A DNA stretch of 64,000 bases from an uncultured Alphaproteobacteria bacterium (GCA_963785735.1 CAWAWJ010000001.1:196873-260872); one strand, 5' to 3'; counted from the stretch's first letter, positions 1-64,000 are shown. The notes: generated by a model not told the origin, from the letters alone. Numbers and translations are program-made.

Positions 1-962
1 TGGCCGCCTTCGAGACTGATCAGATAATCGCGCTGCGCACCCAGGAAAACCTGGCGCGCCACCGTGCCCTCGGCCTGGTTGTCGCCGGCGCCCTTGCCGC
101 CCGCTTCTCCAAGCGCGATCTGGTGCGGACGGATCGAGACAATGGCGCCGTTGAGGCCGAGTTCGCCGTCGCCGCATTTCAGCACCACGCCGCCGCAATC
201 GACCGTCATCGATGCCGTCTTGCGGCCACGCAGGATGTTGGTGCCGCCGATGAAGCGGGCGACGAATTCCGAGCGCGGATGCCGGTAGACCTCTTCGGGC
301 GAGCCGGTCTGCTCGATACGGCCTTCGTTCATCACCACGATCACGTCGGCGGTGGTCATAGCCTCGATCTGGTCATGGGTGACGTAGATGGTGGTGGTGC
401 GATAGGTATCGTGGAGCCGCCGGATCTCGAAGCGCATCTCCTCGCGCAAATTCGCGTCGAGATTGGAGAGCGGCTCGTCCATCAGCAAGATCTCGGGCTC
501 GACTACCAACGCCCGGGCGAGCGCGGCGCGCTGTTGCTGCCCGCCCGAAACCTCGCCGGGATAACGTCCGGCCAGCGGCTTCAGGCGCATGGTGTCGAGC
601 ATGCGGTTGACCCGGGCTTCGATCTCGGACGAACCGAGGCGCCGCAGTTTGAGCCCGTAGGCGACGTTCTGGGCAATCGTCATATGCGGCCAGAGCGCGT
701 AGCTCTGGAAGATCATCGACATGTTGCGTTTTTCGGGCGGCAGGTTGACGCCCGGGCCCGAGACGATCCGTTCCCCCACCCGGATGGTGCCTTCATCCGG
801 CGACAGAAATCCGGCAATCAGCCGCAGCGTCGTGGTCTTCCCGCAGCCCGAGGGGCCCAGCAGCGAGACCAGGCTGCCATGGGGAATGGCAAGCGACAGG
901 TTTTCGACCGCGGTCAAGACGCCGAAATGTTTGGTCAATTGCGTCAGTTCGACGACCGCCAT
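1..962 (-). CDS. ABC transporter ATP-binding protein (PotA/FbpC/UgpC-type importer ATPase); C-terminus cut by the window edge
   Basis: Absent from the ORF track because it runs off the edge. My reverse-complement read from ATG 960-962 gives MAVVELTQLTKHFG..., with Walker A GPSGCGKTT, signature VSGGQQQR, Walker B ILLMDEPLS and H-loop VTHDQ. The '+' ORF 123..1016 opposite it is Arg/Ala/Gly junk. Confidence 0.9.
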   Translation of the reverse strand, partial: MAVVELTQLTKHFGVLTAVENLSLAIPHGSLVSLLGPSGCGKTTTLRLIAGFLSPDEGTIRVGERIVSGPGVNLPPEKRNMSMIFQSYALWPHMTIAQNVAYGLKLRRLGSSEIEARVNRMLDTMRLKPLAGRYPGEVSGGQQQRAALARALVVEPEILLMDEPLSNLDANLREEMRFEIRRLHDTYRTTTIYVTHDQIEAMTTADVIVVMNEGRIEQTGSPEEVYRHPRSEFVARFIGGTNILRGRKTASMTVDCGGVVLKCGDGELGLNGAIVSIRPHQIALGEAGGKGAGDNQAEGTVARQVFLGAQRDYLISLEGG

Positions 963-1083
963 CCCACTCCCCTGGCCCCGTCCTTATGCCGGACATTCGG
1001 GCACGGCCCATGTTAGCAGCCAAGTCCCGGCTAGCAACCGGCTGACTGAGGCCGGGTTTGCGGCGCGGACGGCAAGCAGAAGG

Positions 1084-1644
1084 TCAGCCGGTCCAGTCAC
1101 GCACGAAGCCCGAAGCGTCGGGCGCGGATGCCGGCGGCGCCGGGGCGTCCGGCGTGCCCAAATACATGAAGCCGATAATAGCGTCCGAGGCATTCAATCC
1201 GAGTGCATGTTTCACGAAGGGGTCATAGGCCGGCGCGCCGGTGCGCCACACCGCGCCGAAGCCCAGCGCATGGGCCGCGAGCTGAAGATTCTGCGCCGCG
1301 GCACCCCCGGCCAGCAGCTGTTCCACCGCCGGGATCTTGTGGCCTTCGATGATTTCGGCCGCGACCACGACGATAAGCGGCGCGCGCAACGGCTTGGCCC
1401 GCTCCTTCTCCAGAAGCGGTGGCGTCGCGGTGGGATCGCGGCGCTTCAAGGATTCCGCCATCAACGCGCCGAACCGCACGCGGGCATCTCCCCGCAGCAC
1501 GAGGAACCGCCACGGCCGGAGCTTGCCGTGATCGGGCGCGCGCATGGCGGCGCTGAGAATCGATTTGAGCGCCGCATCGCCGGGCGGCGGGTCCTTCAAC
1601 TGAGCGGGACTGCGGCGCGATAGCAGGGCGTCGAGGGCATCCAT
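1084..1644 (-). CDS. Nitroreductase family protein (YdjA-like)
   Basis: ORF 1084..1680. Contains MDALDALLSRRS, ILSAAMRAPDHGKLRPWRF and AAQNLQLAAHALGFGAVW, which are typical of the nitroreductase fold. Start moved to ATG 1642-1644. Confidence 0.8.
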   Translation of the reverse strand: MDALDALLSRRSPAQLKDPPPGDAALKSILSAAMRAPDHGKLRPWRFLVLRGDARVRFGALMAESLKRRDPTATPPLLEKERAKPLRAPLIVVVAAEIIEGHKIPAVEQLLAGGAAAQNLQLAAHALGFGAVWRTGAPAYDPFVKHALGLNASDAIIGFMYLGTPDAPAPPASAPDASGFVRDWTG

Positions 1645-1740
1645 CGCCCTTCTCTCCCATGCCGCGCGCGCGCGCCGCAACCCCTTGGCGCTGCCGCCAC
1701 GAATCGCGAAGGCTTATTCCTAGCGTCGATTGGCGGATGA

Positions 1741-1820
1741 CCTACCAGGGATAGTTCATTAACAACTTAAAGAGTGGTTAAAAACTCCTTGATTTATATA
1801 GACAATTAATTCATTTTAAC
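1741..1820 (+). promoter_or_regulatory. AT-rich promoter region upstream of the rpfF-like gene
   Basis: Sharp local drop in G+C (ttcattaacaacttaaagagtggttaaaaactccttgatttatatagacaattaattcatttt) just upstream of the ORF. I could not assign -35/-10 hexamers unambiguously. Confidence 0.45.
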
Positions 1821-1875
1821 CATGCCACCGCTTTCGCGTGGGGCGGCTTATCCGGCGGTTCGAGGGGGAACCATC

Positions 1876-2820
1876 ATGAAGACGGTATCGCAGCTTTTAG
1901 ACCCGGCGCGCAAAGCGCCCTCGCCCGGCGACGCCGGCGCGGAATTCGCGCGGCTCCCCGACGCGGTCGAGGTGGCGGTAGGCGGACAGAAATTCTCCCA
2001 ATTCGATCTCGAATACGATCCGGAAAAGAAGATCCTCTTCTGCTACTTCAAATTCGCCGGCCGGCCCTGTTTCACGCCGGACTTGTTGCGCGAAGCCCAG
2101 GCGATCCAGCGCCTGATGCGCGGATTGTTCGGCGACCGCGTCGTCGGCGAGCCGCCGTTGCGTTACATGGTTCTAGGCTCGCGCGCCAAGGGCGTATGGA
2201 ATCTGGGCGGCGATCTCGAGCTGTTCGCTTCTCTCATCCGCAACCGCGACCGCGCGGCTCTGCGCCGCTACGCCCATACCTGCTGCGAGGTGGGCTTCAC
2301 CAACGCCACCGGCCTGGGCTTCGATCTGCCGGTGATCTCGGTCGCGCTGATCCAGGGCGACGCGCTGGGCGGCGGCTTCGAGGCGGCGCTCAGCTCAAAT
2401 CTGATCATCGCCGAGCGCGGCGCCAAGTTCGGCCTGCCCGAAATCCTGTTCAATCTCTTCCCCGGCATGGGGGCCTACAGCTTTCTGACGCGCCGCATCG
2501 CCCCCGGTATCGCCGAGCGAATCATCATGAGCGGCGAGATCTACAGCGCCGAGCAATTGCACGCGCTGGGCGTGGTCGACGTGCTGGCGCCGAACGGCCA
2601 GGGTTTACAGACCTTCTACGATTTCATCGGCCGGCGCGAGCGCCGTTACGCCGCGCAGCGCGCCATGTACCGCGCCCGCCGCCTGGTCAACCCGGTGACC
2701 TTCGAGGAAATGACGCGAATCGCCGATCTCTGGGTCGAGGCCGCCTTCAAGCTCGATGACAGCGATTTGAAGCGCATGGAGCGGCTGGTGACGGCGCAGG
2801 AGCGCCGCGCCCGAGCCTAA
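1876..2820 (+). CDS. rpfF: Crotonase-superfamily protein, RpfF-like DSF (cis-2-enoic fatty acid signal) synthase
   Basis: ORF 1822..2820, start set at ATG 1876 after a gaggggga RBS. The block QGDALGGGFEAALSSNLIIAERGAKFGLPEILFNLFPGMGAYSFLTRRI, with two Glu (codons 2380-2382 and 2440-2442), matches the RpfF signature region as I remember it. So does the tail IADLWVEAAFKL..DLKRMERLVTAQ. Confidence 0.7.
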   Translation: MKTVSQLLDPARKAPSPGDAGAEFARLPDAVEVAVGGQKFSQFDLEYDPEKKILFCYFKFAGRPCFTPDLLREAQAIQRLMRGLFGDRVVGEPPLRYMVLGSRAKGVWNLGGDLELFASLIRNRDRAALRRYAHTCCEVGFTNATGLGFDLPVISVALIQGDALGGGFEAALSSNLIIAERGAKFGLPEILFNLFPGMGAYSFLTRRIAPGIAERIIMSGEIYSAEQLHALGVVDVLAPNGQGLQTFYDFIGRRERRYAAQRAMYRARRLVNPVTFEEMTRIADLWVEAAFKLDDSDLKRMERLVTAQERRARA

Positions 2821-2842
2821 ACGGCCTCGGCCGCGCCGCCCC

Positions 2843-5683
2843 TCACCCGCGTCCTTGGGTGCGGGTCAATTGCTCCAGGCTGGTATCGAGCCGGGTGAAT
2901 TCACCGACGATCTTGTCGAAATAGGCCGTGCCGGTCTGGGACAGATCCTTGGCGGTGACATCCCGCATCGACGTGAGGGTTTCACACAGCCGCACCGCGC
3001 CGACATTGGCGGCGCCGCTCCGGAGCGAATGGGTCACGTCGCGGAAATCCCGCAAATCGGCCTTCTCCACCGCCTGTTTCAAGTGATCGATCAGGCGGCG
3101 CGCATCCTTGCGGAAGGTTTCCACCACCTCGGCCACGAAATCATTGCCGCCCAATGTGCGGAGCGCCTCGAAGGTGCGCTCGTCAATCACCGCGCCCTGA
3201 TCGGGCACGAAGCGCGGATGGGCCGAGATCGGCGTCACCACCTGGGGAGCGAGCAGCGGGCGGCGGTCGGTCAAGGCCGCCCGGCCATGGATTTCGTTGA
3301 TGGCGTTGAGCAATTGAGCGGGCTCCATCGGCTTGGTCAGCACCGCATCCATGCCGGCTTCGCGGCAAAGCCGCTCGGTTTCCGAGGTAACATCGGCCGT
3401 CAATGCCACGATCGGCAGCCGCCATTCGCCGACATGGCCCATGCGATAGAGCTTCGCCACCTCGTAGCCGGTGACGTCGGGCATGTTGATGTCCAGGAGC
3501 GCCAGATCGAAACGCACGCGTTCGAGCGCGGCCAGCGCCTCCTCGCCATCGCTCACCACCTCGACCTGGTGGCCGGCCATTTCCAGGATTTTCTTCAGTA
3601 TCTTGCAATTGGCGGCGTTGTCGTCGGCCACCAGCACCTTGAGCGCGCGCGCGGCCGGGGCGGGCGCCGGGGACTGCGGCCCAGGGGATTGCGGTTGAAC
3701 CGGCGCCGGACGGGCGGACGCGGCGGGATATGAGGCGGGCAATGGGGCCGACTCCGTCATCGGCTGGTTTAGGGACAAAGTCTCGACGCCATGGGCGCGC
3801 GGGTCGCTCGCTAGCATGCTGAGAAGAGCGCTCGCCAGCTGCGCCTCGCTTACCGGCGCTTCGATCACCGCTGTCAGTTGCGCCACGCCCAGCCTCGCGA
3901 CCGCGTCGCTGCCGCGCGGCCCGGCGATGAACAGGATCTGATGCTCCTCGGACGAAGCGTTGCCGAGGCGATGGGCGAGCGACAGTGCGGCCAGTGGATT
4001 GTCGCGGCCGTCGAGCAGCACCACCGCGGGATTGACGCTACCTTTTTTCCCGGCGAGATCGGCCAGGGCCGCCTCACCCTCGGCGTACCAGCGGAGATCG
4101 CCGCGCCAGGCGCGGATGCGCGCCTGCAGCGATGCCGCGAATTCGCTATCCGGCGAGATCAGCGCGAGGTTGCGGCCGGCGAGATCGGGCGGGCGGGCGA
4201 ATCCGGCGGCGTCGGGCTCGAGCGCCAGCTCGACGGTGAAGGTGCTGCCGCGCCCAGCCTCGCTCGAAACCGAGATGGTTCCGCCCATGAGCTCGACCAG
4301 TTGCTTGCAGATCGCCAACCCCAGCCCGGTGCCGCCGAAGCGCCTTGTCACGGTCTCGTCGGCCTGGGCGAAGACCTCGAAGATGCGGGTTTGCGCCTCG
4401 GGCGGGATGCCGACGCCCTCGTCCTTGACGGCAAGCGCCAGGCGCAGCTTGGCGTCTTCCGGACCGAGATAAGAGGCGGTTAGCGATATCCGCCCGCGCG
4501 CTGTGAATTTGATGGCGTTGGCGACCAGATTCACCAGCACCTGGCGCAATTGCAGCGGCAGCCCGCGATAAACCGGCGGCAGGCGCGGATCGACGGCGAG
4601 GGTCAGTGCGAGATTCTTGGCCTCGGCCTGGGGCTTCAATAAGGCCACGACGCTGCCCAGCAGCTCATGCAGCGCGAAGCTCTCGATCGCGGGCTTCAAT
4701 TTGCCGGCTTCGAGTTTCGACAGATCGAGCAGGTCGTTGATCAGGCCCAGCAGGGTCTGGGCGGAGAAACGCATGGTGGCAAGCATGTCGCGCTGTTCGG
4801 CGTCGAGATTGGTGCGGGCGAACAACGCGCCCATGCCGATGAAGCTGTTGAGCGGCGTCCGGAGCTCGTGGCTCATGATGGCGAGGAAGCGGCTCTTGGC
4901 GGCGTTGGCTTCCTCGGCCGCGGCCTTGGCGGCGGTGAGGCGGCGCACCAGCGTGGCGGCGTAGCTCGGCAGCAACGCCAGCGCGACATAGACACCGGCG
5001 GCCTCGGCCGGGCGGCTTTGCCAATAGGGCGTCGAGATCACCACTGCGCCGAAGCCGAGGATCGAGAGCACGGCCGAAGCGGCCAGCGCCCGGAGCCCGA
5101 AGCGGAAGCCGAAGCCGAAGATCACCCAGAGATAGATCGGGAACCACGGCGCCGCATACCCGTCGCCGACATGGAGGAAGACCGAGACGAAGGCGACGTC
5201 GCTTACCAGCGCGGCGGCGCGGCGCAACGTCACCACGTGCGGCACCGCCATCATGTGCACGAACAGCAGCCAGGCGCAGAGCATGCCTGGTACGTCTACC
5301 GCCAGCAGCGGCAACAGCAGATCGCCGCCGACGCCGAGGGCGGCGAGCGCCGCCAAATAGAGCAGCACAACGCCGGTGAAGAAGACGCGGATGATCGCCT
5401 GTTGCGCTTCGCCGCCCGAGCGGGCGCCCAGTTCGGCGGCGATCGGCCCGAGGCCCTTCAACGTGACGATGACAAAAGCGAGCGCCGGCCCGGCGAGACA
5501 TAGCGCCAGAGCGAGCAGGCCCAGAAGAGGATCGAGCGCGGGCCCCAGCTTGAAGGCGCCGATGCCGGCCACCACCAGTGGCGCCAGCACGGCATAAAGC
5601 GCCAACGCCAAAGCGGTAACGCGCGCCTGGCGCCCGACACGGCGGGCTCCCGGCGGGCTCGATGCCTCTTGCCGTTCGGTCAT
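2843..5683 (-). CDS. Hybrid sensor histidine kinase with RpfC-like architecture (polytopic membrane sensor, HisKA, HATPase, degenerate receiver, REC, HPt)
   Basis: 946 aa. The N-terminal ~230 aa are hydrophobic helices (PWFPIYLWVIFGFGFRFG). H-box MSHELRTPLN, G-box GGTGLGLAICKQLVELMGG, REC KVLVADDN..LALLDINMPD..VALTAD..LTKP, HPt THSLRSGAANVGA. Confidence 0.85.
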   Translation of the reverse strand: MTERQEASSPPGARRVGRQARVTALALALYAVLAPLVVAGIGAFKLGPALDPLLGLLALALCLAGPALAFVIVTLKGLGPIAAELGARSGGEAQQAIIRVFFTGVVLLYLAALAALGVGGDLLLPLLAVDVPGMLCAWLLFVHMMAVPHVVTLRRAAALVSDVAFVSVFLHVGDGYAAPWFPIYLWVIFGFGFRFGLRALAASAVLSILGFGAVVISTPYWQSRPAEAAGVYVALALLPSYAATLVRRLTAAKAAAEEANAAKSRFLAIMSHELRTPLNSFIGMGALFARTNLDAEQRDMLATMRFSAQTLLGLINDLLDLSKLEAGKLKPAIESFALHELLGSVVALLKPQAEAKNLALTLAVDPRLPPVYRGLPLQLRQVLVNLVANAIKFTARGRISLTASYLGPEDAKLRLALAVKDEGVGIPPEAQTRIFEVFAQADETVTRRFGGTGLGLAICKQLVELMGGTISVSSEAGRGSTFTVELALEPDAAGFARPPDLAGRNLALISPDSEFAASLQARIRAWRGDLRWYAEGEAALADLAGKKGSVNPAVVLLDGRDNPLAALSLAHRLGNASSEEHQILFIAGPRGSDAVARLGVAQLTAVIEAPVSEAQLASALLSMLASDPRAHGVETLSLNQPMTESAPLPASYPAASARPAPVQPQSPGPQSPAPAPAARALKVLVADDNAANCKILKKILEMAGHQVEVVSDGEEALAALERVRFDLALLDINMPDVTGYEVAKLYRMGHVGEWRLPIVALTADVTSETERLCREAGMDAVLTKPMEPAQLLNAINEIHGRAALTDRRPLLAPQVVTPISAHPRFVPDQGAVIDERTFEALRTLGGNDFVAEVVETFRKDARRLIDHLKQAVEKADLRDFRDVTHSLRSGAANVGAVRLCETLTSMRDVTAKDLSQTGTAYFDKIVGEFTRLDTSLEQLTRTQGRG

Positions 5684-5829
5684 TCGGCGCTCGTCAACGG
5701 ACCCTCCCCCGCCCGTTGGCGGCGATGCGAATCGCCGGGCGGGTTAGAAGGATTCTGACCCCAAGACGGGGAAAAATCCACCTTAGGCGGGGATTCGAGT
5801 TCGGCTCCGGAAGCGAGCAACTCGGGCCC

Positions 5830-7458
5830 TCAGGCGGTGGCTGTGGCGGGGGACGGCAAGGCGCGTTCGACCGGCAAGAAAACCCGCACGGTGGTGCCGG
5901 CATCCTTCTCGCTTTCGATCGTCAGGCGCCCGCCATGCAGCTCGACCAGTCCGATGGCGAGCGGCAGGCCCAGCCCTGTGCCGGCATGGCGGCGGCTCCA
6001 GGTGCTGGCGACCTGGCCGAAGCGAGTGACCGCGGTCTCGATCTCCATCTTGTCCATACCGATGCCGTGATCGGATACGGCGATTTCGAGCCCATTCTTG
6101 GCCAGACGGGCGGAGAACTCGACATGCCCGCCAGGATGGCTGAACTTGATGGCGTTGGTGATGAGATTGAGCAGCACCTGCTTGAGCTTCAAGCTGTCGA
6201 CGCGGTAGCGCGGCAACCGGGGCGCGATATCGGTATCGATGGTGATATCGAGGGCGCGGGCGCGCTCGGCGACCAGCTGCATCACGTCGCGCACGATCTG
6301 CGGAATTTCGGCTTCTTCCTCGTCGAGTTCGACCTTGCCGGCCTCGAGCTTGGAGACGTCGAGAATGTCGCTGATGATGCCGAGAAGATGCTGGGCCGAC
6401 GCGCAGATGTCGCGCGCATAGCCCGTGTAGCGCGGGCTGCCCATGGGACCCATCACCTCGTCGGCCATCACCTGGGAGAAGCCGATGATGGCGTTCAAGG
6501 GCGTGCGCAATTCGTGGCTCATATTGGCGAGGAATTCGGATTTGCTGCGGCTGGCGAGTTCGGCCTCTTCCTTGGCGGCGACCAAAGTCAGCTCGGCCTC
6601 TTTCCGCTCGGTGATGTCGAGCGCAACGGTGACCACCAGCATCGGTCTTCCGGCCTGATCCTTCAACAGCGCCTTGGTGGTGAGCAGCACGCGCTCCTCA
6701 CCCTTGGGCGTCTTGACGGTTTCCTCGTTGGAGCCGGGCTGCTCCAATCCGCCGATGATGCGGCGGTCGCGCGCGGTTTCCTCGCGGGCGCGCTGATCGT
6801 TGCTCACTGCATCCGGCGTCTGGCCGATGATCGTAGCCGCCCTCTTGCCGACGCTGCGCGCGAACCAGTCGTTGACGAAGACATAGCGGCCGTCGCGGTC
6901 GGTGGCGACCACCGCCATCGGCACGGCGTCGATGACGCGCAACAGCAGCTCGTGGCTTTCCCGAAGCGCATCCTGGTGGCGGCGCGATTCCTCGACGATG
7001 CGTTCCTCGAGCGAGGAGGCGCGCGCTTTCAGCAGCAATTGCTGGCGGCGCAACGTCAAGAGGTTGCGCGAGCGCACGCGGAATTCGTGATGATCGACCG
7101 GGCTGAGCAGATAGTCGGTGGCGCCGGCCTCGAGCGCCTGATAACGCAGATCGCGGTCCTCGTAGGCGGTGATGACGATCACCGGCACGTCGACGCAAGC
7201 CGCGATCTCGCGGATGTGGCGAATGAAGGCCGCACCGTCGAGCTCCGGCATGTTGAAATCGGTGATGACCAGATCGGGCGGCGCTTGCGCGAACGCGTCG
7301 AGCGCGCTTTGCGGCCGGTCATAGGTGTTGACCTCAACGCCTTCGAGCGAGCGGGCGAGCCGTTCCAGAATCTTCAGATTGGTCACGCGGTCGTCAACGA
7401 TGGCGACGGTCTGGAGCTTCACCCCGGACTCCGATGTCAGAACGGAAAAGTCCCGCAC
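5830..7458 (-). CDS. REC-PAS-HisKA-HATPase sensor kinase (N-terminal receiver domain)
   Basis: 542 aa. REC VAIVDDRV..DLVITDFNMPELDG..VITAY..LLSP, then a PAS-like segment (VIDAVPMAVVATDRDGRYVFVND), H-box MSHELRTPLN and G-box HAGTGLGLPLAIGLVELHGG. Confidence 0.85.
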   Translation of the reverse strand: MRDFSVLTSESGVKLQTVAIVDDRVTNLKILERLARSLEGVEVNTYDRPQSALDAFAQAPPDLVITDFNMPELDGAAFIRHIREIAACVDVPVIVITAYEDRDLRYQALEAGATDYLLSPVDHHEFRVRSRNLLTLRRQQLLLKARASSLEERIVEESRRHQDALRESHELLLRVIDAVPMAVVATDRDGRYVFVNDWFARSVGKRAATIIGQTPDAVSNDQRAREETARDRRIIGGLEQPGSNEETVKTPKGEERVLLTTKALLKDQAGRPMLVVTVALDITERKEAELTLVAAKEEAELASRSKSEFLANMSHELRTPLNAIIGFSQVMADEVMGPMGSPRYTGYARDICASAQHLLGIISDILDVSKLEAGKVELDEEEAEIPQIVRDVMQLVAERARALDITIDTDIAPRLPRYRVDSLKLKQVLLNLITNAIKFSHPGGHVEFSARLAKNGLEIAVSDHGIGMDKMEIETAVTRFGQVASTWSRRHAGTGLGLPLAIGLVELHGGRLTIESEKDAGTTVRVFLPVERALPSPATATA

Positions 7459-7571
7459 GATTGGCGTCCTTCAGTATCGGCGCGGGTTAACCCCGCATCA
7501 AGCGGGATGAATACTGGTAAATCATGGTTAATAAAGAGTTACCGTATTGAAAAATCTGGGGAAAACCCCGA

Positions 7572-8330
7572 TCAGGCGGCCGCCAGGGTGAGTTGCGATT
7601 CGCCGATGCCGGCGAAGCGCGCGACCACCGGGGCGCCGGGCGGTGCGATGATCAGGCCGGTATGCGAGCCGGTGGTGACATAATCGCCCGCTTTCAACAT
7701 GCGTCCGCGCTTGGCGGCATGATTGGCGAGCCAGGCGAGGAGCCGCTTCGGGTGGCCGGCGGGATTGCCGCCCACGGCATGGGCCGCCTCGCGCCCGCCG
7801 ATCAACAGGCTCGCCTCGGGCTTCAGGAGATCGAGCGTGCGCCAATCCGCCGCTGGCGGCCCGTAACAGAACCCGCCATTCGAAAGATTGTCGGCCAGTA
7901 GCGCCAGCTCCGGCACCGCCTTGCGGTCGACGAAACGGGTATCGAGAAATTCGATCGCGGGATGGAGACTTTCGACTGCGTCCCACGCTTCGTCCTCGCC
8001 ATAGGGCCGGTCGCGCGCCGGCAGGTCATGGCCGAGACGCAGCGCGATTTCGGCCTCGACGCCGTTCAAGCCGGTGCGCGAGGCAAGCAGATGCGCCGGG
8101 CTTTTCACCACATGACCGGCGAAAAGCGGCGCGCAAGACGGCGGCGATTTGGGACCGGGAGATCCTACCTTCCAGCCGGACACCTTCACGCCGAGCTTGG
8201 CCGCCACCAGCTCCTGTACTTGATAGGCGTCGTCCTCCCCGCGGGGGCACAGCTCGGGCGCCAGGCTGATGATGCGGCGGCCGCTGATGCGCGCGCCGAT
8301 CAGAAGTGCGGCGAGGCGCTCGGCGGACAT
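7572..8330 (-). CDS. 2-keto-4-pentenoate hydratase family protein (MhpD/HpcG-like hydratase/decarboxylase)
   Basis: 252 aa. DDAYQVQELVAAKLGVKVSGWKVG and the C-terminal GDYVTTGSHTG.. are typical of this FAH-related hydratase family. Motif-level call only. Confidence 0.6.
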   Translation of the reverse strand: MSAERLAALLIGARISGRRIISLAPELCPRGEDDAYQVQELVAAKLGVKVSGWKVGSPGPKSPPSCAPLFAGHVVKSPAHLLASRTGLNGVEAEIALRLGHDLPARDRPYGEDEAWDAVESLHPAIEFLDTRFVDRKAVPELALLADNLSNGGFCYGPPAADWRTLDLLKPEASLLIGGREAAHAVGGNPAGHPKRLLAWLANHAAKRGRMLKAGDYVTTGSHTGLIIAPPGAPVVARFAGIGESQLTLAAA

Positions 8331-8342
8331 TTTTCCCGCGCT

Positions 8343-9560
8343 TTAGCGGCGCGCCGCCGCCGCTAGGGGCGTTGCCGTTGAGCCCAAGGCATTGCCCGAG
8401 AGATATTCCATCGCCGCGTCGACGCCGCCACGTTTGTGTTTGACCCCGGCAACCGCCAGACCCATTTCGACGCCGGCCAGCGTACCCATCAACATGGTTT
8501 CGTTGAAGGAGCCGAGATGGCCGATGCGAAACACCTTGCCCAGGACCTTGCCGAGACCGGCGCCCAGCGAGATGTCGAAGCGGTCGAAAATCGCCTTGCG
8601 GACATCGTCGGCGTTGACGCCGTCGGGCACGCGGATGGCGGTCAGCGTGCTGGTATAGGCCTTCGGATCGTCGCATTGGATCTCGAGCCCCCAGGCGCGC
8701 ACACAGCGGCGCGTCGCCTCGGCCAGCCGGTCGTGGCGGGCGAAGACGTTGTCGAGCCCTTCCTCCTCGAGCATGGCGAGGCTTTCCTTCAAGCCGTAGA
8801 ACATCAAGGTCGGCGGGGTGTAGGGAAAGAAGCCCTGCTCATTGGCGTCGAGTATCGGCTGCCAGTCGAAATAGGCCTTGGGCAATTTCGATTTCTTGTA
8901 GGCCTCGAGCGCCTTTTTGGAGATGACGTTGAAGCTCATGCCCGGCGGCAGCAGCAATCCTTTCTGCGAACCGCCGACGGTGACATCGACGCCCCACTCA
9001 TCGTGGCGGAAATCCATCGAGGCGAGCGAGGAGATGGTATCGACCAGCAGCAGCGCCGGATGCTTGGCGCGGTCAATCGCCTTGCGCAACGCGGGGATGT
9101 CGCTGGCGACGCCCGTCGAGGTCTCGCTTTGCAGGACCAGCACCGCCTTGATGGCGTGGGATTTGTCGGCGACGAGCTTGGCCTCGCACTGGGCGGGATC
9201 GGCGGGATGGCGCCAATCGCCCGGCAGCAGATCGACCTCGATGCCGTGGCGCTGCGCCATGTTGCGCCACAGCGTGGCGAATTGCCCGGTCTCGAAAGCC
9301 AGCACCTTGTCGCCGGGCGACAGCGTGTTGAGGATCGCCGCTTCCCAGGCGCCGGTGCCCGAGGCGGGATAGATCACGACCGGGCCGGTGCATTTGAACA
9401 CGCGCTTCAGGCCCGCCATCACCGCCTTGCTGAGAGGCGGGAAATCCGGGCCGCGATGGTCGATGAGCGGCTGGTCCATGGCGCGCAGCACACGGTCCGG
9501 CAGATTGGTGGGACCGGGAATTTGCAAGGAATGTCTGCCGCTGCGGAACGCCATAATCAT
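8343..9560 (-). CDS. Class V PLP aminotransferase (serine-glyoxylate / alanine-glyoxylate / serine-pyruvate type)
   Basis: 405 aa. IPGPTNLPDRVLRAMD..IDHRGPDF at the N-terminus and the PLP-lysine context VGGSQKGLLLPPG. Confidence 0.8.
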   Translation of the reverse strand: MIMAFRSGRHSLQIPGPTNLPDRVLRAMDQPLIDHRGPDFPPLSKAVMAGLKRVFKCTGPVVIYPASGTGAWEAAILNTLSPGDKVLAFETGQFATLWRNMAQRHGIEVDLLPGDWRHPADPAQCEAKLVADKSHAIKAVLVLQSETSTGVASDIPALRKAIDRAKHPALLLVDTISSLASMDFRHDEWGVDVTVGGSQKGLLLPPGMSFNVISKKALEAYKKSKLPKAYFDWQPILDANEQGFFPYTPPTLMFYGLKESLAMLEEEGLDNVFARHDRLAEATRRCVRAWGLEIQCDDPKAYTSTLTAIRVPDGVNADDVRKAIFDRFDISLGAGLGKVLGKVFRIGHLGSFNETMLMGTLAGVEMGLAVAGVKHKRGGVDAAMEYLSGNALGSTATPLAAAARR

Positions 9561-9655
9561 TCTACTCCCTTGTGAGAAGCGGGATATGTGCCCAGATTAG
9601 GCCTCCGGCCGCAAGTGCCGACTCCGGGATGCGACACTCTAGCAGCAGAAATAAT

Positions 9656-9677
9656 CCACCGGCACCGCCGGCGGTGG
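9656..9677 (-). terminator. Possible intrinsic terminator after the MFS gene
   Basis: On the minus strand ccaccgccggcggtgccggtgg forms a GC stem (ccaccg/cggtgg) followed by auuauuucug. It lies between the MFS stop (9707) and the aminotransferase start (9560). Confidence 0.4.
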
Positions 9678-9706
9678 GCATCGTCCCCGCGGCCTGCGCT
9701 TAGGTT

Positions 9707-11005
9707 CTAGGTTATCCGCTTCTCGAGCACCGAGACTTCGGGATCGAGCCAGAACGCCCACACCGCCGCGCCGAAGACCAGCAATCCCGCCGCCACGACA
9801 AAGGGCGCAACCCAGGAACCGACCTGGACCAGAACGCCGAAGACCAGCGGCGACAGCGCGCCGCCGATATTCCCGGCCATGTTCATCACCCCCGACACGG
9901 TGCCCGAATATTTCCCGCCCACATGCATGGGCACGGCCCAGGACGGACCGATGGTGCATTCCAGAAAAAACATGGCGATCGTCAGGCAGGAGATGGCGGT
10001 ATAGGCGTTTTCCGTCACCGCGGCCGGCACGATGAACGCCGCGCAACCTAGCATGCCGGTGATCGCGACCGCCCGATGCGCGAGCTTGGTGTTCCCGGTC
10101 TTCACCAGCAGCCAGTCCGTCGCCACGCCGCCCACGGTGTCGCCGACGACGCCCGCCCAGAGCGGCAATGACGCGAGAAAGCCGACCTTGATGAGCGTGA
10201 AATGCCGATAGTCGTAAAGGTATGACGGCAGCCAGCTCAGGAATATCCACAGGCAATAAACGTATGTGAAGTAGGCGCACATGATGGCCCACATGTTGGG
10301 GGATCGAAACAGGATCCCCCACGGCACCGTCGCGGTCTTTTCGATCTGCGCCGGCTTGATGTTGCCTTTCTCGTCGACGCCGCGGATATAGGCGAGCTCC
10401 TCACGGCTCACGGAATCTTGCTCTTCCGGCATGTTGCGATATGTGAAGTACCACAGCACGGACCAGAGAACGCCGATCCCGCCGCAAATATAAAACACCC
10501 ATCGCCACCCGAGCGTCGTCATGATCGCCACCACGATCGGCGGCGCTATGGCCGCGCCGATGCGGCTCGCGCTGTGGGAGACGCCTTGCACGAGGCCGCG
10601 TTCCTGACGCGGAAACCAAAGCTGCATGGAACGAGTTGCGACCGGAAACGCGCCGCCCTCACCCACGCCGAAGAGAAAACGAATCGCGATGAACGAAAGC
10701 GCCCCGGTAGCGACGGACGTCAAGGCCGTCATGGCGGACCAATAGGTGACGATGGCCGTCAACACGCGGCGCGGGCCGAACCGGTCGCCCATCCAGCCAC
10801 CCGGTATCTGGAAGAGGGCGTAGCTCCAGACGAAGGCGCTGAAAATCGCGCCCATCGTGATCTTGTCGAAACCGAATTCTTGGCTGATGACGGGCGCCGC
10901 GGTGGAGATGTTGACCCGATCGAGATAGGTGATGAGGTACATCAGGCTGATCAGGAACAGCACGAACCACCGGCTCTTGCCGGGTCTTTTCCCTTGGCCG
11001 TTCAT
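9707..11005 (-). CDS. MFS transporter, anion:cation symporter (ACS) type (hexuronate/aldarate/tartrate-like)
   Basis: 432 aa with about 12 hydrophobic segments. YLDRVNISTAAP, GWMGDRFGPRRV and FLFGVGEGGAFP are typical ACS/MFS motifs. Confidence 0.85.
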   Translation of the reverse strand: MNGQGKRPGKSRWFVLFLISLMYLITYLDRVNISTAAPVISQEFGFDKITMGAIFSAFVWSYALFQIPGGWMGDRFGPRRVLTAIVTYWSAMTALTSVATGALSFIAIRFLFGVGEGGAFPVATRSMQLWFPRQERGLVQGVSHSASRIGAAIAPPIVVAIMTTLGWRWVFYICGGIGVLWSVLWYFTYRNMPEEQDSVSREELAYIRGVDEKGNIKPAQIEKTATVPWGILFRSPNMWAIMCAYFTYVYCLWIFLSWLPSYLYDYRHFTLIKVGFLASLPLWAGVVGDTVGGVATDWLLVKTGNTKLAHRAVAITGMLGCAAFIVPAAVTENAYTAISCLTIAMFFLECTIGPSWAVPMHVGGKYSGTVSGVMNMAGNIGGALSPLVFGVLVQVGSWVAPFVVAAGLLVFGAAVWAFWLDPEVSVLEKRIT

Positions 11006-11050
11006 CGCAGTCTCCCTCCCCTGTGCTTTCTTACTTGCTTATCTCTCAGC

Positions 11051-11902
11051 CTAAACGGATGAAGACCCGCCAGCAAGTCCGCGCATTTTATGGATGCGTT
11101 TGTTGAAACTTCGCCGCCAGCGCGCGAGATTGCGGTGGCGGTGGTTCCAGGCGGCCTGCTCGATGGCGGCGATCGCCCGTGGCGGGGGCGCGAAGGCCGC
11201 CGAAACATCCATCAGGCCGGGGTGGCGGGCGGGATCGCATAACAGCGCCATGCCCGATGGCGTGGCCCACAACATCCGCGCCTTGAGGCCGGAAAGTTTC
11301 TCGATCTCGGCCAAGCCGGGCTCGAGACCGAATTCGCACACGTCGTGGAAGAGATAGGCCGCGCCGGGCGCCGCCTTGGCGCGCACCGCCTGGTAATCGA
11401 GCACGATTTGCGCGCTGGTGTGCATTCCGTCGATGAAGGCGAAGTCGACCGGGCCGCCGAGTTCGCGGTCGACCACCGAGGCCACATCCTGCGGCGAGAC
11501 GCCCTTGACCACGCGCGCCGGCAATTTGCCCGCGACGGCGATGCGGTTGGTGAGGTCGATGCCGTACAGGCTGTTCTCGTCGGTGCCGGCGTCGAGCGCG
11601 ACGACGCGGCCGTCGCCCAAAAGCGCGGCGATGGCGAGCGTGCTCCAGCCCAGCGCGTTGCCGATCACCAATGCGCGCTTGGGCCGGTAGGCCGCCAGCA
11701 AATGCTCGAGCAGATAGACCTCCTGCATGGCGATGCCGAGGCCATTGGTGAGGCTTTTGCCGTCCTTGAAGTACCAGGTGAAGGTGGCGCCGACGTAACC
11801 GTCATAGCGATGCGGCGGCAAGCCGGTCGAAATCTCGATGCCTTGGGCGCGATAGAGTTCGGTGAGGGTGCCGATGATGGGCATGGAAGGAAGGTAAAGC
11901 AC
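11051..11902 (-). CDS. Class I SAM-dependent methyltransferase
   Basis: 283 aa with the Rossmann motif ALVIGNALGWSTLAIAALLGDGRVVALD and FAFIDGMH. Start is uncertain (GTG 11902 or ATG 11884). Confidence 0.6.
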   Translation of the reverse strand: MLYLPSMPIIGTLTELYRAQGIEISTGLPPHRYDGYVGATFTWYFKDGKSLTNGLGIAMQEVYLLEHLLAAYRPKRALVIGNALGWSTLAIAALLGDGRVVALDAGTDENSLYGIDLTNRIAVAGKLPARVVKGVSPQDVASVVDRELGGPVDFAFIDGMHTSAQIVLDYQAVRAKAAPGAAYLFHDVCEFGLEPGLAEIEKLSGLKARMLWATPSGMALLCDPARHPGLMDVSAAFAPPPRAIAAIEQAAWNHRHRNLARWRRSFNKRIHKMRGLAGGSSSV

Positions 11903-11917
11903 GGCCCCGGCGGGAGC

Positions 11918-11945
11918 AAAAGCCTTTTGGCGGCAAAAGGCTTTT
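11918..11945. promoter_or_regulatory. Perfect 11-bp inverted repeat (AAAAGCCTTTT-N6-AAAAGGCTTTT) in a divergent intergenic region
   Basis: Read directly: aaaagcctttt ggcggc aaaaggctttt. It lies between the divergently transcribed methyltransferase and FAD/Fe-S oxidase genes, so I read it as operator-like rather than a terminator. Confidence 0.4.
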
Positions 11946-11990
11946 CACGGCATCTGGCGTTTTGGCGCGCCTTCCCGTCTAATCTTCCCC

Positions 11991-14897
11991 ATGGCGAAAG
12001 CGGGACCGGAAACGCGGCTCGAAACCAGGCTGAGGCGCGCGCTCAAGGGCGAGGTGCTGTTCGACGGCTTCTCGCGCGGTCGCTACAGCACGGACGCCTC
12101 GCTCTACCAGATCGAGCCGGTGGGCGTGGCGGTGCCGCGCGACCGCGAGGATGTGGCGGCGGCGCTCGAAATCGCGCGCGAGGAAGGGGTGGCGTTGCTG
12201 CCGCGCGGCGGCGGCACCTCGCAATGCGGCCAGGCGGTGGGCCGGGCCCTGGTGCTCGATTGCAGCAAATACATGAACCAGGTCGTGGCGATCGACGCTT
12301 CAACGCGCCGCGCGCGGGTCCAGCCCGGGCTGGTACTGGAGCAGCTCAATCGCCAGCTCAAGGCGAAGGGCCTGTTCTTCCCGGTCGATGTCTCGACCGC
12401 GGACCGCGCCACCATCGGCGGCATGACCGCCAATAATTCCTGCGGCGCGCGCTCGCTGCGCTACGGCAACATGGTGCACAATGTGCGCGGCATCGACGCG
12501 CTCCTGTCCGACGGCACGGCGGCGGTGTTCGGCGAGGTGCCGGGAAACTTCGGAGCCGATAGCGAGGGCCGCGCCATGCCCGAACGCTACCGCGATCTGG
12601 TGCGCCACATGCGCGACCTGCACCGTCGCGAAGCCGCCGAAATCGGCAAGCGTTTTCCGAAACTGCTGCGCAAGGTGGGCGGCTACAACATCGACATGAT
12701 CGCGGATGAAGGCCACAACATGGCGCATCTGCTGGTGGGATCGGAGGGCACGCTCGCCTTCTTCAACGAGATCGAACTCGACCTCCAGCCGATCCCGCCG
12801 CACCGCGTGCTCGGCATCTGCCATTTCCCGAGCTTCCACCAGGCGATGCAAGCCACCAAGGCGATCGTGGAATTGAAACCGACCGCGGTCGAGCTGGTCG
12901 ACCGCACCATGATCGAGCTGTCGCGCGCGATCCCTATGTTCCGCGCCACGGTCGAGAAATTTGTGCAAGGCCTACCCGACGCGCTGTTACTGGTCGAATT
13001 CGCCGGCGAGGACAAGGCGGAGAACGAGCGGCGCCTGAAACAACTGGTCGAGCTGATGGGCGAGCTGGGACTGCCGGGTGCCGTGGTCGAGGCGACCGAC
13101 AACGCCTTCCAGAGCGCGGTGTGGGACGTGCGCAAGGAAGGCCTCAACATCATGATGTCGATGAAGGGCGACGGCAAACCGATCTCCTTCATCGAGGATT
13201 GCGCCGTGCCGCTGGAGGACCTGGCGGAATACACCGCGCGCCTCACCGAGGTGTTCGCGAAACACGGCACCACCGGCACCTGGTATGCCCACGCCTCGGT
13301 CGGCTGTTTGCATGTGCGCCCGATCCTCAACCTGAAACAGGAGATCGAGGTCAAGAAGATGCGCGCCATCGCCGAAGAGGCCTTCGCCATGGTGCGCGAA
13401 TACAAGGGCTCGCATTCGGGCGAGCATGGCGACGGGCTGGTGCGCTCGGAATTCCACGAGCCCATGTACGGGAAGGAAATCATCCGCGCCTTCGAGGAGG
13501 TGAAGGACGATTTCGACCCGTTGGGGATGATGAACCCCGGCAAGATCGTGCGCCCCTCCAAGATGGACGACCGCTCCTTGTTCCGCTTCAAGCCGGGCTA
13601 CCGGACGGAAAAACTCGACACCGCGCTCGACTGGTCGGAATGGGGCGGCTTCGGCGGCGCGGTCGAGATGTGCAACAACAACGGCGCCTGCCGCAAATGG
13701 GACGTGGGCGTGATGTGCCCTTCCTACCGGGCGACGGGGGACGAACAGCATCTGACGCGCGGCCGCGCCAACAGCCTGCGCCTGGCGATCTCGGGGCAAT
13801 TGGGGCCGGATGCGCTTGCCTCCGAGGCGATGCGCGAGACCATGGAGCTGTGCATCTCTTGCAAGGGCTGCAAGCGCGAATGCCCGACCGGCGTCGACAT
13901 GGCGCGGATGAAGATCGAGTTCCTGCATCAATGGCGCAAGCGCCACGTTCCGAGCCTGCGCGAGGAAATGATCGCCTATCTGCCGCGCTACGCGCCCCTG
14001 GCGTCGCGGCTGCGGGGATTGCTCAATCTGCGCGACCGCGTGCCGGGCCTGGCGAGCTTGAGCGAAAAACTCACGGGCTTCTCGGCCCGGCGCAAGCTGC
14101 CGCGCTGGCACAAGCAGCCCTATCAAGACGCGGCGGGCGCAGGCGCGGGGCGCGAGGTGGTGCTGTTCGCCGACACCTTCAACCGCTGGTTCGAGCCCGA
14201 GAATGCGCGCGCCGCCTGGCGCGTGCTGGACCGCGCGGGCTACCGGGTGGTGAACCTGCTGCCGCCGGGCATTCCGGCTTCGGCCATGCGGCCTTTATGC
14301 TGCGGCCGCACCTTCCTGTCGGTGGGATTGATCGAGCAGGCGAAGGAAGAGGCGTTGCGCACCATCGCGGTGTTGAAACCCTTCGTCGATCGCGGCGTGC
14401 CGGTCATCGGGCTGGAGCCCTCCTGTCTTTTGACCTTGCGCGACGAATTCCCCGGACTGATCCCGGGCGAGGATGCGAAGGCGCTCGCCAAGCAGGCCGT
14501 GCTGTTCGAGGAATTCATCGCGGCGGAGAAAGCAGCCGGGCGGTTCAATCTCGCTTTCAAGCTGCTCAAGGCCAAGGCGGTGTTGCACACCCATTGCCAC
14601 CAGAAAGCGTTTGGGATCGCGGGCGCGAGCGCGGCGGCGCTGAGACTAATCCCCGGCCTCGAGGTCGAGACTTTCGATTCGACCTGTTGCGGCATGGCCG
14701 GAGCTTTCGGCTACGAAGCCGAGCATTACGACATGTCGGTGAAGATCGGCGAGATCGGCGTGCTGCCCAAGATGCGCGCGGCGGCCCCGGACACGATCCT
14801 GGCCGCGCCGGGCACGAGCTGCCGCTGCCAGATCGAAGACGGCACGGCGCGCACGGCGTTGCACCCGGCGGTGATATTGGACAATGCCAGTTCCTAG
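11991..14897 (+). CDS. FAD-binding oxidase fused to an Fe-S/CCG-domain module (GlcD-GlcF-type fusion, YdiJ-like 2-hydroxyacid dehydrogenase)
   Basis: 968 aa. FAD PCMH-type N-terminus (VAVPRDREDVAAALEIAREEGVALLPRGGGTSQCGQ), 4Fe-4S motif CISCKGCKRECPTG, and C-terminal Cys-rich CCG motifs (CCGRTF, CCGMAGAFG). Confidence 0.85.
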   Translation: MAKAGPETRLETRLRRALKGEVLFDGFSRGRYSTDASLYQIEPVGVAVPRDREDVAAALEIAREEGVALLPRGGGTSQCGQAVGRALVLDCSKYMNQVVAIDASTRRARVQPGLVLEQLNRQLKAKGLFFPVDVSTADRATIGGMTANNSCGARSLRYGNMVHNVRGIDALLSDGTAAVFGEVPGNFGADSEGRAMPERYRDLVRHMRDLHRREAAEIGKRFPKLLRKVGGYNIDMIADEGHNMAHLLVGSEGTLAFFNEIELDLQPIPPHRVLGICHFPSFHQAMQATKAIVELKPTAVELVDRTMIELSRAIPMFRATVEKFVQGLPDALLLVEFAGEDKAENERRLKQLVELMGELGLPGAVVEATDNAFQSAVWDVRKEGLNIMMSMKGDGKPISFIEDCAVPLEDLAEYTARLTEVFAKHGTTGTWYAHASVGCLHVRPILNLKQEIEVKKMRAIAEEAFAMVREYKGSHSGEHGDGLVRSEFHEPMYGKEIIRAFEEVKDDFDPLGMMNPGKIVRPSKMDDRSLFRFKPGYRTEKLDTALDWSEWGGFGGAVEMCNNNGACRKWDVGVMCPSYRATGDEQHLTRGRANSLRLAISGQLGPDALASEAMRETMELCISCKGCKRECPTGVDMARMKIEFLHQWRKRHVPSLREEMIAYLPRYAPLASRLRGLLNLRDRVPGLASLSEKLTGFSARRKLPRWHKQPYQDAAGAGAGREVVLFADTFNRWFEPENARAAWRVLDRAGYRVVNLLPPGIPASAMRPLCCGRTFLSVGLIEQAKEEALRTIAVLKPFVDRGVPVIGLEPSCLLTLRDEFPGLIPGEDAKALAKQAVLFEEFIAAEKAAGRFNLAFKLLKAKAVLHTHCHQKAFGIAGASAAALRLIPGLEVETFDSTCCGMAGAFGYEAEHYDMSVKIGEIGVLPKMRAAAPDTILAAPGTSCRCQIEDGTARTALHPAVILDNASS

Positions 14898-15811
14898 TCG
14901 AGCCCGGCCAGGCTCCGCGCGAAATCCTTGGCGATGAAGGGCCGCAGATCGTCCTCTTTCTCGCCGACTCCGATGAAATAAACCGGCAGCTTGAATTTCT
15001 CGGCCAAGGGCACCAGCACGCCGCCCTTGGCCGTGCCGTCGAGCTTGGTCATGGCCAATCCTGTCACGCCGATCATGTCGCGGAAGGTTTCGGCTTGCGC
15101 CAGCGCGTTCTGGCCGACCGTGGCGTCCAGCACCAGCAGCACGGCGTGGGGCGCCTCCGCATCGGCCTTTTTCATCACGCGGAGAATCTTCTGCAACTCC
15201 TCCATCAATGTCGCCTTGTTGTGGAGCCGCCCGGCGGTGTCGATCAGCAGCACATCGGCGTTCTGTTTCTTCGCCAAGGCCAGCGCGTCGAAGGCCAACC
15301 CCGCCGGGTCCGATCCGGCGTCGCGCGCCACGACATTCGCGCCCGCGCGCTCGCCCCAGATTTTGAGCTGTTCCACCGCCGCGGCCCTGAAGGTGTCACA
15401 GGCGGCGAGCACGACCGATTTGCCCTCGCCAGTAAAGCGCTTGGCGAGCTTGCCGATAGTGGTGGTCTTGCCGCCGCCATTGACGCCGACCACCAGCACG
15501 ACGAAGGGCCGGGCGGTCCCGAGGAGGAAATGTCCCTCCACCGGCGCCAGCGAACGGGCGATTTCCTCGGCCAGCACCGCGCGCACGTCCTCGCCGGTCG
15601 CTTCTTTGTCGAGCCGGGTCTGGCGCAAACGTTCGGTCACTTGCGACGCAAGGCCGGTGCCAAGATCGGCAGCGATCAACAGCTCTTCAAGCCCGTCGAG
15701 GGTATCCCGGTCGAGCTTGCGCTTGGTCAAAACGCCGGAGATGCCGTCGGTCAAGTTGCGCGAGGAACGCGCGAGGCCGGATTTGAGCCGGGCGAAGAGT
15801 CTGCCGTTCAT
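14894..15811 (-). CDS. ftsY: Signal recognition particle receptor FtsY (short form)
   Basis: 305 aa. SRP GTPase motifs GVNGGGKTTTIGKLA, DTAGRL, TKLDGTAKGG. Sits in the conserved dapF-mtaB-ftsY order. Confidence 0.9.
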   Translation of the reverse strand: MNGRLFARLKSGLARSSRNLTDGISGVLTKRKLDRDTLDGLEELLIAADLGTGLASQVTERLRQTRLDKEATGEDVRAVLAEEIARSLAPVEGHFLLGTARPFVVLVVGVNGGGKTTTIGKLAKRFTGEGKSVVLAACDTFRAAAVEQLKIWGERAGANVVARDAGSDPAGLAFDALALAKKQNADVLLIDTAGRLHNKATLMEELQKILRVMKKADAEAPHAVLLVLDATVGQNALAQAETFRDMIGVTGLAMTKLDGTAKGGVLVPLAEKFKLPVYFIGVGEKEDDLRPFIAKDFARSLAGLD

Positions 15812-17049
15812 GCCGCGTGGCCGAAAAGCCGGTTATGCGCCGAGCCGGTGAGCCGGACGCGCAGGATCTCGCCGCGCGATCCGTTGCCCGCAAAGGCCAC
15901 CGGCGCGAAATGCTCGCTGTGCCCGAAGCCCGGCTGCTCCACCAGCACCGAGGCCGGCGACCCCACGCGCGAGGCGAGCGAGTGCGCGAGCGCGCGCGAT
16001 CCGGCCGCGCGCAACAACGCCGCCCGTTCCTTCACCAGCCCGGGCGGCAAGGACGGCATGCGCGATGCCGGGGTCCGCGCCCGCGCGCTGAAGGGGAAGA
16101 CGTGGAGATAATCGAGGCCCGCCTCGCCGATGAATTCGAGCGTGTTGCGGAACATGGCATCGCTCTCGGTCGGGAAGCCTGCGATAAGATCGGCGCCCAG
16201 CGCCACGCCGGGGCGAAGCTCGCGGGCGCGCTTGCAGGCGGCGAGCGCCGTGCTTCGCGAATGGCGGCGCTTCATGCGCTTTAACACCAGATCGTCGCCG
16301 GCCTGGATCGAGAGATGGAGATGCGGCATCAGCCGCGGCTCTTCGGCGATGAGCCGCCACAATTCCGCGTCGATGGCATCCGGGTCGAGCGAGGAAAGCC
16401 GCAGGCGTTCCAATTCCGGCACCAGAGTCAGAATCCGGCGAACGAGACTGCCGAGCGGCGGCTTGCCCGGCAGATCGGCGCCATAAGAGGTCAGATCGAC
16501 GCCGGTGAGCACCAATTCACGGTAGCCCTTCTCCACCAAGGCGCGCGCGGATGAGACGGCATCGCCCGCCGGCACCGAGCGGCTGGGCCCCCGGCCGAAA
16601 GGAATGACGCAGAAGGTGCAGCGATGGTCGCAGCCTTGCTGTACTTCGAGAAATGCGCGGGCCTGGGTGCCGAACCCATCGACCAGATGCGCGGCGGTTT
16701 TCCTGAGCCGCATGATGTCGCCCACCTCGACGCGCGCGCGCGGGCCGATCCAGCTTTCGGCTTTCATCTTCTCCGCATTGCCCAGCACCCGGTCGACTTC
16801 GTCCATCGCGGCGTAACGTTCGGGGTCGATCTGCGCGGCGCAGCCGGTGACGATGATGCGCGCATGAGGGCGCTCGCGCCGGGCGCGGCGGATGGCCTGG
16901 CGCGCCTGGCTCTCGGCCTCGGCCGTGACGGCGCAGGTGTTGACGATCACCGCGTCCTCGAGCCCGGATGCCGCCGCGTGGCCGCGCATCACCTCGGACT
17001 CGAAGGCGTTCAGACGGCAGCCGAAGGTGAGTATCTCGAGCCCGGCCAT
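15808..17049 (-). CDS. mtaB: tRNA methylthiotransferase MtaB (MiaB-like radical SAM enzyme)
   Basis: ORF 15808..17274. Start moved to ATG 17047-17049 (MAGLEILTFGCRLNAFESE), because the upstream 75 aa are Arg-rich and overlap dapF. Radical-SAM motif GCDHRCTFCVIP. Confidence 0.85.
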   Translation of the reverse strand: MAGLEILTFGCRLNAFESEVMRGHAAASGLEDAVIVNTCAVTAEAESQARQAIRRARRERPHARIIVTGCAAQIDPERYAAMDEVDRVLGNAEKMKAESWIGPRARVEVGDIMRLRKTAAHLVDGFGTQARAFLEVQQGCDHRCTFCVIPFGRGPSRSVPAGDAVSSARALVEKGYRELVLTGVDLTSYGADLPGKPPLGSLVRRILTLVPELERLRLSSLDPDAIDAELWRLIAEEPRLMPHLHLSIQAGDDLVLKRMKRRHSRSTALAACKRARELRPGVALGADLIAGFPTESDAMFRNTLEFIGEAGLDYLHVFPFSARARTPASRMPSLPPGLVKERAALLRAAGSRALAHSLASRVGSPASVLVEQPGFGHSEHFAPVAFAGNGSRGEILRVRLTGSAHNRLFGHAA

Positions 17050-17054
17050 GCGGC

Positions 17055-17909
17055 TTACCCCGGCAACAGCGAAGGGTCGATCGCGCCGGTGAAGCTCACC
17101 GCCACCGGGCCGGTCATCAGCACGTGATCGTCGGCGCGCCATTCGATCGCAAGCGAACCGCCGTCGGCGACGATCTCGGCCCGGCGCGCGGCGAGGCCGC
17201 GGCGATGCGCCGCCACCAGCGCGGCGCAGGCGCCGGTGCCGCAGGCGGGGGTCAATCCGGCGCCGCGCTCCCACACCCTGAGCCGGATCCGCGTGGGCGC
17301 GATCACCTGCGCCACGCCGATATTGGCGCGCTTCGGGAAGAGCGGATCATGCTCCAAGGCCGGCCCGAGATCGGCGAGGTCGACCGCCATGACATCCTTC
17401 ACGAAAAACGTCGCATGCGGATTGCCCATGCTGGTGGCGGCGGCGTCGGATAAGGAGCCGAGCGACAGCGGCAGATGATCGGTGTCGCAGTCGCGCGAAA
17501 GTGGAATGTCGCGCCAGGACCAGCGCGGCTTGCCCATATCGACCGCGACCCGGTCCTTGCCCGCGTTGCGCGCTTCGATCAATCCGGCGGCGGTTTCGAG
17601 CGTCACCGTATCCCGGCCGCTTTCGCGCATCAGCAGATATCCCAAGCAACGCGCGGCGTTGCCGCAGGCCTCGACCTCGCCGCCATCGGCGTTACGGATG
17701 CGCAGAAACGCCTCGGCGCTTTTATCGCGCGGTTTTTCGATGACGATGAGCTGGTCGCAGCCGATACCGGTGTGGCGCGCGGCTATCGCGGCGGCTTGCC
17801 GGTCGTCGAGCCGGATGTCGTGAAGGCGGGCGTCGAGCACGACGAAGTCGTTGCCGAGGCCGTGCATCTTGATGAAGGGCGTTGAGGGCATTGGCAGGGA
17901 TATAGGCAT
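17055..17909 (-). CDS. dapF: Diaminopimelate epimerase
   Basis: FIKMHGLGNDFVVLD, the catalytic Cys contexts NADGGEVEACGNAARC and ACGTGACA. Start uncertain (17930 TTG, 17909 ATG or 17891 ATG). Confidence 0.9.
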   Translation of the reverse strand: MPISLPMPSTPFIKMHGLGNDFVVLDARLHDIRLDDRQAAAIAARHTGIGCDQLIVIEKPRDKSAEAFLRIRNADGGEVEACGNAARCLGYLLMRESGRDTVTLETAAGLIEARNAGKDRVAVDMGKPRWSWRDIPLSRDCDTDHLPLSLGSLSDAAATSMGNPHATFFVKDVMAVDLADLGPALEHDPLFPKRANIGVAQVIAPTRIRLRVWERGAGLTPACGTGACAALVAAHRRGLAARRAEIVADGGSLAIEWRADDHVLMTGPVAVSFTGAIDPSLLPG

Positions 17910-17935
17910 CCCCCGCCATGCTGTAAACAAAGCTA

Positions 17936-17965
17936 AGGGGCGGAGCCTTTCCGGGCCCCGCCCCT
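17936..17965 (-). terminator. GC-rich hairpin terminator after the small secreted-protein gene
   Basis: aggggcggagcc-tttccg-ggccccgcccct forms an 11-12 bp stem. On the minus strand it is followed by uagcuuuguuu. It lies between the stop at 18035 and the dapF start. Confidence 0.5.
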
Positions 17966-18034
17966 CGTTTCATTCATAATCTTTAGTCAGGCGACGAAAT
18001 TCCGGCGATCAGTGCCGGCGATCGATGCCAGTGA

Positions 18035-18310
18035 TCAATGATTGACGGTCGCGTTGCCGTTGACGCTAGCCGCCGTGGAGGAGCCGGAAGCCGCCGGCTG
18101 CTTGGCCTGCTGCTGCGCCGGGACCTTCTTCTGCGCGACCTTGTGGACCTTCTGGACCTTGGTCTTGGCCGCCGGGGTGGTGGCCGAGGCATGGATGCCC
18201 GAGGCCGGGGTGGGCGCGGCGGGAGTCATGGAATCGGCCAGCGCCGGCAGAGCGGCGAAGGCGAGCACGAAAGCCGCCATGGCGGCCCGAGTGGTGAGAG
18301 AGTGACGCAT
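18035..18310 (-). CDS. Small secreted Ala/Lys/Gln-rich hypothetical protein
   Basis: Start set at ATG 18308-18310. Signal peptide MRHSLTTRAAMAAFVLAFAALPALA|DS, then a low-complexity basic segment (KTKVQKVHKVAQKKVPAQQQAKQPAA). Has its own downstream hairpin. Confidence 0.5.
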   Translation of the reverse strand: MRHSLTTRAAMAAFVLAFAALPALADSMTPAAPTPASGIHASATTPAAKTKVQKVHKVAQKKVPAQQQAKQPAASGSSTAASVNGNATVNH

Positions 18311-18442
18311 GGGGTTGGAACATCCTCTAGGTTGGCGGGTCCGGGATCGGAACCCGCGCCAGAACAACGCCGCCCTCCCCCCTTGAGTTCCACGGCAAAG
18401 CGGTGATCTTGTGATGGCGGGATTAAGGCAAAGGTTGCGCGG

Positions 18443-18470
18443 TTGACAGGAACCGCCCCGGACCTTAACT
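18443..18470 (+). promoter_or_regulatory. Candidate sigma70-type promoter for ffh (TTGACA-N16-TTAACT)
   Basis: Read directly: ttgaca (18443-18448), 16-nt spacer, ttaact (18465-18470), about 110 nt upstream of the ffh start. Confidence 0.4.
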
Positions 18471-18578
18471 TCCGCCCCGTTTCAAGGGATTAACGCCCTT
18501 CCGCCCCCAAGGGGGCAGGCCAGTCCGCGAGTGTCGCGCGCTGGCCCGTTCTGCTTTTGCGCTGCGACAGGAGTCCTT

Positions 18579-19952
18579 TTGTTCGAGAGTCTGAGTTTCC
18601 GCCTGGGCGACATCTTCGACCGCTTGAAGCGCAAGGGCGCGCTCGGCGAGGCCGATGTCGATGCCGCCTTGCGCGAGATTCGCGTGGCGCTCATTGAAGC
18701 TGATGTAGCCCTACCCGTCGTGAAGGATTTCGTCGCCTCGGTGCGCGCCAAGGCGGTGGGCGAGAATGTCGTGCGCTCGGTGACGCCGGGGCAGATGGTG
18801 GTGAAGATCGTGCACGACCACCTGGTCGAAACCCTCAAAGGCGACGCCACGCTCAATTTCAACGCCGTGCCGCCGGTGGCGCTGATGATGGTGGGGCTGC
18901 AAGGCTCGGGCAAGACCACCAGCGCCGCCAAGCTCGCGCGGCTTTTGAAGGAACGCGAGAAGAAGAAGGTGATGCTGGCCTCGCTCGACGTGGCAAGGCC
19001 GGCGGCGCAGGAGCAGCTGGCGGTGCTGGCGAAGCAGATCGGCGTCGCCTGTCTTCCCGTGGTGGCGGGCGAGAAGCCGGTGGCGATCGCCAGGCGCGCC
19101 ATGGAACAGGCCAGGCGCGAAGGCTATGACGCGGTCATCCTCGACACCGCCGGGCGGCTCGCGCTCGACGAGCCGCTGATGCAGGAAGCGGCCGCGGTGC
19201 ACCAGGCGGCCAACCCGGCCGAGACGATCCTTGTCGTTGACGCCCTGACGGGCCAGGACGCGGTCAATACCGGCAAGGCCTTCGCCGCGCGGCTGCCCTT
19301 GACCGGCATCCTGCTGACCCGGATCGACGGCGACGCGCGCGGCGGCGCAGCGCTTTCCATGCGCGCCGTCACCGGCAAGCCGATCAAGCTTCTGGGCACG
19401 GGCGAAAAGCTCGGCGATCTCGAACCCTTCCATGCCGAGCGCGTCGCCTCGCGTATCCTCGGCATGGGCGACGTGGTGGGCCTGGTCGAGAAGGCGGCGG
19501 AGACCGCCGATCTGGAAGAAAACGAGCGCATCGCGCGCAAGATGGAAAAAGGCAATTTCGATCTCGACGATCTGGCCGTGCAATTGAAGCAGATCAAGAA
19601 GATGGGCGGCATGGGCGGCATAATCGGCCATCTGCCGGGCGTGGCGAAGGTCAAGAAGCAGCTCGAGGCGGCCAATATCGACCAGGGCATGTTGAAGCGG
19701 CAGGAAGCGATCCTGTCCTCCATGACCAAGGCCGAGCGCAAGAACCCGAAGCTGTTGAACGCCTCGCGCCGCCAGCGCATCGCCGCCGGCTCGGGCACCT
19801 CGGTCGCCGAGATCAACCGGCTCATCAAGCAATACCAGGACATGGCGCAGATGATGAAACGGATGGGCAAGCTCGGCAAAGCCGGTCTCGCCATGCGCGG
19901 CATCGGCGCCTTGATGCCGGGGGGCGGTTTCCCCGGCGGCCTGAAACATTAG
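18579..19952 (+). CDS. ffh: Signal recognition particle protein Ffh
   Basis: ORF 18531..19952. Start set at TTG 18579 ([13 protein letters not shown]), 6 nt after an aggag RBS. GTPase motifs [31 protein letters not shown], and a Met-rich M domain. Confidence 0.95.
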
Positions 19953-20052
19953 CCCCTGCATCAGGACTCGTTCACCCGCGCATAGGATCCCCTTAACCCC
20001 GGCATCATCTCTCTTCAACCCCAGCATCAGGTTTCATCAGGAAAGGCACCAC

Positions 20053-20484
20053 ATGGCTCTCAAGATTCGTCTCGCTCGCGGCGGCGCCAAGAAGCGCCCC
20101 TTCTATTCGATCGTGGTGGCGGAATCGCGCAGCCCGCGCGACGGCCGCTTCATCGAGAAGCTCGGCACCTACAACCCGATGCTGGAGAAAGGCCACAAGG
20201 AGCGCGTGACGCTCAAGACCGAACGCATCCAGCATTGGATCAAGATGGGCGCGCTGCCCTCGGATCGCGTGACCTTGTTCCTGGCCGATGCCGGCATGAT
20301 GAAGCGGCCCGAATACCGCGAATCGCCGATGAAGTCGATGCCGCGCGCCGAGCGCCGCAAGCTCGCCGCGCCCAAGGCCGATGAAGCCGCCGCCGGGGGT
20401 GCTGCGCCGCCCGCCGCTCCTGCCGCGGCTCCCGCCGCTGAAAAACCCCCCGCCGAAAAGCCAGCCGAGAAACCGGCGGCCTAA
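20053..20484 (+). CDS. rpsP: 30S ribosomal protein S16 with an Ala/Pro/Lys-rich C-terminal extension
   Basis: [42 protein letters not shown] is canonical S16. The C-terminal ~55 aa are low complexity ([27 protein letters not shown]). Confidence 0.9.
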
Positions 20485-20496
20485 CGGAGACGAGTC

Positions 20497-21039
20497 TTGG
20501 CCCAGAAAGACGAAGATCGGGTTTGTCTCGGCGCCATCGCCGGCGTGCATGGCGTCAAGGGATTGGTGCGGCTCAAAAGCTTCACATCCGACCCGAAGGA
20601 CATCGCCTCTTATGGGCCGCTCGAAGACGAGCGCGGATCGCGGATTTTCGCGATCGCGGTGATGGGCGCCTCGCGCGGCGCGGTGATCGCGCGCATCGAG
20701 GGCGTCGCCGACCGGGACGCCGCCGAACGGCTCAAGGGCGAGAAGCTCTACGTCAAGCGCGCGAAGCTGCCGCCGGCCGGGGACGGGGAATTCTACCAGT
20801 TCGATCTGGTCGGGCTCGAAGCCCGGCTCGAGGATGGCTCCACGCTGGGCCGGGTCGCCGCGGTGTTCGATTTCGGCGGCGGCACCAATCTCGAAATCGC
20901 GCGGGCCGGGGGCGGCAGCGTGATGGTGCCCTTCACGAGCCGCATCGTGCCCAAGGTCGATCTCGACGCCGGGCAACTCACCGTGGCGCCGCCCGAAGGG
21001 CTCCTCGAGGAACCCAAGCAAAAGAGCCGGCGGGCATGA
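20497..21039 (+). CDS. rimM: 16S rRNA processing protein RimM
   Basis: TTG start after a ggaga [23 protein letters not shown] and the position in the rpsP-rimM-trmD-rplS order. Confidence 0.85.
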
Positions 21040-21740
21040 CCGCCCCCTGGACCGCCACCGTGCTGACCCTGTTCCCGGAGATGTTTCCCGGGCCGCTGGG
21101 CCATTCGCTCGCCGGCCAGGCCAGCGAACGGGGCCTTTGGCGCTTGGAAACAGTGGACATCCGCCGATTCGCGCGCGATAAACACCGCTCCGTTGACGAC
21201 ACCCCCTTCGGCGGCGGGCCGGGCATGGTGCTCCGGCCCGATGTCGTCGACGCGGCGATCGCCGGCACGAATGCGCCGGGTCCGCTCATCCTCTTGAGCC
21301 CGCGCGGAAAGCCGCTCGACCAAGGGCGGGTGCGGGAGCTGGCATCGGGGCCGGGCGTGCGGTTGCTGTGCGGACGCTTCGAGGGCGTCGATCAGCGGGT
21401 GATCGAGGCGCGGCGGATCGAGGAGCTGAGCCTCGGCGATTTCGTGCTCTCGGGCGGCGAGCCGGCGGCGATCGCGCTGATCGATTCTTGCGTCAGGCTC
21501 CTGCCCGGCGTTTTGGGCAAGGACGCCTCGCTGGCGGAGGAGAGTTTCACCGGGGGATTGCTCGAATATCCCCATTACACCCGGCCGCAGGATTGGCAGG
21601 GCATGACGGTGCCGGAGGTTCTCGTCTCCGGCCATCACGAGAAGGTCCGCCAGTGGCGCAAGGCCGAGGCGGAAGCGGCGACGCGGGAGCGCCGCCCGGA
21701 TTTGTGGGAACAATACCTCGCGCGTTTGCGGGGACAGTAG
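21036..21740 (+). CDS. trmD: tRNA (guanine37-N1)-methyltransferase TrmD
   Basis: In-frame part of ORF 20523..21740, start ATG 21036 ([22 protein letters not shown]). Also RFEGVDQRV and [12 protein letters not shown]. Confidence 0.9.
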
Positions 21741-21755
21741 GACCGGAGAAGTGCC

Positions 21756-22349
21756 ATGGACGTTATGCAGATGCTCGACAAAGAGGCGGTCCAGAAGCTG
21801 GCCGCCATCCGCGCGGTGCCGGAATTCCGGCCGGGCGACACGCTCAAGGTGATGGTGCGCGTGATCGAGGGCGAGCGCGAGCGCGTGCAGGCCTTCGAGG
21901 GCGTGTGCATCGCGCGCAAGAACGCCGGGGTGAATTCCAACTTCACGCTCAGGAAGATTTCCTACGGCGAAGGGGTGGAGCGCGTCTTCCCGCTCTATTC
22001 GCCGCGCGTGGCATCCATCGAGGTGGTGCGCCGCGGCAGCGTGCGCCGCGCCAAGCTCTATTACCTGCGCGGGCTCGCCGGCAAGGCGGCGCGCATCACC
22101 GAGCGCGAGCGCGAGAAGATCGCGACCAAGGGCATCGATTTGACGGCGATCGCCGGCGATACGACATCGCCCGCGCCGGACGAGGCCGTGGCCCCCGAGG
22201 CGGGGGAATCCGCCGCGTCCGAGCCCAAGCCCAAATCCGAAGCCAAGGTGAAAGCCGAAGCCAAGGCCGACGCCAAGACAAAAGCAAAAGCCGAAGCCAA
22301 GGCCTCCGCCGGCGAAGCCGGCAAGACCAAGGGGCCTTCGAAGAAGTAA
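21756..22349 (+). CDS. rplS: 50S ribosomal protein L19 with a Lys/Ala/Glu-rich C-terminal extension
   Basis: [57 protein letters not shown] is canonical L19. The ~70-aa tail contains repeated AEAKA/KAKAEAK units. Confidence 0.9.
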
Positions 22350-22353
22350 CGCC

Positions 22354-23760
22354 ATGGCCCGGGCGCGGACGCTTTTCGACAAGATCTGGGAAAGCCATCT
22401 GGTCGAGCAATTGCCGGACGGCACCTGCCTCCTTTATGTCGACCGGCATTTGGTGCATGAGGTCACGAGCCCGCAGGCCTTCGAGGGCCTGCGCCTCAAC
22501 CGCCGCAAGGTGCGCCAGCCTTTGGCCACGATCGCGGTCGCCGATCACAACGTGCCGACCACCGGCCGCTCCCAGGGCATTTCCGATCCGGAATCGAAGC
22601 TCCAAATCGATACGCTGGAGCGCAACGCCAGGGAATTCGGCATTCCCTATTTCGGCATCGACGACGTGCGCCAGGGCATCGTCCACATCATCGGCCCGGA
22701 ACAGGGCATGACCCAGCCCGGGATGACCATCGTCTGCGGCGACAGCCACACCGCGACCCATGGCGCCTTCGGCGCGCTCGCCTTCGGCATCGGGACTTCC
22801 GAAGTTGAACATGTTTTGGCGACACAAACCTTGATCCAGCGCCGCGCCAAGAACATGCGCGTGACGGTCGAAGGCGATCTGGCCCCGGGCGTGACATCCA
22901 AGGACCTGATCCTCGCCGTCATCGGCCAGATCGGCACCGCCGGCGGCACCGGCCATGTCATCGAATATGCCGGCTCCGCGATAGGCAAGCTCTCGATGGA
23001 AGGGCGCATGACGGTGTGCAACATGTCGATCGAAGGCGGCGCTCGCGCCGGCTTGATCGCGCCCGACGAAAAGACCTTCGAGTATTTGAAGGGAAGGCCG
23101 AACGCGCCCAAGGGAGCGGCCTGGGAGCAGGCGGTCGCCTTCTGGAAGACCTTGCCCTCCGACCCCGGCGCCCTTTACGACACCGAGATCAGGATCGACG
23201 CAGCCAAGATCGCGCCGCAAGTGACCTGGGGCACAAGCCCCGAGGACGTGCTGCCGATCACCGGGGCGGTGCCCAACCCGGCCGACATCGCCGATGCGGA
23301 CAAGCGCGCGGCGATGGAACGCTCGCTCGACTATATGGGCCTCAAGCCCGGGACCAAATTGATGGAAGTGCCGGTGCAGCGCGTCTTCATCGGCTCCTGC
23401 ACCAATGGGCGAATCGAGGATTTGCGCGAAGCATCCAAGATCGCCAAGGGCCGCAAGGTGGCGGCGGGCGTCGCCGCCATGGTGGTGCCGGGCTCGGGCC
23501 TGGTGAAGAACCAAGCCGAGGAAGAAGGACTCGACCGCATTTTCCTCGATGCCGGATTCGAATGGCGCGAGCCGGGCTGTTCCATGTGCCTTGCCATGAA
23601 CGCCGACCGGCTCGAGCCGGGCGAGCGTTGCGCCTCCACCTCAAACAGGAATTTCGAAGGCCGCCAGGGCCGCGGCGGGCGCACCCATTTGATGAGCCCG
23701 GCCATGGCCGCCGCCGCCGCGGTGACCGGCCAACTCGCCGATGTGCGCGAATTGACCTGA
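22354..23760 (+). CDS. leuC: 3-isopropylmalate dehydratase large subunit
   Basis: 468 aa. [45 protein letters not shown], Fe-S Cys ligands GSCTNGR and GCSMCLAMN. Confidence 0.95.
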
Positions 23761-23780
23761 TCCGGCCGGCCGTCAGAAAT

Positions 23781-23798
23781 CCTTCACGAAACTGCAAT
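23781..23798 (+). promoter_or_regulatory. Weak Pho-box-like direct repeat upstream of pstS
   Basis: ccttcac-gaaa-ctgcaat has 7-4-7 spacing like CTGTCAT-N4-CTGTCAT, but only 4/7 and 5/7 positions match. Speculative. Confidence 0.2.
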
Positions 23799-23885
23799 GT
23801 GGCCGACTTGGTGCGCGCGTAACGTCCCGGACGACGAGGCGCTCGCGTGTGCGCGCCCGTGTATCACCAGAGAGGGGCAGCTTCC

Positions 23886-24941
23886 ATGAAACAGCGAATT
23901 CTTTTCGCCCTCGCCACGATTTCGGCGGCGGCGATGTTGACCGTATCGGCGCAGGCCAAGGACTTGAACGGCGCGGGCAGCACGGCGATCTACCCGGTCC
24001 TGTCGCAATGGGCCGACACCTACCAGAAGGCGACCGGCACCGCGATGAATTACCAGGCCATCGGCTCCGGCGGCGGCATCAAGCAGATCCAGGCCGGCAC
24101 GGTCGATTTTGGCGCCACCGACAAGCCGCTGCAACACGCCGATCTGGCCGCGTTCACCGGCGTGCAATTCCCGGCGGTGATCATCTCCATAACCCCGATC
24201 GTCAACCTGCCCGGCATCAAGCCGGGCGAATTGACCTTCGACGGCAAGACGCTCGCCGACGTCTATCTCGGCAAGATCACGATGTGGGACAGCGCGGAAA
24301 TCAAGGCGCTCAATCCCGCCGTCAAGCTGCCGCATATGGCCATCACCACCGTTCACCGTTCGGACGGCTCGGGCACGACCTTCAACTTCACCAACTATCT
24401 CGGCAAGGTCAGCCCGGAATGGCAGTCGAAGGTCGGCTCCGACACGGCGGTCGAGTGGCCGGTCGGCGTGGGCGGCAAGGGCAATGCCGGCGTCGCCTCT
24501 TCGGTTCAGCAGGTTCTCGGCTCGATCGGCTATGTCGAATACGCCTATGTCATGGAAAACAAGCTGACCTACACCAAGATGAAGAACAAAATGGGCAAGA
24601 CGATCGAGCCCACCATCGGCGCGTTTTCGGCGGCAGCGGCGAACGCCGATTTCAGCAAGGTGCAGGATTTCTATCTCGTCCTGACCGATCAGCCGGGCGA
24701 GAAGAGCTGGCCGATCACCGGCACGACCTGGGTTCTGATGCGCACGGATGTGAGCGCGGATAGTAACGCCGCGGTGCTCAAGTTCTTCGATTGGGCCCTC
24801 AAGAACGGCCAGGAACAGGCGAAGGCGCTCGATTACGTGCCGCTGCCCCCCTCCGTCGTCCAGCAGGTCGAAGCATCCTGGGCCCAGGAATTCAAGGCTC
24901 CGGACGGCAAGCCGATCTTCTCGGCGATGGCCGGGCACTAA
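23886..24941 (+). CDS. pstS: Phosphate ABC transporter substrate-binding protein PstS (solitary)
   Basis: Start set at ATG 23886 ([18 protein letters not shown] signal peptide). [47 protein letters not shown] and GYVEYAY match E. coli-type PstS. No pstCAB genes follow. Confidence 0.9.
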
Positions 24942-24980
24942 AGTTCTCACGAAAGTCTCTCCAGACACTCTTTGCGAAAA

Positions 24981-25014
24981 GGGGCCGGGTCGAAAGACCC
25001 GGCCCCGCTTTTTT
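24981..25014 (+). terminator. Rho-independent terminator after pstS
   Basis: ggggccgggtc-gaaa-gacccggcccc stem-loop followed by gcttttttg. Confidence 0.8.
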
Positions 25015-25096
25015 GCGGCGCGCGGTTTTCCAGGGGACGCGTCTTGCAAGCCCGCCCTTGCCTTCCGGCCCCGCCTCCGCTAACCATCGGGCCGCC

Positions 25097-25702
25097 ATGG
25101 ACAAATTCACCACCCTCACCGGCGTCGCGGCGCCTTTGCCGATGATCAATATCGACACCGACAAGATCATCCCCAAGCAGTACCTCAAGACCATCGCGCG
25201 CACCGGGCTCGGCAAGGCCTTGTTCGACGAGCTGCGCTACAACCCGGACGGCAGCGAGAAGCCGGAATTCGTCTTGAACCAGCCGGCCTACCGGAAGGCG
25301 CAGATATTGATAGCGGGCGAGAATTTCGGCTGCGGTTCCTCGCGCGAACACGCGCCCTGGGCGCTCCTCGATTTCGGCATCCGCGCCGTGATCGCGCCGA
25401 GCTTCGCCGACATCTTCCACACCAATTGCCTGAAGAACGGCGTGTTGCCGATCGCGTTGCCGGCCGAGATTTGCGCCCAGCTGATGGACGACGCGCGCAA
25501 GGGGGCGAATGCCCGCATCACCATCGATCTCGACAAGCAGACCGTCACAAGGCCCGACGGCCAGGTGATCCGTTTCGAGATCGACGCGTTTCAGAAGAAC
25601 TGCCTGTTGCAGGGATTGGACGAGATCGGCCTGACCCTGAAAAAGCACCAGGCGATTTCGGGCTACGAGGACAAGCGCAAGAAAAGCCAGCCCTGGCTCT
25701 GA
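25097..25702 (+). CDS. leuD: 3-isopropylmalate dehydratase small subunit
   Basis: In-frame part of ORF 24791..25702, start ATG 25097 ([31 protein letters not shown]). Also [17 protein letters not shown]. Confidence 0.9.
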
Positions 25703-25728
25703 GCCGGGAACGGGATTCGAGGGGGACC

Positions 25729-26838
25729 ATGCCGTCGAACAAGAAAGTGCTGCTCCTGCCCGGCGACGGGATCGGGCCCGAGGTGACGCGCCAGGCCGCC
25801 CGCGTGCTCGAACTCTTCGGCCGGAAGCGGATCGCCAGCTTCGAGGTGAAAGAGGACCTGGTGGGCGGCGCCGCGCTCGACCGGCACAAGCTCCCTTTGA
25901 CCGACGCGACCTTGAAGGCCGCGATGGAAGCCGACGCCGTGCTGCTGGGCGCGGTGGGCGGGCCGAAATGGGACAACCTCCCCTTCGCGCTGAAGCCCGA
26001 GCGCGGGCTGTTGCGCCTCAGGAAGGACATGGAACTCTTCGCCAATCTGCGGCCGGCCTTCGTCTTCGGGCCGCTGGTCGGCGCCTCGACCTTGAAGAAA
26101 GAGGTGGTCGAAGGGCTCGACATGATCATCGTGCGGGAATTGACCGGCGGGGTTTATTTCGGCGAGCCGCGCGGCATTTCCACATTGCCCGACGGCGGCC
26201 GCAAGGGCGTCAACACCCAGGTCTATACCACGGCCGAGATTGTGCGCGTGGCGCGGGTGGGGTTCGAGCTCGCGAGGAAGCGCGGCAAGAAGCTCACCTC
26301 GGTCGAAAAGGCCAATGTGATGGAATCGGGCGTGTTGTGGCGCGAAGAGGTGCAGAAGCTGCGCGACGCGGAATACCAGGACGTGGCGCTTTCCCACATG
26401 TATGCCGACAATTGCGCCATGCAGCTCGTCCGGAACCCCAAGCAGTTCGACGTGATCGTCACCGACAATCTCTTCGGCGATATTCTGTCGGATTGCGCGG
26501 CGATGCTGACGGGCTCGCTCGGCATGCTGCCTTCGGCCTCGCTGGGCGCGGTGGACAAGAGCGGCGGGCGCAAGGCGCTTTACGAGCCGGTGCATGGCTC
26601 GGCGCCCGACATCGCCGGCAAGAACGCGGCCAATCCGCTCGCCTCGATCCTGTCGCTCGCCATGATGCTGCGCTGGTCCTTCGACATGGAGGCGGAGGCG
26701 AAGCTGGTCGAGGCCGCGGTCGAAGCCGCGCTCAAAAGCGGCGCCCGCACCGGCGACATCATGCAGCCCGGCATGAACAAGATTTCGACCACCGAAATGG
26801 GCGACACGGTGCTGGCCGAGATCGCGAAGCTGGCCTAG
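25729..26838 (+). CDS. leuB: 3-isopropylmalate dehydrogenase
   Basis: In-frame part of ORF 25426..26838, start ATG 25729 ([19 protein letters not shown]). Also NLFGDILSD and [13 protein letters not shown]. Confidence 0.95.
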
Positions 26839-26856
26839 CCAGTTTTTCTAGCCCCC

Positions 26857-26875
26857 GTCCCCGCGAAGCGGGGAC
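26857..26875. terminator. Hairpin terminator between the convergent leuB and LLM oxidoreductase genes
   Basis: gtccccgc-gaa-gcggggac (8-bp stem) followed by agtttatt. It sits in the 40-nt gap between the two stop codons. Confidence 0.6.
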
Positions 26876-26878
26876 AGT

Positions 26879-27943
26879 TTATTGGCCCTCGTGGAAATGC
26901 GGCTTCACCTGCTCGGCGAAGCGCGCCATCTCGGCCTTCACCTGCTGGTGCGGCTTTAATCCCACGTTGAAATAGAGGATCACCTCGTTGAAGCCCGCGG
27001 CTTCGACCTTCTTGAGGGTATCGATAATCTGCTGCGCGCCCCCCATCAGCACCGAATTCTCGGTGAGATCGCTTGGCTTCACCTTGTGCAGCCTTTCCAC
27101 CATGTCGACGAAATAGCGGTAGCTCGGCGGCGCGGTCTTGGGATCGCCGGGCAAGGCCGGGATGACGCATTCCTTGTAGTAGCGGATCTGGCGGGCGCGC
27201 GCCGCGTCCTCTTGTTCCTGGGTGTCGAAGAAATGGGTGAAATAGCTGCACATCAGCCTGCCGGGTTCCTTGCCGTGCTTGGCGCAGGTCTCGCGGTAAA
27301 GCTCCGAGACCTGCTTCAGGCCGCCGAAGGTCATGGCAGCGGCAAAGGGCGCCACGATCAAGCCGCAGCCGAGCCGGGCCGCCAGCTCGATCGAGGGCTT
27401 GGAGAAGGAGCCGACATAGGTGGGGATCGGCTTCTGCACCGGTTGCGGCGTGATGCGCACATCCTCGAACTGGTAATATTTGCCCTTATGCGAGATGCGC
27501 TTGCCGCCCGCGTCCCACAACCGGCGCACCACCTCCAGCCCTTCCTCGAAAATGCCCTGGTTGTCGTTGAAATCGACCTTGAAGGGTTCGTATTCGCGCC
27601 GGTCATAGCCGCGCCCGCAGGCCCAATCGACCCGGCCGTTGGAGAGGAGATCGAGCGAGGCCCATTGCTCGGCGACGCGGATCGGGTGATGCAGCGGCAA
27701 GACCGTGACCGCGGGGGCGAGGCGGATGCGCGAGGTCTTGGCGGCGATATGGGCCAGCACCAGATCGGGGCAGGACAAGACGCCGAGCGAATTGAAGTGA
27801 TGCTCGCCGATCCAGGCGGAATGAAGCCCCAGCGTCTCGGCGTGGAGCGATTCGGCGACGATGTCGGCGACGAACTGGTTGGCCGAGCGCGGATTGTTTT
27901 CGTAGTGGTTGTCGCTGAGCGTGAAATAGCCGAAATCGAGCAT
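26879..27943 (-). CDS. LLM-class (luciferase-like) flavin-dependent oxidoreductase
   Basis: 354 aa. N-terminus LDFGYFTLSDNHY.....AESLHAETLGLHSAWIGEHHF is typical of luciferase-like monooxygenases. Confidence 0.8.
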   Translation of the reverse strand: MLDFGYFTLSDNHYENNPRSANQFVADIVAESLHAETLGLHSAWIGEHHFNSLGVLSCPDLVLAHIAAKTSRIRLAPAVTVLPLHHPIRVAEQWASLDLLSNGRVDWACGRGYDRREYEPFKVDFNDNQGIFEEGLEVVRRLWDAGGKRISHKGKYYQFEDVRITPQPVQKPIPTYVGSFSKPSIELAARLGCGLIVAPFAAAMTFGGLKQVSELYRETCAKHGKEPGRLMCSYFTHFFDTQEQEDAARARQIRYYKECVIPALPGDPKTAPPSYRYFVDMVERLHKVKPSDLTENSVLMGGAQQIIDTLKKVEAAGFNEVILYFNVGLKPHQQVKAEMARFAEQVKPHFHEGQ

Positions 27944-28150
27944 CGTCCCCCCTCCCCGCGCGTTTTTTTAACCATAGGCCGGGGACGAAACATCTTCCAG
28001 GCCGGAACGGGAGGCCGTTATGCGGGCCCGAAGCCAGTTGCCGCAAGACCAGAAGCGTCCAACGCGCGGCCGGAGGCGGGGCGCCCTACGAAGATCGTGG
28101 TAAATCCGCGAGTTTGGCGCCGAGATTAACCAGACTGATCGCGGCGTTAA

Positions 28151-28290
28151 GACTTCATCAACCAATTACTATATTCGATCAAGACTAACTGTCGGTATTT
28201 CTTCTATGTTATTACATATTATTACCTAAATAACAAAATTCTTTGCACGAATACTTATTTATATATTGGAAATTCTTGCACATTAGGCTA
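28151..28290 (+). promoter_or_regulatory. Strongly AT-rich promoter/regulatory island upstream of the EPS locus
   Basis: By my base count 39 of 140 nt are G or C (about 28 percent) in an otherwise GC-rich window. Contains near-identical direct repeats AAATTCTTTGCAC (28236-28248) and AAATTCTTGCAC (28270-28281). Confidence 0.55.
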
Positions 28291-28402
28291 CAAGCTTGAC
28301 AGCGGCGCCTCCCAACGTCGGAGGCTTTGACAGGTCGGTGGTTCGCAGAACGCGCATCCGGTCCGTCTCGCGTCCTTGGATTGAGAAGGAACGAGAGCGA
28401 AC

Positions 28403-29818
28403 ATGTTGCGTATCTTCGGCCACTTCGTGCCCGTGCCCGCCTTGCTGGTGGGCCTGTGCGAAATTTTCCTGATCTCGCTGGCGCTGCTCATCGCGCTCGG
28501 GCCCGCCCCGGCCGAGGCGCTGGTTCAAATCCATTTCATCTCGCCCTCCATGCAATTCACCGCCGGATTCACGGGCCTGGCGATCGGCGCCATGAGCGTG
28601 GTCGGGCTTTACAACTACGACGTCTTCCTCAATTCGCGCGTGATGATCACCAAGATCGTGGTGGCGCTGGCGCTGGTCGTGCCGGTGGCGGCGTTGCTGT
28701 GCGCCTTCTTCGCCAACGAGGCCTATGGCGGCCATTTGGGCTCCTGGGCGGCGTTGTGCTTCAAGGGCAGCCTCGCCTGGATGGGCGGCGTGATCGTGAC
28801 GCGCGTGGGCTTCCTCCATTATTCCAGGGTCGAGAGCTTCCGCCGCCGCATCATCGTGCTCGGCACCGGCGTGAGGGCGGCGCGCATCGCCGAATTGGCC
28901 AGTTCCGGCCGCAACCGCTATTTCGTGCCCAAGGCCTTCGTCCACGCCCATGGCGACATGCACCTGGTTTCGGGCTCGGCGCTCGACCTCGACCAGACCA
29001 AGGACCAGCACGCGCTCGCCAAATTCGCCCGCGAGGTGCGCGCCAAGGAAGTGGTGGTGGCGACCGACGACCGCCGCGGCATGCCGTTGACCCAGCTGCT
29101 CCATTGCAAGATCGCCGGCGTCAACGTGGTCGATTACCTGACCTTCTGGGAGCGCGAGAACGGCCGCGTCGATATCGAGGCGTTGCAGCCGAGCTGGCTG
29201 ATCTTCTCCGACGGCTTCCGCCAGGGCGCGGTGGTCGACGCCATGAAGCGCGTCTTCGACCTCGTCATGAGCTTCATCCTGCTGACCGCGACCTTGCCGG
29301 TCATCGCCTTGACCGCGCTTGCCATCAGGCTCGAAAGCCCCGGCCCGGTGCTCTACCGCCAGGAGCGCAGCGGTTATCACGGCCGGCCCTTCACCCTCTT
29401 CAAGTTCCGCAGCATGCGCCCGGACGCCGAAATCGGCGGCACGCCGCAATGGGCCGCCCAAGCCGATCCGCGCGTGACCCGCGTGGGCGCGATCATCCGC
29501 AAATACCGCATCGACGAGCTGCCGCAGCTTTTCAACGTGTTCCGCGGCCAGATGAGCTTCGTCGGCCCGCGCCCCGAGCGGCCGTTTTTCGTCACGCAAC
29601 TGGCCCGGGACATTCCGTTCTACGAGGAGCGCCACGCGGTGAAGCCGGGCATCACCGGCTGGGCCCAGGTCAATTGCTCCTACGGCGCCTCGCTCGACGA
29701 CGCGCGCCTGAAGCTCGCCTACGACCTTTATTACGTGAAGAACCGCACCCTGTTCCTCGACATCGTGATCCTGATCCAGACCGTCCGGGTGATCCTGTTC
29801 CACGAGGGGGCGCGCTAG
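28403..29818 (+). CDS. Polyprenyl-phosphate sugar phosphotransferase (priming transferase; EpsB-type, PEP-CTERM-system associated)
   Basis: 471 aa. N-terminal TM helices, then a bacterial sugar transferase domain ([13 protein letters not shown]..., [45 protein letters not shown]). Confidence 0.85.
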
Positions 29819-29822
29819 AGCC

Positions 29823-31847
29823 ATGGACTTCGCCCCGGTCACGGCATCGATCTGCGCCGGCGCCTTCGCCGCGCTGTTCCTGTTCACGCTGGCGCGCGGC
29901 AAGCCCTCGCGCGAGGGCCGCTTCGTGCTGGCCGCGTCGGCGGCGACGGTGTTGTGGGCGCTCGCAACCGCGTTCGGCGGCGCGGCGCTCGGCGATTTCG
30001 TGCCGCTGCTGGAGACCGTGCAGGGCCTGATCTGGCTCGCGTTGCTGGCGATGCTGCTGCGGCCGCAGCCGGGCGACGCGAAGCGCCTCTCCTATTGGCG
30101 GGCCGCGATCTGGGGCGGATGCGTGGCCGGTCTTTCGGTCATAGCCGACGATCTGGTGCATTGGGCCGGGGCGGGCGATCTCGCCGTGCCGCAGATCCTG
30201 GCGCGCGAGGGACTGGCCGTGGCCGGGCTGCTGCTGGTCGAGAATCTCTACCGCAACACCGAGCAGAAGCGGCTCTGGAACGTGGCGCCGTTGTGCATCG
30301 CCATCGGCGGCTTCTTCGCCTATCAGCTGTTCCTCTATTCGAACGCGCTCTTGACCGGGCACGTCAATCCGCTCTTCGCCGAGGCGCGGCTGGCGGCGAC
30401 GGCGCTGAGCGCGCCCTTCCTGGCGCTCACGCTGGCGCGCAACCGCGACTGGCGCATCGACATCCATATTTCACGCCGGGTCGTGTTCCACACCTTCACC
30501 CTGGTGGTGAGCGGCGGATTCCTGCTCGCGGTCGCGGCGCTGGGCGCGGCGGTTCACGAGATGGGCGGCGCATGGGGCCCGGCGGTGCAGGTGATATCGC
30601 TGTTCGGCGCGATCCTGGTGCTGGCGCTGGTGCTGTCCTCGGGCGGCGCACGGGCGCGGTTCAAATACCTGGTGTCGCGGAATTTCTTCTCGCTGCGCTA
30701 CGACTACCGCCTCGAATGGATGAACTTCATCGAGACCCTGTCGGCGCGCGGCGAGGGCGAGGATTTGAAGCATCGCGTGATCGAGGCGGTGGCCAATATC
30801 GTCGACAGCCCGCGCGGCGCGCTGTGGCTGATCGACGGCCAAGCAGGATACCGCCCGGCGGCGGGCTTCGACTTGCGGCTGGCTTCGGGCGCGCGTGAAT
30901 CGGCGGACGGCGCTTTCGTCGCCGGTTTCCGCGGCGGCGCCTGGATCCAGGACATGACCCAGGAAATCGCTTCCCCGGACGATCCCGCGAACTGGCGCGC
31001 GAGCGCCGATTTCTGGCTGGCGGTGCCGTTGACGCATCGCGGACGCCTGATCGGTTTCATCACGCTCACCCGCCCGCGCGCGCCGCTCGACCTCAATTGG
31101 GAAAGCTTCGAGCTGCTCCGCGCCGTGGCGCGCCAGGCGGCGAGCTATATCTGCGAGGAACGCGCGGCGCAGGCGCTGGCGGATGCGCGCGGCCTCGAGC
31201 AATACGGCAAGCGTTTCGCCTTCCTCGGCCACGACATCAAGAACCTGGCGGGCCAATTGCGGCTGATCGCCGAAAACGCGAGGATTCACGGCGACGATCC
31301 CGCTTTCCGCGCCGACGCCTTCCGCACCATCGAAAGCTCGGTCGCGCGCATGAACAAGCTCTTGTCGCAAATGAAGGCGGGCGCGGCGGAGCCGGCCCTT
31401 GCCGATCCGGCCGCTCTGATCGCCGAGGTGGCGCGCGATCTTTCCGGCCCCGGCCTGGAAGTCCAGGCCGAAATTCGCGGCACCGGAGCCGTCCGCATCG
31501 AGGCCGAAAAGCTTCGCTCGGCCCTGACCCATCTCGTCAGCAACGCCATCGAGGCCTCGCGCCCGGGCCAGGCCGTAATCCTGCGCGTTGGGATCGAGGC
31601 GGGCAATCTCGTCATCGAGGTCGCCGATCGCGGCCCCGGCATGACGCATGAATTCATAGAGAGCGATCTGTTCCGTCCGCTCCGCACCACCAAGGCGGGC
31701 GGCCACGGCATCGGCGCCTATCAGACGCGCGAGCTCATTCGCGCGGCGGGCGGCGAGATCGACGTCGTTTCATCCCCCGGCGCTGGCACCACCATGCGCA
31801 TCGTACTTCCCCTAGCGAGTGAAGGAGCCGTCTCAACCGCGGCGTAA
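29823..31847 (+). CDS. prsK: PEP-CTERM-system histidine kinase PrsK
   Basis: 674 aa. The polytopic N-terminal half, GAF-like middle, H-box FLGHDIKNLAGQL and HATPase (GGHGIGAY) give the PrsK size and layout. Lies immediately upstream of prsR and prsT. Confidence 0.8.
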   Translation: MDFAPVTASICAGAFAALFLFTLARGKPSREGRFVLAASAATVLWALATAFGGAALGDFVPLLETVQGLIWLALLAMLLRPQPGDAKRLSYWRAAIWGGCVAGLSVIADDLVHWAGAGDLAVPQILAREGLAVAGLLLVENLYRNTEQKRLWNVAPLCIAIGGFFAYQLFLYSNALLTGHVNPLFAEARLAATALSAPFLALTLARNRDWRIDIHISRRVVFHTFTLVVSGGFLLAVAALGAAVHEMGGAWGPAVQVISLFGAILVLALVLSSGGARARFKYLVSRNFFSLRYDYRLEWMNFIETLSARGEGEDLKHRVIEAVANIVDSPRGALWLIDGQAGYRPAAGFDLRLASGARESADGAFVAGFRGGAWIQDMTQEIASPDDPANWRASADFWLAVPLTHRGRLIGFITLTRPRAPLDLNWESFELLRAVARQAASYICEERAAQALADARGLEQYGKRFAFLGHDIKNLAGQLRLIAENARIHGDDPAFRADAFRTIESSVARMNKLLSQMKAGAAEPALADPAALIAEVARDLSGPGLEVQAEIRGTGAVRIEAEKLRSALTHLVSNAIEASRPGQAVILRVGIEAGNLVIEVADRGPGMTHEFIESDLFRPLRTTKAGGHGIGAYQTRELIRAAGGEIDVVSSPGAGTTMRIVLPLASEGAVSTAA

Positions 31848-31851
31848 TGTC

Positions 31852-33213
31852 ATGAAAGACAGCAAAACCCACATTCTTCTGGTCGAGGACGATGAAGGCC
31901 AGGCGCGCCAATACAAATGGGCGCTCGGCGATTTCGAGGTCGCCTTGGCCGGCGACCGCGAGAACGCGATAGCCGAATTCCGGCGCGTGCGCCCGGCGGT
32001 GGTGGTGCTCGATCTGGGATTGCCGCCCGATTCCGACGGGGCCGGCGAAGGCATCGCCACGCTCGAATCCATCCTGGCCATGGCGCCCGAGACCAAGATC
32101 ATCGTCGCCACCGGCAATGAAAGCCGCGAGGTGGCGCTGCGCGCCGTCCAGCTCGGCGCCTACGACTTCCATCATAAGCCGGTCGATCTCGAGGTCTTGA
32201 AGCTGATGATCGCGCGGGCGTCGAAGCTGCACGCGATCGAGGCCGAGAACCGCCGCTTGCAGGAGCTGTCGGCGCGCTCGCCGGTCGATGGCATCGTCGC
32301 GGCCAGCCCGCAAATGACCCGCGTTCTGCGCACCGTCGAGAAGATCGCGCCCACCGACGTCGCGGTGCTGTTGCTCGGCGAAAGCGGCACCGGCAAGGAG
32401 GTGCTGGCCCAGACGGTTCACCGCCTGAGCGCGCGCGCCAAGAAGCCCTTCGTCGCCATCAATTGCGCGGCGATCCCCGAGACCCTGCTGGAAAGCGAAC
32501 TCTTCGGCCATGAGAAAGGCGCCTTCACCGGCGCCGTCAAGCAGACCATCGGCAAGATCGAAGGCGCCAATGGCGGAACCCTGTTCCTCGACGAGATCGG
32601 CGACGTGCCGTTGCCGATGCAGGTGAAGCTGCTGCGTTTCCTCCAGGACCAGGTGGTGGAGCGCGTCGGCGGCCACCGCCCGATCCAGGTCGATGTGCGC
32701 ATCGTCTGCGCCACCAACCAGGATCTCGACCATCTCATCGGCACCGGCCGCTTCCGCGAGGATTTGTATTATCGCCTGAACGAAGTCCGGGTGATCGTGC
32801 CGCCCCTGCGCGAGCGCGAAGGCGACCCGGTTCTGCTCGCCAATTACTTCCTGAAGAAGTTCAACGAGCTGTTCGACCGCAAGATCAAGAGCTTCGCCTC
32901 CGACGCGCTCACCGCCATCGCCGTCCATCCGTGGCGCGGCAATGTGCGCGAGCTGGAAAACCGCGTGAAACGGGCGGTGGTGATGGCCGAAGGCGCCGCG
33001 ATATCGGCGTCGGACCTCGAACTCGCCCCGGCCGAGCTGCCTTTCGGCTCGCTCGATTTGCGCGAAGCGCGGGCGCGCGCCGAGCGCGGCGTCATCCAGA
33101 TGGCGCTGGCGCAAAGCGGCGGCAATCTGTCGCGCGCCTCGAAACTCCTGGGCATCAGCCGGCCGACACTCTACGGCCTGCTCGAAGGCCTCGGTCTCGA
33201 AGCGCATTCCTGA
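31852..33213 (+). CDS. prsR: Sigma-54-dependent response regulator PrsR (PEP-CTERM-box regulator)
   Basis: Start ATG 31852 (MKDSKTHILLVEDDEG). REC domain, AAA+ sigma-54 interaction domain (GESGTGKE, GAFTGA, ESELFGHEKGAFTGA) and a C-terminal Fis-type HTH. Confidence 0.85.
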   Translation: MKDSKTHILLVEDDEGQARQYKWALGDFEVALAGDRENAIAEFRRVRPAVVVLDLGLPPDSDGAGEGIATLESILAMAPETKIIVATGNESREVALRAVQLGAYDFHHKPVDLEVLKLMIARASKLHAIEAENRRLQELSARSPVDGIVAASPQMTRVLRTVEKIAPTDVAVLLLGESGTGKEVLAQTVHRLSARAKKPFVAINCAAIPETLLESELFGHEKGAFTGAVKQTIGKIEGANGGTLFLDEIGDVPLPMQVKLLRFLQDQVVERVGGHRPIQVDVRIVCATNQDLDHLIGTGRFREDLYYRLNEVRVIVPPLREREGDPVLLANYFLKKFNELFDRKIKSFASDALTAIAVHPWRGNVRELENRVKRAVVMAEGAAISASDLELAPAELPFGSLDLREARARAERGVIQMALAQSGGNLSRASKLLGISRPTLYGLLEGLGLEAHS

Positions 33214-33224
33214 GTTTCCGGAGA

Positions 33225-36011
33225 ATGACCATGACCAAATCCCCCCGCCTCCTCATCCGCGCCCTGCCCGTGCTGCTCGCGCTTGGCGCGTGGCCGCAAG
33301 CCGGCTTCGCCGACGCCTATGCCGATTCGGCGCAAAATCTCATCGACCAGGGCAACCTCAAGGGCGCGGTCATCGAATTGCGCAACGCCGCGCGCAACCA
33401 GCCGCAGAACGCCGACATCCATCTGCGTCTGACGCAGGTCTATCTCGATCTCGGCAACATCCCCGCCGCCGACGCCGAAATCCGCAACGCCATCGCCCAG
33501 GGCGCCGAGGAAGCCAAGAGCGCGCCGTTGCTGGGCCAGGTCCTGCTGCGCGAGGGCAAGTTCGGCCAGGTGCTCAAGGAAGTGCCGGCCGGCAACCGCC
33601 CGGCCGAGGCCGAAAGCGCCGTGCGCCTGGCGCGCGGCCAGGCCTATCTGGGATTGCATCAGTTGAGCGACGCCGAATCCGCGCTGCGGGAATCCGAACG
33701 GCTCGCCCCCAACACCGCCGACCCGAAGCTGGGCCTGTCGCGGCTGCTGATGGCGAAAAACCAGGCCGCGGACGCCGAAGGCAAGGTGGACGAGGCGCTG
33801 GGCATCAATGCGCATAGCGACCGCGCGCTCATCATGAAGGCGGAATTCCTGCGCCAGCGCGGCGATTACGACGGCGCGCTCGCGCGTTACAACGACATCC
33901 TCGGGCGCGAAAAGCTGAACGTTCCGGCGCTGCTCGGCCGGGCCAATATCGAGATCGCCAAGAACAATCTGGACGCGGCATCGAAGGACGTTCAAGACGC
34001 CGCGGCCGAGAGCCCGAACAATCCCGAGGGAGCCTATCTCCTCGCGCTGGTTTACGCGCGCCAGGGCAATTACGCCAAGGCCAGCGACCTCCTGGAGAAA
34101 TTCTCGGTGCAGCTCGGAAGTTTCCCGGCGGCCATCCTGCTCACTGGCGTGGTCGAGTTCTCGCAGAACCAGCTGGCGCAGGCCGAAGCCAATCTGACGC
34201 GCTTCACCGCGCGCGTGCCCAACAACGCGCTCGCGACCCGGCTCCTGGCCGATATCGCGCTGCGCCAGGGCCAGCCGGCCAAGGCGATTGCCGTGCTCGA
34301 GCCCCTGACCCAGGCCGATGCCGGCGATGCGGCGGCCTGGGCGCTCCTGGCCGACGCCTATGTCGCGGCCGGCAACAACGCCAAGGCGTCGAACGCCATC
34401 GACCACGCTTCCTCGCTCGCCCCGAACAATCCGCGCATCGGCACCGAATTGGCGGTGTCGCGTTTCTATGTCGGCCAGACCGACCTGGCGCTGCAACAGC
34501 TCGAACATCTGTTCCAGACCACCGGCGGCACCGAGATCGCCGGACCCGCGCTCATCGTCTCCGATCTGCGCGCGCACCGCATCGACGAGGCGGCCAAGGC
34601 GGCGGACATCCTGGTGAAGCAGCGCCCGAACGACCTGGTGGCGCAGAACCTGCTGGGATTGGTGCGCGTGGCGCAATCCGACCTGGTCGGCGCCGAGCGC
34701 ATCTTCGCCGGCCTCTACAGCCAGCATCCGGAATTCACCGTCGCCGGCATCAACCTGGCCCAGGTCTATCTGGGCGAAGGGCGGCCGGAGGACGCATTGA
34801 CCACGTTCCGCGCCATGATCTCGCGCGACGACGGCAATGTCGGCATGCGCATGGCGATGGCCAATGTGCTGGCCTCGATGCAGCGCAACGACGAGGCGGT
34901 GGCCGCCTTGCAGCGCGCGAGCGCGATCGATCCCAAGAACCCGGCTCCCGGCCTGGCGATAGCCAACATCTATGCCGGGCAGAAGAATTGGCAGAAGGCG
35001 GTCAACACCATGCGCCCGATGGTCCAGCAATTCCCCACTTCCATCGCGGTGCTGGACATGATGGGACGCATCCAGATCTCCACCAAGGACAATGCCGGCG
35101 CGCTGGCAACCTATCGCCGCGCCGTCGAGGTCGCGCCCAACAATGCCGCGCTCTATGACCGCTTCGCCGGGGCGCTCGCGCTCGCCGGCAATTGGACCGC
35201 CTCGCGCGACGCGCTGCGGCGCGCGGTCGCGCTCGACCCCGGCAATCCCGGCTACAAGGAAGGATTGATCGAGACCGAATACAAGATCGGCGGCAAGACG
35301 CAAGCGATGTCCGCCGGCCAGGCGCTGATCTCGACCGGCGACAGCCCGGCCCTGCCGGCGCAATGGACCGCGGCGGCGTTGGGGCGCGACGGAAAATTCG
35401 CCGACGCCGTGGCGCTCCTGACCAGCGCCGCGCAAGCCAGCCCCTCCGAGACGGCGACGGTGCAGCTCGCGATTCTGACGGCGAATGCGGGCGACTCCGC
35501 CAAGAGCATAACGCTGCTCAAGGCCTGGATAGACCGCAACCCCAACAGCCTGGCGGCGATGCACGCCTTGGCCGATCTCTATCTCGGCACCCGCGATTAC
35601 GCCTCGGCCGAAGCGACGTTCCAGGCGATCCAGGCCAAGGCGCCGAACGACGTCGTCGTGCTCAACAACCTGGCCTGGCTCTATCAGCGCCGCGGCGACA
35701 GCCGCGCGCTCGACATGGCGCGGCAGGCCTATCGCCTGGCGCCGCTCGCGCCCTCGGTGGCCGACACCTATGGCTGGGTGCTGTTGTCCTCGGGCGACGT
35801 CAACCACGCGATGCCGGCCTTGCGCATGGCGAACTACGCCATGCCCGACGACCCGGCGATCCAGTATCACCTCGCCGTGGCGTTCAGCAAGACGGGCGAC
35901 AATAGCGACGCCCGCCAGTTGCTGGAGAAAGCGGTCGCCAACCCGGCGGCGTTCGACGGCAAGCAGCAGGCGAGCGACATGCTGCACGGGCTCCCCGCCA
36001 AGGCGAACTGA
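33225..36011 (+). CDS. prsT: PEP-CTERM-system TPR-repeat protein PrsT
   Basis: In-frame part of ORF 32931..36011, start ATG 33225 (signal peptide MTMTKSPRLLIRALPVLLALGAWPQAGFA). About 925 aa of tandem TPR-like repeats, in the position after prsK-prsR. Confidence 0.75.
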   Translation: MTMTKSPRLLIRALPVLLALGAWPQAGFADAYADSAQNLIDQGNLKGAVIELRNAARNQPQNADIHLRLTQVYLDLGNIPAADAEIRNAIAQGAEEAKSAPLLGQVLLREGKFGQVLKEVPAGNRPAEAESAVRLARGQAYLGLHQLSDAESALRESERLAPNTADPKLGLSRLLMAKNQAADAEGKVDEALGINAHSDRALIMKAEFLRQRGDYDGALARYNDILGREKLNVPALLGRANIEIAKNNLDAASKDVQDAAAESPNNPEGAYLLALVYARQGNYAKASDLLEKFSVQLGSFPAAILLTGVVEFSQNQLAQAEANLTRFTARVPNNALATRLLADIALRQGQPAKAIAVLEPLTQADAGDAAAWALLADAYVAAGNNAKASNAIDHASSLAPNNPRIGTELAVSRFYVGQTDLALQQLEHLFQTTGGTEIAGPALIVSDLRAHRIDEAAKAADILVKQRPNDLVAQNLLGLVRVAQSDLVGAERIFAGLYSQHPEFTVAGINLAQVYLGEGRPEDALTTFRAMISRDDGNVGMRMAMANVLASMQRNDEAVAALQRASAIDPKNPAPGLAIANIYAGQKNWQKAVNTMRPMVQQFPTSIAVLDMMGRIQISTKDNAGALATYRRAVEVAPNNAALYDRFAGALALAGNWTASRDALRRAVALDPGNPGYKEGLIETEYKIGGKTQAMSAGQALISTGDSPALPAQWTAAALGRDGKFADAVALLTSAAQASPSETATVQLAILTANAGDSAKSITLLKAWIDRNPNSLAAMHALADLYLGTRDYASAEATFQAIQAKAPNDVVVLNNLAWLYQRRGDSRALDMARQAYRLAPLAPSVADTYGWVLLSSGDVNHAMPALRMANYAMPDDPAIQYHLAVAFSKTGDNSDARQLLEKAVANPAAFDGKQQASDMLHGLPAKAN

Positions 36012-36032
36012 CGGTCTGACGAAGCCGGGTTT

Positions 36033-37127
36033 TCAGCGGCGGGGCGGCTGGCCACTCGCGTCGAGGAGAGCCTTGATCTCGAGCGGGGTCGCGAAGCGGC
36101 CCTTGACCTCGTTGAGAAAGAAATCGAACAAGCCTTCGAGCGCATCGAGAAAACGCGCCAGGTCATTGGCGTCGCGCACATAGGGCGCGCCGCCCGGCAT
36201 CAGCGACGGGCTGTGATAGCTCAGATTGAAGATGCGTTGGCCTTGCGCCAATTGGTTCCGGACCAGGCGGATCTGCTCGGCGAGGCTGTAGCCCTCGGGC
36301 GAAAGCTGGATGCGCTCGATGAGATGGAGCCGCGAGGCCAAGGCCTTGATCTTGAACCGGTTGCCGGCTTGGGTGTCGATCCAGGGATAGAGCGATTTCG
36401 CCCGCGCCCCGAGCCAGCCGGCATGGCCGATGGTGAGCGGAATGCCGAGCCGGCGCGCGCCTTCGCCGAAGCGGAAGGGATGAAAGCCGAAGCCCGAGAA
36501 ATCCGGGCCGAAGCGGCGCGAGAGATCGATGCCCGGCAGCACGCTGACATCGACCTCGTAGCCGAGCCGGTCGATCAGCGCGAGGCTGTACGGGCCGATG
36601 CCGTAACGCCCCGCGCGGTAGACCAGGGGCTTGACGCCGAGATTGCGCTCGATCGCCCCGGTCAGCGCCTGGAGCTTCTCGCTCTCGACATGGGGCGCGA
36701 GATTGCCGGGATAGGAGTGAATATCGCTTATCTCCTCGACCTCGGGCGGGTTGACCCAGGGGTGAAGATGCGCGCCGATCAGCGCACGGTCGCCGGCGAG
36801 GAATTCGCGCAACGGGCCGTAGCCCGCGCTCTGGCTCGCCACCGCGTAATCGACGACATAGGTCGGCTTGACGCCGTAACGGTCGAAGAGGCGTTGCGCC
36901 TTTTCCTGATGCGCGAGGTTGCGCACGCTGTTCGATTCCCGGCTGAAGGGCTTCGACCAGTCGAACTCCTCCTCGGTGTCGATCACGACCTGGAGCAGCG
37001 GCTGCATAGCGGCGTCCACCGGCGCCGGCCACAGCGTCTCGCCGTGGAAGCGGAAAGACGGCGTTCCGGCGGGCGCGGGACCGGGCAAGGGTTCGCGCGC
37101 AACCGGCTGCAATGCAACGCGGCTCAT
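36033..37127 (-). CDS. Putative polysaccharide deacetylase/hydrolase-like protein (divergent, WalW-type)
   Basis: 364 aa. VVIDTEEEFDW near the N-terminus and overall resemblance, from memory, to proteins annotated WalW/polysaccharide deacetylase. Last gene of a 5-gene coupled operon. Weak call. Confidence 0.45.
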   Translation of the reverse strand: MSRVALQPVAREPLPGPAPAGTPSFRFHGETLWPAPVDAAMQPLLQVVIDTEEEFDWSKPFSRESNSVRNLAHQEKAQRLFDRYGVKPTYVVDYAVASQSAGYGPLREFLAGDRALIGAHLHPWVNPPEVEEISDIHSYPGNLAPHVESEKLQALTGAIERNLGVKPLVYRAGRYGIGPYSLALIDRLGYEVDVSVLPGIDLSRRFGPDFSGFGFHPFRFGEGARRLGIPLTIGHAGWLGARAKSLYPWIDTQAGNRFKIKALASRLHLIERIQLSPEGYSLAEQIRLVRNQLAQGQRIFNLSYHSPSLMPGGAPYVRDANDLARFLDALEGLFDFFLNEVKGRFATPLEIKALLDASGQPPRR

Positions 37128-38398
37128 GGCACCCCTCCCATCGCCGCTTCGCGGCTTCGCCCGGCCAGAACCCGCTTGAAAAGCTCGATCTGGCCCGAAG
37201 TGGTCGCGTCCCAGGAGAAATTCTCGGCATAGGCCCGGACATCGTCGCGCGAAGGCTTTGCCTGGAACAACGCCGCCACGCCCTCGGCCACGCCCGATGC
37301 CGAAAGCGAGGGCATCAACACGCCCGCGGCGGGACCGGCCACGATCTCGGGATTGCCCCAGGCGCGCGAAGCCACCACCGGCGTGCCGCAGGCCAAGGAT
37401 TCGAGCAGCACATTGGCCCAGCCCTCGCGGGAGGAGGCCAGCACCAGCGCGTCGGCGGCGGAATAGATCGCGGGAAGTTTGTCGTGCGGCACCGCGCCGA
37501 GGAAACGGATTCGCGTTTCGAGTCCGAGCCGGCGGGCGAATTCCTCAAGATCGGCCCGGTCGGGCCCCTCGCCGGCGATCAGCAGCGTATAGCCCGGCAA
37601 GCCGGCCAGCGCCTCGATCACCAGGCGATGGCCCTTGCGCGCGATCAGATGCCCGACCGAGAGCAGCACCGGCCCGGGCCCAAGGCCGAGCGATGCCCGC
37701 GCGGATTGGCGGTCGAGCGGCCGGAATTGCGCGAGATCGACGCCGTTCCGGAGCGTGCGCACCTGCGCGGGATCGACGCCCAATTGGATAAGCGCCTGGC
37801 GCAGGGCTTCGGCCACGGTAATCACGGCGGCGGCGCGGCACGCCGCCCAGCGAATCATGAATCGGGGCAGGAGATGGCGCGGGATCAGATTGACGTCGGT
37901 GCCGCGCGCGGTGAGCACCACGGGCTTGCCCAGGGTTCGGCCCAGCATCACGGCGGCGACGCCGTCGGGATAAAGATAATGCGCGTCGATCAGATCGAAA
38001 TCCTGTTCGGCTTTGAGGCGCTTCAACACCGGCAGCGCCGCCGCATAGAGCAGCGCCGGCGCCAGGCTCATGCCGAATTTCGGCAGAACCGGATAACGCG
38101 GATGCAGCACCGTCAGGCCGAAGCGGGTTTCACGCCGCGCCACGCGGGCGAAATCGCCGTAACGGCCGAAACGCGGATGCGCGAACGGAAACCAGGGCAC
38201 CGGCGCCACCACCCGCGCCTCGATATTTCCGCCGGCGATCAGGTGCCGCAGGCGGTTCTCGACGAAGACGCCGTGATGGGGCTGGGCGTTATTGGGATAG
38301 AGCGTGGTGAAGGTAAGGATGCGCAAGGACGCGGCCCCCATCCCGCCCTTGGGATTTCCGAAGGCGCCGCCCGAATCCGGCGCGTAGGCGACGGTCAT
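37124..38398 (-). CDS. Glycosyltransferase family 4 (GT-B, group 1)
   Basis: In-frame part of ORF 37124..38839. Start ATG 38396-38398 overlaps the upstream stop (ATGA). Has the E-X7-E region SREGWANVLLESLACGTPVVAS. Confidence 0.8.
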   Translation of the reverse strand: MTVAYAPDSGGAFGNPKGGMGAASLRILTFTTLYPNNAQPHHGVFVENRLRHLIAGGNIEARVVAPVPWFPFAHPRFGRYGDFARVARRETRFGLTVLHPRYPVLPKFGMSLAPALLYAAALPVLKRLKAEQDFDLIDAHYLYPDGVAAVMLGRTLGKPVVLTARGTDVNLIPRHLLPRFMIRWAACRAAAVITVAEALRQALIQLGVDPAQVRTLRNGVDLAQFRPLDRQSARASLGLGPGPVLLSVGHLIARKGHRLVIEALAGLPGYTLLIAGEGPDRADLEEFARRLGLETRIRFLGAVPHDKLPAIYSAADALVLASSREGWANVLLESLACGTPVVASRAWGNPEIVAGPAAGVLMPSLSASGVAEGVAALFQAKPSRDDVRAYAENFSWDATTSGQIELFKRVLAGRSREAAMGGVP

Positions 38399-39078
38399 CG
38401 GCGCTCTCCGCCCGTGGGCTCGGCGACGATCGCCACCGCCTCGCTCAGGAAGGACAGCACGGCATGGCGCCGGCGCTCGGCGAAGCCCGCTTCGCGCAGC
38501 ATGGCGGCGAGATCGCTTTCCGAAACCGGGAAGGCCGCCGGATCCCCGAAACAGTCGAAGCGGCGCTTGAAATCGCGGCGCAGGCGGTGCCACTTTGTGT
38601 CGATCCCCTGGGTCAGCACCAGGCGCCGTTTGGCGAGGCGCGCCAGGGAGCCGATGAGCTGGCGTTGCTCGCCAAGCGGGAAATGCATCAGGAAACGCGC
38701 CGACAGCACGGCGTCGAAGCGGCTTCCGTCGGATTGGAGCGCGCGGATATCGGCCACCTTCGCGGTGAAACGGGCGCCGAAACGCGCCAGGCGGTTGCGC
38801 GCCATTTCCAGCATGGCGGGCGAGATGTCGATGCCGCAAACCTCGTAGCCCATCTCCAGCGCCACCTCGGCCAAGCGCCCGGTGCCGCAGGGGATGTCGG
38901 CGACGACGCTGCCCGGGGCCAGGCCTTCGAGCGCGCGGCGCACCGCGCGCCGGTCGAGACGGTTGAAGACGCGGCCGGCGAGGCTCGAAAAGCGCGTCCG
39001 GTCGTAGGATTCGGCGACGCCGCCGTCCTGGTAGTGCCGCGCCGGGTCCCAGCGCCCGGGAGTATGCGATGCGTCCAT
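38395..39078 (-). CDS. Class I SAM-dependent methyltransferase
   Basis: Start set at ATG 39076-39078 (MDASHTPGRW). SAM motif I VVADIPCGTGRLAEVALEMGYEVCGIDISPAML. Confidence 0.75.
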   Translation of the reverse strand: MDASHTPGRWDPARHYQDGGVAESYDRTRFSSLAGRVFNRLDRRAVRRALEGLAPGSVVADIPCGTGRLAEVALEMGYEVCGIDISPAMLEMARNRLARFGARFTAKVADIRALQSDGSRFDAVLSARFLMHFPLGEQRQLIGSLARLAKRRLVLTQGIDTKWHRLRRDFKRRFDCFGDPAAFPVSESDLAAMLREAGFAERRRHAVLSFLSEAVAIVAEPTGGERR

Positions 39079-39086
39079 CGGCCCCC

Positions 39087-40100
39087 TCACCCTGCCGCCG
39101 CGCGGCCGAGCTCGTCCGCGACCTGGGTCACGATCTGCTCGAAGCGGTAGCGGCCGTAGGATTCGCGGACCGGATCGGGCGGCGCCGTCTCCATCTCGAT
39201 CCAGAAGCGCAGCAGGCCCTGGAGCCGCGCCCACAGCAAGGGCAGGCGCAGATCGAGCGCCGCGCCTTGCGCGTAGCCGGCGAGGAAATGCCGCACGATG
39301 TCGTCATGGCGCCAGCCCAGCATCCAGCCGCTCGGCCGCCAGGAACGGAAATCCATGTCGCGGATGAACTTGGCGAGATCGAGCGTCACCGCGTCGTTCC
39401 AATCGCTCGAGATGTCGAGGCCGGCTAGCTCGCCGCCGACGATCATCAAATTCTCGGCCTTGAAATCGCCGTGATGGATGGCGCACGGAACCGGGATCGA
39501 TCCCACCAGGCCCGCCGTCCGGCGCAACACGCCGTTGCCGTGGGCGAAACTGAGATTGGCGGAGATGCTGGGCGCCTGGGGCAAGTCCTCGTCGATGCTG
39601 GCGATCAGCGCCTCCGTGCCGGTCGGGCGCGGCGGCATACGGCGCAAATCGTGGAAGCGCTTGAGCCAGGCGCCGGATTTCTCCGACCAGAATGCTATTT
39701 CCGCGGCCGAGGTCATCGGGCTCGCCAGCAACGCCGCGACCGGCCGGCCTTCGACCCATTCCATCACCAGGCAGGCATGGTCCTCGATCAGATGCAGCGC
39801 GCGCACCAGCTTCAACGGCTCCGGGCCGGATTCCGCTTGCGCGTCGAGCCAGGTGAGCACGTCATATTGCATGCGCGCCAGTTTGACGTCGGGATGGCCG
39901 CCGCGGTCGAGACAGAATTTGAGCGCGAGCGGCGTGGCATAACCCGATGCGATGCAGCGGAACAGGCGCGACACCCGGCTTACGCCCAAGGGGCCGGTGA
40001 CGCGGCATTCGCGGAACGGATGGGCGCGGCCGATGGCGCGGCCGGCGAGCAGCCGCACCACGCCTTCGGGCATCAGATCGCCGAGGGTTTCGACGCTCAT
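39087..40100 (-). CDS. Protein-kinase-fold phosphotransferase (APH/choline-kinase/WaaP-like)
   Basis: Start set at ATG 40098-40100 (ATGA overlap with the upstream GT2 stop). Catalytic loop HHGDFKAENLMI followed by GLDISSDW. Confidence 0.6.
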   Translation of the reverse strand: MSVETLGDLMPEGVVRLLAGRAIGRAHPFRECRVTGPLGVSRVSRLFRCIASGYATPLALKFCLDRGGHPDVKLARMQYDVLTWLDAQAESGPEPLKLVRALHLIEDHACLVMEWVEGRPVAALLASPMTSAAEIAFWSEKSGAWLKRFHDLRRMPPRPTGTEALIASIDEDLPQAPSISANLSFAHGNGVLRRTAGLVGSIPVPCAIHHGDFKAENLMIVGGELAGLDISSDWNDAVTLDLAKFIRDMDFRSWRPSGWMLGWRHDDIVRHFLAGYAQGAALDLRLPLLWARLQGLLRFWIEMETAPPDPVRESYGRYRFEQIVTQVADELGRAAAG

Positions 40101-41074
40101 CGCCCCAGGCTCCGCCCCAGACTCCGGGACAGCATTCGGCGCGGCGGGGTCAACAGATTGGCGAGCGGCGATCGCCCCAACAACGCCGCCTTCGCGAGCA
40201 GCCAGGAACCTTCGCCCCAAGCTCCGGCGTCGAGACGATTCTTGCCGAGGCGCTCATAACGGCGGCCGAGGATGGATCGGCGTTCGCGCGGCGAGAGCCG
40301 CCCGCCGAGATCGGCCAAATGCCGGCGCACCATGCGCAACACTTCGGCGGATTGGCGCGGCGCCAGGCCGATTGAATAGCTGTGGGGCATCCAGTGATAG
40401 ACCGCGAGTTTTTCGGGCAGCGCATGGAGGCCGCCTTCGAGCGCCAGGCGGATGAACAGATCCTGATCCTCGCCCACGGTGAGATCGGGGGCGAAGCCGC
40501 CGATGCGTTCCAGCAGATCGCGCCGCGTCAGCACCGCGGATGTCGCGACGAAGGAGGAGGCGAGCAGCGTCTTCCAGGCCTCGGTGCCCGACACCGGCGC
40601 CTGGCGGGCATAGACCGAGCTGCCCTCGGCCCCGTCGGCGGTGGTGACGCCGATGTCGCAGATCACCAGCGCCAGGCGGGGATCGGCCGCGAAGGCCGCC
40701 ACCTGCTTTTCGAGTTTTTCGGGCAGCCATTCGTCGTCGGCGTCGAGAAACGCCACCAGCTCGCCCTTGGCCGCCGAGATGCCGAGATTGCGCGCCTTGG
40801 CCGGACCGCAATTGACCGGCAGGCGGATGAGCCGGATGCGCGGATCGTTCATGGCCTCGACAAGGGACGCGCCGTCATCCGCGCTGGCGTCGTCGACGAC
40901 GATCGCTTCCCAATTCGTATAGCGTTGCGCCCCGATCGAGGCGAGCGCGCGGGCGATGGTTAACGCCGCGTCGAACATGGGCACGACGACCGACACCAGC
41001 GGCCGGTAGACCGGCGCGGCCGCCGCGGCAATAGGCCGGTTTTCCATGCTCTGCGTGCTGCTCTGCTGCGCCAT
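40097..41074 (-). CDS. Glycosyltransferase family 2
   Basis: Start set at ATG 41074 (MAQQSSTQ). VSVVVPMFDAALTIARALASIGAQRYTNWEAIVVDDASADDG and DxD FLDADDEW. Confidence 0.85.
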   Translation of the reverse strand: MAQQSSTQSMENRPIAAAAAPVYRPLVSVVVPMFDAALTIARALASIGAQRYTNWEAIVVDDASADDGASLVEAMNDPRIRLIRLPVNCGPAKARNLGISAAKGELVAFLDADDEWLPEKLEKQVAAFAADPRLALVICDIGVTTADGAEGSSVYARQAPVSGTEAWKTLLASSFVATSAVLTRRDLLERIGGFAPDLTVGEDQDLFIRLALEGGLHALPEKLAVYHWMPHSYSIGLAPRQSAEVLRMVRRHLADLGGRLSPRERRSILGRRYERLGKNRLDAGAWGEGSWLLAKAALLGRSPLANLLTPPRRMLSRSLGRSLGR

Positions 41075-41154
41075 CCGGGCTCCTCGCCCCCAACGAAGCC
41101 GGACGCGGAAATCTCTCTCCGCGCCCGCCTCGATCAATGTGACGGGGAGCGGTG

Positions 41155-41216
41155 AATTTCCGGTTAAGCAATCGTCAACCGGCGTCTTGTTAACCTTTGG
41201 GAAGTAACCGGAAATT
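41155..41216. promoter_or_regulatory. 12-bp perfect inverted repeat pair (AATTTCCGGTTA ... TAACCGGAAATT) in the divergent EPS promoter region
   Basis: Read directly: arms at 41155-41166 and 41205-41216, separated by 38 nt. A nested GGTTAA/TTAACC pair lies inside. It sits between the GT2 operon (minus) and the wzx operon (plus). Confidence 0.45.
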
Positions 41217-41309
41217 TAAGGCTTTCAGGCTAATAAAAAGGGCCAATTCGGCAGAGGAATCCATGGGTTTTCACGGAACCGGCATGCTTCCGGCGGCGGG
41301 AATGCGGCG

Positions 41310-42851
41310 ATGATCGAAGCGCCCCTGATCCCCAGCGTCGTCACCAAGATTTCGCTCGGCCAGCAGATCGCCAAGGGCGCGATCTTCATGGTGGCGCTGC
41401 GCGTCGCCTTCCGCTTCCTCGGGCTGTTGAGCTCGCTCATTTTGCTGCGCCTGCTGGCGCCGTCGGATTTCGGCATCGTCGGGCTGGCGATGGCGGCGCT
41501 GTCGATCCTCGAGGTGTTGAGCGATCTGTCGTTCCAGGCGGGCATCATCCGCATGCCCAAGCCGCGGCGCGTCCATTACGACACCGCGTGGACGCTCGGC
41601 ATATTGCGCGGCGTCGCGATGGCGATTCTGGTGGTGGCCATGTCGCCGCTCCTCGCCAAGATGGTCGACGATCCGCGCGTCATCGATCTCTCCTTCGCGC
41701 TCGCGGCCATCTCGGTGCTGCAAGGATTCGAGAATATCGGCGTGGTCGATTTCCAGCGCCATTTCGAATTCGACCGCTATTTCCGCTATCAGGTCTTCGG
41801 CAAGCTCGCCGGCGTCTGCGTCTGCGTTCCCGCGGCTTTCCTTTCGCACAGCTACTGGGCGCTCATCGCCGGCATCGCCGCGACCCGGCTGTCGACCGCG
41901 GCGGCGAGCTTCGTCGTCAGCGACTACCGCCCGCGCCTCAGCCTCGCCGCGTGGCGCGATTTGTTCAATTTCTCGAAATGGCTGCTGGTGTCGAACGTGC
42001 AGTGGATGATCGACGCCAACATCATGACCTTCATGACCGGCTACGTCGCCGGCGCGTCCTCGATCGGTCTCTATCAGGTGGCGAACCAAGTGGCCTCGCT
42101 GCCGGCGAGCGAGGTCGCCGCGCCCATCCGCCAGCCGATGTATGCCGGGCTGTCGCGCGCCGCCGACGACATGCCGGAGCTGCGCCGCCAGACGCTCGAC
42201 GGCTTGTTCATGACGCTCGCCTTGGTTGCGCCGATGTCGATCGGCATCTCGCTGATGGCTTCGCCCATCGTCGATCTGTTCTTCGGCTGGAAATGGATCG
42301 CCGCCATCCCGCTGGTCCATTTGTGCGCCCTCTACGCGCTGTGCGACGCGGTCGGCCATTTCACCCACAACGTCTACATCGTGACGCACCGGCAGCGCCG
42401 CTTCGTCGGCGTCTTCACCGTGGCGCTCGCGGTGCGCATTCCGGCGATCGTGCTGGGCGCGGTGTTCTACGGCGTCTACGGCGCGACATTCGCGCTGGTC
42501 GTCACATCCGTCTTCAACATGGTGTTGTGGTCGGTGAACATTTTTCCGCAGGTCGGGATTTCCTTCCGCGACGTCGCGCGCGGCACCTGGCGCACCGTGT
42601 TCGGCGTGCTGGTGATGGCGGTGGCCGTGATCTGGCTGAGCGATCTCTGGCCGGAGCCGCCGGGCATGCCGGCGGGCCTCTTGCGTTGCGCGGTCATCTG
42701 CGTGATCGGGGCCGCGATCCATATAGCATCCCAATTGGCCGCCTGGCGCGTCTCGGGCGAGCCGCCGGGCGCCGAGCGCCATATCCTGAAAAGCGCGCGC
42801 GTCATCGCCGTCCGTCTGGGTCTTGTCGCATCCAAGCGGGTGCCGGCATGA
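41310..42851 (+). CDS. Polysaccharide flippase (Wzx, MOP superfamily)
   Basis: 513 aa, about 12-14 TM segments. N-terminus KGAIFMVALRVAFRFLGLLSSLILLRLLAPSDFGIVGLA is typical of Wzx/RfbX-type flippases. Confidence 0.75.
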   Translation: MIEAPLIPSVVTKISLGQQIAKGAIFMVALRVAFRFLGLLSSLILLRLLAPSDFGIVGLAMAALSILEVLSDLSFQAGIIRMPKPRRVHYDTAWTLGILRGVAMAILVVAMSPLLAKMVDDPRVIDLSFALAAISVLQGFENIGVVDFQRHFEFDRYFRYQVFGKLAGVCVCVPAAFLSHSYWALIAGIAATRLSTAAASFVVSDYRPRLSLAAWRDLFNFSKWLLVSNVQWMIDANIMTFMTGYVAGASSIGLYQVANQVASLPASEVAAPIRQPMYAGLSRAADDMPELRRQTLDGLFMTLALVAPMSIGISLMASPIVDLFFGWKWIAAIPLVHLCALYALCDAVGHFTHNVYIVTHRQRRFVGVFTVALAVRIPAIVLGAVFYGVYGATFALVVTSVFNMVLWSVNIFPQVGISFRDVARGTWRTVFGVLVMAVAVIWLSDLWPEPPGMPAGLLRCAVICVIGAAIHIASQLAAWRVSGEPPGAERHILKSARVIAVRLGLVASKRVPA

Positions 42852-42890
42852 CCGGCCATTCCCCGATTCCCCGGAGCTGAGAGAACCGCC

Positions 42891-44222
42891 ATGCGTTCAA
42901 TTGCCCTCGCCATGCTGATCTTCGGGCTTCTGCCCACGGCGTTCATGTCGCCCTTCGTCAGCGTGTTGCTGTGGTCTTACATCTCCTTCGGCAGCGCCCA
43001 GCGATTGACCTGGGGCATGGCCGAGAACATTCCCTTCGCCTTGGTCGTCGGCCTCGCCGGCATCGCCGGCTGGATGATGTGCGAACGGCGCCGGCTGCCG
43101 ATGGACCGCATCACCGTGCTCCTGCTGCTCTACGTGGCGATGATCACCATTTCCACCTCCTTCGCGCTGGTGCCGGACATGGCCTGGCCGAAGTGGTGGA
43201 TCACGGTGAAGGCCTTCATCTTCGTCTTCGTCACCGCGGCGATGTTGACCAACAAGGTGCGCATCCACGCGCTCATCTGGATCATGGTCATCGCGGTCGG
43301 ATATTACGGCATCAAGGGCGGCATCTTCACGCTGATGACCGGCGGCAATTACCGCATTTTCGGCCCGGCGCAGACCATGATCGGCGACAACAACCACATC
43401 GCCTGCGCGCTGGTCGTGGTCATGCCGCTGATGAATTATCTCGGCCGGCAATCGAAGAACGAGTTATTGCGATTCGGCTCGCGCGCCGCCATGGCGCTTT
43501 GCCTGCTCTCCGTGCTGGCCTCCTATTCGCGCGGATCGTTCCTGGCGCTCATCGCCATGCTGCCCTTCCTGGTGCAGCACTCGAAGCACAAGGTCGGGGT
43601 GGCGGCCGTCGTCGTCGTTATGCTGGCCTTCTCGATCAGCTTCATGCCGACGCAATGGATCGAGCGCGTCCAAACCATCTCGACCTATCAGCAAGACTCC
43701 TCGGCCGAAGGCCGCATCCAAATATGGCGGGGGGCGTTCGACATCGCGCTCGCCCGGCCGCTTGTGGGCGGCGGCTTCATGGCGCCTTACAGCCAGGACG
43801 TGCTCGACCAATACGCGCCGGGCACCCAATCGAGGGCGGTGCATTCGATCTGGTTCGAGAATCTGGGCGAGAACGGCTTCATCGCGTTCGGCCTCTGGAT
43901 CGCGATCGCGCTCACCATGCTGCAGAATTGCCGCTACATCATCCGGCGCACCAATGGCAATTTGCAGCTCAAATGGGCGAACGATCTGGCGCATATGTCC
44001 TTCGTCGCCGTCATCGGATTCCTGGTCGGCGGCACGTTCTTGTCGCTGTCTTATTGGGACTTCTACTTCACGCTGGTCGTCGTGCTGGCGGCGACGCGGC
44101 GCATCGTCGTCGCCGAACTGGCGCCCGAGAAGCCGCGCTTCGCCCGCATGCTGGCCTCGCGTAGCGCGCCGCGGGGAGCGCTGCCGCGGCCGGGCATGGC
44201 GATGCCGGGCGAGGCGGACTAG
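42891..44222 (+). CDS. O-antigen ligase/polymerase-like membrane protein (Wzy-type; exosortase-A-associated O-glycosylation ligase family)
   Basis: 443 aa, polytopic. Central SRGSFLALIAMLPFLV.. and a periplasmic loop with RIQIWRGAFDIALARPLVGGG, as in the Wzy_C/O-antigen ligase domain. Confidence 0.75.
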   Translation: MRSIALAMLIFGLLPTAFMSPFVSVLLWSYISFGSAQRLTWGMAENIPFALVVGLAGIAGWMMCERRRLPMDRITVLLLLYVAMITISTSFALVPDMAWPKWWITVKAFIFVFVTAAMLTNKVRIHALIWIMVIAVGYYGIKGGIFTLMTGGNYRIFGPAQTMIGDNNHIACALVVVMPLMNYLGRQSKNELLRFGSRAAMALCLLSVLASYSRGSFLALIAMLPFLVQHSKHKVGVAAVVVVMLAFSISFMPTQWIERVQTISTYQQDSSAEGRIQIWRGAFDIALARPLVGGGFMAPYSQDVLDQYAPGTQSRAVHSIWFENLGENGFIAFGLWIAIALTMLQNCRYIIRRTNGNLQLKWANDLAHMSFVAVIGFLVGGTFLSLSYWDFYFTLVVVLAATRRIVVAELAPEKPRFARMLASRSAPRGALPRPGMAMPGEAD

Positions 44223-44250
44223 GCCGCCGGAAAAATAGGGAGAGACAAGG

Positions 44251-44487
44251 ATGGACGCAGCATTTTTCTTCTTCTCGCTCGCCGGCGTGCTGATGGTGGT
44301 GCATTGGCTGGTGACCAACGACAAAGCCGGCAACCACGGCAAGACCCGCGGCATCTTCGCCATGCGCGAACCCGAGGACATCGCCGCGGAAACCGAAATC
44401 GCCGCCCGGGGCAAGTTCAGCGCCCGGCGGACGGTCAAGACGGCGAAACCGGCCGCCAAGCCGGCTGGCCACCGGCGCCCGTTCTGA
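44251..44487 (+). CDS. Small single-pass membrane protein (hypothetical)
   Basis: 78 aa. One N-terminal TM helix (FFFFSLAGVLMVVHWLV) and a basic tail. Fills the gap between the wzy-like gene and the ATP-grasp gene. Purine-rich gggagagacaagg precedes the ATG. Confidence 0.35.
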   Translation: MDAAFFFFSLAGVLMVVHWLVTNDKAGNHGKTRGIFAMREPEDIAAETEIAARGKFSARRTVKTAKPAAKPAGHRRPF

Positions 44488-44525
44488 CCGTCCGTGAAAT
44501 TCGGGAAAGCATAGAGAGACAGCCG

Positions 44526-46349
44526 ATGGGCCTCGTGACGCCGAAAGGGGAAGAAATCCAGGACCAGCGCCCGCGCAAGGCGCTCGTCATCGGCGACGAC
44601 ACGCGGAGTTTTCTCTCGACCGTGCGCTCCCTGGCCAAACGGCATATCGAGGTGCACGCCGCCCCGTTCGATTTCCGCTCCCCGGCCTTGACGTCGCGCC
44701 ACATTACGCGCCTTTGCTATCTCCCCTATTACCTCGGCGACGGGGCCGAGTGGCTGGCCGCGGTCGAGGAACTTTTCCGCCGCGAGCGCTACGATCTCGT
44801 CATCCCGTGCGACGAACGCACCTTGCTGCCGCTCCATCATCACCGCGAGCGTCTCGCAAAGCTGTGCCGCCTGGCCATTCCCAATGAACGGGCCATGGCG
44901 GTTTTCTTCGACAAGAATGCCACGCGCGAACTGGCGCGGTCGCTCGGCGTTCCGGTGGCTCAAGGACGGCTGATCGCGGCGGCGGACACGGCCCAGGCCA
45001 TCATCGGCGAAGCCGGGTTGCCTTTGGCCGTGAAGCCGTTGCAATCCTACGCCCTGGGCGGTCTCCACGCGCGCGACAAGGTCGTGATCGTGGACGACGC
45101 GGAATCCTTGTCGCGGATTTTGCCTTCCCTGCGCGGCGGCGGCCATTTGTTCGAGGCTTTTTTCGCCGGCGACGGCGTCGGGGTTTCGGTGCTGGCGTCG
45201 CGGGGAAAGGTGCTGCAGGCCTTCCAGCACCGCCGGGTGCATGAATGGAACGGAAACGGCTATTATCGGGTGAGCGCGCCGCTCTCGGCGCCGCTCCTCG
45301 AGGCGACCGGAAAAATCATCGCGGCCTCGGACTATACCGGCGTCGCCATGTTCGAATTCAAGGTCAACCAAGAGTCGGGCGCGTGGGTTCTGCTCGAGGT
45401 CAATGCCCGCCCCTGGGGCTCGATGCCATTGCCGGTGGGCATGGGCGTGGATTTTCCCTATTTCTGGCACCAGCTGCTGGTGGAAAATATTGAAACGCCG
45501 GCGCGCGCCTATCGCACCGGCGTCTATGCCCGCAACTTCGTTCCCGATTTCCGTCAGCTCGTCACCCGCGTCAGGGCGCTGAAAGGCCGCCCGGCGGATC
45601 AAGCGCGGCTTCTGCTGCGCGAGACCCTGGAGCATGGCCGCCTTTTCATTGGCCGCGAATTCCACGATGTCCTGACGTTCGACGACCCGCGTCCCGGCTT
45701 CGCCGAGCTCGGCGGCATCTTCCGGAAAGAGTGGCCGCGTCTTTCGGCCCGGCTTCCCGGATTTGCCGCGCGAACCCGGCGGCGCGACCGCGCGGCGCTG
45801 ATGCGGGCGTTGCGCCAAGCCGGCGGCAACGCTTTCAGCATCGTCTTCGTGTGCCAGGGCAATATCTGCCGCAGCCCGTTTGCCGCCGCGGCGCTCGAGC
45901 GCCGGATCACCTCCGAGCGGCCGGGCTTGCGCGCTGCATCGGCGGGAATGATCCCCCGGAACGGGGCGGTTTCGCCGCCCGCCGCCATCGAAGCGGCATT
46001 GGAGAACGGGATCAATCTGGCGCCGCACCGCTCCCGCCACCTCTCGCGCGAGCAGGCCGAGAACGCGGATTTGCTGGTGGTCTTCGACCAGAAAAATCTG
46101 GATTGGTTGAGGAACCGCTATCCCGACCTGGCCACGCCGGTTATACGGCTCGGCAGCTTCGAGGATGACGGGGCGCCCGACATCGCCGATCCGGATGGAC
46201 GGGATATCGGCGTTTTCCGCGACACCTATGCCCGGATCGAGACCGCCATCGGCGGCTTGCTGGAGGCGGTCTATGGCGCCGGAACCGCCGAGTCTTCCGG
46301 CGACGGAGCCGTGCATCTCCAGCGCTACCGGCGGCCCCGCGCGGCGTGA
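44526..46349 (+). CDS. ATP-grasp enzyme fused to a low-molecular-weight protein-tyrosine phosphatase (Wzb-like)
   Basis: In-frame part of ORF 44304..46349, start ATG 44526. N-terminal ~350 aa show ATP-grasp features (DKNATRELARSLGVPV.., LPLAVKP, LLEVNARPWGS). The C-terminal ~150 aa carry the LMW-PTP P-loop VCQGNICRS (45849-45875) and the Asp loop IADPDG. Confidence 0.8.
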   Translation: MGLVTPKGEEIQDQRPRKALVIGDDTRSFLSTVRSLAKRHIEVHAAPFDFRSPALTSRHITRLCYLPYYLGDGAEWLAAVEELFRRERYDLVIPCDERTLLPLHHHRERLAKLCRLAIPNERAMAVFFDKNATRELARSLGVPVAQGRLIAAADTAQAIIGEAGLPLAVKPLQSYALGGLHARDKVVIVDDAESLSRILPSLRGGGHLFEAFFAGDGVGVSVLASRGKVLQAFQHRRVHEWNGNGYYRVSAPLSAPLLEATGKIIAASDYTGVAMFEFKVNQESGAWVLLEVNARPWGSMPLPVGMGVDFPYFWHQLLVENIETPARAYRTGVYARNFVPDFRQLVTRVRALKGRPADQARLLLRETLEHGRLFIGREFHDVLTFDDPRPGFAELGGIFRKEWPRLSARLPGFAARTRRRDRAALMRALRQAGGNAFSIVFVCQGNICRSPFAAAALERRITSERPGLRAASAGMIPRNGAVSPPAAIEAALENGINLAPHRSRHLSREQAENADLLVVFDQKNLDWLRNRYPDLATPVIRLGSFEDDGAPDIADPDGRDIGVFRDTYARIETAIGGLLEAVYGAGTAESSGDGAVHLQRYRRPRAA

Positions 46350-46363
46350 GCGGGATCGGGCCC

Positions 46364-47464
46364 ATGAACAAGGCGACGTCACTCTATCTCGATGCCGTGC
46401 GGTTCCTGGCGGCGCTGCTGGTGTTCATCTCCCATGCCTGCGGCCAGCGCATCAGCGGCGGTCTCTTCTGGCAGCTCGGCTCCTATGGGCCGGAAGCCGT
46501 GACGGTCTTCTTCGTGCTGTCGGGTTTTGTCATCGCGCACGCCACGGCGACGCGCGAAACCTCGCCCGCCTCCTACGCCGTGGCGCGGCTTTCCCGGATT
46601 TATTCGGTGGCCTTGCCGGCCTTGATTCTCACCGCCGCGGCCGACGCCACGGCGCGCGCCATCGATCCCGGCCTTTATACCGAAGCCTATGGCTATGCCG
46701 CTTCCGGCCAGCCCTGGCAGTATTTGCTGTCGGCGCTGTTTCTCAACCGGATTTGGATGCTGGAGGCGAACCCGGGCTCGAACTGGTCCTATTGGTCGCT
46801 CGGCTACGAGGTTTGGTATTATGCGATCTTCGCCGCGCTGACATTCCTCGCCGGCCGGCGCCGGGCGATCGCGGTGGCCGCCCTTCTCGGCTTCGTCGGC
46901 CCCAGCATCGCCGCCATGTTCCCGCTCTGGCTCTTGGGCGTGGCGTGTTACCGGATTTGCGCCGCGGCGCGGATCGGCCGGGTGGCCGGCCTGGCGCTGT
47001 TTCTGTTCTCGGTCGGGGCCTGGGCACTTTGCGAAATCGTCGCGTTGCAACCGGGCGGCCTATTGCTGACCGATCCCCGGTGGCTCGCGATCCTGCAACG
47101 GCCCGAATTGGTGCGGGATTATATCGCCGGATTCGCCTTCGCCGGCACGCTGGTGGGATTTCGCGCCGCCTCCGGCTGGATCGAGCCCTATACCGCCGGA
47201 TCGTGGCGTTTCCTGCGATGGATCGCGGGCGCGACCTTCTCGCTTTATCTCTTTCACGAACCGTTGCTACGCTTGCTGGCGACGGTAAGCCCGTTTCCGC
47301 CCGCGTCATGGGCGGGACGCGGGCTGGTGCTCGGGGGGACATTCGCGCTCGTCCTGGCGCTGGCGCAGGTGACCGAACGGCGCAAGGGCGCCTGGCGCCG
47401 CGCGCTGGCCGCAATCATGCCGTGGGGCGCGGGCGCAAGCGTGGCCGCGGCCCGGACCCCGTGA
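46364..47464 (+). CDS. Acyltransferase family 3 (polysaccharide O-acyl/acetyltransferase)
   Basis: MNKATSLYLDAVRFLAALLVFISHA is the typical acyltransferase_3 N-terminus, with about 10 TM segments. Alternative GTG start at 46346 overlaps the upstream stop. Confidence 0.8.
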   Translation: MNKATSLYLDAVRFLAALLVFISHACGQRISGGLFWQLGSYGPEAVTVFFVLSGFVIAHATATRETSPASYAVARLSRIYSVALPALILTAAADATARAIDPGLYTEAYGYAASGQPWQYLLSALFLNRIWMLEANPGSNWSYWSLGYEVWYYAIFAALTFLAGRRRAIAVAALLGFVGPSIAAMFPLWLLGVACYRICAAARIGRVAGLALFLFSVGAWALCEIVALQPGGLLLTDPRWLAILQRPELVRDYIAGFAFAGTLVGFRAASGWIEPYTAGSWRFLRWIAGATFSLYLFHEPLLRLLATVSPFPPASWAGRGLVLGGTFALVLALAQVTERRKGAWRRALAAIMPWGAGASVAAARTP

Positions 47465-47470
47465 GCGAGG

Positions 47471-48589
47471 ATGAAAGACATGGCTCATCCAGCCGATAAC
47501 CCGGTCTCGCCGCGAGCCGCCGAGCTCGTCAGCGTCGTCATCCCGACCTATAACCGCGCCCGTCTGGTGTGTGTCGCGGTCGACAGCGTGCTGGCCCAGA
47601 CCCACCCGCAAGTCGAAATCATCGTCGTCGATGACGGTTCGACCGACGACACGCCGGAGAGGCTCGCGCGTTACGGCGGTCGTATCCGGGTTCTGCGGCA
47701 AGACAATGCCGGGGTCTGCGCCGCCCGCAACAACGGCATGGCGCGGGCCACCGGCCAATTCATCGCCTTGCTCGATTCCGACGACCGCTTCCTGCCCTGG
47801 AAACTCGCGGCCCAGCTCGCCGCTTTCCGCGCCGTGCCGGAGATGCAGCTGAGCTGGACCGACGCCGCCGTCATCGATCTCGGCGGAAGCCTCATTCACG
47901 CCCGGTCGCTGCGGCGGTTTTATCCCGGCAGTTTTTCCTATCTGCCCGAATCGGCGCTGTTCGAATCGGCCCTCGACCTGCGCGAGACGGCGCCCGATCT
48001 CGACGTGCCGGAGGAAAAAATTCCGCTGCGCATCGGCGATTTCTCGCGCAAGATCTATCTGGGAAATTTCTTCAACATGTCGACGGTGATGTTCCGCCGC
48101 GAATTGCTGGCGCGATGCGGCGGCTTCGACGTCGCGGTCGGCAATGCCGGCGAGGATTATGAATTTTACAGCCGCCTGGCGCAATGCGGCCCCGCCGGGC
48201 TGATCGATCTGAGCGCGGCGCAATGTTGCGCCGGCGGTTCGCTCAGCCGGCTGCGCACGCACACGGCGCTGGCCAACCTCGCCACCATCGCCAAGATCGA
48301 CCGCATGCTGGAAGGACGCCCGCATCTGCCGGCTTCCATCATCCGGCGCCGGCGGCGCGATTCCCACGCCTGGGCGGGGCAAGCTTTGTTCGACGACGAC
48401 CGGCCGGGGGAAGCGAGGATTCATCTCGCGCGCGCCTTGAGGATGGGCTGCGCCAATCCCCGGGTTTTCGCCTATTGGCTGTTGTCTTTCCTGCCGGTCG
48501 CCGCCGTTCGATCCATGCGGGGATTTTATCACGGGATGAAGCGGGCGCGGCCTTCCCCGCCCCCGGCGCCGGCCGCTTCAGCGGGGTAA
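47471..48589 (+). CDS. Glycosyltransferase family 2
   Basis: VSVVIPTYNRARLVCVAVDSVLAQTHPQVEIIVVDDGSTDDT and DxD LLDSDDRF. Confidence 0.85.
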   Translation: MKDMAHPADNPVSPRAAELVSVVIPTYNRARLVCVAVDSVLAQTHPQVEIIVVDDGSTDDTPERLARYGGRIRVLRQDNAGVCAARNNGMARATGQFIALLDSDDRFLPWKLAAQLAAFRAVPEMQLSWTDAAVIDLGGSLIHARSLRRFYPGSFSYLPESALFESALDLRETAPDLDVPEEKIPLRIGDFSRKIYLGNFFNMSTVMFRRELLARCGGFDVAVGNAGEDYEFYSRLAQCGPAGLIDLSAAQCCAGGSLSRLRTHTALANLATIAKIDRMLEGRPHLPASIIRRRRRDSHAWAGQALFDDDRPGEARIHLARALRMGCANPRVFAYWLLSFLPVAAVRSMRGFYHGMKRARPSPPPAPAASAG

Positions 48590-49555
48590 TTTCGCGCGGG
48601 CGGTCAGCGCCAGGGTGAAGAGCAGCCACTTGAACGAAAACCCGGTCGCCAGCCCTTCCCTTGCGTAATAGGCGGCGCTGGAGAATTCGGAGCGCCGGCT
48701 CAGCCCTTCGGCCATCTTCTTCAGCACATAGGATTTGTGGATCCGGCAATGCTTGCGGATTTCCGGATGGACGGCCAGCAGCGCCGATTTGTCGAGGACG
48801 GTGAGCTGGAAAAGCCGCTTCTCGATGTCGCTTACCAGCGTGGACATGCTGGCCGATTTGGCCGGATCGGGAATATTGTGCCGCGACGTGACCGACGGGT
48901 GGTACTTGATGAGGCGGGCCCGGTCGATCAGGCGCAGATAGAAATCGCGGTCGCATTCGTAGCGGATATTCTCGTCGAGGCCGCCCAAAGCCTTGAACAG
49001 ATCGCGATGCACGATGGTCGTGTTCAGATGGCAGAAGCCCACGGCCTCCAGCAGGTCCTTGGGCGTGACGGCAAAAGCGCCATGGGCATCGGGCGCGTGC
49101 GTCGGGGCGATGATGCCGGCCAAATTCTCGATCCAGATGGGGCGCTCGACCGGTTTGCCGTTCGCATAAGCCCGTTGATTGGTGAAATAGACATCGGCCG
49201 CGCCGCCCGCATCGGCGAGCACAGCCCGCGCCCGGCCAAGATGATCCGGATCGGTCCAATAATCGTCGTCGTCCAGCATGCCGATATAATTTCCGGCGGC
49301 GTGGCTTGCGCCGACATTGATCGCGTAGCTCTGGCCATGGCCGCGCGGCCGGGATACGAGATGCAGGAACCGCACCCGCCCCGCGAGATCCGCTTCCATT
49401 TGGCGGTAGAGCGATGCTGAATCGCCATCCGAGCCGTCATCGACGACGATGATTTCCTTGGCCGGATGGCGTTGCGCCAGAACCGAATCGATCGCGGCCC
49501 GCAACAAGGCCGGGCGATTGCGCGACGGAATGACGATCGAAAAATCCGGGTTCAT
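48578..49555 (-). CDS. Glycosyltransferase family 2
   Basis: In-frame part of ORF 48578..50131. Start ATG 49553-49555 (ATGA overlap with the upstream stop). FSIVIPSRNRPALLRAAIDSVLAQRHPAKEIIVVDDGSDGDS and MLDDDDYW. Confidence 0.85.
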   Translation of the reverse strand: MNPDFSIVIPSRNRPALLRAAIDSVLAQRHPAKEIIVVDDGSDGDSASLYRQMEADLAGRVRFLHLVSRPRGHGQSYAINVGASHAAGNYIGMLDDDDYWTDPDHLGRARAVLADAGGAADVYFTNQRAYANGKPVERPIWIENLAGIIAPTHAPDAHGAFAVTPKDLLEAVGFCHLNTTIVHRDLFKALGGLDENIRYECDRDFYLRLIDRARLIKYHPSVTSRHNIPDPAKSASMSTLVSDIEKRLFQLTVLDKSALLAVHPEIRKHCRIHKSYVLKKMAEGLSRRSEFSSAAYYAREGLATGFSFKWLLFTLALTARAKLPR

Positions 49556-50541
49556 GCGCGGACGTTCCCGTAGCGCGGCTCCGCCGAACGCGGCGTCACC
49601 GCCATCCCCCGCCAAAGCTTCCTCACCGCCTCTTCGACATCGCCGGGCGAAACGCCGCTCAGGCATTGCCGGTCGAACGGGCACGGCGAACGCAGCCAGC
49701 AGGGGGAGCAGGAGACAGGCGCCGCCAGCGCGACATTGCCCGGATAGAGCGTGTTCGCCGGGCCGATGTAGCCGCCATAGATCACAACCGACGGCGTTCC
49801 CGCCGCGGCGGCGACATGCATGGGCCCTGAATCCGGGCCGACATGGAGATCGGCCGCGGCGATCGCCGCCGCCAATTGTTCGAGCGAGGTGCGGCCGCGC
49901 AGATCGACGTAATTTCTCGGCGGCGGTTCGGCGGCGGCATGGCCGGCCTCGCCGATTTCGATGACACTGCCGAATTGCGCCAGCCTGCCGGCCAAGGCGA
50001 TCCAGGAGTAATCCGGCCAATCCTTGTTCGGCGTATGGCGGCCCGCCCGCCTCAGGATGACGATATGGGGGCGGGGAAGATGCGCCCACGACATGCGGAA
50101 ATCCTCGGCATAATCCGGCCGGATGACGCAATCGGGGCGGACATCCGTCACCCGCACGCCGAGCGTGTCGCCCATGATCTTGGCGAGATGCGAGCGGGGC
50201 GGGATCGCGTCCTCATAGCCGATGGAGATCGAATCGGAAGGCCGCTCGCCGAAGGGCAGCACCGCGTCGATATAGGGCAATCCGCGCACGATTTCGGGCA
50301 GGTCGGTATAAAACCGGATGAAGCATTTGGGATTGAGGCGCTTCACTTCGCGCAAAGCCGGCGTGCACATCAGCACGTCGCCCAATCCCATGTTGCGGTG
50401 GACATGCAGAATGGCGGAGCGCCAGGGTGCCCGGAAGGGAACCGGATTGCGGGCGAAGCGCGCCAGCGCGCCGGAATTCCCCAGCACCGAGGGCCGGCGA
50501 AGTTCGGTGATGCAGTGGCGCGCGAGCGCGGGGAAGATCAT
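49552..50541 (-). CDS. Glycosyltransferase family 9 (heptosyltransferase-like)
   Basis: 329 aa. GLGDVLMCTPALREVKRLNP and LEQLAAAIAAADLHVGPDSGPMHVAAAAGTPSVVIYGG are hallmark GT9 motifs. Confidence 0.75.
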   Translation of the reverse strand: MIFPALARHCITELRRPSVLGNSGALARFARNPVPFRAPWRSAILHVHRNMGLGDVLMCTPALREVKRLNPKCFIRFYTDLPEIVRGLPYIDAVLPFGERPSDSISIGYEDAIPPRSHLAKIMGDTLGVRVTDVRPDCVIRPDYAEDFRMSWAHLPRPHIVILRRAGRHTPNKDWPDYSWIALAGRLAQFGSVIEIGEAGHAAAEPPPRNYVDLRGRTSLEQLAAAIAAADLHVGPDSGPMHVAAAAGTPSVVIYGGYIGPANTLYPGNVALAAPVSCSPCWLRSPCPFDRQCLSGVSPGDVEEAVRKLWRGMAVTPRSAEPRYGNVRA

Positions 50542-50569
50542 CGCCGATAATCCATGTCAAATCCGGCCA

Positions 50570-52126
50570 CTACGCGCCCGGCGCGGCCGATTGGACGCCG
50601 TCGAGATAGGCGGGGAGCGGCGTCATGGCCCGCAGGAAATCTTCCAGGGTTTGCTCGGGCGCGGCGCGGCCGCTCTGCCGGGGCGCGGCCAAGGCGACGA
50701 AAGCCGCAAGGGCGGGCCGGCCCAGGATCACGTCGCGCGCCAGACGCAGCTTGGCCTCGAGGCCGCTCGATGTGACGGCGCCGTCGACCACGTAGAAATA
50801 CCAGACCAGCCGCGCGCGCTGTCCGGAATGGATCTCGGCCGAGGCCAGCACCGGCGGATAGCCCGGAATGTCGATGCGGGCCGAGCCCAGGGTCGAGCGC
50901 ACCCAGATATCGTCGTCGACCACGCGGTTCTGGCTGCGCACCAGATTGTTGTGGCGGCCATAGATGTCGTAGAGCGCGACGTAACGCTCGATGGTTGCGC
51001 CATCGCCCTCGCCTTCACGCGTGAAGGAATCGCGGAATTCCCGGTCGGGCTCCATGATGACCGGCTGCCAATCGTCCTTGGCGCCGGAAGCGGCCCGCCA
51101 CGGCGGAGCCACATCGGGCGCCGCGGCGCGGGCGAGATCGAGCGTATGCGCGGGCTGGTCGAGCCGGGCCAGATAGGCGGGCCCAAGCGCCGCCAGCGCC
51201 AGCGCGACCGCCACCGCCACCGCCGGCGATTTGCGCGACGGCGCCGATACGGGAGACGGCGCGGGCGGCGCGGCTTGCGCCAGGCCCTTGTCGGCAAAGC
51301 GCATGCCGATGACGATCTGCAGCAGCAACACGGCGGTGAAGAAACCCCAGCCATAGACGATGTGGTCGGCTTCGACCGCGGTGACGTCGTTGGTCAGATG
51401 CGCCAGATAGATGATGCCGAAGGCGCGCAAGCCGTTGGCGAGGATCGGCACCACCAGCGACGCCAGGATGAAGGCCACGCGCTTCCACCACAGGCGATAG
51501 ACCATGAGCGCGAAGAAAACGCCGAAGGCGATCGAGGCGACGAGGAAGCGCAAGCCGGCGCAGGCCTCGGCGACGATGAAATCGCCCTCGGGGATCGAAA
51601 TCATGATGCCGTCGGAATAGACCGGTACGTTGAAGGCCTGGAGCATATCGACGGCGAAACGCGCGGTCAGATCCTGGAGATGCGGCACCAGATATTCGCC
51701 GCTCGGCACCAGCAGATAAAGATAGAGCAACGGCCCGAACATCAGGCGATAAACCCGCCACCCCAGCGCCGTCAGCAGAATCACCTGCACCATGGTGATG
51801 AAGACGAATTGCTGGAATTCGAGCACGCCCAGCACCGCCATCAGCAGCCAGGCGAAGGACAGCAAGGGCAGCAACACGAGCGCGCGAAAATCCGGGCTGG
51901 GAGTTTCGCCCGCGAGAAAGCGGCGGCGGTCCCAGATCATGTAGAGCGCGATCGGCAGAACCAGGAAACAATGGTTGTATGTCGGCGAGACCAGCCAGAC
52001 GCGCCACGCGCCGGCGATCTCGCGCCAGAAAACGAAGCCCAGCACCAGGCATGCCAATCCGAGGACCGGCGCGAGCGCCCGCCAGGGGCGCGAAGGCGCG
52101 GCACCGTGAATCGCCGGGGCGCTCAT
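50570..52126 (-). CDS. xrtA: Exosortase A (XrtA) fused to an EpsI-family domain
   Basis: In-frame part of ORF 50570..52639. Start ATG 52124-52126 (ATGA overlap). Exosortase catalytic motifs AEACAGLRFL (Cys), ANGLRAFGI (Arg) and EADHIVYGWGF (His) in a polytopic core. The C-terminal ~200 aa are a periplasmic EpsI-like domain. Confidence 0.85.
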   Translation of the reverse strand: MSAPAIHGAAPSRPWRALAPVLGLACLVLGFVFWREIAGAWRVWLVSPTYNHCFLVLPIALYMIWDRRRFLAGETPSPDFRALVLLPLLSFAWLLMAVLGVLEFQQFVFITMVQVILLTALGWRVYRLMFGPLLYLYLLVPSGEYLVPHLQDLTARFAVDMLQAFNVPVYSDGIMISIPEGDFIVAEACAGLRFLVASIAFGVFFALMVYRLWWKRVAFILASLVVPILANGLRAFGIIYLAHLTNDVTAVEADHIVYGWGFFTAVLLLQIVIGMRFADKGLAQAAPPAPSPVSAPSRKSPAVAVAVALALAALGPAYLARLDQPAHTLDLARAAAPDVAPPWRAASGAKDDWQPVIMEPDREFRDSFTREGEGDGATIERYVALYDIYGRHNNLVRSQNRVVDDDIWVRSTLGSARIDIPGYPPVLASAEIHSGQRARLVWYFYVVDGAVTSSGLEAKLRLARDVILGRPALAAFVALAAPRQSGRAAPEQTLEDFLRAMTPLPAYLDGVQSAAPGA

Positions 52127-53373
52127 GGCGCACCCGCCGCGGCCACGCGCGCGCGCAGATCGTCGCGCCGCGCCGCCAGATCCGGATCTTCGTAAAGCGC
52201 ATCGAGGGGCGCGAGTTTCGCTTCCCAGCGGTAATCGGCCTCGACCCGGGCGCGCGCGCGGGCGCCCATTCCGGCAGCATCGCCACGCAGAACGCGAAGC
52301 AAGGAAGCGGCGAAATCCTGGGGATCGGATGCGACCAGCGCTTCCTCGCCCGGCTTCAGCGCAATTCCTTCGAGCGCCTGGGGCGAAGCCACCACCGGCT
52401 TTCCCATGGCCATGGCTTCGAGCACCTTGTTCTGGATGCCGCGCGCGATCCGGAGCGGCGCCACCGCCGCGCGCGCGAAGGCGAGATAGGGGCGGATATC
52501 CGGAACCCGGCCGGTGACGCGGATATCCGGCGCATCGGCGAGGCGGCGCACCGAGAGCGCGGGATTGGAACCCACGATCCAGAATTCGAGCCCGGGCGCC
52601 TTCCCGCGCAAGAGCGGCATCACCCTTGCCGCGAACCACAGCACGGCGTCGATATTGGGCCGGTAATCCATCGCGCCGGTGAAAACCAAGGGCCGGCTAT
52701 CGTGCCCGTAGGGATTGGCGAAGGACCGCGACGGATTGAACCGGTCGAGATCGACGCCATTGCCCAAAGCGATAACCCGGCTTGCCGATTCGGGCGCGTG
52801 GGCCAGGAACAGGTTCGCTTCGGCGGCGGACACGAACAGCGTGCGGCCGAAGATGGCCGCCGCGCGGCGTTCGAGATCCAGCACGGTTTTGCCCTCGCGG
52901 CGGTAAAGCATATTGGATGGGAAGCGGCTCGCCTCCGCGTATTGCCGCCACTTCTCGGAATCGACATCGACCATGTCGATGACGCTGCGCTCGAAGCGGT
53001 AGGACATGAGATAAGGCGCCATCGCCGAGCAATAGGCGAAGGCGAAACGCGGGCGGGCGCGAATCATGGTTTCGGCGACCCAGCGCGTCATGCGGCGGTC
53101 GCGGAAATAACGCTCGGTCAGCGACTGGCCGGTGGCGAGCGCCGCGGCGCTTTTGAGCCGCGCCAGGACGGGATCGATGCGCGGGCAAAAGAGGCTCGCG
53201 CAGATGCGGCCCAATTCGCCCACATGCGCGGCGTCGCGCTTGTCGTCGATGAAGGCGCCGAGATGAACGCGGAACCGCTCGGCCAAATGCGACAGCATCC
53301 GCCAGGAGCGGATCTTGTCGCCCTTGTCCGGCGGAAAGGGCAGCCGGTGCGCGAGAAAAATAAGGTCGTCCAT
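52123..53373 (-). CDS. PEP-CTERM/XrtA-system-associated glycosyltransferase (GT-B)
   Basis: Start set at ATG 53373 (MDDLIFLAHRLPFPPDKGDKIRSWRMLSHLA, the characteristic N-terminus of this family as I recall it). C-terminal GIQNKVLEAMAMGKPVVAS. Confidence 0.8.
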   Translation of the reverse strand: MDDLIFLAHRLPFPPDKGDKIRSWRMLSHLAERFRVHLGAFIDDKRDAAHVGELGRICASLFCPRIDPVLARLKSAAALATGQSLTERYFRDRRMTRWVAETMIRARPRFAFAYCSAMAPYLMSYRFERSVIDMVDVDSEKWRQYAEASRFPSNMLYRREGKTVLDLERRAAAIFGRTLFVSAAEANLFLAHAPESASRVIALGNGVDLDRFNPSRSFANPYGHDSRPLVFTGAMDYRPNIDAVLWFAARVMPLLRGKAPGLEFWIVGSNPALSVRRLADAPDIRVTGRVPDIRPYLAFARAAVAPLRIARGIQNKVLEAMAMGKPVVASPQALEGIALKPGEEALVASDPQDFAASLLRVLRGDAAGMGARARARVEADYRWEAKLAPLDALYEDPDLAARRDDLRARVAAAGAP

Positions 53374-53472
53374 GAGTCTATTCCCGCCCCCAGTTTGCGC
53401 CCGCGGGGCTGAATCCTTTGCTAAGAAACCGGGCAAAGGACTGAAATAGAAGGGATTTTTCCCGGGACCCGG

Positions 53473-54360
53473 TCATCGCCGGACGCCCAGAAAGACCTCG
53501 TCCATGGGTCCCCAGGCGAAGTCCCCGAGCAGGCGTTCGAGGCGGCCCTCCATGCGCGCGAGGTTGAGGTAATGGCGCAGGCGGGATTTGAAGGGAAGGC
53601 CCGGCACGCGCGGCTGGCCCGGGTCGATCTCCCAGGGGTGGAGATAGAACACCGCCGCGCGGTTTTCTTGCGCGTTGACGCGGCCGAGGCTCCAGCGCGA
53701 CACCGCATAGGGCAAGAGGCGGAAATATCCCCCGCCCGAGGAGGGCCAATTGCGGCCGAAAAGCCGCAGCGTGGTGAGCGGCACTTCGAGCAAGCCCTTG
53801 GCCCCGGCGCGGAACGGCGCGCGGGGTGCCTCGGGCATGCCGTAGAGATCATGCGCGATCGGATAGATGCTCGAGCTGTAGGCGAAGCCTTCCTCCGCCA
53901 GCACGTCATGGGTCCAAAGATTGGCGGATCCGATGGAAAACGTCGCGGCGCGATAGCCCGCGACCGCGACGCCGCCCAAATCCTCGAGCAGCTTCTTGCT
54001 GCGCCGGACATCGGCGCGGAATTCGGCCGGCGTCTGGCGGTCGGCGCGTTCGTGCTGGACGCCGTGGCTCGCGAGTTCGTGGCCCGATGCGACGATGCGC
54101 CGGATCAGGACGGGATGGCGCTCGGCGACCCAGCCGAGGACGAAGAAGGTCGCCTTGACATGGGACCGCGCGAACAGATCGAGCAGCCGGGAGGTCGAGG
54201 CCTCGACCCGCGACGGCATCGCGTCCCAATCCCGGCGCGGCACCGCGCGCGACAACGCCTCGACCTGGAAATAATCCTCGACGTCGACGGTCATGGCGTT
54301 CAAGACGCGCCCGCCGGCCTTGCGGAGCTGTCCCTCGCGGTTCGGCCCGGTGCCATCCAT
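53473..54360 (-). CDS. Polysaccharide deacetylase, XrtA/PEP-CTERM locus subfamily
   Basis: NAMTVDVEDYFQVEAL.., FFVLGWVAERHP, ELASHGVQH (CE4-type motifs). Alternative start ATG 54294. Confidence 0.8.
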   Translation of the reverse strand: MDGTGPNREGQLRKAGGRVLNAMTVDVEDYFQVEALSRAVPRRDWDAMPSRVEASTSRLLDLFARSHVKATFFVLGWVAERHPVLIRRIVASGHELASHGVQHERADRQTPAEFRADVRRSKKLLEDLGGVAVAGYRAATFSIGSANLWTHDVLAEEGFAYSSSIYPIAHDLYGMPEAPRAPFRAGAKGLLEVPLTTLRLFGRNWPSSGGGYFRLLPYAVSRWSLGRVNAQENRAAVFYLHPWEIDPGQPRVPGLPFKSRLRHYLNLARMEGRLERLLGDFAWGPMDEVFLGVRR

Positions 54361-54370
54361 CGATCCGCTC

Positions 54371-56023
54371 CTAGAAGACCTTGCGCAAGGAGAAGACCAG
54401 CGAATTGCGGATAACGCTGGTGTTGGGGTTCTGCGTGTCGGAATAGATGAAGGAGTAGGAGACGTCGCCGAACAGGGTGTCGCCGAACTGGTGGCTGAAC
54501 GAGACCAGATTGTAGAAGGAGTGCGCGTGCTCGAAGCCGCGCGCGTAATAGCTGGTCAGGAAATAGAGGGTGTTCAATTCGTTCAGCGAGCGGCTCCAAT
54601 TGGCGGAGACGCCGCTATACTGGTCGCTCGGCCCCAGGCCGGTGAGCGAGGTCAATTCTTCGTGGTTGACGCTCAGGACAAAACGGTCGGTGGCGAGCTG
54701 GGTGACGATGCTGGCCGAATAATTCCGCAGCCGGTCGATGTCGTTCTGCAGGCTCAATTCGTTGTTGGTGAGCGAAAGCGGCAGGCCGGTGGTGGCGCTG
54801 ACGGTCGTGCCGTTCGGCCCCAGCACGGCGCCGTTGAGGTTGCCCAGGAGCACCTGCTGCGGCGTGGATGTCGATTGCGAGTAATCCGCGTAGAGGGTGG
54901 TGAGCGGCGTGATCGAATAGCGCAAATTGCCGAGGAAGGAATTGCTGCCGTCGCGGCGGCCGTAATTGAGCGTGAGCTCGGAATCCTGGTTGGGTTCGTA
55001 GACGATGCCGCCATACCAGGTCGGCCCGTTCAGGTTCGAGACCTGCCGAGTCTCGTAATCGATCGTCTGCCAGCCGCCCGCCCCCACCAGCGCGAAATTG
55101 CTGCGCAGATGGAACCGGAGTTCGTCGATGGCGAGGGTCTGCCGGTTCGAGCCGACGCCGTTGGTGACGCTGGTTTGCTGGCCATCGAGCTTGAGGCTGT
55201 TGCTGACGAATTTTCCGGCGTCGCCCGAATCGAGGGTGTCGCGCAATTCCTGATAGGTCGCATCGCCGATCGCCAAGGTGACGTTGGAGCCGCCGGTGGT
55301 GCCGGTGACGCCGGTGTCGGTGATGCTGGTATTGCCGCGAAACAGGGTCTCGCCGATGGTGTAGCGCAGCTCGTTGTCGCCCACGCTGTCGAAATGGGTA
55401 CGCATCACCGGGCTGAGATCGCCGGCGTAGCTCGCGACGCGGTTATTGGCGGTGAGATCGTTCGTCGGCAGGCCGCCGAAAGAGCCGTCGCGCGAGCTTT
55501 GGGACGCCGAGGCGCTGGCGTCGAGATCGAGCGTGTCGTCCGGGATCAGCCGGGCGACGGCTTCGAGAAACAAATTTTGGTCGATATGATTCAAATCGGG
55601 CGCCGCGAAATAGCGCTGGATGGAGGGCTGATAGTCGAGATTGGCGGTCAGCCGCGGCGAATCGCCGCCGATATAGATGCCGGGCGAGACCGTGGTGATG
55701 ACGTCGGCGACGCGGCCGCCGGACTGGGCGTTGCGGACGTTGTCGGTGAACTCCACCGAACCGCTGATGCGGGGAGAGATCAGCCACAACGGGGCGCCGG
55801 GCGGAAGATGTTGCCTGAGGTCGTCGGAATTCTGACGCAGCAGCGGATCGTAGAACGGCGGCGTCGGCCCGTTGCCCTGATCGTCGAGCGGACCTAGCGC
55901 GAATTGGGCCGAGGCCCGCCCAGCCGCGAGGACGATTGCGGCTGAGAGGAAGGCGGCCAGCGTACGGGTGATTTGCATTCTGCGCTCGACACGGGCTTCT
56001 GCATGGGATGCGGGATGGATCAA
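54371..56023 (-). CDS. PEP-CTERM-system-associated outer-membrane beta-barrel protein
   Basis: Signal peptide MQITRTLAAFLSAAIVLAAGRASA (alternative start ATG 55978). Long Ser/Thr/Gly/Asn/Tyr-rich body with alternating pattern and a C-terminal ..SLVFSLRKVF ending in Phe, typical of OM barrels. Confidence 0.6.
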   Translation of the reverse strand: MIHPASHAEARVERRMQITRTLAAFLSAAIVLAAGRASAQFALGPLDDQGNGPTPPFYDPLLRQNSDDLRQHLPPGAPLWLISPRISGSVEFTDNVRNAQSGGRVADVITTVSPGIYIGGDSPRLTANLDYQPSIQRYFAAPDLNHIDQNLFLEAVARLIPDDTLDLDASASASQSSRDGSFGGLPTNDLTANNRVASYAGDLSPVMRTHFDSVGDNELRYTIGETLFRGNTSITDTGVTGTTGGSNVTLAIGDATYQELRDTLDSGDAGKFVSNSLKLDGQQTSVTNGVGSNRQTLAIDELRFHLRSNFALVGAGGWQTIDYETRQVSNLNGPTWYGGIVYEPNQDSELTLNYGRRDGSNSFLGNLRYSITPLTTLYADYSQSTSTPQQVLLGNLNGAVLGPNGTTVSATTGLPLSLTNNELSLQNDIDRLRNYSASIVTQLATDRFVLSVNHEELTSLTGLGPSDQYSGVSANWSRSLNELNTLYFLTSYYARGFEHAHSFYNLVSFSHQFGDTLFGDVSYSFIYSDTQNPNTSVIRNSLVFSLRKVF

Positions 56024-57063
56024 TAGTCGGAATAGGAGCCGAACTGGTCGGCCGCCGAGGTGCGGATCTTGTTCAAGAGGAGGCTGATGATCGGGCAGGC
56101 GCTGACCAGACCCACTGCGGTCTCGACCTCTTCCTGCTGGGTGCGGTCGGCCTCGACCACCATCACGATCTGGCCGACCAATCCGGCGAGCACCGCCGGG
56201 TCGCTGGAGCCGAGAACCGAGGGCGCATCGAAAATGATGAAGCGGTCGGAATAGCGCTGCGTCATCTCGGTGAACATCGCGCGGGTTCGCTTGCTCGACA
56301 ACAGCTCGGGCGAGCGGATGTTGGGCGTGCCCGCCGGCATGACCGTGAGATTCGGCAAATTGGTGCGCAACACCACGTCGGAGAAATCGACCTCGGGGTT
56401 GGACAGGAGGTCGGTCAGGCCGTAATTGGCCGGAATGCCCATCATGTCCTGCATGGCGTGATACTTGGTGTCGAGATCGATCAGCAGGACCTTGAGATCC
56501 TGCTCGGTGGCGATGGAAAGGGCGAGATTGATGGCGGCGAAGGTCTTGCCCTCGCGCGGCCGGGCCGAGGTCACCATGATGACGCGGTTCTTGTTCATCG
56601 CGTCGTCGGCGGCCTCTTCCATGTAATTGCCGACCACCTGGCGCTTGACCATGCGGAACTCCTCGACCACGCGCGAGCGCTTCGCCGAGGGAATGGTGAT
56701 GCCGTGGCGCGCCAGGCTGTTGCGGTCGATCGAGACCTGGCGGCTCACCGCCGGCGCGGGCGCCGTTTCCTCGACGAATTCCTCTTCATAGGCGGGCGCG
56801 GCCCGGAGCTGCGGCGCGGGGCCGCGATGGCGCGGGGCGGCGGGCCTGGCGGCCATCACCGGCTCGCGATAGGCGGATCCTGCCGGCGCGCTTTGCGGCG
56901 CGTAAGCGGCGGGGGTGGCCTGCTGCGGAACATAGGCATCGTTGACCGGCGGCGCCGGGGGCGGCGCGTAGGATTCGGCCGGCGGCGCGGCCGAAGCCTG
57001 GCCGCGGCCGCGCAGATGGGCGGCGGCGCGTTCGATCAGTTTGCGCGAGGTTTCGTCGATCAT
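56020..57063 (-). CDS. Exopolysaccharide tyrosine autokinase (BY-kinase catalytic subunit, EpsG-type)
   Basis: 347 aa. Walker A VTSARPREGKTFAAINLA, Walker A' LLIDLD, Walker B IIFDAPS, C-terminal tyrosines ..FGSYSDY. The N-terminus has a Pro/Ala/Tyr-rich segment. Confidence 0.8.
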   Translation of the reverse strand: MIDETSRKLIERAAAHLRGRGQASAAPPAESYAPPPAPPVNDAYVPQQATPAAYAPQSAPAGSAYREPVMAARPAAPRHRGPAPQLRAAPAYEEEFVEETAPAPAVSRQVSIDRNSLARHGITIPSAKRSRVVEEFRMVKRQVVGNYMEEAADDAMNKNRVIMVTSARPREGKTFAAINLALSIATEQDLKVLLIDLDTKYHAMQDMMGIPANYGLTDLLSNPEVDFSDVVLRTNLPNLTVMPAGTPNIRSPELLSSKRTRAMFTEMTQRYSDRFIIFDAPSVLGSSDPAVLAGLVGQIVMVVEADRTQQEEVETAVGLVSACPIISLLLNKIRTSAADQFGSYSDY

Positions 57064-58637
57064 CCGCCCATACTCCCCGACATGACGCTATGGAGGTTGA
57101 TCGACAACACGATGAGCACGCCGTAGATCATCATCAAGGCCACGGCCGAGGCGCCGAAGCCGGCGGTTTCCATCAGGCCCTGGCTCTTCGACTTGAAGAG
57201 CGAGACATAGGTGACGCCGCCCAGCACGGGCAAGCCGAGGCCGCGCAGGCGCTGGAGCGTGGTGTAGGAACGGTCGATCTGCGTCAGCAAGACGGGAATG
57301 GCGAGACCGCCGAGCACGCCCGCCAGCATCACCACCGAGAACAGCAGCGGGCGGTTGGGGGCGAAGGGCACGGTCGGCACCTGGGGCGCGTCGACGATGC
57401 GGAACTGGATCTTGTCGGCGGTAGTGTCGGCCGCCTGGGCGAGGTTGGTCGCTTCGCGCCGCGACAGCAGCTCCTCGTAGTTCTTCTTGAGGATGCCGTA
57501 GTCGCGGTCCATGTCCTCCATCTGCGCGTCGACCCCGGGCTGGGATTGGGCGATGGCGGTGACGCGGTCGAGCTCGGTCTGGGCCTGGTCGGCGCGGCGC
57601 TGGAGCGAGACCACCTGGGACTGGGCGTCCAGCAGACGGATGCGGACCTGATCGTAGACCACGCTCGAGACCCGGGTGCGGACCACGATGGTCTCGCCGG
57701 ATTCCGAGGTGGTGGTGGTCTTGAGGCCGTGGGCGGCGCCGATTTCGGCGCTGAGCGCGCCGATCTGGTTCTTGAGCGCGATCACGTCGGGATGCTGGTC
57801 GGTGTCGCGCAGGCGCAGATCGACGAGCTGCTGTTGCAGCGCGGCCAGACGCTGTTGGGCGGTGGCGCCGTTGCCGAGGGTGGCGGTGGTCGAGGTCGCG
57901 TCGAGGCCGGTGACCGGAATCAGGCTGTCGATGTTCTTCTGGACCTCGTCGCGCTTGACGATCGCGTCCTGCAAATCGTTCTTGGTCTGCTCGAGCTGCT
58001 TGCGCAGGCTGTCGATCGCGCTGGCCGAGGCCGCGCCCGACAGCACGTCGAGATGGGCGGTGCGGAAATCGGCGTTGCGCTTTTCGGCGTCGCGGAGCTG
58101 CTGCTCATAGAGCGCGATCTGGTCGTTGAGGAAGCGCTGCGCGTTGTCCATCTGCGCGCGCTGCGTGCCGGCGGTGTTCTCGGCGAAGATGGTGAGCAGG
58201 CTCTGCACCACGTTGCGCGCGGTCGTCGGATTGGTGTCCTGATAGGTGATGACGAACAGGTTGCGCGTCTGCGGGATGATCACGATCTGCTGCATCAGCC
58301 TCTGGATGAGCGCGTCCTTGTCCGCCGCGGACTTGACGGTACGGTCGAGGTCGGCCATGTGCATCAGCTGTTCCATGTTCGGGCGCGACAGCAGCGTGTG
58401 CTGCAGCACGTCGAGTTGCTGGCCGGGATCGACATCGACCGTGATGCCGCGCAACAGCGGCGTCAGCAACTGGTCGGCGTCGACATAGACGCGCGCCATC
58501 GACTCGTACCGGCTCGGAATCATGGCGACGACGGTCCAGCCGACGATGCACACCGCCCAAGCCGCGAGCGCGACGATCCATTTGCGCCGCCAGATCGCGT
58601 GCAGATATTGAAGAACCAGACTGGAGAGGGATTCCAT
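57060..58637 (-). CDS. Polysaccharide chain-length determinant (Wzz/EpsF-type, XrtA system)
   Basis: 525 aa. N-terminal TM (WIVALAAWAVCIVGWTVVAMI) plus the PSRYES Wzz motif, a long coiled-coil periplasmic region, and a C-terminal TM pair. Confidence 0.75.
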   Translation of the reverse strand: MESLSSLVLQYLHAIWRRKWIVALAAWAVCIVGWTVVAMIPSRYESMARVYVDADQLLTPLLRGITVDVDPGQQLDVLQHTLLSRPNMEQLMHMADLDRTVKSAADKDALIQRLMQQIVIIPQTRNLFVITYQDTNPTTARNVVQSLLTIFAENTAGTQRAQMDNAQRFLNDQIALYEQQLRDAEKRNADFRTAHLDVLSGAASASAIDSLRKQLEQTKNDLQDAIVKRDEVQKNIDSLIPVTGLDATSTTATLGNGATAQQRLAALQQQLVDLRLRDTDQHPDVIALKNQIGALSAEIGAAHGLKTTTTSESGETIVVRTRVSSVVYDQVRIRLLDAQSQVVSLQRRADQAQTELDRVTAIAQSQPGVDAQMEDMDRDYGILKKNYEELLSRREATNLAQAADTTADKIQFRIVDAPQVPTVPFAPNRPLLFSVVMLAGVLGGLAIPVLLTQIDRSYTTLQRLRGLGLPVLGGVTYVSLFKSKSQGLMETAGFGASAVALMMIYGVLIVLSINLHSVMSGSMGG

Positions 58638-58667
58638 GATGACTGCCTTTACCCGTTCCGTCCGTTT

Positions 58668-59426
58668 CTAGAAGTAACGCTGCGGAATGATGAGGATGTC
58701 GCCCGGGCGCATCGCGATGTTGTCGGCCACGTCGCCTTCCTTGACCAAGCCGTCGAGCTGCACCTTGATGGTTTCCTTGCGGCCCTGGAAATTTCGCACC
58801 AGGACCGAGCGGTCGCCGGCGGCGAACCGGGTCAGGCCGCCGACTTCGATCATCACGTCGAGCATCGTCATGTTGGCGCGATAGGGAATGGCGCGCGGCT
58901 GCATCGCCTCGCCGATGACGCGGACCTGTTGCGAGAACGGACCGACGAAATTCGAGACGATGACGGTGACGATCGGATCCTTGATGTAGGCCTTGAGCCG
59001 CTCCTCGACCTCGCGCGAGAGCATCGACGGCGTCTTGCCGACCGCGACCACGTCGTCGACCAGCGGGATCGATATCTTGCCGTCGGGACGGACCGGCACC
59101 TTGGTGGAAAGATCGGAATTGCGCCAGACGAAGATGTCGAGCTCGTCGCCCGGACCGATGAGGTAGTTCTCCATGCTCGGATCGCTCAAGCCCGCCGAAG
59201 CGGGGCCCGGCAAGCCGGCGCTCTGGGTCATCATCTGGGCCGGCATCGCCGGAGCGTAGGCCATCGGCGCCGGACTTTGCGGCATGGGAACCTGGGCGGC
59301 CATCGGCGTCTGCGGCACCGGGATCTGGGTCTGAAGCTGGGGCTGGGCCGTGGCCATCTGCGGCCCGGCATAGTTCTGCCGCACGAATTGCTGCTGCGCG
59401 GCGGCCGGACCCTGCGGCGCGAGCAC
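58668..59426 (-). CDS. Polysaccharide export protein (Wza/EpsE-type Poly_export + SLBB domains); C-terminal frame of an apparently frameshifted gene
   Basis: YLIGPGDELDIFVWRN..VPVRPDGKISIPLVDDVVAVGKTPSML..E.. plus a C-terminal SLBB-like LRPGDILIIP. This frame has only a GTG at 59426, no signal peptide, and a TGA at 59616-59618 upstream. Confidence 0.8.
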   Translation of the reverse strand: MLAPQGPAAAQQQFVRQNYAGPQMATAQPQLQTQIPVPQTPMAAQVPMPQSPAPMAYAPAMPAQMMTQSAGLPGPASAGLSDPSMENYLIGPGDELDIFVWRNSDLSTKVPVRPDGKISIPLVDDVVAVGKTPSMLSREVEERLKAYIKDPIVTVIVSNFVGPFSQQVRVIGEAMQPRAIPYRANMTMLDVMIEVGGLTRFAAGDRSVLVRNFQGRKETIKVQLDGLVKEGDVADNIAMRPGDILIIPQRYF

Positions 59427-59446
59427 CGTCGGCTGCGGCTGGGGAT

Positions 59447-59790
59447 GGCGCGTATTGCGGCTGCGCGTATTGCGGCTGGGGCTGCGCCTGCGCCACGGGT
59501 TGCGGCTGCGGCTGCGGCTGCGGCTGCGGCGCGTATTGCACCTGGGAGTATTGCGGCTGCGCGTATTGCGGCTGCGACGCGGCCACCACCGGCTGCGGCA
59601 GGTTCGGGCGCGCGTTCATGTCGGGCGGAATGCTGAGCCCGCTATTGGCGGCGGCCTGCTTGGTCTGATAACGCTGATAGCTGTTGCCGACCAGGTCGTC
59701 CGACCAATCGGTGATCGAGGAACAACCCGCCACGAACAGCAGTGCGATAACCAAGACCGGGCGAAGAGCATAACGCGGCAAGAGAGTCAC
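59447..59790 (-). pseudogene. N-terminal fragment (lipoprotein signal peptide plus Pro/Gln/Tyr-rich linker) of the export protein, in a different frame
   Basis: The frame of ORF 58105..59790 begins MTLLPRYALRPVLVIALLFVAGC (lipobox), then ..PQPVVAASQPQYAQPQYSQVQYAPQPQPQPQPQPVAQAQPQPQYAQPQYA. Downstream of about 59449 the same frame turns into Ala/Arg/Gly junk. Confidence 0.6.
59450..59575 (-). repeat. In-gene tandem repeats: (GCGGCT)n hexamers and 15-nt GCGTATTGCGGCTGC units encoding PQ and QPQYA repeats
   Basis: Read directly. gcgtattgcggctgc-like units at 59450, 59465, 59531, 59546 and 59561, and gcggct repeated 4-5 times at 59502-59530. Confidence 0.85.
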
Positions 59791-60033
59791 TCCCCACAGT
59801 GTGATGGCCGCCCGATGATCGCCATCGAACTCGGCCCGCTTGCGCCGGAAGATTTTTCAAAAAGCCGATTTCGCCTTTTCGCTAAATCTTTCAAACGCTA
59901 GACCCGAGATATACCGGGAAAAGCTTACTGAAAGGTTATCCGGATTTAAGTATCTGTTTCGCGGCTTGCTGGCTTACGTAAATAAAATCTAAAGATTAAT
60001 ACGGCTAAATATCGGGCATGACCGGGACCGATC

Positions 60034-61152
60034 ATGTTCGGGGTTAACGGCCGGGCATCCGACCGCCTGTCGCCTTCCCTCGCCGACATATCCGCGATTG
60101 AAACCTGGCGCCTGCCGGATTGGGACATCGCCATCCGCCAGGCGCGGCGCGCCGGTCTGCTGGCGCGCCTGTCCTGGTTGATATCCTCTGCCGGGCTCGG
60201 CGGGCGCGTGCCGGAACGGGCGCGGGGGCATCTCGAAGCCGCGCAAATCCTGGCTCGCAAACACGCGAGCGACGTGAAGCGCGAGCTCGATCATATCGGC
60301 AAGGCCCTCGCTGGAATCGGCGTCAAACCCATCCTGCTCAAGGGCGCGTCCTATGCGGCGGCGGGATTGCCGCCCTCGCAGGGACGACTCTTCGGCGACA
60401 TCGATATCCTGGTGCCAAGGATTCTCATCGGCGCGGCCGAAAAGGGGCTGGTTGCGGGCGGCTGGCGGGCGGTGAAGCAGGATTCCTACGACCAGAGCTA
60501 TTACCGCCGCTGGATGCATGAATTGCCGCCCTTGCAGCACGAGAGCCGGCGCACCACCATCGACGTCCATCACAATATCGTGCCCTTGACCTCGGCCCAC
60601 CCGGTCGATGCCAAGCGCATGATCGACGCCGCCAGGCCGGTGGGAAGCGACGGGCGTTTCGCCGTGCTGGCGCCCGCGGACATGGTGCTGCACGCCGCCG
60701 TCCATCTGTTCGACGACGGCGAATTCGTCAATGGCTTGCGCGATCTCGACGACATCAACCGGCTGTTGCGGCATTTCTCCGCCCCGTCCGAATTCGGGCC
60801 CGATTTCTGGGACGTCTTGACCGCCCGGGCGGCGTTGCTGCGGCTCGAACGGCCGCTCCACTACGCCCTGCGTTACGCCGCCCGATTCCTGGGGACGCCG
60901 GTGCCGAAGCGAATCCTGCGCGACCCCGTCCCCGCACCGGCCGCGATGACGGCGCGGCTGATGGACTCCGTATTCGAGCGGGCGTTGCGCCCGCTTCACC
61001 CCAGCTGCGGCGATCGGTTCACTGGACTGGCCCTGGGGTTCCTGTATCTTCGCGGCCATTGCCTGCGCATGCCGCTTCGGCTGCTGCTGCCGCATCTCCT
61101 GCGCAAGGCGGTGCTGCGGCGGCTCAAACCGGCCGAGGCGCGCCCCGCATAG
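60034..61152 (+). CDS. Uncharacterized nucleotidyltransferase-family protein (NTP_transf_5-like)
   Basis: 372 aa. ILLKGASYAAAGLPPSQGRLFGDIDILVP (GxxxD.D nucleotidyltransferase motif) and TIDVHHNIVP. Confidence 0.6.
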   Translation: MFGVNGRASDRLSPSLADISAIETWRLPDWDIAIRQARRAGLLARLSWLISSAGLGGRVPERARGHLEAAQILARKHASDVKRELDHIGKALAGIGVKPILLKGASYAAAGLPPSQGRLFGDIDILVPRILIGAAEKGLVAGGWRAVKQDSYDQSYYRRWMHELPPLQHESRRTTIDVHHNIVPLTSAHPVDAKRMIDAARPVGSDGRFAVLAPADMVLHAAVHLFDDGEFVNGLRDLDDINRLLRHFSAPSEFGPDFWDVLTARAALLRLERPLHYALRYAARFLGTPVPKRILRDPVPAPAAMTARLMDSVFERALRPLHPSCGDRFTGLALGFLYLRGHCLRMPLRLLLPHLLRKAVLRRLKPAEARPA

Positions 61153-61208
61153 ACGGAGCCAAGCCGATTCTTTCCTTCCTCGCCTATTCCTTCCTGTTGC
61201 AGCCGACG

Positions 61209-61934
61209 GTGTTCATCGTCACCGCCATGGCCGGGATTTTGCTCGCGCTCGGACGGCGCAAGCGACTCGGGCTCGGGCTCGCGTTTCTGAGCCTACTCTG
61301 CTTGTACGCCTTCGCCACGCCCTATGTGTCGACCCGGCTTCTCCAGATTCTGGAAGCGCAGGTTCCCGACACCACGCGCAATTTCGACGACGCCCAGGCG
61401 ATCGTCGTGCTGTCGGGCACCATCCATCACGGCGACAACGACAAGGTGCCGGACCAGTTGGGCCTGCTGACGCTGGAACGGGTGGCGCGCGCGGCCGAGA
61501 TCGAGCGCGCGCACCCGCTGCCGATCGTGGTTTCGGGCGGCAAGGTGGGCAACAGCCGGGAGACCATGGCGGTATTGATGGAACGCGCGCTCCAGCAGGA
61601 TTTCGGCGTGTCCGTGCGCTGGCGCGAGGAGCAATCCGCGACCACCTTCGAGAATGCGCGCTTCGTGGCGCGACTGCTGGGCGAGGCCAAAATCCACACC
61701 GTGATCCTGGTGACCCAGCCCTGGCACATGCCGCGCGCGCTCTGGGCCTTCGAGCATGAGGGGCTCGACGTCATCCCGGCGCCGACCATCCGGACATATC
61801 TCAATCTCGGCACCCCGTTCGACGCGAATCTGTACCTGCCGCAATCGGATGCGCTCACCGACAGTTTCTACGCCCTCCATGAAATGCTCGGGCTGGCCTA
61901 TTACAAATTCTATTACGGGCAGGTTCATGACTAG
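61209..61934 (+). CDS. YdcF/ElyC-family protein (DUF218)
   Basis: AIVVLSG......PIVVSGGK.....ETMAVLMERAL.....EEQSATTFENARF.....HTVILVTQPWHMPRA is the DUF218 pattern. Start uncertain (TTG 61059, GTG 61209 or ATG 61227). Confidence 0.7.
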   Translation: MFIVTAMAGILLALGRRKRLGLGLAFLSLLCLYAFATPYVSTRLLQILEAQVPDTTRNFDDAQAIVVLSGTIHHGDNDKVPDQLGLLTLERVARAAEIERAHPLPIVVSGGKVGNSRETMAVLMERALQQDFGVSVRWREEQSATTFENARFVARLLGEAKIHTVILVTQPWHMPRALWAFEHEGLDVIPAPTIRTYLNLGTPFDANLYLPQSDALTDSFYALHEMLGLAYYKFYYGQVHD

Positions 61935-63105
61935 AGCCGTCACGGCGGAGGCCCGTCATGGCGGCCGGCCGCCATGGTCGCGCCTCCCCCTTGCGCTGAC
62001 CGTCCTCACCGCGCTGTGCTTCCTCGGTTTCGGGCTCCTCCACCCGGCCCTCAATTTCGATCTCATTCCCTACGCGGCCCTGGCCAAGGAGATGCGCGGA
62101 GCGGGCGGGAAAGACGAGGTTTACCGCGAGCTCGCGGCGAAGGTGGGCCCGGTCCGTTTTCAGGATTTCGCGTCGGCGCCCTATGAGAAGAAGATGCGGG
62201 AGGACGACGCCTTCTTCGAAGCGAACATGCCGTTCTACAAGATCCGGCCCTTGTACATCGCCCTCTGCTCGGCCGCCGGATTTCTGATCGGGAACGACGT
62301 GGTCGCGACTTATGCCGTCTCCGCGATGGCCGCGTCCCTGGCCGTGCTTCTGTCCTTCGCCTTCGTCCGAACCGTCGGCGCGCCCACCGGGCCCTGGCGG
62401 ATCGCGGCGCCGCTCTCCTGGGGCATCGCCGGCGGGCTGCCGCTCGCGGCGCTTTCCACGCCGGACGCGGTGGCGGCCTTGGTCAGTTTGCTCTTCGTGC
62501 AGGCCTGGATGGCCGAACACTGGAGCAACACGCGTTCGGTTCTGTTGATCGCACTCGCCGGCTTGATCGTGGCGGCGCGCACGGATGCGGTTTTGCTGGT
62601 GGTGCCGCTGCTGCTCTGCGAAGCGCTGCTTTATCCGCGCCACCGCGCCGTGGCGCTCTTGGCGCTCGCCGCGGCGGTGGCGAGCTATGCCGTCATCCAG
62701 AAACTAACCGGCAATTACGGCTATATCGCGGTGCTCAATTTGACGCTGATCGACGGGCCGCAGCAGCTTCTCGTGCCCAATCCGGTCCCCAATCTTCCGG
62801 GCTATCTAAAAGCCTTCGCGCGCGGAAGCTTGCAGGTTCTGAGCGAGGGCGATGGCGGCATATTCCTGCTGGCGGTGAGCTGCCTCGCCTTGGTGTCCAT
62901 CCGCGAATGGCGGCTGCGCGGAGCGCCAAACGCAACCGCCTTCGACCGGCGGATTCTGATGCTGTCCGGCGGGTTGATTTTCTACCTCTTGGCGCATTTC
63001 GCGCTCTTTCCGGCGCCCTGGGCGCGTTTCATGATGGCGACTTATGTGCTGGCGGGCCTGCTTTTCGCGCGGGCGGTCGAGCGGGATTTCGCGGCGCGGC
63101 GCTAG
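61927..63105 (+). CDS. Polytopic inner-membrane protein of unknown function (possible GT-C/Wzy-like envelope enzyme)
   Basis: In-frame part of ORF 61756..63105. Start ATG 61927 overlaps the ydcF-like stop by 8 nt. About 9-10 hydrophobic segments. I recognise no diagnostic motif. Confidence 0.5.
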   Translation: MTRAVTAEARHGGRPPWSRLPLALTVLTALCFLGFGLLHPALNFDLIPYAALAKEMRGAGGKDEVYRELAAKVGPVRFQDFASAPYEKKMREDDAFFEANMPFYKIRPLYIALCSAAGFLIGNDVVATYAVSAMAASLAVLLSFAFVRTVGAPTGPWRIAAPLSWGIAGGLPLAALSTPDAVAALVSLLFVQAWMAEHWSNTRSVLLIALAGLIVAARTDAVLLVVPLLLCEALLYPRHRAVALLALAAAVASYAVIQKLTGNYGYIAVLNLTLIDGPQQLLVPNPVPNLPGYLKAFARGSLQVLSEGDGGIFLLAVSCLALVSIREWRLRGAPNATAFDRRILMLSGGLIFYLLAHFALFPAPWARFMMATYVLAGLLFARAVERDFAARR

Positions 63106-63118
63106 AGGCCGCGCCTTT

Positions 63119-64000
63119 TTACGCCGGGCGCCGGCGCGCGCTAAAGGCGATCAGCGCGGCAATAAGGCAAGCCAGGACGAGGCTCGCTTCCGAGGCGAGC
63201 GCCGAATATCGGCGCACCGGCGTCGTTACCGGACCGATCTCGATGTCGTTGAGGCCGGGCTCCAGCGGCACCACCATCAGATCGAAGGCGCCCTGGAGCG
63301 GCGTCACCGCCCGGCCGTTGAGCCGCACTTCCGTCCCCGGATACCAGGGATGGGACAATTGCGCGTAACCCTGGCCGCTCGCCGTGACGCGCAGGCTCAC
63401 GGTCTGGAGCGAGACGCTGTAACCGTCGAGCGCCGCCCGCCAGGAATTATCCGCCGCCGGCGCCGGGCTTCCGGGAGGCACAACGCGCACCGGCAACGCC
63501 GCCGCCAGATGGGAATCCCAGGCGATGCCGGAATCGCGCAGATATGTCTCGAGGAAATCCTCGATGTTTGATATTTGCGGCGAGGGTTCGGCGCCTTCGA
63601 AATCCCCGGGCCACAGCATGGGCTTGTCGAGCCGCGCGGGCGGCGCCAGACCGGCGAGGCGCCGGCTGAAGATCGCGGGGCTCGCATCGGCGATATGGAT
63701 CACCCGCCCGAGCGGGCCTTCCGCGCGCGCCTGAACGAAGCTGTCCGGACAACCCGCGGCGACGGGGGTTACGCAAACGATGCGGCTTACGTTCAAGAGA
63801 CGCAGCAGCGCCAGCGTCGAGCCTTCGACACGACCGTTGCGGCGGAGATCCGAAGCCGCAAGCTCGACGATGGTCTCGGCATAATTATGAATCCGGGTCG
63901 CCGCCATGTTGTGATGGCCCGCCACCCGTTGCACCATCGCATAGGCGCTGAGCGGCCCCGCGCCCGGCCCGATATCCGCCTCTATGGCGCCGTCCCGCGC
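63119..64000 (-). CDS. C-terminal part of a large membrane protein (YfhO-like GT-C family?), N-terminus beyond the window
   Basis: The frame stays open to position 64000 upstream of the listed Met. SHPWYPGTEVRLNGRAVTPLQGAFDLMVVPLEPGLNDIEIG followed by a final TM helix resembles the YfhO-type C-terminus. Weak call. Confidence 0.45.
   Translation of the reverse strand, partial: ARDGAIEADIGPGAGPLSAYAMVQRVAGHHNMAATRIHNYAETIVELAASDLRRNGRVEGSTLALLRLLNVSRIVCVTPVAAGCPDSFVQARAEGPLGRVIHIADASPAIFSRRLAGLAPPARLDKPMLWPGDFEGAEPSPQISNIEDFLETYLRDSGIAWDSHLAAALPVRVVPPGSPAPAADNSWRAALDGYSVSLQTVSLRVTASGQGYAQLSHPWYPGTEVRLNGRAVTPLQGAFDLMVVPLEPGLNDIEIGPVTTPVRRYSALASEASLVLACLIAALIAFSARRRPA

Follow-up and report, generated by a model that had tools for sequence, protein, structure and literature searches.

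The DNA between positions 1741 and 7571 of the 64,000-nucleotide stretch analysed here (the window) probably encodes a DSF-family cell–cell signalling module, built on the rpfF/rpfC/rpfG plan of Xanthomonas but with a second histidine kinase as its output. On the sequence evidence, a REC-PAS kinase stands in for the c-di-GMP-degrading regulator that usually accompanies DSF genes. The nearest homologues are found in Stellaceae (Rhodospirillales) MAGs, with identities of up to 94%, which is consistent with a Stellaceae-like alphaproteobacterium as the source and fits the alphaproteobacterial chromosome supposed in the original prediction. The three ORFs lie where that prediction had placed them. 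The window covers 64 kb of a contig that is at least 2.2 Mb long, and a cognate regulator, of RpfG type or another, could be encoded outside it. The features of the region are as follows.

1741–1875, plus strand: AT-rich region upstream of the rpfF-like gene (GC content, motif scan)
1876–2820, plus strand: RpfF-family crotonase, putative DSF-family signal synthase, 314 aa (homology, Pfam, NCBIfam, tree)
2821–2842: 22 nt separating the stop codons of the convergent rpfF-like and rpfC-like genes (ORF positions)
2843–5683, minus strand: RpfC-like hybrid sensor kinase, 946 aa (Pfam, BLASTP against Xcc RpfC)
2870–3637, minus strand: canonical receiver, aa 683–796 (Response_reg), and Hpt, aa 852–938, of the hybrid kinase (Pfam)
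3821–4162, minus strand: degenerate receiver-like domain, about aa 508–621 (hhalign)
4217–4900, minus strand: HisKA, aa 262–327, and HATPase_c, aa 376–489 (Pfam)
4928–5443, minus strand: RpfC/RpfH-type membrane input domain, aa 81–252 (BLASTP)
5444–5683, minus strand: N-terminal extension, aa 1–80, with two hydrophobic segments (hydropathy)
5684–5829, minus strand: 146 nt separating the two kinase genes; terminator-like hairpin at 5778–5790
5830–7458, minus strand: REC-PAS-HisKA-HATPase kinase, 542 aa (Pfam)
5866–6198, minus strand: HATPase_c, aa 421–531, of the 542-aa kinase (Pfam)
6337–6546, minus strand: HisKA, aa 305–374 (Pfam)
6598–6930, minus strand: PAS_4, aa 177–287 (Pfam)
7078–7407, minus strand: REC (Response_reg), aa 18–127 (Pfam)
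7459–7571, minus strand: AT-rich region upstream of the REC-PAS kinase gene (GC content, motif scan)

Homology confirms the product of 1876–2820 as a true RpfF-family crotonase and not a generic hydratase. The protein contains GDALGGGFEAALS, GLPEILFNLFPGMGAYSF and ADLWVEAAFKL...MERLV, which had been recognized as an RpfF signature rather than that of an enoyl-CoA hydratase, and the comparisons bear this reading out. Its alignment with Xcc RpfF (42% identity over 270 aa, E=1e-67) reaches the C-terminus and includes the RpfF-specific C-terminal helices. In a PDB sequence search, RpfF-type structures as a group score from 1e-59 to 4e-48, among them Xcc RpfF (3m6m, E=1.6e-58) and Bcam0581 (5fus, E=2.7e-48), versus 4.7e-15 for the best generic hydratase; DspI scores 3.2e-12. 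The putative catalytic residues E169 (2380–2382) and E189 (2440–2442), in the contexts GGGFE... and ...LPE..., are 20 residues apart as the RpfF family requires, align with the Glu residues of Xcc RpfF and Bcam0581, and are invariant in 24 relatives. The NCBIfam family NF006452, which is also matched by the validated synthases Xcc RpfF (396 bits) and Bcam0581 (398 bits), is matched with 351 bits for a cut-off of 177. A neighbour-joining (NJ) tree with two generic crotonases for comparison places the protein inside the RpfF family and apart from both. An alternative start codon exists at 1822, where an ATG overlaps the TTAACCAT motif.

The stop codons of this gene and of the 946-aa kinase gene flank positions 2821–2842, so that the predicted convergence holds to the nucleotide. 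The evidence supports a hybrid kinase that resembles RpfC both in its input domain and in its architecture. Pfam agrees with the RpfC layout proposed at the outset (polytopic sensor, HisKA, HATPase, REC, HPt), with the phospho-histidine H272 at 4868–4870, the receiver aspartate D731 at 3491–3493 and the HPt histidine H885 at 3029–3031. In BLASTP, a single HSP with Xcc RpfC (38% over 420 aa, E=7e-83) spans the sensor peptide through the kinase core, and the REC-HPt part is 32% identical over 219 aa. The N-terminal ~250 aa are hydrophobic, and no Pfam or NCBIfam model exists for the membrane input region. When the N-terminus alone is compared by BLASTP, aa 81–252 match aa 8–178 of Xcc RpfC (29% identity, E=7e-18) and also RpfH (27% identity, E=1e-15). 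DSF perception by Xcc RpfC needs R15, D17, S18, E19 and Q22 (PMC5391125); their counterparts are R88, G90, G91, E92 and Q95, and the replacement of D17 and S18 by Gly, which leaves three of the five residues conserved, counts against the favoured explanation.

Two further segments set the hybrid kinase apart from Xcc RpfC, which has neither. The extension of aa 1–80 is specific to the Stellaceae clade and is kept at the protein level in related loci L001 (86%), L004 (46%), L006, L007 and L008; since its two extra hydrophobic segments precede the sensor peptide, the topology of the protein is uncertain. The degenerate receiver-like domain lies after the catalytic domain and before the true receiver. 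An alignment of this mid-region matches the REC profile over 109 columns (hhalign, probability 95.4%, E=1.9e-8), and every one of the 65 RpfC-like proteins examined from Alphaproteobacteria has the domain; the corresponding gap in Xcc RpfC is just about 30–48 aa.

The third protein is supported as the positional and evolutionary counterpart of RpfG. As predicted, its gene occupies the place where rpfG would sit, upstream of the rpfC-like gene on the same strand, and its REC plus linker shares 35% identity with that of RpfG (E=5e-25). It is nevertheless not an RpfG, given its PAS_4-HisKA-HATPase_c output and a tblastn search with the Xcc HD-GYP domain that finds no HD-GYP gene in the 64-kb window; GGDEF-EAL genes are likewise absent from these 64 kb. 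Judged by its motifs, the protein fits the plan of a receiver-regulated REC-PAS kinase, with a phospho-accepting REC, a PAS domain and an intact core. The receiver has D22/D23, T97 and the phospho-acceptor D67 (7258–7260), but its conserved Lys is replaced by Ser119 (7102–7104), and for this reason its switching may be atypical. The HisKA histidine is H315 (6514–6516), the H, N, G1 and G2 motifs are intact, and the JGI name of the protein follows the PleC KO. Neither the window nor any kinase-type locus has a response regulator gene linked to that of the REC-PAS kinase.

The two minus-strand genes had been described as one unit. Their order and strand agree with this, but co-transcription is in doubt because the spacer between them holds the terminator-like hairpin. 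The corresponding gap measures 147 nt in L001, and in L004 a DUF1275 gene is inserted. The outer ends of the module are AT-rich as claimed, with a GC content of 0.46 at 1700–1880 and 0.51 at 7459–7600 in surrounding DNA of ~0.65; they can be called putative promoters only, because a search for a sigma-70 consensus promoter found none anywhere in 1600–7700. Both ends carry CtrA-like motifs, which were assessed by whole-window shuffles and local dinucleotide shuffles. Upstream of the rpfF-like gene, there is a TTAACCAT half-site at 1816–1823 (P=0.009 in local dinucleotide shuffles), with near-full CtrA-like TTAA-N7-TTAAC sites at 1766–1792. Upstream of the REC-PAS kinase gene, the half-site lies at 7524–7531 and near-full CtrA-like boxes at 7486–7543. 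CtrA-box-like motifs are also present at the polysaccharide gene cluster of the window.

The three-gene arrangement recurs widely. Among 82 non-redundant loci collected with the RpfF profile, nearly all of them alphaproteobacterial, 58 have the module as in the window, namely rpfF, an RpfC-like kinase gene and, immediately upstream of the latter in the same orientation, one whose product starts with REC-PAS. The RpfC-like kinase gene is convergent with rpfF within 1.5 kb in 53 of the 82. Over its first ~280 aa, the product of the upstream gene is 33–92% identical to the REC-PAS of the window, and in the 58 modules it invariably starts with this orthologous unit while the output domain differs: GGDEF-EAL in about 49 loci, HisKA-HATPase in nine and in the window, and HisKA_2 in two. 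All three versions are verified by Pfam. Invariant D, D, D and T residues are common to the REC-PAS units, as is the signature D[FY]L.[ST]P[VI]DH, where Ser/Thr stands at the position of the conserved Lys. Relatives keep the three genes together despite unrelated insertions between them. Another module (L166) has a kinase-type REC with 42% identity to the REC of RpfG versus 32% to that of RpfC, and in L167 a paralogous REC-PAS-HK/RpfC-like pair is adjacent without rpfF. Orphan REC-PAS kinase paralogues outside any rpf context (L165) count against the favoured explanation. A tree of REC-PAS units (NJ, without support values) gathers the kinase-type proteins in one clade together with GGDEF-EAL members, a pattern suggestive of domain swaps that happened more than once.

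These data suggest a signalling route in four steps. The RpfF-like crotonase, given its family membership and its two catalytic Glu residues, would make and release a fatty-acid signal of the cis-2-unsaturated DSF family. The RpfC-like kinase would sense it through the RpfC/RpfH-type input domain, whose homology is established and whose ligand and activity are presumed, and would pass phosphate internally from His272 to Asp731 and on to His885 of the HPt. From there, as conserved synteny and the orthology of the REC-PAS unit suggest, phosphate would reach Asp67 in the receiver of the adjacent REC-PAS-HisKA-HATPase protein, which holds the place of RpfG in Xanthomonas and that of the REC-PAS-GGDEF-EAL protein in most other Alphaproteobacteria. 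Given a conserved module whose third gene carries an orthologous REC-PAS, the 542-aa kinase most likely receives phosphate from the RpfC-like HPt, as RpfG does. Receiver phosphorylation, possibly together with a PAS ligand, might then switch the PleC/DivJ-like kinase core, which would act on an unlinked response regulator. If so, the output of the module in this lineage would be protein phosphorylation, not c-di-GMP turnover.

It is very improbable that the crotonase acts in metabolism as an enoyl-CoA hydratase or isomerase and that its kinase neighbourhood has no signalling meaning. Pfam assigns the protein to the generic ECH_1 and ECH_2 only, NCBI names its homologues 'crotonase/enoyl-CoA hydratase family protein', and it scores below the cut-off of the RpfF equivalog NF053515 (247 versus 550 bits). 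That equivalog nevertheless defines a xanthomonad subgroup and not a function, because the validated Burkholderia synthase Bcam0581 also fails it with just 185 bits; a metabolic role is further opposed by the gap of 40 orders of magnitude in E-value between RpfF-type and generic crotonases, by the RpfF-specific helices within the Xcc alignment, by the position in the RpfF clade of the NJ tree and by its convergent pairing, in at least 58 loci, with a sensor homologous to RpfC. A different possibility, unlikely in our judgement, is that the RpfF/RpfC-like pair is a DSF system of which the REC-PAS kinase is not the phospho-partner. The kinase would then be an independent cytoplasmic PAS sensor or part of another pathway, and the target of the HPt would be an unlinked regulator such as an HD-GYP or GGDEF-EAL protein encoded elsewhere in the genome. 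The 146-nt gap with its hairpin, the unrelated gene between the kinase genes of L004, the existence of orphan REC-PAS-HK paralogues (L165) and a view confined to 64 kb of the genome all speak for such a separation, as does the PAS_4-containing kinase RpfS of Xcc, which senses DSF independently of RpfC (PMC4159695). Against it, 58 of the 82 loci, from many alphaproteobacterial families, have an orthologous REC-PAS directly upstream of the RpfC-like gene, the association survives output-domain swaps and also occurs in a paralogous pair without rpfF, and the REC resembles the REC and linker of RpfG.

Even with the HPt as its partner, the receiver of the 542-aa kinase might not be an allosteric switch. 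In multistep relays of the TodS type, receiver phosphate is handed on to a DHp histidine. Here the receiver could pass phosphate to the DHp histidine of its own protein in this manner or serve as a phosphate sink, and either role is quite unlikely. Such roles would account for a receiver without the Lys on which the phosphorylation-induced switch normally depends and with all its phospho-acceptor residues kept, and tethered receivers acting as sinks are documented (PMC3868531). However, the Lys-less receiver also precedes GGDEF-EAL in about 49 loci, hand-on from D to H is impossible with such outputs, and allosteric control is the simplest common mechanism. Moreover, kinase activity in CheS3 is regulated by a receiver that its own kinase does not phosphorylate (PMC3868531).

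The Xanthomonas campestris rpf system is a close parallel. The convergence of rpfG(H)C with rpfF, stated in the original prediction, is verified on the Xcc locus L085 (100%-identical), where rpfF runs one way and rpfC, rpfH and rpfG run the other, with a 12-nt spacer. Both systems have rpfF convergent with a sensor kinase gene followed by the gene of a receiver protein. The synthases are 42% identical, homology between the sensor kinases starts at the sensor peptide and the 5-TM input domain and continues through HisKA, HATPase, REC and HPt, and the third proteins open with a receiver and linker that are 35% identical. In contrast, the window has PAS-HisKA-HATPase in place of the HD-GYP of RpfG, and therefore no c-di-GMP phosphodiesterase in its module; RpfG keeps the conserved Lys where the window receiver has Ser. 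The window sensor adds the N-terminal segment of ~80 aa with its two hydrophobic stretches and the degenerate receiver-like domain, and keeps 3/5 of the functionally mapped sensor-peptide residues. Both rpfH and an adjacent rpfB are missing from the window module.

The alphaproteobacterial siblings with REC-PAS-GGDEF-EAL, for example in Pseudovibrio (L034), Inquilinus (L030) and Sphingomonadales (L051), share the gene order, the extra degenerate receiver of the RpfC-like kinase and the orthologous Lys-less REC-PAS; their GGDEF-EAL retains c-di-GMP turnover, whereas the window has a histidine kinase. No description of such rpfF/rpfC-like/REC-PAS-GGDEF-EAL modules was found in the searchable literature. 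The RpfF-RpfR systems of Burkholderia and Cronobacter likewise have an RpfF-family synthase, represented by Bcam0581, and a PAS domain adjoining the output domain. RpfR, a BDSF receptor whose BDSF-binding PAS is followed by GGDEF-EAL, differs in having no receiver and in working without an RpfC-type kinase, while the window protein has no GGDEF-EAL and its PAS shows no significant similarity to that of RpfR (6dgg, E=0.9). The RpfS protein of Xcc (XC_2579) is a soluble PAS_4-containing hybrid kinase of 955 aa that binds DSF. It combines several PAS/PAC domains with a receiver at the C-terminus, its gene is not linked to rpfF/rpfC, and its action does not depend on RpfC (PMC4159695). Compared by description only, RpfS and the window protein are both cytoplasmic kinases with a PAS_4-type domain, assigned to DSF signalling with a kinase output, but the latter has an N-terminal receiver and lies in the rpf module.

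The kinase-to-kinase wiring, which had been thought undescribed, is not unprecedented as such, because in Rhodospirillum centenum CheA3 phosphorylates the N-terminal receiver of CheS3 (REC-REC-PAS-HWE kinase), thereby controlling the kinase activity of CheS3 in a pathway that leads to CheY3 (PMC3868531). The likeness to the phosphotransfer predicted for the window, from an upstream kinase to the receiver of a REC-PAS kinase, extends to the same order, Rhodospirillales. The upstream kinase is of CheA type in R. centenum and a hybrid HisKA-REC-HPt sensor in the window; CheS3 has an HWE core and a second, degenerate receiver, whereas the window core is HisKA; and CheA3/CheS3 has no link to a fatty-acid signal synthase. 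Only the placement of such predicted wiring in a DSF-family module is new.

Three genes of the window constitute, with little room for doubt, an rpf-type module: an RpfF-family crotonase, an RpfC-like hybrid kinase and, in the position of rpfG, a kinase with receiver (REC) and PAS domains. All three ORFs of the original prediction are present in the ORF listing, and the motifs by which the crotonase had been recognized (GGGFEAALS, GLPEILFNLFPGMGAYSF and ADLWVEAAFKL...MERLV) are found in its translation. The convergence claimed for the crotonase and hybrid kinase genes is confirmed, with stop codons 22 nt apart.

1084-1680, minus strand: nitroreductase-family gene, divergent from the rpfF-like gene
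1876-2820, plus strand: RpfF-family crotonase, 314 aa, with an alternative ATG at 1822; Pfam ECH_1/ECH_2
2843-5683, minus strand: RpfC-like hybrid kinase, 946 aa; Pfam HisKA, HATPase_c, Response_reg and Hpt after a ~250-aa hydrophobic N-terminus
3821-4162, minus strand: degenerate receiver-like domain within the hybrid kinase (aa ~508-621 of 946)
5830-7458, minus strand: REC-PAS kinase, 542 aa; Pfam Response_reg, PAS_4, HisKA and HATPase_c

The nitroreductase-family gene occupies the same position in three of the loci compared (L001, L004 and L006; 66-82% identity), and the nearest relatives of the window proteins come from MAGs of Stellaceae (Rhodospirillales). Existing automated labels name the synthase 'DSF synthase' (JGI) and the third gene 'PleC', 'ATP-binding protein' or 'response regulator'. 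The outer ends of the module, read initially as promoters, are indeed AT-rich (GC 0.46 and 0.51 against ~0.65 in the surrounding DNA), and the two kinase genes, read as a two-gene unit, are adjacent on the same strand. However, a scan of 1600-7700 for the sigma-70 consensus gave no match and the 146-nt spacer between the kinase genes contains a terminator-like hairpin (5778-5790), so that both the promoters and the two-gene unit stay putative.

The crotonase is a member of the RpfF family and not a generic hydratase, as its signature had suggested. In PDB sequence searches it matches 7zq7 (E=1.1e-59), RpfF of Xanthomonas campestris (Xcc; 3m6m, E=1.6e-58, 42% identity over 270 aa), Burkholderia Bcam0581 (5fus, E=2.7e-48) and Cronobacter RpfF (6dgn, E=3.6e-48) far more strongly than the best generic enoyl-CoA hydratase (E=4.7e-15) or DspI of P. 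aeruginosa (5wyb, E=3.2e-12), and the alignments with RpfF structures extend to its C-terminus. Among NCBIfam models, NF006452 is passed by the window protein (351 bits, cut-off 177), by a 245-aa fragment of Xcc RpfF (396) and by Bcam0581 (398), and is thus a family-wide model. The xanthomonad equivalog NF053515 (cut-off 550) is failed by the window crotonase, yet its score of 247 lies above that of the validated Bcam0581 (185); the Xcc fragment reaches 523. The catalytic glutamates E169 and E189 are invariant among the RpfF-family relatives aligned, and a neighbor-joining tree, rooted on two generic crotonases and without support values, places the protein in an alphaproteobacterial clade that is sister to Bcam0581 and the xanthomonads.

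The hybrid kinase, for which an RpfC layout had originally been proposed, is an RpfC homologue down to its input domain. Its N-terminus (aa 1-250) matches no family in Pfam or NCBIfam, and the comparison relies on a reference Xcc-type cluster (L085), obtained by a metagenome scan with the Xcc RpfF fragment and 100% identical to it. In this cluster rpfB and rpfF run in one direction and rpfC (726 aa), rpfH and rpfG converge on them, with a gap of 12 nt between rpfF and rpfC, which is the Xanthomonas gene order given at the outset. BLASTP aligns the window kinase with RpfC of this cluster at 38% identity over 420 aa (E=7e-83), from the N-terminal sensor peptide through the transmembrane region to the kinase core, while a second HSP covers the REC and HPt domains. 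The input region alone (aa 81-252) is 29% identical to residues 8-178 of RpfC (E=7e-18) and also matches RpfH (E=1e-15). In Xcc, DSF perception depends on R15, D17, S18, E19 and Q22 in the sensor peptide (Cai et al., PMC5391125). The corresponding window residues are R88, G90, G91, E92 and Q95; since they differ in part, the ligand of the window sensor may differ from that of Xcc.

Two further features distinguish the window kinase from Xcc RpfC. An N-terminal extension of ~80 aa (5444-5683) with two hydrophobic segments precedes the sensor peptide; it is kept at the protein level only within the Stellaceae clade. Either the protein would then have a 7-TM topology and an outside N-terminus, or its sensor peptide would be placed differently. 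The second is an insert of ~130-200 aa that separates the catalytic domain from the receiver and contains the degenerate receiver-like domain (receiver profile, 95.4% probability, E=1.9e-8). Its likeness to a receiver is visible only by profile-profile comparison, NCBIfam giving no match for the mid-region (aa 491-683), and its acidic pocket and lysine are degenerate. All 65 alphaproteobacterial RpfC-like kinases examined have the insert; Xcc RpfC lacks it. In Xanthomonas, RpfF is bound by the receiver of RpfC, and it may therefore be speculated that the receiver-like domain serves as a docking module for RpfF.

The third gene lies upstream of the RpfC-like gene, where rpfG would be expected, and its product shares 35% identity with Xcc RpfG over the receiver and helical linker (E=5e-25), which supports the predicted replacement of RpfG by a REC-PAS kinase. 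The protein is not itself an RpfG, as it has no HD-GYP domain. A tblastn search of the 64-kb window for HD-GYP, GGDEF-EAL and further receivers returned only an NtrC-type sigma-54 response regulator (REC-AAA-HTH_8, 31816-33210), 24 kb away within an exopolysaccharide-type cluster. With the receiver alone, NCBIfam gives no RpfG-specific model; the best match of Xcc RpfG itself is a NosR-family model, so that this test is uninformative. Among solved structures, the RpfR PAS gives no significant match to the PAS domain (E=0.9) and the best match is an unrelated sensor PAS (3ewk, 8.7e-8), hence fatty-acid binding by this PAS is not claimed. The top PDB matches of the kinase core are generic (7z8n, HK853, RetS, DivL) and do not allow a partner to be predicted. 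The core is PleC-like by JGI KO assignment, and DivJ and PdhS models score it at ~190-200 bits against ~110-120 for the RpfC-like kinase.

The window module belongs to a large group of related loci. A scan with an RpfF profile, restricted to one genome per species, returned 80 loci, nearly all alphaproteobacterial, and the set surveyed comprises 82 non-redundant loci, two of them from exact-protein look-ups; the taxa include Stellaceae, Inquilinus, Skermanella, Acetobacteraceae, Sphingomonadales, Pseudovibrio, Aureimonas, Stappia and Rhizobium spp. The full module is present in 58 of the 82. In these, the RpfC-like kinase is 30-56% identical to that of the window in the input domain, and an orthologous REC-PAS unit (~280 aa, 33-92% identity) is encoded directly upstream of it on the same strand. 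The output domains attached to this unit vary. By an assignment checked with Pfam at eight loci, the output is GGDEF-EAL in 48 loci, plus one ending after the GGDEF domain, HisKA-HATPase in nine non-redundant loci and the window, and HisKA_2 in two Skermanella species (L012, 2611-4161; L020, 2649-4232), where the gene for the REC-PAS-HisKA_2 (HWE-like) kinase, which has the receiver signature of the others, lies on the other side of rpfF and not upstream of the RpfC-like gene. This signature, D[FY]L.[ST]P[VI]DH, carries Ser/Thr for the usual Lys in all third genes of the loci compared (L001-L084, L165-L167), and the acidic pocket, phospho-acceptor Asp and Thr of these receivers are invariant; RpfG of Xcc, in contrast, keeps the Lys. 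In the window protein the position is taken by Ser119 (7102-7104). In a neighbor-joining tree of REC-PAS units without support values, the kinase-type proteins are grouped in a single clade together with GGDEF-EAL members, which points to repeated swaps of output domains on the REC-PAS unit.

Linkage of the three signalling genes is conserved despite unrelated insertions. An alpha/beta hydrolase gene (L001, 11165-12016) or an HpcH/HpaI aldolase gene (L004) may separate rpfF from the sensor kinase, and in L004 a DUF1275 gene also separates the two kinases (inserted genes at 11066-11827 and 14798-15388). Searches with the REC-PAS unit retrieve many more REC-PAS-HisKA-HATPase proteins of ~525 aa, for which three contexts were examined. 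One (L166) is a full module, with a receiver 42% identical to that of RpfG and a sensor 42% identical to Xcc RpfC. In another, from Stellaceae (L167, 8001-12149), a paralogous gene is followed by an RpfC-like protein whose H-box His is Gln (ISQALRAP) and for which neither a Response_reg nor an Hpt domain is recorded; the pair has no RpfF-type synthase nearby, the adjoining crotonase being generic. The last (L165, 8001-9572) encodes an orphan paralogue that shares 58% identity and the Lys-less receiver with the window protein; the locus has no RpfC-like or RpfF-like neighbour. Conversely, 16 of the 82 RpfF-like loci (L019, L025, L026, L035, L069, L078 and others), some with a full 10-kb flank on the usual kinase side, contain neither an RpfC-like kinase nor a REC-PAS gene, which implies that some alphaproteobacterial RpfF homologues are unlinked to a sensor or use a different one. 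On these comparisons, the window arrangement is one output variant within a large family of rpf-type modules in Alphaproteobacteria that is apparently undescribed.

None of the three proteins has lost its catalytic and phospho-acceptor residues, among them H272, D731 and H885 of the sensor and D67 and H315 of the second kinase, and the phosphorelay originally put forward is supported as an interpretation. The synthase would release a cis-2-unsaturated fatty acid; the RpfC-like sensor would detect it and relay phosphate from His to Asp to the His of the HPt domain, which would phosphorylate D67 of the REC-PAS kinase. This event is predicted to switch the PleC-like kinase core, by activation or inhibition, and the kinase would then act on an unlinked response regulator; none linked to it is found in the window, nor consistently in the ten loci of kinase and HisKA_2 type. 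Judged from sequence, the partnership of the two kinases and the mechanism as a whole are probable, though well short of certain.

A possible regulatory context is suggested by CtrA-like motifs in the following regions.

1766-1823, 7486-7543, 27968-28162 and 40956-41179: CtrA-box-like motif regions
~28400-42900: exopolysaccharide-type cluster with a Bac_transf priming transferase, a GT2 glycosyltransferase and a Polysacc_synt_3 flippase (e.g. 28403-29818, 40097-41137 and 41310-42851)

Four copies of the CtrA half-site TTAACCAT (defined in PMC3692519) are present in the window, where 0.24 would be expected. Two belong to the module, upstream of the start codons of the rpfF-like gene (ATG, 53 nt) and the REC-PAS kinase gene (GTG, 66 nt); the copy at 40956 falls within the GT2 coding region. 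Near-full sites (TTAA-N7-TTAAC, at most one mismatch) number 12 against 0.67 expected, and cluster at these two putative promoters and in two divergent intergenic regions of the polysaccharide cluster, beside Bac_transf at 28403 and between the GT2 and Polysacc_synt_3 genes (~41.1-41.3 kb). In local dinucleotide shuffles, the half-site appears in either promoter with P ~0.009 and in both in 0/5000 trials. The motif is present at both promoters in L004 and at one in L001, and only occasionally across the wider set of loci. CtrA-type control of both the module and the polysaccharide genes would be compatible with this pattern and would fit the PleC/DivJ-like kinase core, as a lead and not a finding. 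A broader reading, which we consider unlikely as it stands, would make the modules a widespread, undescribed alphaproteobacterial DSF branch built on a Lys-less receiver-PAS adaptor with exchangeable outputs (GGDEF-EAL, HisKA, HisKA_2). In Stellaceae, a PleC/DivJ-like kinase would feed a DivK/CtrA-type developmental network, and CtrA-type boxes would provide feedback on the synthase and kinase genes and co-regulation of the exopolysaccharide cluster. If true, this would be a fatty-acid quorum-sensing input to the alphaproteobacterial master regulator of cell cycle and motility.

RpfF/RpfC-type modules are common across Alphaproteobacteria, from Stellaceae, Inquilinus, Skermanella and Acetobacteraceae to Sphingomonadales, Pseudovibrio, Aureimonas and relatives of Rhizobium, and offer a lead for seeking fatty-acid signals in soil, plant-associated and marine members. 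Their dedicated receiver protein appears to have changed its output domain several times, a histidine kinase replacing the second-messenger enzyme in the window version. Should the proposed relay operate, it would represent a natural case of output rewiring in a quorum-sensing pathway, and provide a defined protein pair in which to examine the control of two quite different outputs by a Lys-less receiver.

To our knowledge, nearly all work on DSF concerns Xanthomonadales, Burkholderia and Pseudomonas, besides a few enterobacteria, and in every established case that we know of the pathway leads to c-di-GMP turnover or to a conventional regulator. The sensors listed in a 2015 review are RpfC/RpfG, RpfR, RpfS, BCAM0227 and PA1396, and its non-xanthomonad rpfF-rpfG-rpfC clusters are only those of Methylophaga, Leptospirillum, Thiobacillus and Methylobacillus (PMC4504480). 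No such module and no kinase in the rpfG position turned up when the open-access literature was searched for rpfF/RpfC in Alphaproteobacteria as a whole or in the genera listed above. Kinase-to-kinase wiring as such is not undescribed, contrary to what had been supposed: TodS, and LadS acting on GacS, are cases of it. CheA3 to CheS3 in Rhodospirillum centenum is another and the one analogue studied, in which phosphorylation of the receiver inhibits the kinase (PMC3868531). What is new is this wiring as the output of a DSF-family module, together with interchangeable outputs on one receiver-PAS platform.

Follow-up and report, generated by a model that had tools for sequence, protein, structure and literature searches.

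The gene at 44526-46349 (+) encodes a protein of 607 residues (plus stop) in which an ATP-grasp ligase, a helical extension and a low-molecular-weight protein tyrosine phosphatase (LMW-PTP) domain are fused. It lies in a window of 64,000 nucleotides, the whole stretch of DNA that was analysed, within a locus that its gene content identifies as an XrtA/PEP-CTERM system. The activities predicted for the two fused domains are held with high confidence, and the fusion protein probably forms a tailoring module with a CE4-fold deacetylase encoded in the same window. The target of the phosphatase half is named more tentatively: the most likely one, although it falls short of being probable, is the XrtA-associated tyrosine autokinase (BY-kinase) of the locus, or proteins phosphorylated by this kinase.

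In the ORF listing, a single open frame runs on the + strand from a TTG at 44304 to 46349, and translation from the ATG at 44526 gives the one 607-residue product that the original prediction had described. This ATG is likely to be the start of the gene, since a 95%-identical homologue (P0001) is likewise 607 residues long, alignments with homologues begin near residue 13-18 of the fusion protein, and a conserved small ORF (44251-44487, +) fills the upstream interval. The small ORF, situated between the TIGR03097 gene and the fusion gene, encodes 78 residues with an N-terminal hydrophobic stretch. It is found at the same position, with 76-96% identity, in five related loci (L086-L089 and L167), and its counterpart is annotated as a gene in L167. 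The GC3 of the fusion ORF (0.78) is consistent with coding in a genome of 66% GC. A 972-residue ORF on the opposite strand (43464-46382, -) does not figure among those retained by the filter on third-position G+C and is taken to be a high-GC artefact. The motifs quoted in the original prediction are all located in the translation: LPLAVKP at residues 165-171, LLEVNARPWGS at 289-299, VCQGNICRS at 442-450 and IADPDG at 553-558. A stop or frameshift separating two genes had been considered at the outset. The ATP-grasp and LMW-PTP domains share one frame in 66 of the 67 related loci that could be judged, as they do in over 1,200 proteins from databases, which argues against two genes joined by a sequencing error. 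The lone relative called as a separate gene (P0124) turns out to be a frameshifted fusion itself.

The assignment of the ATP-grasp domain (residues 15-350; 44568-45575, +) is weak by sequence and firm by predicted fold. The Pfam family CPSase_L_D2 scores 28.8 bits against a cut-off of 19.8, over 39 residues only, and ATPgrasp_Ter scores 28.9 bits, just below its cut-off of 29.1; homologues of the fusion exceed the Pfam ATP-grasp cut-off. With the AF2 model of the fusion protein (pLDDT 92.2, pTM 0.89), Foldseek lists 50 ATP-grasp structures with E values from 4e-17 to 5e-15, including 2pn1 (TM 0.79), biotin carboxylases, L-amino-acid ligases, PylC and PurK, while profile matches in the PDB are to pyruvate carboxylase, 2pn1 and Ddl. 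K170 (45033-45035), E210 and the motif E291-x-N293-x-R295 (45396-45410) are invariant in 121 of 121 homologues. Fold and intact ATP-binding residues thus sustain the N-terminal ATP-grasp domain proposed originally. The TupA-like ATP-grasp family (Cj1438C type) gave no Pfam match at E<=1 in the fusion protein.

The stretch that follows (residues 351-436; 45576-45833, +) had been regarded as a linker of about 90 residues, a description that has to be given up. It is instead a conserved helical extension, modelled by AF2 with confidence (helices at 356-432, block pLDDT 89-97), in which D381, D387, P390 and E394 are invariant in the family and E369 and E378 nearly so. This extension stays with the ATP-grasp domain in relatives that have no phosphatase.

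The C-terminal domain (residues 437-590; 45834-46295, +) matches the Pfam LMWPc family (PF01451) over the whole model (1-144 of 144; E=3e-23, 83 bits against a cut-off of 23.2). The P-loop, C443-Q-G-N-I-C-R449-S450, is encoded at 45852-45875 and the general acid motif D555-P556 at 46188-46193, about 110 residues downstream of the P-loop, as expected for the LMW-PTP superfamily. C443, R449, S450 and P556 are found in 121 of 121 homologues and D555 in 120. The complete P-loop and Asp loop claimed for this domain, an LMW-PTP of the bacterial Wzb/YwlE type, are therefore borne out by a full-length match and conserved catalytic residues, and the domain is predicted to be a competent phosphotyrosine-type phosphatase that relies on Cys, Arg and Asp for catalysis.

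Among PDB profiles the best E value is that of YwlE (1e-23), followed by AmsI (6e-22), Wzb (8e-21) and ArsC (7e-10); YwlE is also the best match by single sequence (2e-17). An ArsC-type arsenate reductase, the alternative named in the original prediction, is rejected: ArsC scores 13 orders of magnitude worse, the only cysteines of the domain are C443 and C448, and the two further redox cysteines that ArsC has downstream are missing. With NCBIfam profiles, ArsC models reach E=1.5e-4 in the fusion protein, against 1.5e-14 for Wzb. An arginine phosphatase of the YwlE type is likewise rejected. The YwlE P-loop is CTGNTCRS, with a Thr at X4 that we take to set arginine specificity, whereas 113 of the 121 homologues have Ile at this position (447), 7 have Val and 1 has Thr, and across 234 fused proteins it is almost always Ile or Val. 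Neither is the domain a Wzb orthologue, since it scores 54.6 bits against an equivalog cut-off of 243 (NCBIfam NF007520). An aromatic residue after DP (DPY or DPF), which walls the phosphotyrosine pocket, is typical of these phosphatases without strictly defining them. In the 234 fused proteins this residue is D in 70, Y in 50, V in 34, I in 31, F in 20 and W in 6, so that the canonical aromatic DP[Y/F/W] is kept in about one third, the Nitrospira and Vibrio members included; the protein of the window has DPD, and its own clade has Asp, Val or Ile there. The reading in which the protein is an artefact of mis-joined genes, or its C-terminal half an ArsC or a YwlE-type enzyme, could appeal to the separately called "stand-alone" P0124 and to the rank of YwlE as top single PDB match. 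Against the in-frame fusions, the frameshift in P0124, the missing ArsC cysteines and the P-loop Ile, its probability is negligible, and it is effectively refuted.

The fusion architecture is common in sequence databases, not rare. A search gave 1,207 homologues at E<=1e-5, the best 120 all being full-length and of the same architecture. The co-occurrence of ATP-grasp and LMWPc domains is thus widespread, with more than 1,200 clusters at 90% identity, and 668 clusters at 50% identity with E<=1e-30. Members occur in Alpha- and Gammaproteobacteria and in Nitrospirota. No curated family, and no covering NCBIfam family, was found for the fusion. A literature search found no paper describing the ATP-grasp and LMW-PTP combination, in agreement with the original remark that this combination was not known to be characterised. 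The automatic name at JGI is [quoted passage not shown], and RefSeq names the Vibrio member "ATP-grasp domain-containing protein".

The fusion gene belongs to a co-directional run (41310-48589) that opens with a Wzx-like flippase of the MOP family (41310-42851, +), followed by a putative O-glycosylation ligase or Wzy-like protein, exosortase A system-associated (TIGR03097; 42891-44222, +; 400 bits, cut-off 188). On its 3' side come an Acyltransferase_3 membrane O-acyltransferase (46346-47464, +; PF01757, E=4.6e-17), the start of which overlaps the fusion stop by 4 nt, and a GT2 glycosyltransferase (47471-48589, +). The latter corresponds to gene 11015-12103 of the syntenic locus L167, where a counterpart of the acyltransferase is missing at that position. 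Further along lie an exosortase A fused to EpsI (50570-52120, -; TIGR03109, 288.8 bits against 208; TIGR02914, 88 bits), which marks the locus as XrtA/PEP-CTERM, the XrtA system polysaccharide deacetylase TIGR03006 (53473-54360) and the XrtA-associated BY-kinase (56020-57063, -), which ends in GSYSDY and scores 222 bits with TIGR03018 (cut-off 230.65). The remaining XrtA-system genes are at 28403-36011 and 52123-59426. The markers in the window comprise PrsK/R/T and TIGR03013, 03006, 03087, 03007, 03018, 03027, 03016 and 03097; TIGR03019 (FemAB), TIGR03015 (ATPase) and TIGR03108 (amidotransferase) were not seen in it. The TIGR03018 score and the XrtA markers agree with the original description of a polysaccharide locus with a BY-kinase. 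For three ORFs towards the 3' end of the window, the profile libraries gave no matching family. An XrtA marker is present in the flanks of 13 of the 23 loci that have at least 5 kb of flank on each side, the association of the fusion with XrtA systems being recurrent, not universal.

The tightest partner of the fusion is a CE4-fold deacetylase-like protein, represented in the window by a product of 364 residues without a signal peptide (36033-37127, -). Its motifs are VIDTEEEFDW, GAHLHPW, YRAGRYG and LSYHSPS. Searches of Pfam, NCBIfam and PDB sequences gave no match, and the assignment comes from synteny and from the AF2 model (pLDDT 89.6), for which the top Foldseek matches are the CE4 structures 3rxz, 3qbu and 3s6o, PdaC and ArnD (best E=1.6e-8). 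Orthologues with 42-48% identity adjoin the fusion gene in other genomes, and some are labelled "polysaccharide deacetylase family protein" by NCBI. Among the 33 loci with at least 2.5 kb of flank on either side, the CE4-like gene is within 300 bp of the fusion in 24. Second comes a FemAB-like gene, within 2.5 kb in 13; in some members the FemAB-like domain is itself fused N-terminally, in others C-terminally. The same trio is found in Nitrospira (fusion 29% identical, with a canonical PF01522 deacetylase directly upstream) and on a Vibrio plasmid (fusion 33% identical). Orthologues of the TIGR03097 protein are near the fusion in 19 loci, 10 of 10 tested exceeding the TIGR03097 cut-off, and a flippase is near it in 16 related loci; in 10 loci the module stands beside a Wzm/Wzt ABC transporter. 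One locus (L081), with a triple fusion, has unrelated genes around it and no sugar genes nearby. A FemAB-like gene was not found within the window, which counts against the tailoring-module scheme there.

A deacetylase as conserved partner suggests that a sugar amine is unmasked and then N-acylated, and the partners together suggest that a de-N-acetylated amino sugar receives an amide-linked decoration. Amidation of a uronic acid, the example given in the original prediction, receives no specific support: the profile libraries revealed no uronate-forming gene among the window ORFs scanned, a set that leaves out several small ones. The fusion would be a bifunctional enzyme of the cytoplasm, accessory to the XrtA/PEP-CTERM surface-glycan system, its ATP-grasp half acting as a carboxylate-amine ligase that uses ATP to form an acyl-phosphate, which an amine would then attack to give an amide. 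This ligase would work in the conserved module with the CE4-fold de-N-acetylase, to which many genomes add the FemAB-like (tandem-GNAT) transferase. The deacetylase would free the amine of an amino sugar on a nucleotide- or lipid-linked repeat unit, the ATP-grasp domain would acylate the freed amine with an amino acid or an organic acid and, where present, the FemAB-like enzyme would extend or cap the substituent. The unit would afterwards be flipped, by Wzx or an ABC transporter, and then handled by the TIGR03097 Wzy/ligase-like protein. The order deacetylase, ligase, FemAB is the most economical chemistry; we infer this order of steps, as we do the substrates of both domains and the kinase target. 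Were the phosphatase half to act on the BY-kinase, decoration of the repeat unit would be coupled to the cycle of phosphorylation by which assembly of the polymer is gated.

That the BY-kinase is the substrate of the phosphatase was part of the original prediction; the idea is plausible, and the evidence on it is divided. In its favour, the fusion is the sole LMWPc-coding region within the window. A complete 174-kb plasmid of Vibrio alfacsensis, with an entire XrtA system and its autokinase, likewise has the fusion as its only LMWPc-coding region. The gene table for the XrtA loci of Rubrivivax, Thauera and Rhodoferax has a tyrosine kinase and no LMW-PTP (PMC3684757). On the other side, in 88 related loci the sequence up to 10 kb from the fusion contains no gene for a BY-kinase, Wzz or Wza. 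This is weak counter-evidence, because the 10-kb limit is close to the distance between fusion and kinase in the window (9.7 kb) and smaller than that in Vibrio (25 kb). Classical wzb genes adjoin wzc, whereas the fusion gene shows no such wza-wzb-wzc-like adjacency. The module also occurs in ten loci of the Wzm/Wzt ABC-transporter pathway type, which to our knowledge does not use BY-kinases, and the L081 triple fusion sits among unrelated genes. Further points against the kinase are the Asp, Val or Ile, not an aromatic residue, that the clade of the window has after DP, and the near-obligate fusion to an enzyme (pTM 0.89), a pattern more usual for two steps on the same substrate than for regulation.

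The last point leads to the main rival, in which the BY-kinase is not involved: the protein would ligate a phosphorylated building block, for example a phospho-amino alcohol, a phospho-amino acid or phosphoglycerate, to the sugar and then dephosphorylate the product, so that loss of the phosphate would render the decoration irreversible. In 66 of 67 loci the two domains occur fused, their joint model is confident, the conserved neighbours are tailoring enzymes and not a kinase, and the module is found in ABC-transporter loci as well as at a distance from any kinase. The same gene run contains an APH-family phosphotransferase gene (39087-40220), both in the window and in its close relatives. 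There is also a direct precedent in the HS:2 capsule of Campylobacter jejuni, where the ATP-grasp amidoligase Cj1438C takes serinol-phosphate or ethanolamine-phosphate as substrate, after which the phosphatase Cj1435 strips the phosphate (PMC11800379). However, the Campylobacter pair consists of a HAD phosphatase and a TupA-like ATP-grasp enzyme, for which the fusion protein has no Pfam match at E<=1. The APH gene is confined to the close relatives of the window, no phospho-donor gene being conserved across the module, and the P-loop Ile and the DP[Y/F/W] of about one third of the members resemble ordinary phosphotyrosine enzymes. Moreover, LMW-PTP-fold enzymes act on aryl phosphates, phospho-arginine and arsenate, and we know of none that acts on alkyl phosphate esters. 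On balance, this substrate-level reading is unlikely.

BY-kinases phosphorylate other biosynthetic enzymes besides themselves, and the phosphatase half might serve such a protein: its own ligase, the partner enzymes, a sugar dehydrogenase or a glycosyltransferase. It would then be a local regulator of the tailoring module and not of the kinase itself, a role that would suit the phosphotyrosine-type features of the domain, its fusion and its conserved module. We regard this as improbable: the analysis yielded neither a phosphorylation site nor an interacting protein as a candidate, and sequence data alone cannot separate it from action on the BY-kinase. Since some ATP-grasp enzymes tail proteins, the ligase could also, in the manner of RimK or tubulin-tyrosine ligase (TTL), extend the C-terminal tyrosine tail of the kinase, which ends in GSYSDY, or a PEP-CTERM protein, with the phosphatase acting on the same protein; the transfer of aminoacyl groups by FemAB-like partners would fit. 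This is quite improbable in view of the nearest structures, which are small-molecule ligases and carboxylases (2pn1, biotin carboxylases, L-amino-acid ligases, PylC and PurK), RimK and TTL not being among the 50 Foldseek matches listed (all E<=4.7e-15). In addition, the strongest conserved neighbour is a sugar deacetylase and the module is set among glycosyltransferases and flippases. An opposing kinase/phosphatase pair, with the ATP-grasp domain adding a phosphate to a metabolite or sugar and the fused domain taking it off again, has a precedent in PPIP5K, which joins an ATP-grasp kinase to a phosphatase domain (PMC11836120). It is very improbable here: the phosphatase of PPIP5K has a different fold, the invariant E-x-N-x-R and the fold of the fusion fit the carboxylate-activating ligase/carboxylase branch, and the deacetylase and FemAB partners suit amide chemistry.

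Many environmental and wastewater bacteria owe their flocs and biofilms to XrtA/PEP-CTERM systems. These systems have a tyrosine autokinase without an assigned cognate phosphatase, for which the fusion is the obvious candidate. The module of CE4-like, fusion, FemAB-like and TIGR03097 proteins predicts an amide-linked decoration of the polymer or of a PEP-CTERM protein glycan. The family forms hundreds of clusters at 50% identity and has no curated model, so that one characterisation would annotate thousands of genes. If the phosphatase acted on the product of the ligase, the substrate range of the LMW-PTP fold would widen. In its strongest form, namely that the LMW-PTP-fold domain is not a protein phosphatase and completes a two-step decoration of a surface glycan by removing the phosphate once the ATP-grasp domain has joined a phosphorylated acid or amine to a de-N-acetylated sugar, this proposal is distinctly unlikely. 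If true, the fusion would be the first enzyme of this fold shown to act on a glycan-bound or small-molecule phosphate ester and, with its CE4-like and FemAB-like partners, would define an unrecognised glycan-tailoring pathway across several phyla.

Compared with known systems, the phosphatase half belongs to the same fold family as Wzb, AmsI and Etp, which partner BY-kinases in Wzy-dependent polysaccharide systems, sharing the C-X5-R-S P-loop, the DP loop and the SAG and H-x-S motifs, and is likewise encoded in a polysaccharide locus with a BY-kinase. Those enzymes are stand-alone proteins of about 150 residues, whereas here the domain follows a 436-residue ATP-grasp ligase and is not encoded beside the kinase, it scores far below the Wzb equivalog cut-off, and the clade of the window has no aromatic residue after DP. 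YwlE, the arginine phosphatase of Bacillus and Geobacillus, has a similar DPxG loop and is the best PDB match, but carries Thr where the fusion has Ile. The ligase half shares the three-subdomain ATP-grasp fold, K170 and E-x-N-x-R with uncharacterised "carbamoyl-phosphate-synthase-like" proteins and predicted carboligases of the 2pn1/PRK12767/COG3919 type and, at a greater distance, with biotin carboxylases, L-amino-acid ligases (3vot, 4wd3), PylC and PurK. Its identity to these proteins is 14-20%, it differs from them in its own conserved helical extension and its phosphatase, and none of the characterised ones is close enough for transfer of a substrate. The resemblance to Cj1438/Cj1435, in which an ATP-grasp enzyme decorates a surface polysaccharide and a phosphatase serves the same pathway, is functional only: these are separate proteins of the TupA-like and HAD families, a uronic acid is amidated, and there is no deacetylase or FemAB partner. 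The XrtA pair TIGR03006 and TIGR03019 follows the same logic as the module, a CE4 deacetylase standing beside a FemAB-like transferase, and the Vibrio plasmid carries both this pair and the fusion module. The window differs from the canonical pair in having TIGR03006 and no FemAB-like gene, and the partner described here is a separate CE4 family, invisible to Pfam, to which the ATP-grasp-phosphatase fusion is added.

The fusion occupies a single open reading frame on the + strand, which the ORF listing of the window extends from a TTG at 44304 to position 46349 and which yields 607 amino acids from the ATG at 44526. This ATG is favoured as the start because P0001, a database protein 95% identical to the fusion, is also 607 aa long, because alignments of homologues begin at about residue 13-18 of the 607-aa protein, and because the region 5' of the ATG (44251-44487) is occupied by a small ORF that is conserved among relatives. 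The third-position G+C content of 0.78, in a genome of 66% GC, is in keeping with a coding frame, and all four motifs quoted in the original prediction are found, at aa 165-171, 289-299, 442-450 and 553-558; the feature is real. A promoter and terminator scan gave no signal above chance. The whole gene is covered on the opposite strand by a 972-aa ORF (43464-46382, -) that failed the third-position G+C filter; a cluster of matching antisense ORFs turns up in 14 related loci, and this reading frame probably just reflects the high GC content and is no gene.

The original prediction was right about the identity of both domains. Residues 439-579 match the Pfam LMWPc model over its full length, scoring 83 bits (E=3e-23) where the cut-off is 23.2. 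When a profile of 111 family members was searched against solved structures, low-molecular-weight tyrosine phosphatases came out on top (YwlE 1e-23, AmsI 6e-22, Wzb 8e-21), with ArsC reaching only 7e-10. An ArsC-type enzyme was rejected since the redox cysteine pair is absent, C443 and C448 being the only cysteines of the domain, and so was a Wzb orthologue, at 54.6 bits against an equivalog cut-off of 243. In 121 sequences, C443, R449, S450 and P556 are invariant and D555 is kept in 120. Residue 447 of the P-loop is Ile in 113 of these, Val in seven and Thr in one. In the sequences of YwlE, an arginine phosphatase, the equivalent position carries a Thr, the residue that confers arginine specificity. 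The Ile found in its place indicates that the domain is of the phosphotyrosine type, and Ile or Val is kept in nearly all of 234 fused proteins. The DP[Y/F/W] motif is retained in about one third of the 234, those of Nitrospira and Vibrio among them, and the aromatic residue after DP is lost in the window's own clade. The idea that this loss signals a non-tyrosine substrate was dropped, since it is a feature of the clade and not of the family.

For the ATP-grasp half, the sequence evidence is weak and the structural evidence clear. In an AlphaFold2 model derived from 111 sequences (mean pLDDT 92.2, pTM 0.89), Foldseek groups aa ~18-350 with ATP-grasp enzymes, the uncharacterised 2pn1 (E=3.9e-17, TM 0.79) being followed by biotin carboxylases, the L-amino-acid ligases 3vot and 4wd3, PylC and PurK. 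K170, E210, E291, N293 and R295 are invariant in 121 sequences. The stretch between the two domains had been described as a linker of about 90 aa. This description has to be abandoned: aa 351-436 are helical and modelled with confidence, contain the family-invariant residues D381, D387, P390 and E394 (E369 and E378 are nearly so), and remain on the ATP-grasp domain in relatives that carry no phosphatase. They are a portion of the ligase and no spacer.

A word-indexed search returned 1,207 proteins at E<=1e-5, and the best 120 of these are 49-95% identical to the fusion, all full-length and of identical architecture. When only the ligase half (aa 1-437) served as query, an exhaustive phmmer search of 1.84 billion cluster representatives gave 668 matches at E<=1e-30. 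Among the best 148 new representatives, 117 include the phosphatase domain and about 30 do not; 12 of the 117 exceed 700 aa, the length of forms that also bear a FemAB-like domain. Stand-alone ATP-grasp relatives were inspected for a separate phosphatase gene downstream. At least one of them, P0124, proved to be a frameshifted fusion, and two (P0165 and P0191) are genuine stand-alone forms on contigs whose shortness makes them uninformative. Both halves lie in one frame in 66 of the 67 related loci where this can be judged. Members occur in Alphaproteobacteria (Stellaceae, Telmatospirillum, Rhizomicrobium, Acetobacteraceae), in Gammaproteobacteria (Acidihalobacter, Vibrio) and in Nitrospirota. 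No NCBIfam model covers the family, the source names are generic only, and literature searches turned up no paper on the ATP-grasp plus LMW-PTP architecture. The fusion is no rarity: it belongs to a large family, uncurated and uncharacterised, with a conserved gene module that had not been pointed out before. Archaeal plasmids, those of Haloprofundus (matches H4-H6), encode a protein related to just the ATP-grasp half, with 29% identity over query aa 18-411, and a 'metal-dependent hydrolase' beside it.

The module emerges from 88 related loci (80 from metagenomes, three from genomes and five from protein look-ups). The genome contigs were scanned with the P-loop pattern GNICRSP[FVM]A, which is generic, only three of the 80 loci it retrieved being fusions. 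The steadiest neighbour is a protein of ~335-365 aa with no Pfam match and an N-terminal VVxDTEEEFDW motif. It directly adjoins the fusion, in the same direction, in 24 of the 33 loci whose flanks reach 2.5 kb or more on each side. Its counterpart in the window (36033-37127) lies 7.4 kb away on the opposite strand and is 47-48% identical to the copies beside the fusion in L081 and L083-L085. Some members are named 'polysaccharide deacetylase family protein' by NCBI. Neither one sequence nor a profile of 41 sequences found a match in Pfam, NCBIfam or the PDB; the CE4-like fold was recognised only by structure prediction (pLDDT 89.6) and Foldseek, which led to the CE4 deacetylases 3rxz, HP0310, 3s6o, PdaC and ArnD with a best E of 1.6e-8. 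The protein is probably cytoplasmic, since it has neither a signal peptide nor a transmembrane start. A FemAB-like transferase (PF13480) lies within 2.5 kb of the fusion in 13 of the 33 loci, and in some members this domain is fused N-terminally (P0085-type) or C-terminally (P0049-type), the ATP-grasp-phosphatase unit staying contiguous in all such forms; no FemAB-like sequence occurs anywhere in the 64-kb window. TIGR03097-like proteins are present in 19 loci, and all ten that were tested pass the curated cut-off (216-490 bits against 188). A group of GT2 neighbours ('cluster 2') was discarded as a conserved partner, as it merged generic GT2 paralogues.

The module recurs in distant hosts. 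In Nitrospira sp. RSF3 (29% identity), FemAB-like, DegT aminotransferase, GT2 and canonical PF01522 deacetylase genes precede the fusion in that order, and two GDSL genes, Wzy_C and GT4 follow it. In a complete XrtA system on plasmid plas1 of Vibrio alfacsensis, a PF13480 GNAT gene and then a flippase gene come before the fusion (33% identity), which is followed by an overlapping CE4-like partner. In ten related loci (L083, L001, L121, L146, L153 and five others) a Wzm/Wzt ABC transporter is encoded no more than 10 kb from the fusion and deacetylase, and a TIGR03097 ligase-like gene as well as sulfotransferase-like genes are often close by. There is a hint here that some lineages build the decorated glycan through an ABC-dependent pathway and ligate it to an acceptor afterwards.

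In the window, housekeeping genes fill the first 28 kb (1-28 kb), and from 28.4 kb on there is a complete XrtA/PEP-CTERM exopolysaccharide system. It begins with a TIGR03013-type priming transferase, PrsK, PrsR and PrsT (28403-36011). Further on come XrtA fused to EpsI (50570-52120), a TIGR03087 glycosyltransferase (52123-53436), a TIGR03006 deacetylase (53473-54360), a TIGR03016 outer-membrane protein (54371-56023), a tyrosine autokinase (56020-57063; TIGR03018 at 222 bits, slightly below the cut-off of 230.65, with the C-terminus GSYSDY), a chain-length determinant (57060-58637) and an export protein (58668-59426). The fusion (44526-46349) stands in a same-direction run with a flippase (41310-42851), the TIGR03097 'O-glycosylation ligase, exosortase A-associated' (42891-44222, 400 bits), an Acyltransferase_3 gene that overlaps it by 4 nt (46346-47464) and a GT2 glycosyltransferase (47471-48589). 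The arrangement is the same in L167, a locus whose fusion homologue is 79% identical.

Several other genes of the locus deserve mention. The small ORF that separates the fusion from the TIGR03097 gene (44251-44487, +) encodes a 78-aa product whose N-terminus (MDAAFFFFSLAGVLMVVHWLV...) is hydrophobic and whose tail is rich in Lys, Ala and Pro, and is preceded by a ribosome-binding-like site, GGGAGAG. L086-L089 and L167 have it in the corresponding place, at 76-96% identity; it is called as a gene in L167 and probably encodes a genuine small membrane protein. XrtA and EpsI form one protein (TIGR03109 plus TIGR02914), likewise in L167 and L085. The ORF as listed (50570-52639, -) overlaps the TIGR03087 gene by ~500 nt, so the real start is probably near 52120 and the upstream part untranslated. 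The TIGR03019 FemAB-family gene usual in XrtA loci is absent between the TIGR03006 and TIGR03087 genes (52123-54360, -), where the Vibrio plasmid does carry it. An APH-family phosphotransferase (39087-40220, -; PF01636, E=1.2e-7) belongs to the run of glycan genes, where its neighbours are a methyltransferase gene and a GT2 gene, and is conserved in the closest relatives only (L087, L167). Beside the export genes is an 'uncharacterised nucleotidyltransferase' (60034-61152, +; PF14907, E=1.6e-50), and the Vibrio XrtA plasmid has a pair made of an HprK-related kinase and a nucleotidyltransferase. The 449-aa product of 61756-63105 (+) matched nothing in Pfam or NCBIfam, nor did the 272-aa product of 63119-63937 (-) in a scan of Pfam.

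The closest structural relatives of the ligase half are small-molecule ligases and carboxylases, none near enough for its substrate to be transferred. Since the partner deacetylase would unmask sugar amines and FemAB-like enzymes move acyl or aminoacyl groups onto amines, the reaction that we favour is the N-acylation, on the cytoplasmic repeat unit, of an amino sugar that has been de-N-acetylated. The uronic-acid amidation put forward in the original prediction has less support: no dehydrogenase that would form a uronate was found among the window ORFs that were profile-scanned, a set that left out several small ORFs and includes three 3'-end ORFs matching no family. A UDP-glucose/GDP-mannose dehydrogenase gene is present in the related locus L168.

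The functional side of the original prediction is partly supported. For the phosphatase, the BY-kinase or its substrates are the target that we tentatively put forward, at somewhat less than even confidence. The domain resembles an ordinary phosphotyrosine enzyme, and an XrtA-system marker occurs in the fetched flanks of 19 of the 33 loci that extend 2.5 kb or more to either side (13 of 23 for 5 kb, 8 of 14 for 9 kb). Within the 64 kb of the window, no region other than the fusion codes for an LMWPc domain. The 174-kb Vibrio plasmid has an XrtA system with an autokinase at 95278-96093, and a six-frame HMM scan again found the fusion to be its only LMWPc region. A published table of XrtA loci gives the kinase and not an LMW-PTP (PMC3684757). 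The fusion is the obvious candidate for the phosphatase of XrtA systems, a role to which no protein had been assigned. It also marks an unexplored glycan-tailoring module. Against the kinase stand the ten loci where the module lies beside Wzm/Wzt, one triple fusion among phosphonate and other unrelated genes, and the disappearance of the post-DP aromatic from the window's own clade. No BY-kinase, Wzz or Wza gene was found within 10 kb of the fusion in the 88 loci; this is weak counter-evidence, because the kinase is 9.7 kb off in the window, about the fetch limit, and 25 kb off in Vibrio.

That the target is another phosphotyrosine protein seems improbable, and smaller alternatives jointly take up the remaining probability. 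The main rival, which we consider unlikely though less so, is a phosphatase that works at the substrate level, after the ligase. The presence of a small-molecule or sugar kinase, the APH-family gene, in one run with the fused phosphatase could bear on it. To our knowledge, alkyl phosphate hydrolysis is not known for enzymes of the LMW-PTP fold, which speaks against it. It does have a clear precedent in the amidation of the Campylobacter jejuni capsule, where the substrate of an ATP-grasp amidoligase is serinol-phosphate or ethanolamine-phosphate, whose phosphate is afterwards stripped by a phosphatase (PMC11800379). The Campylobacter enzymes, however, come from families other than those joined in the fusion, for which the same order of ligation and then dephosphorylation is proposed here as a rival reading only.
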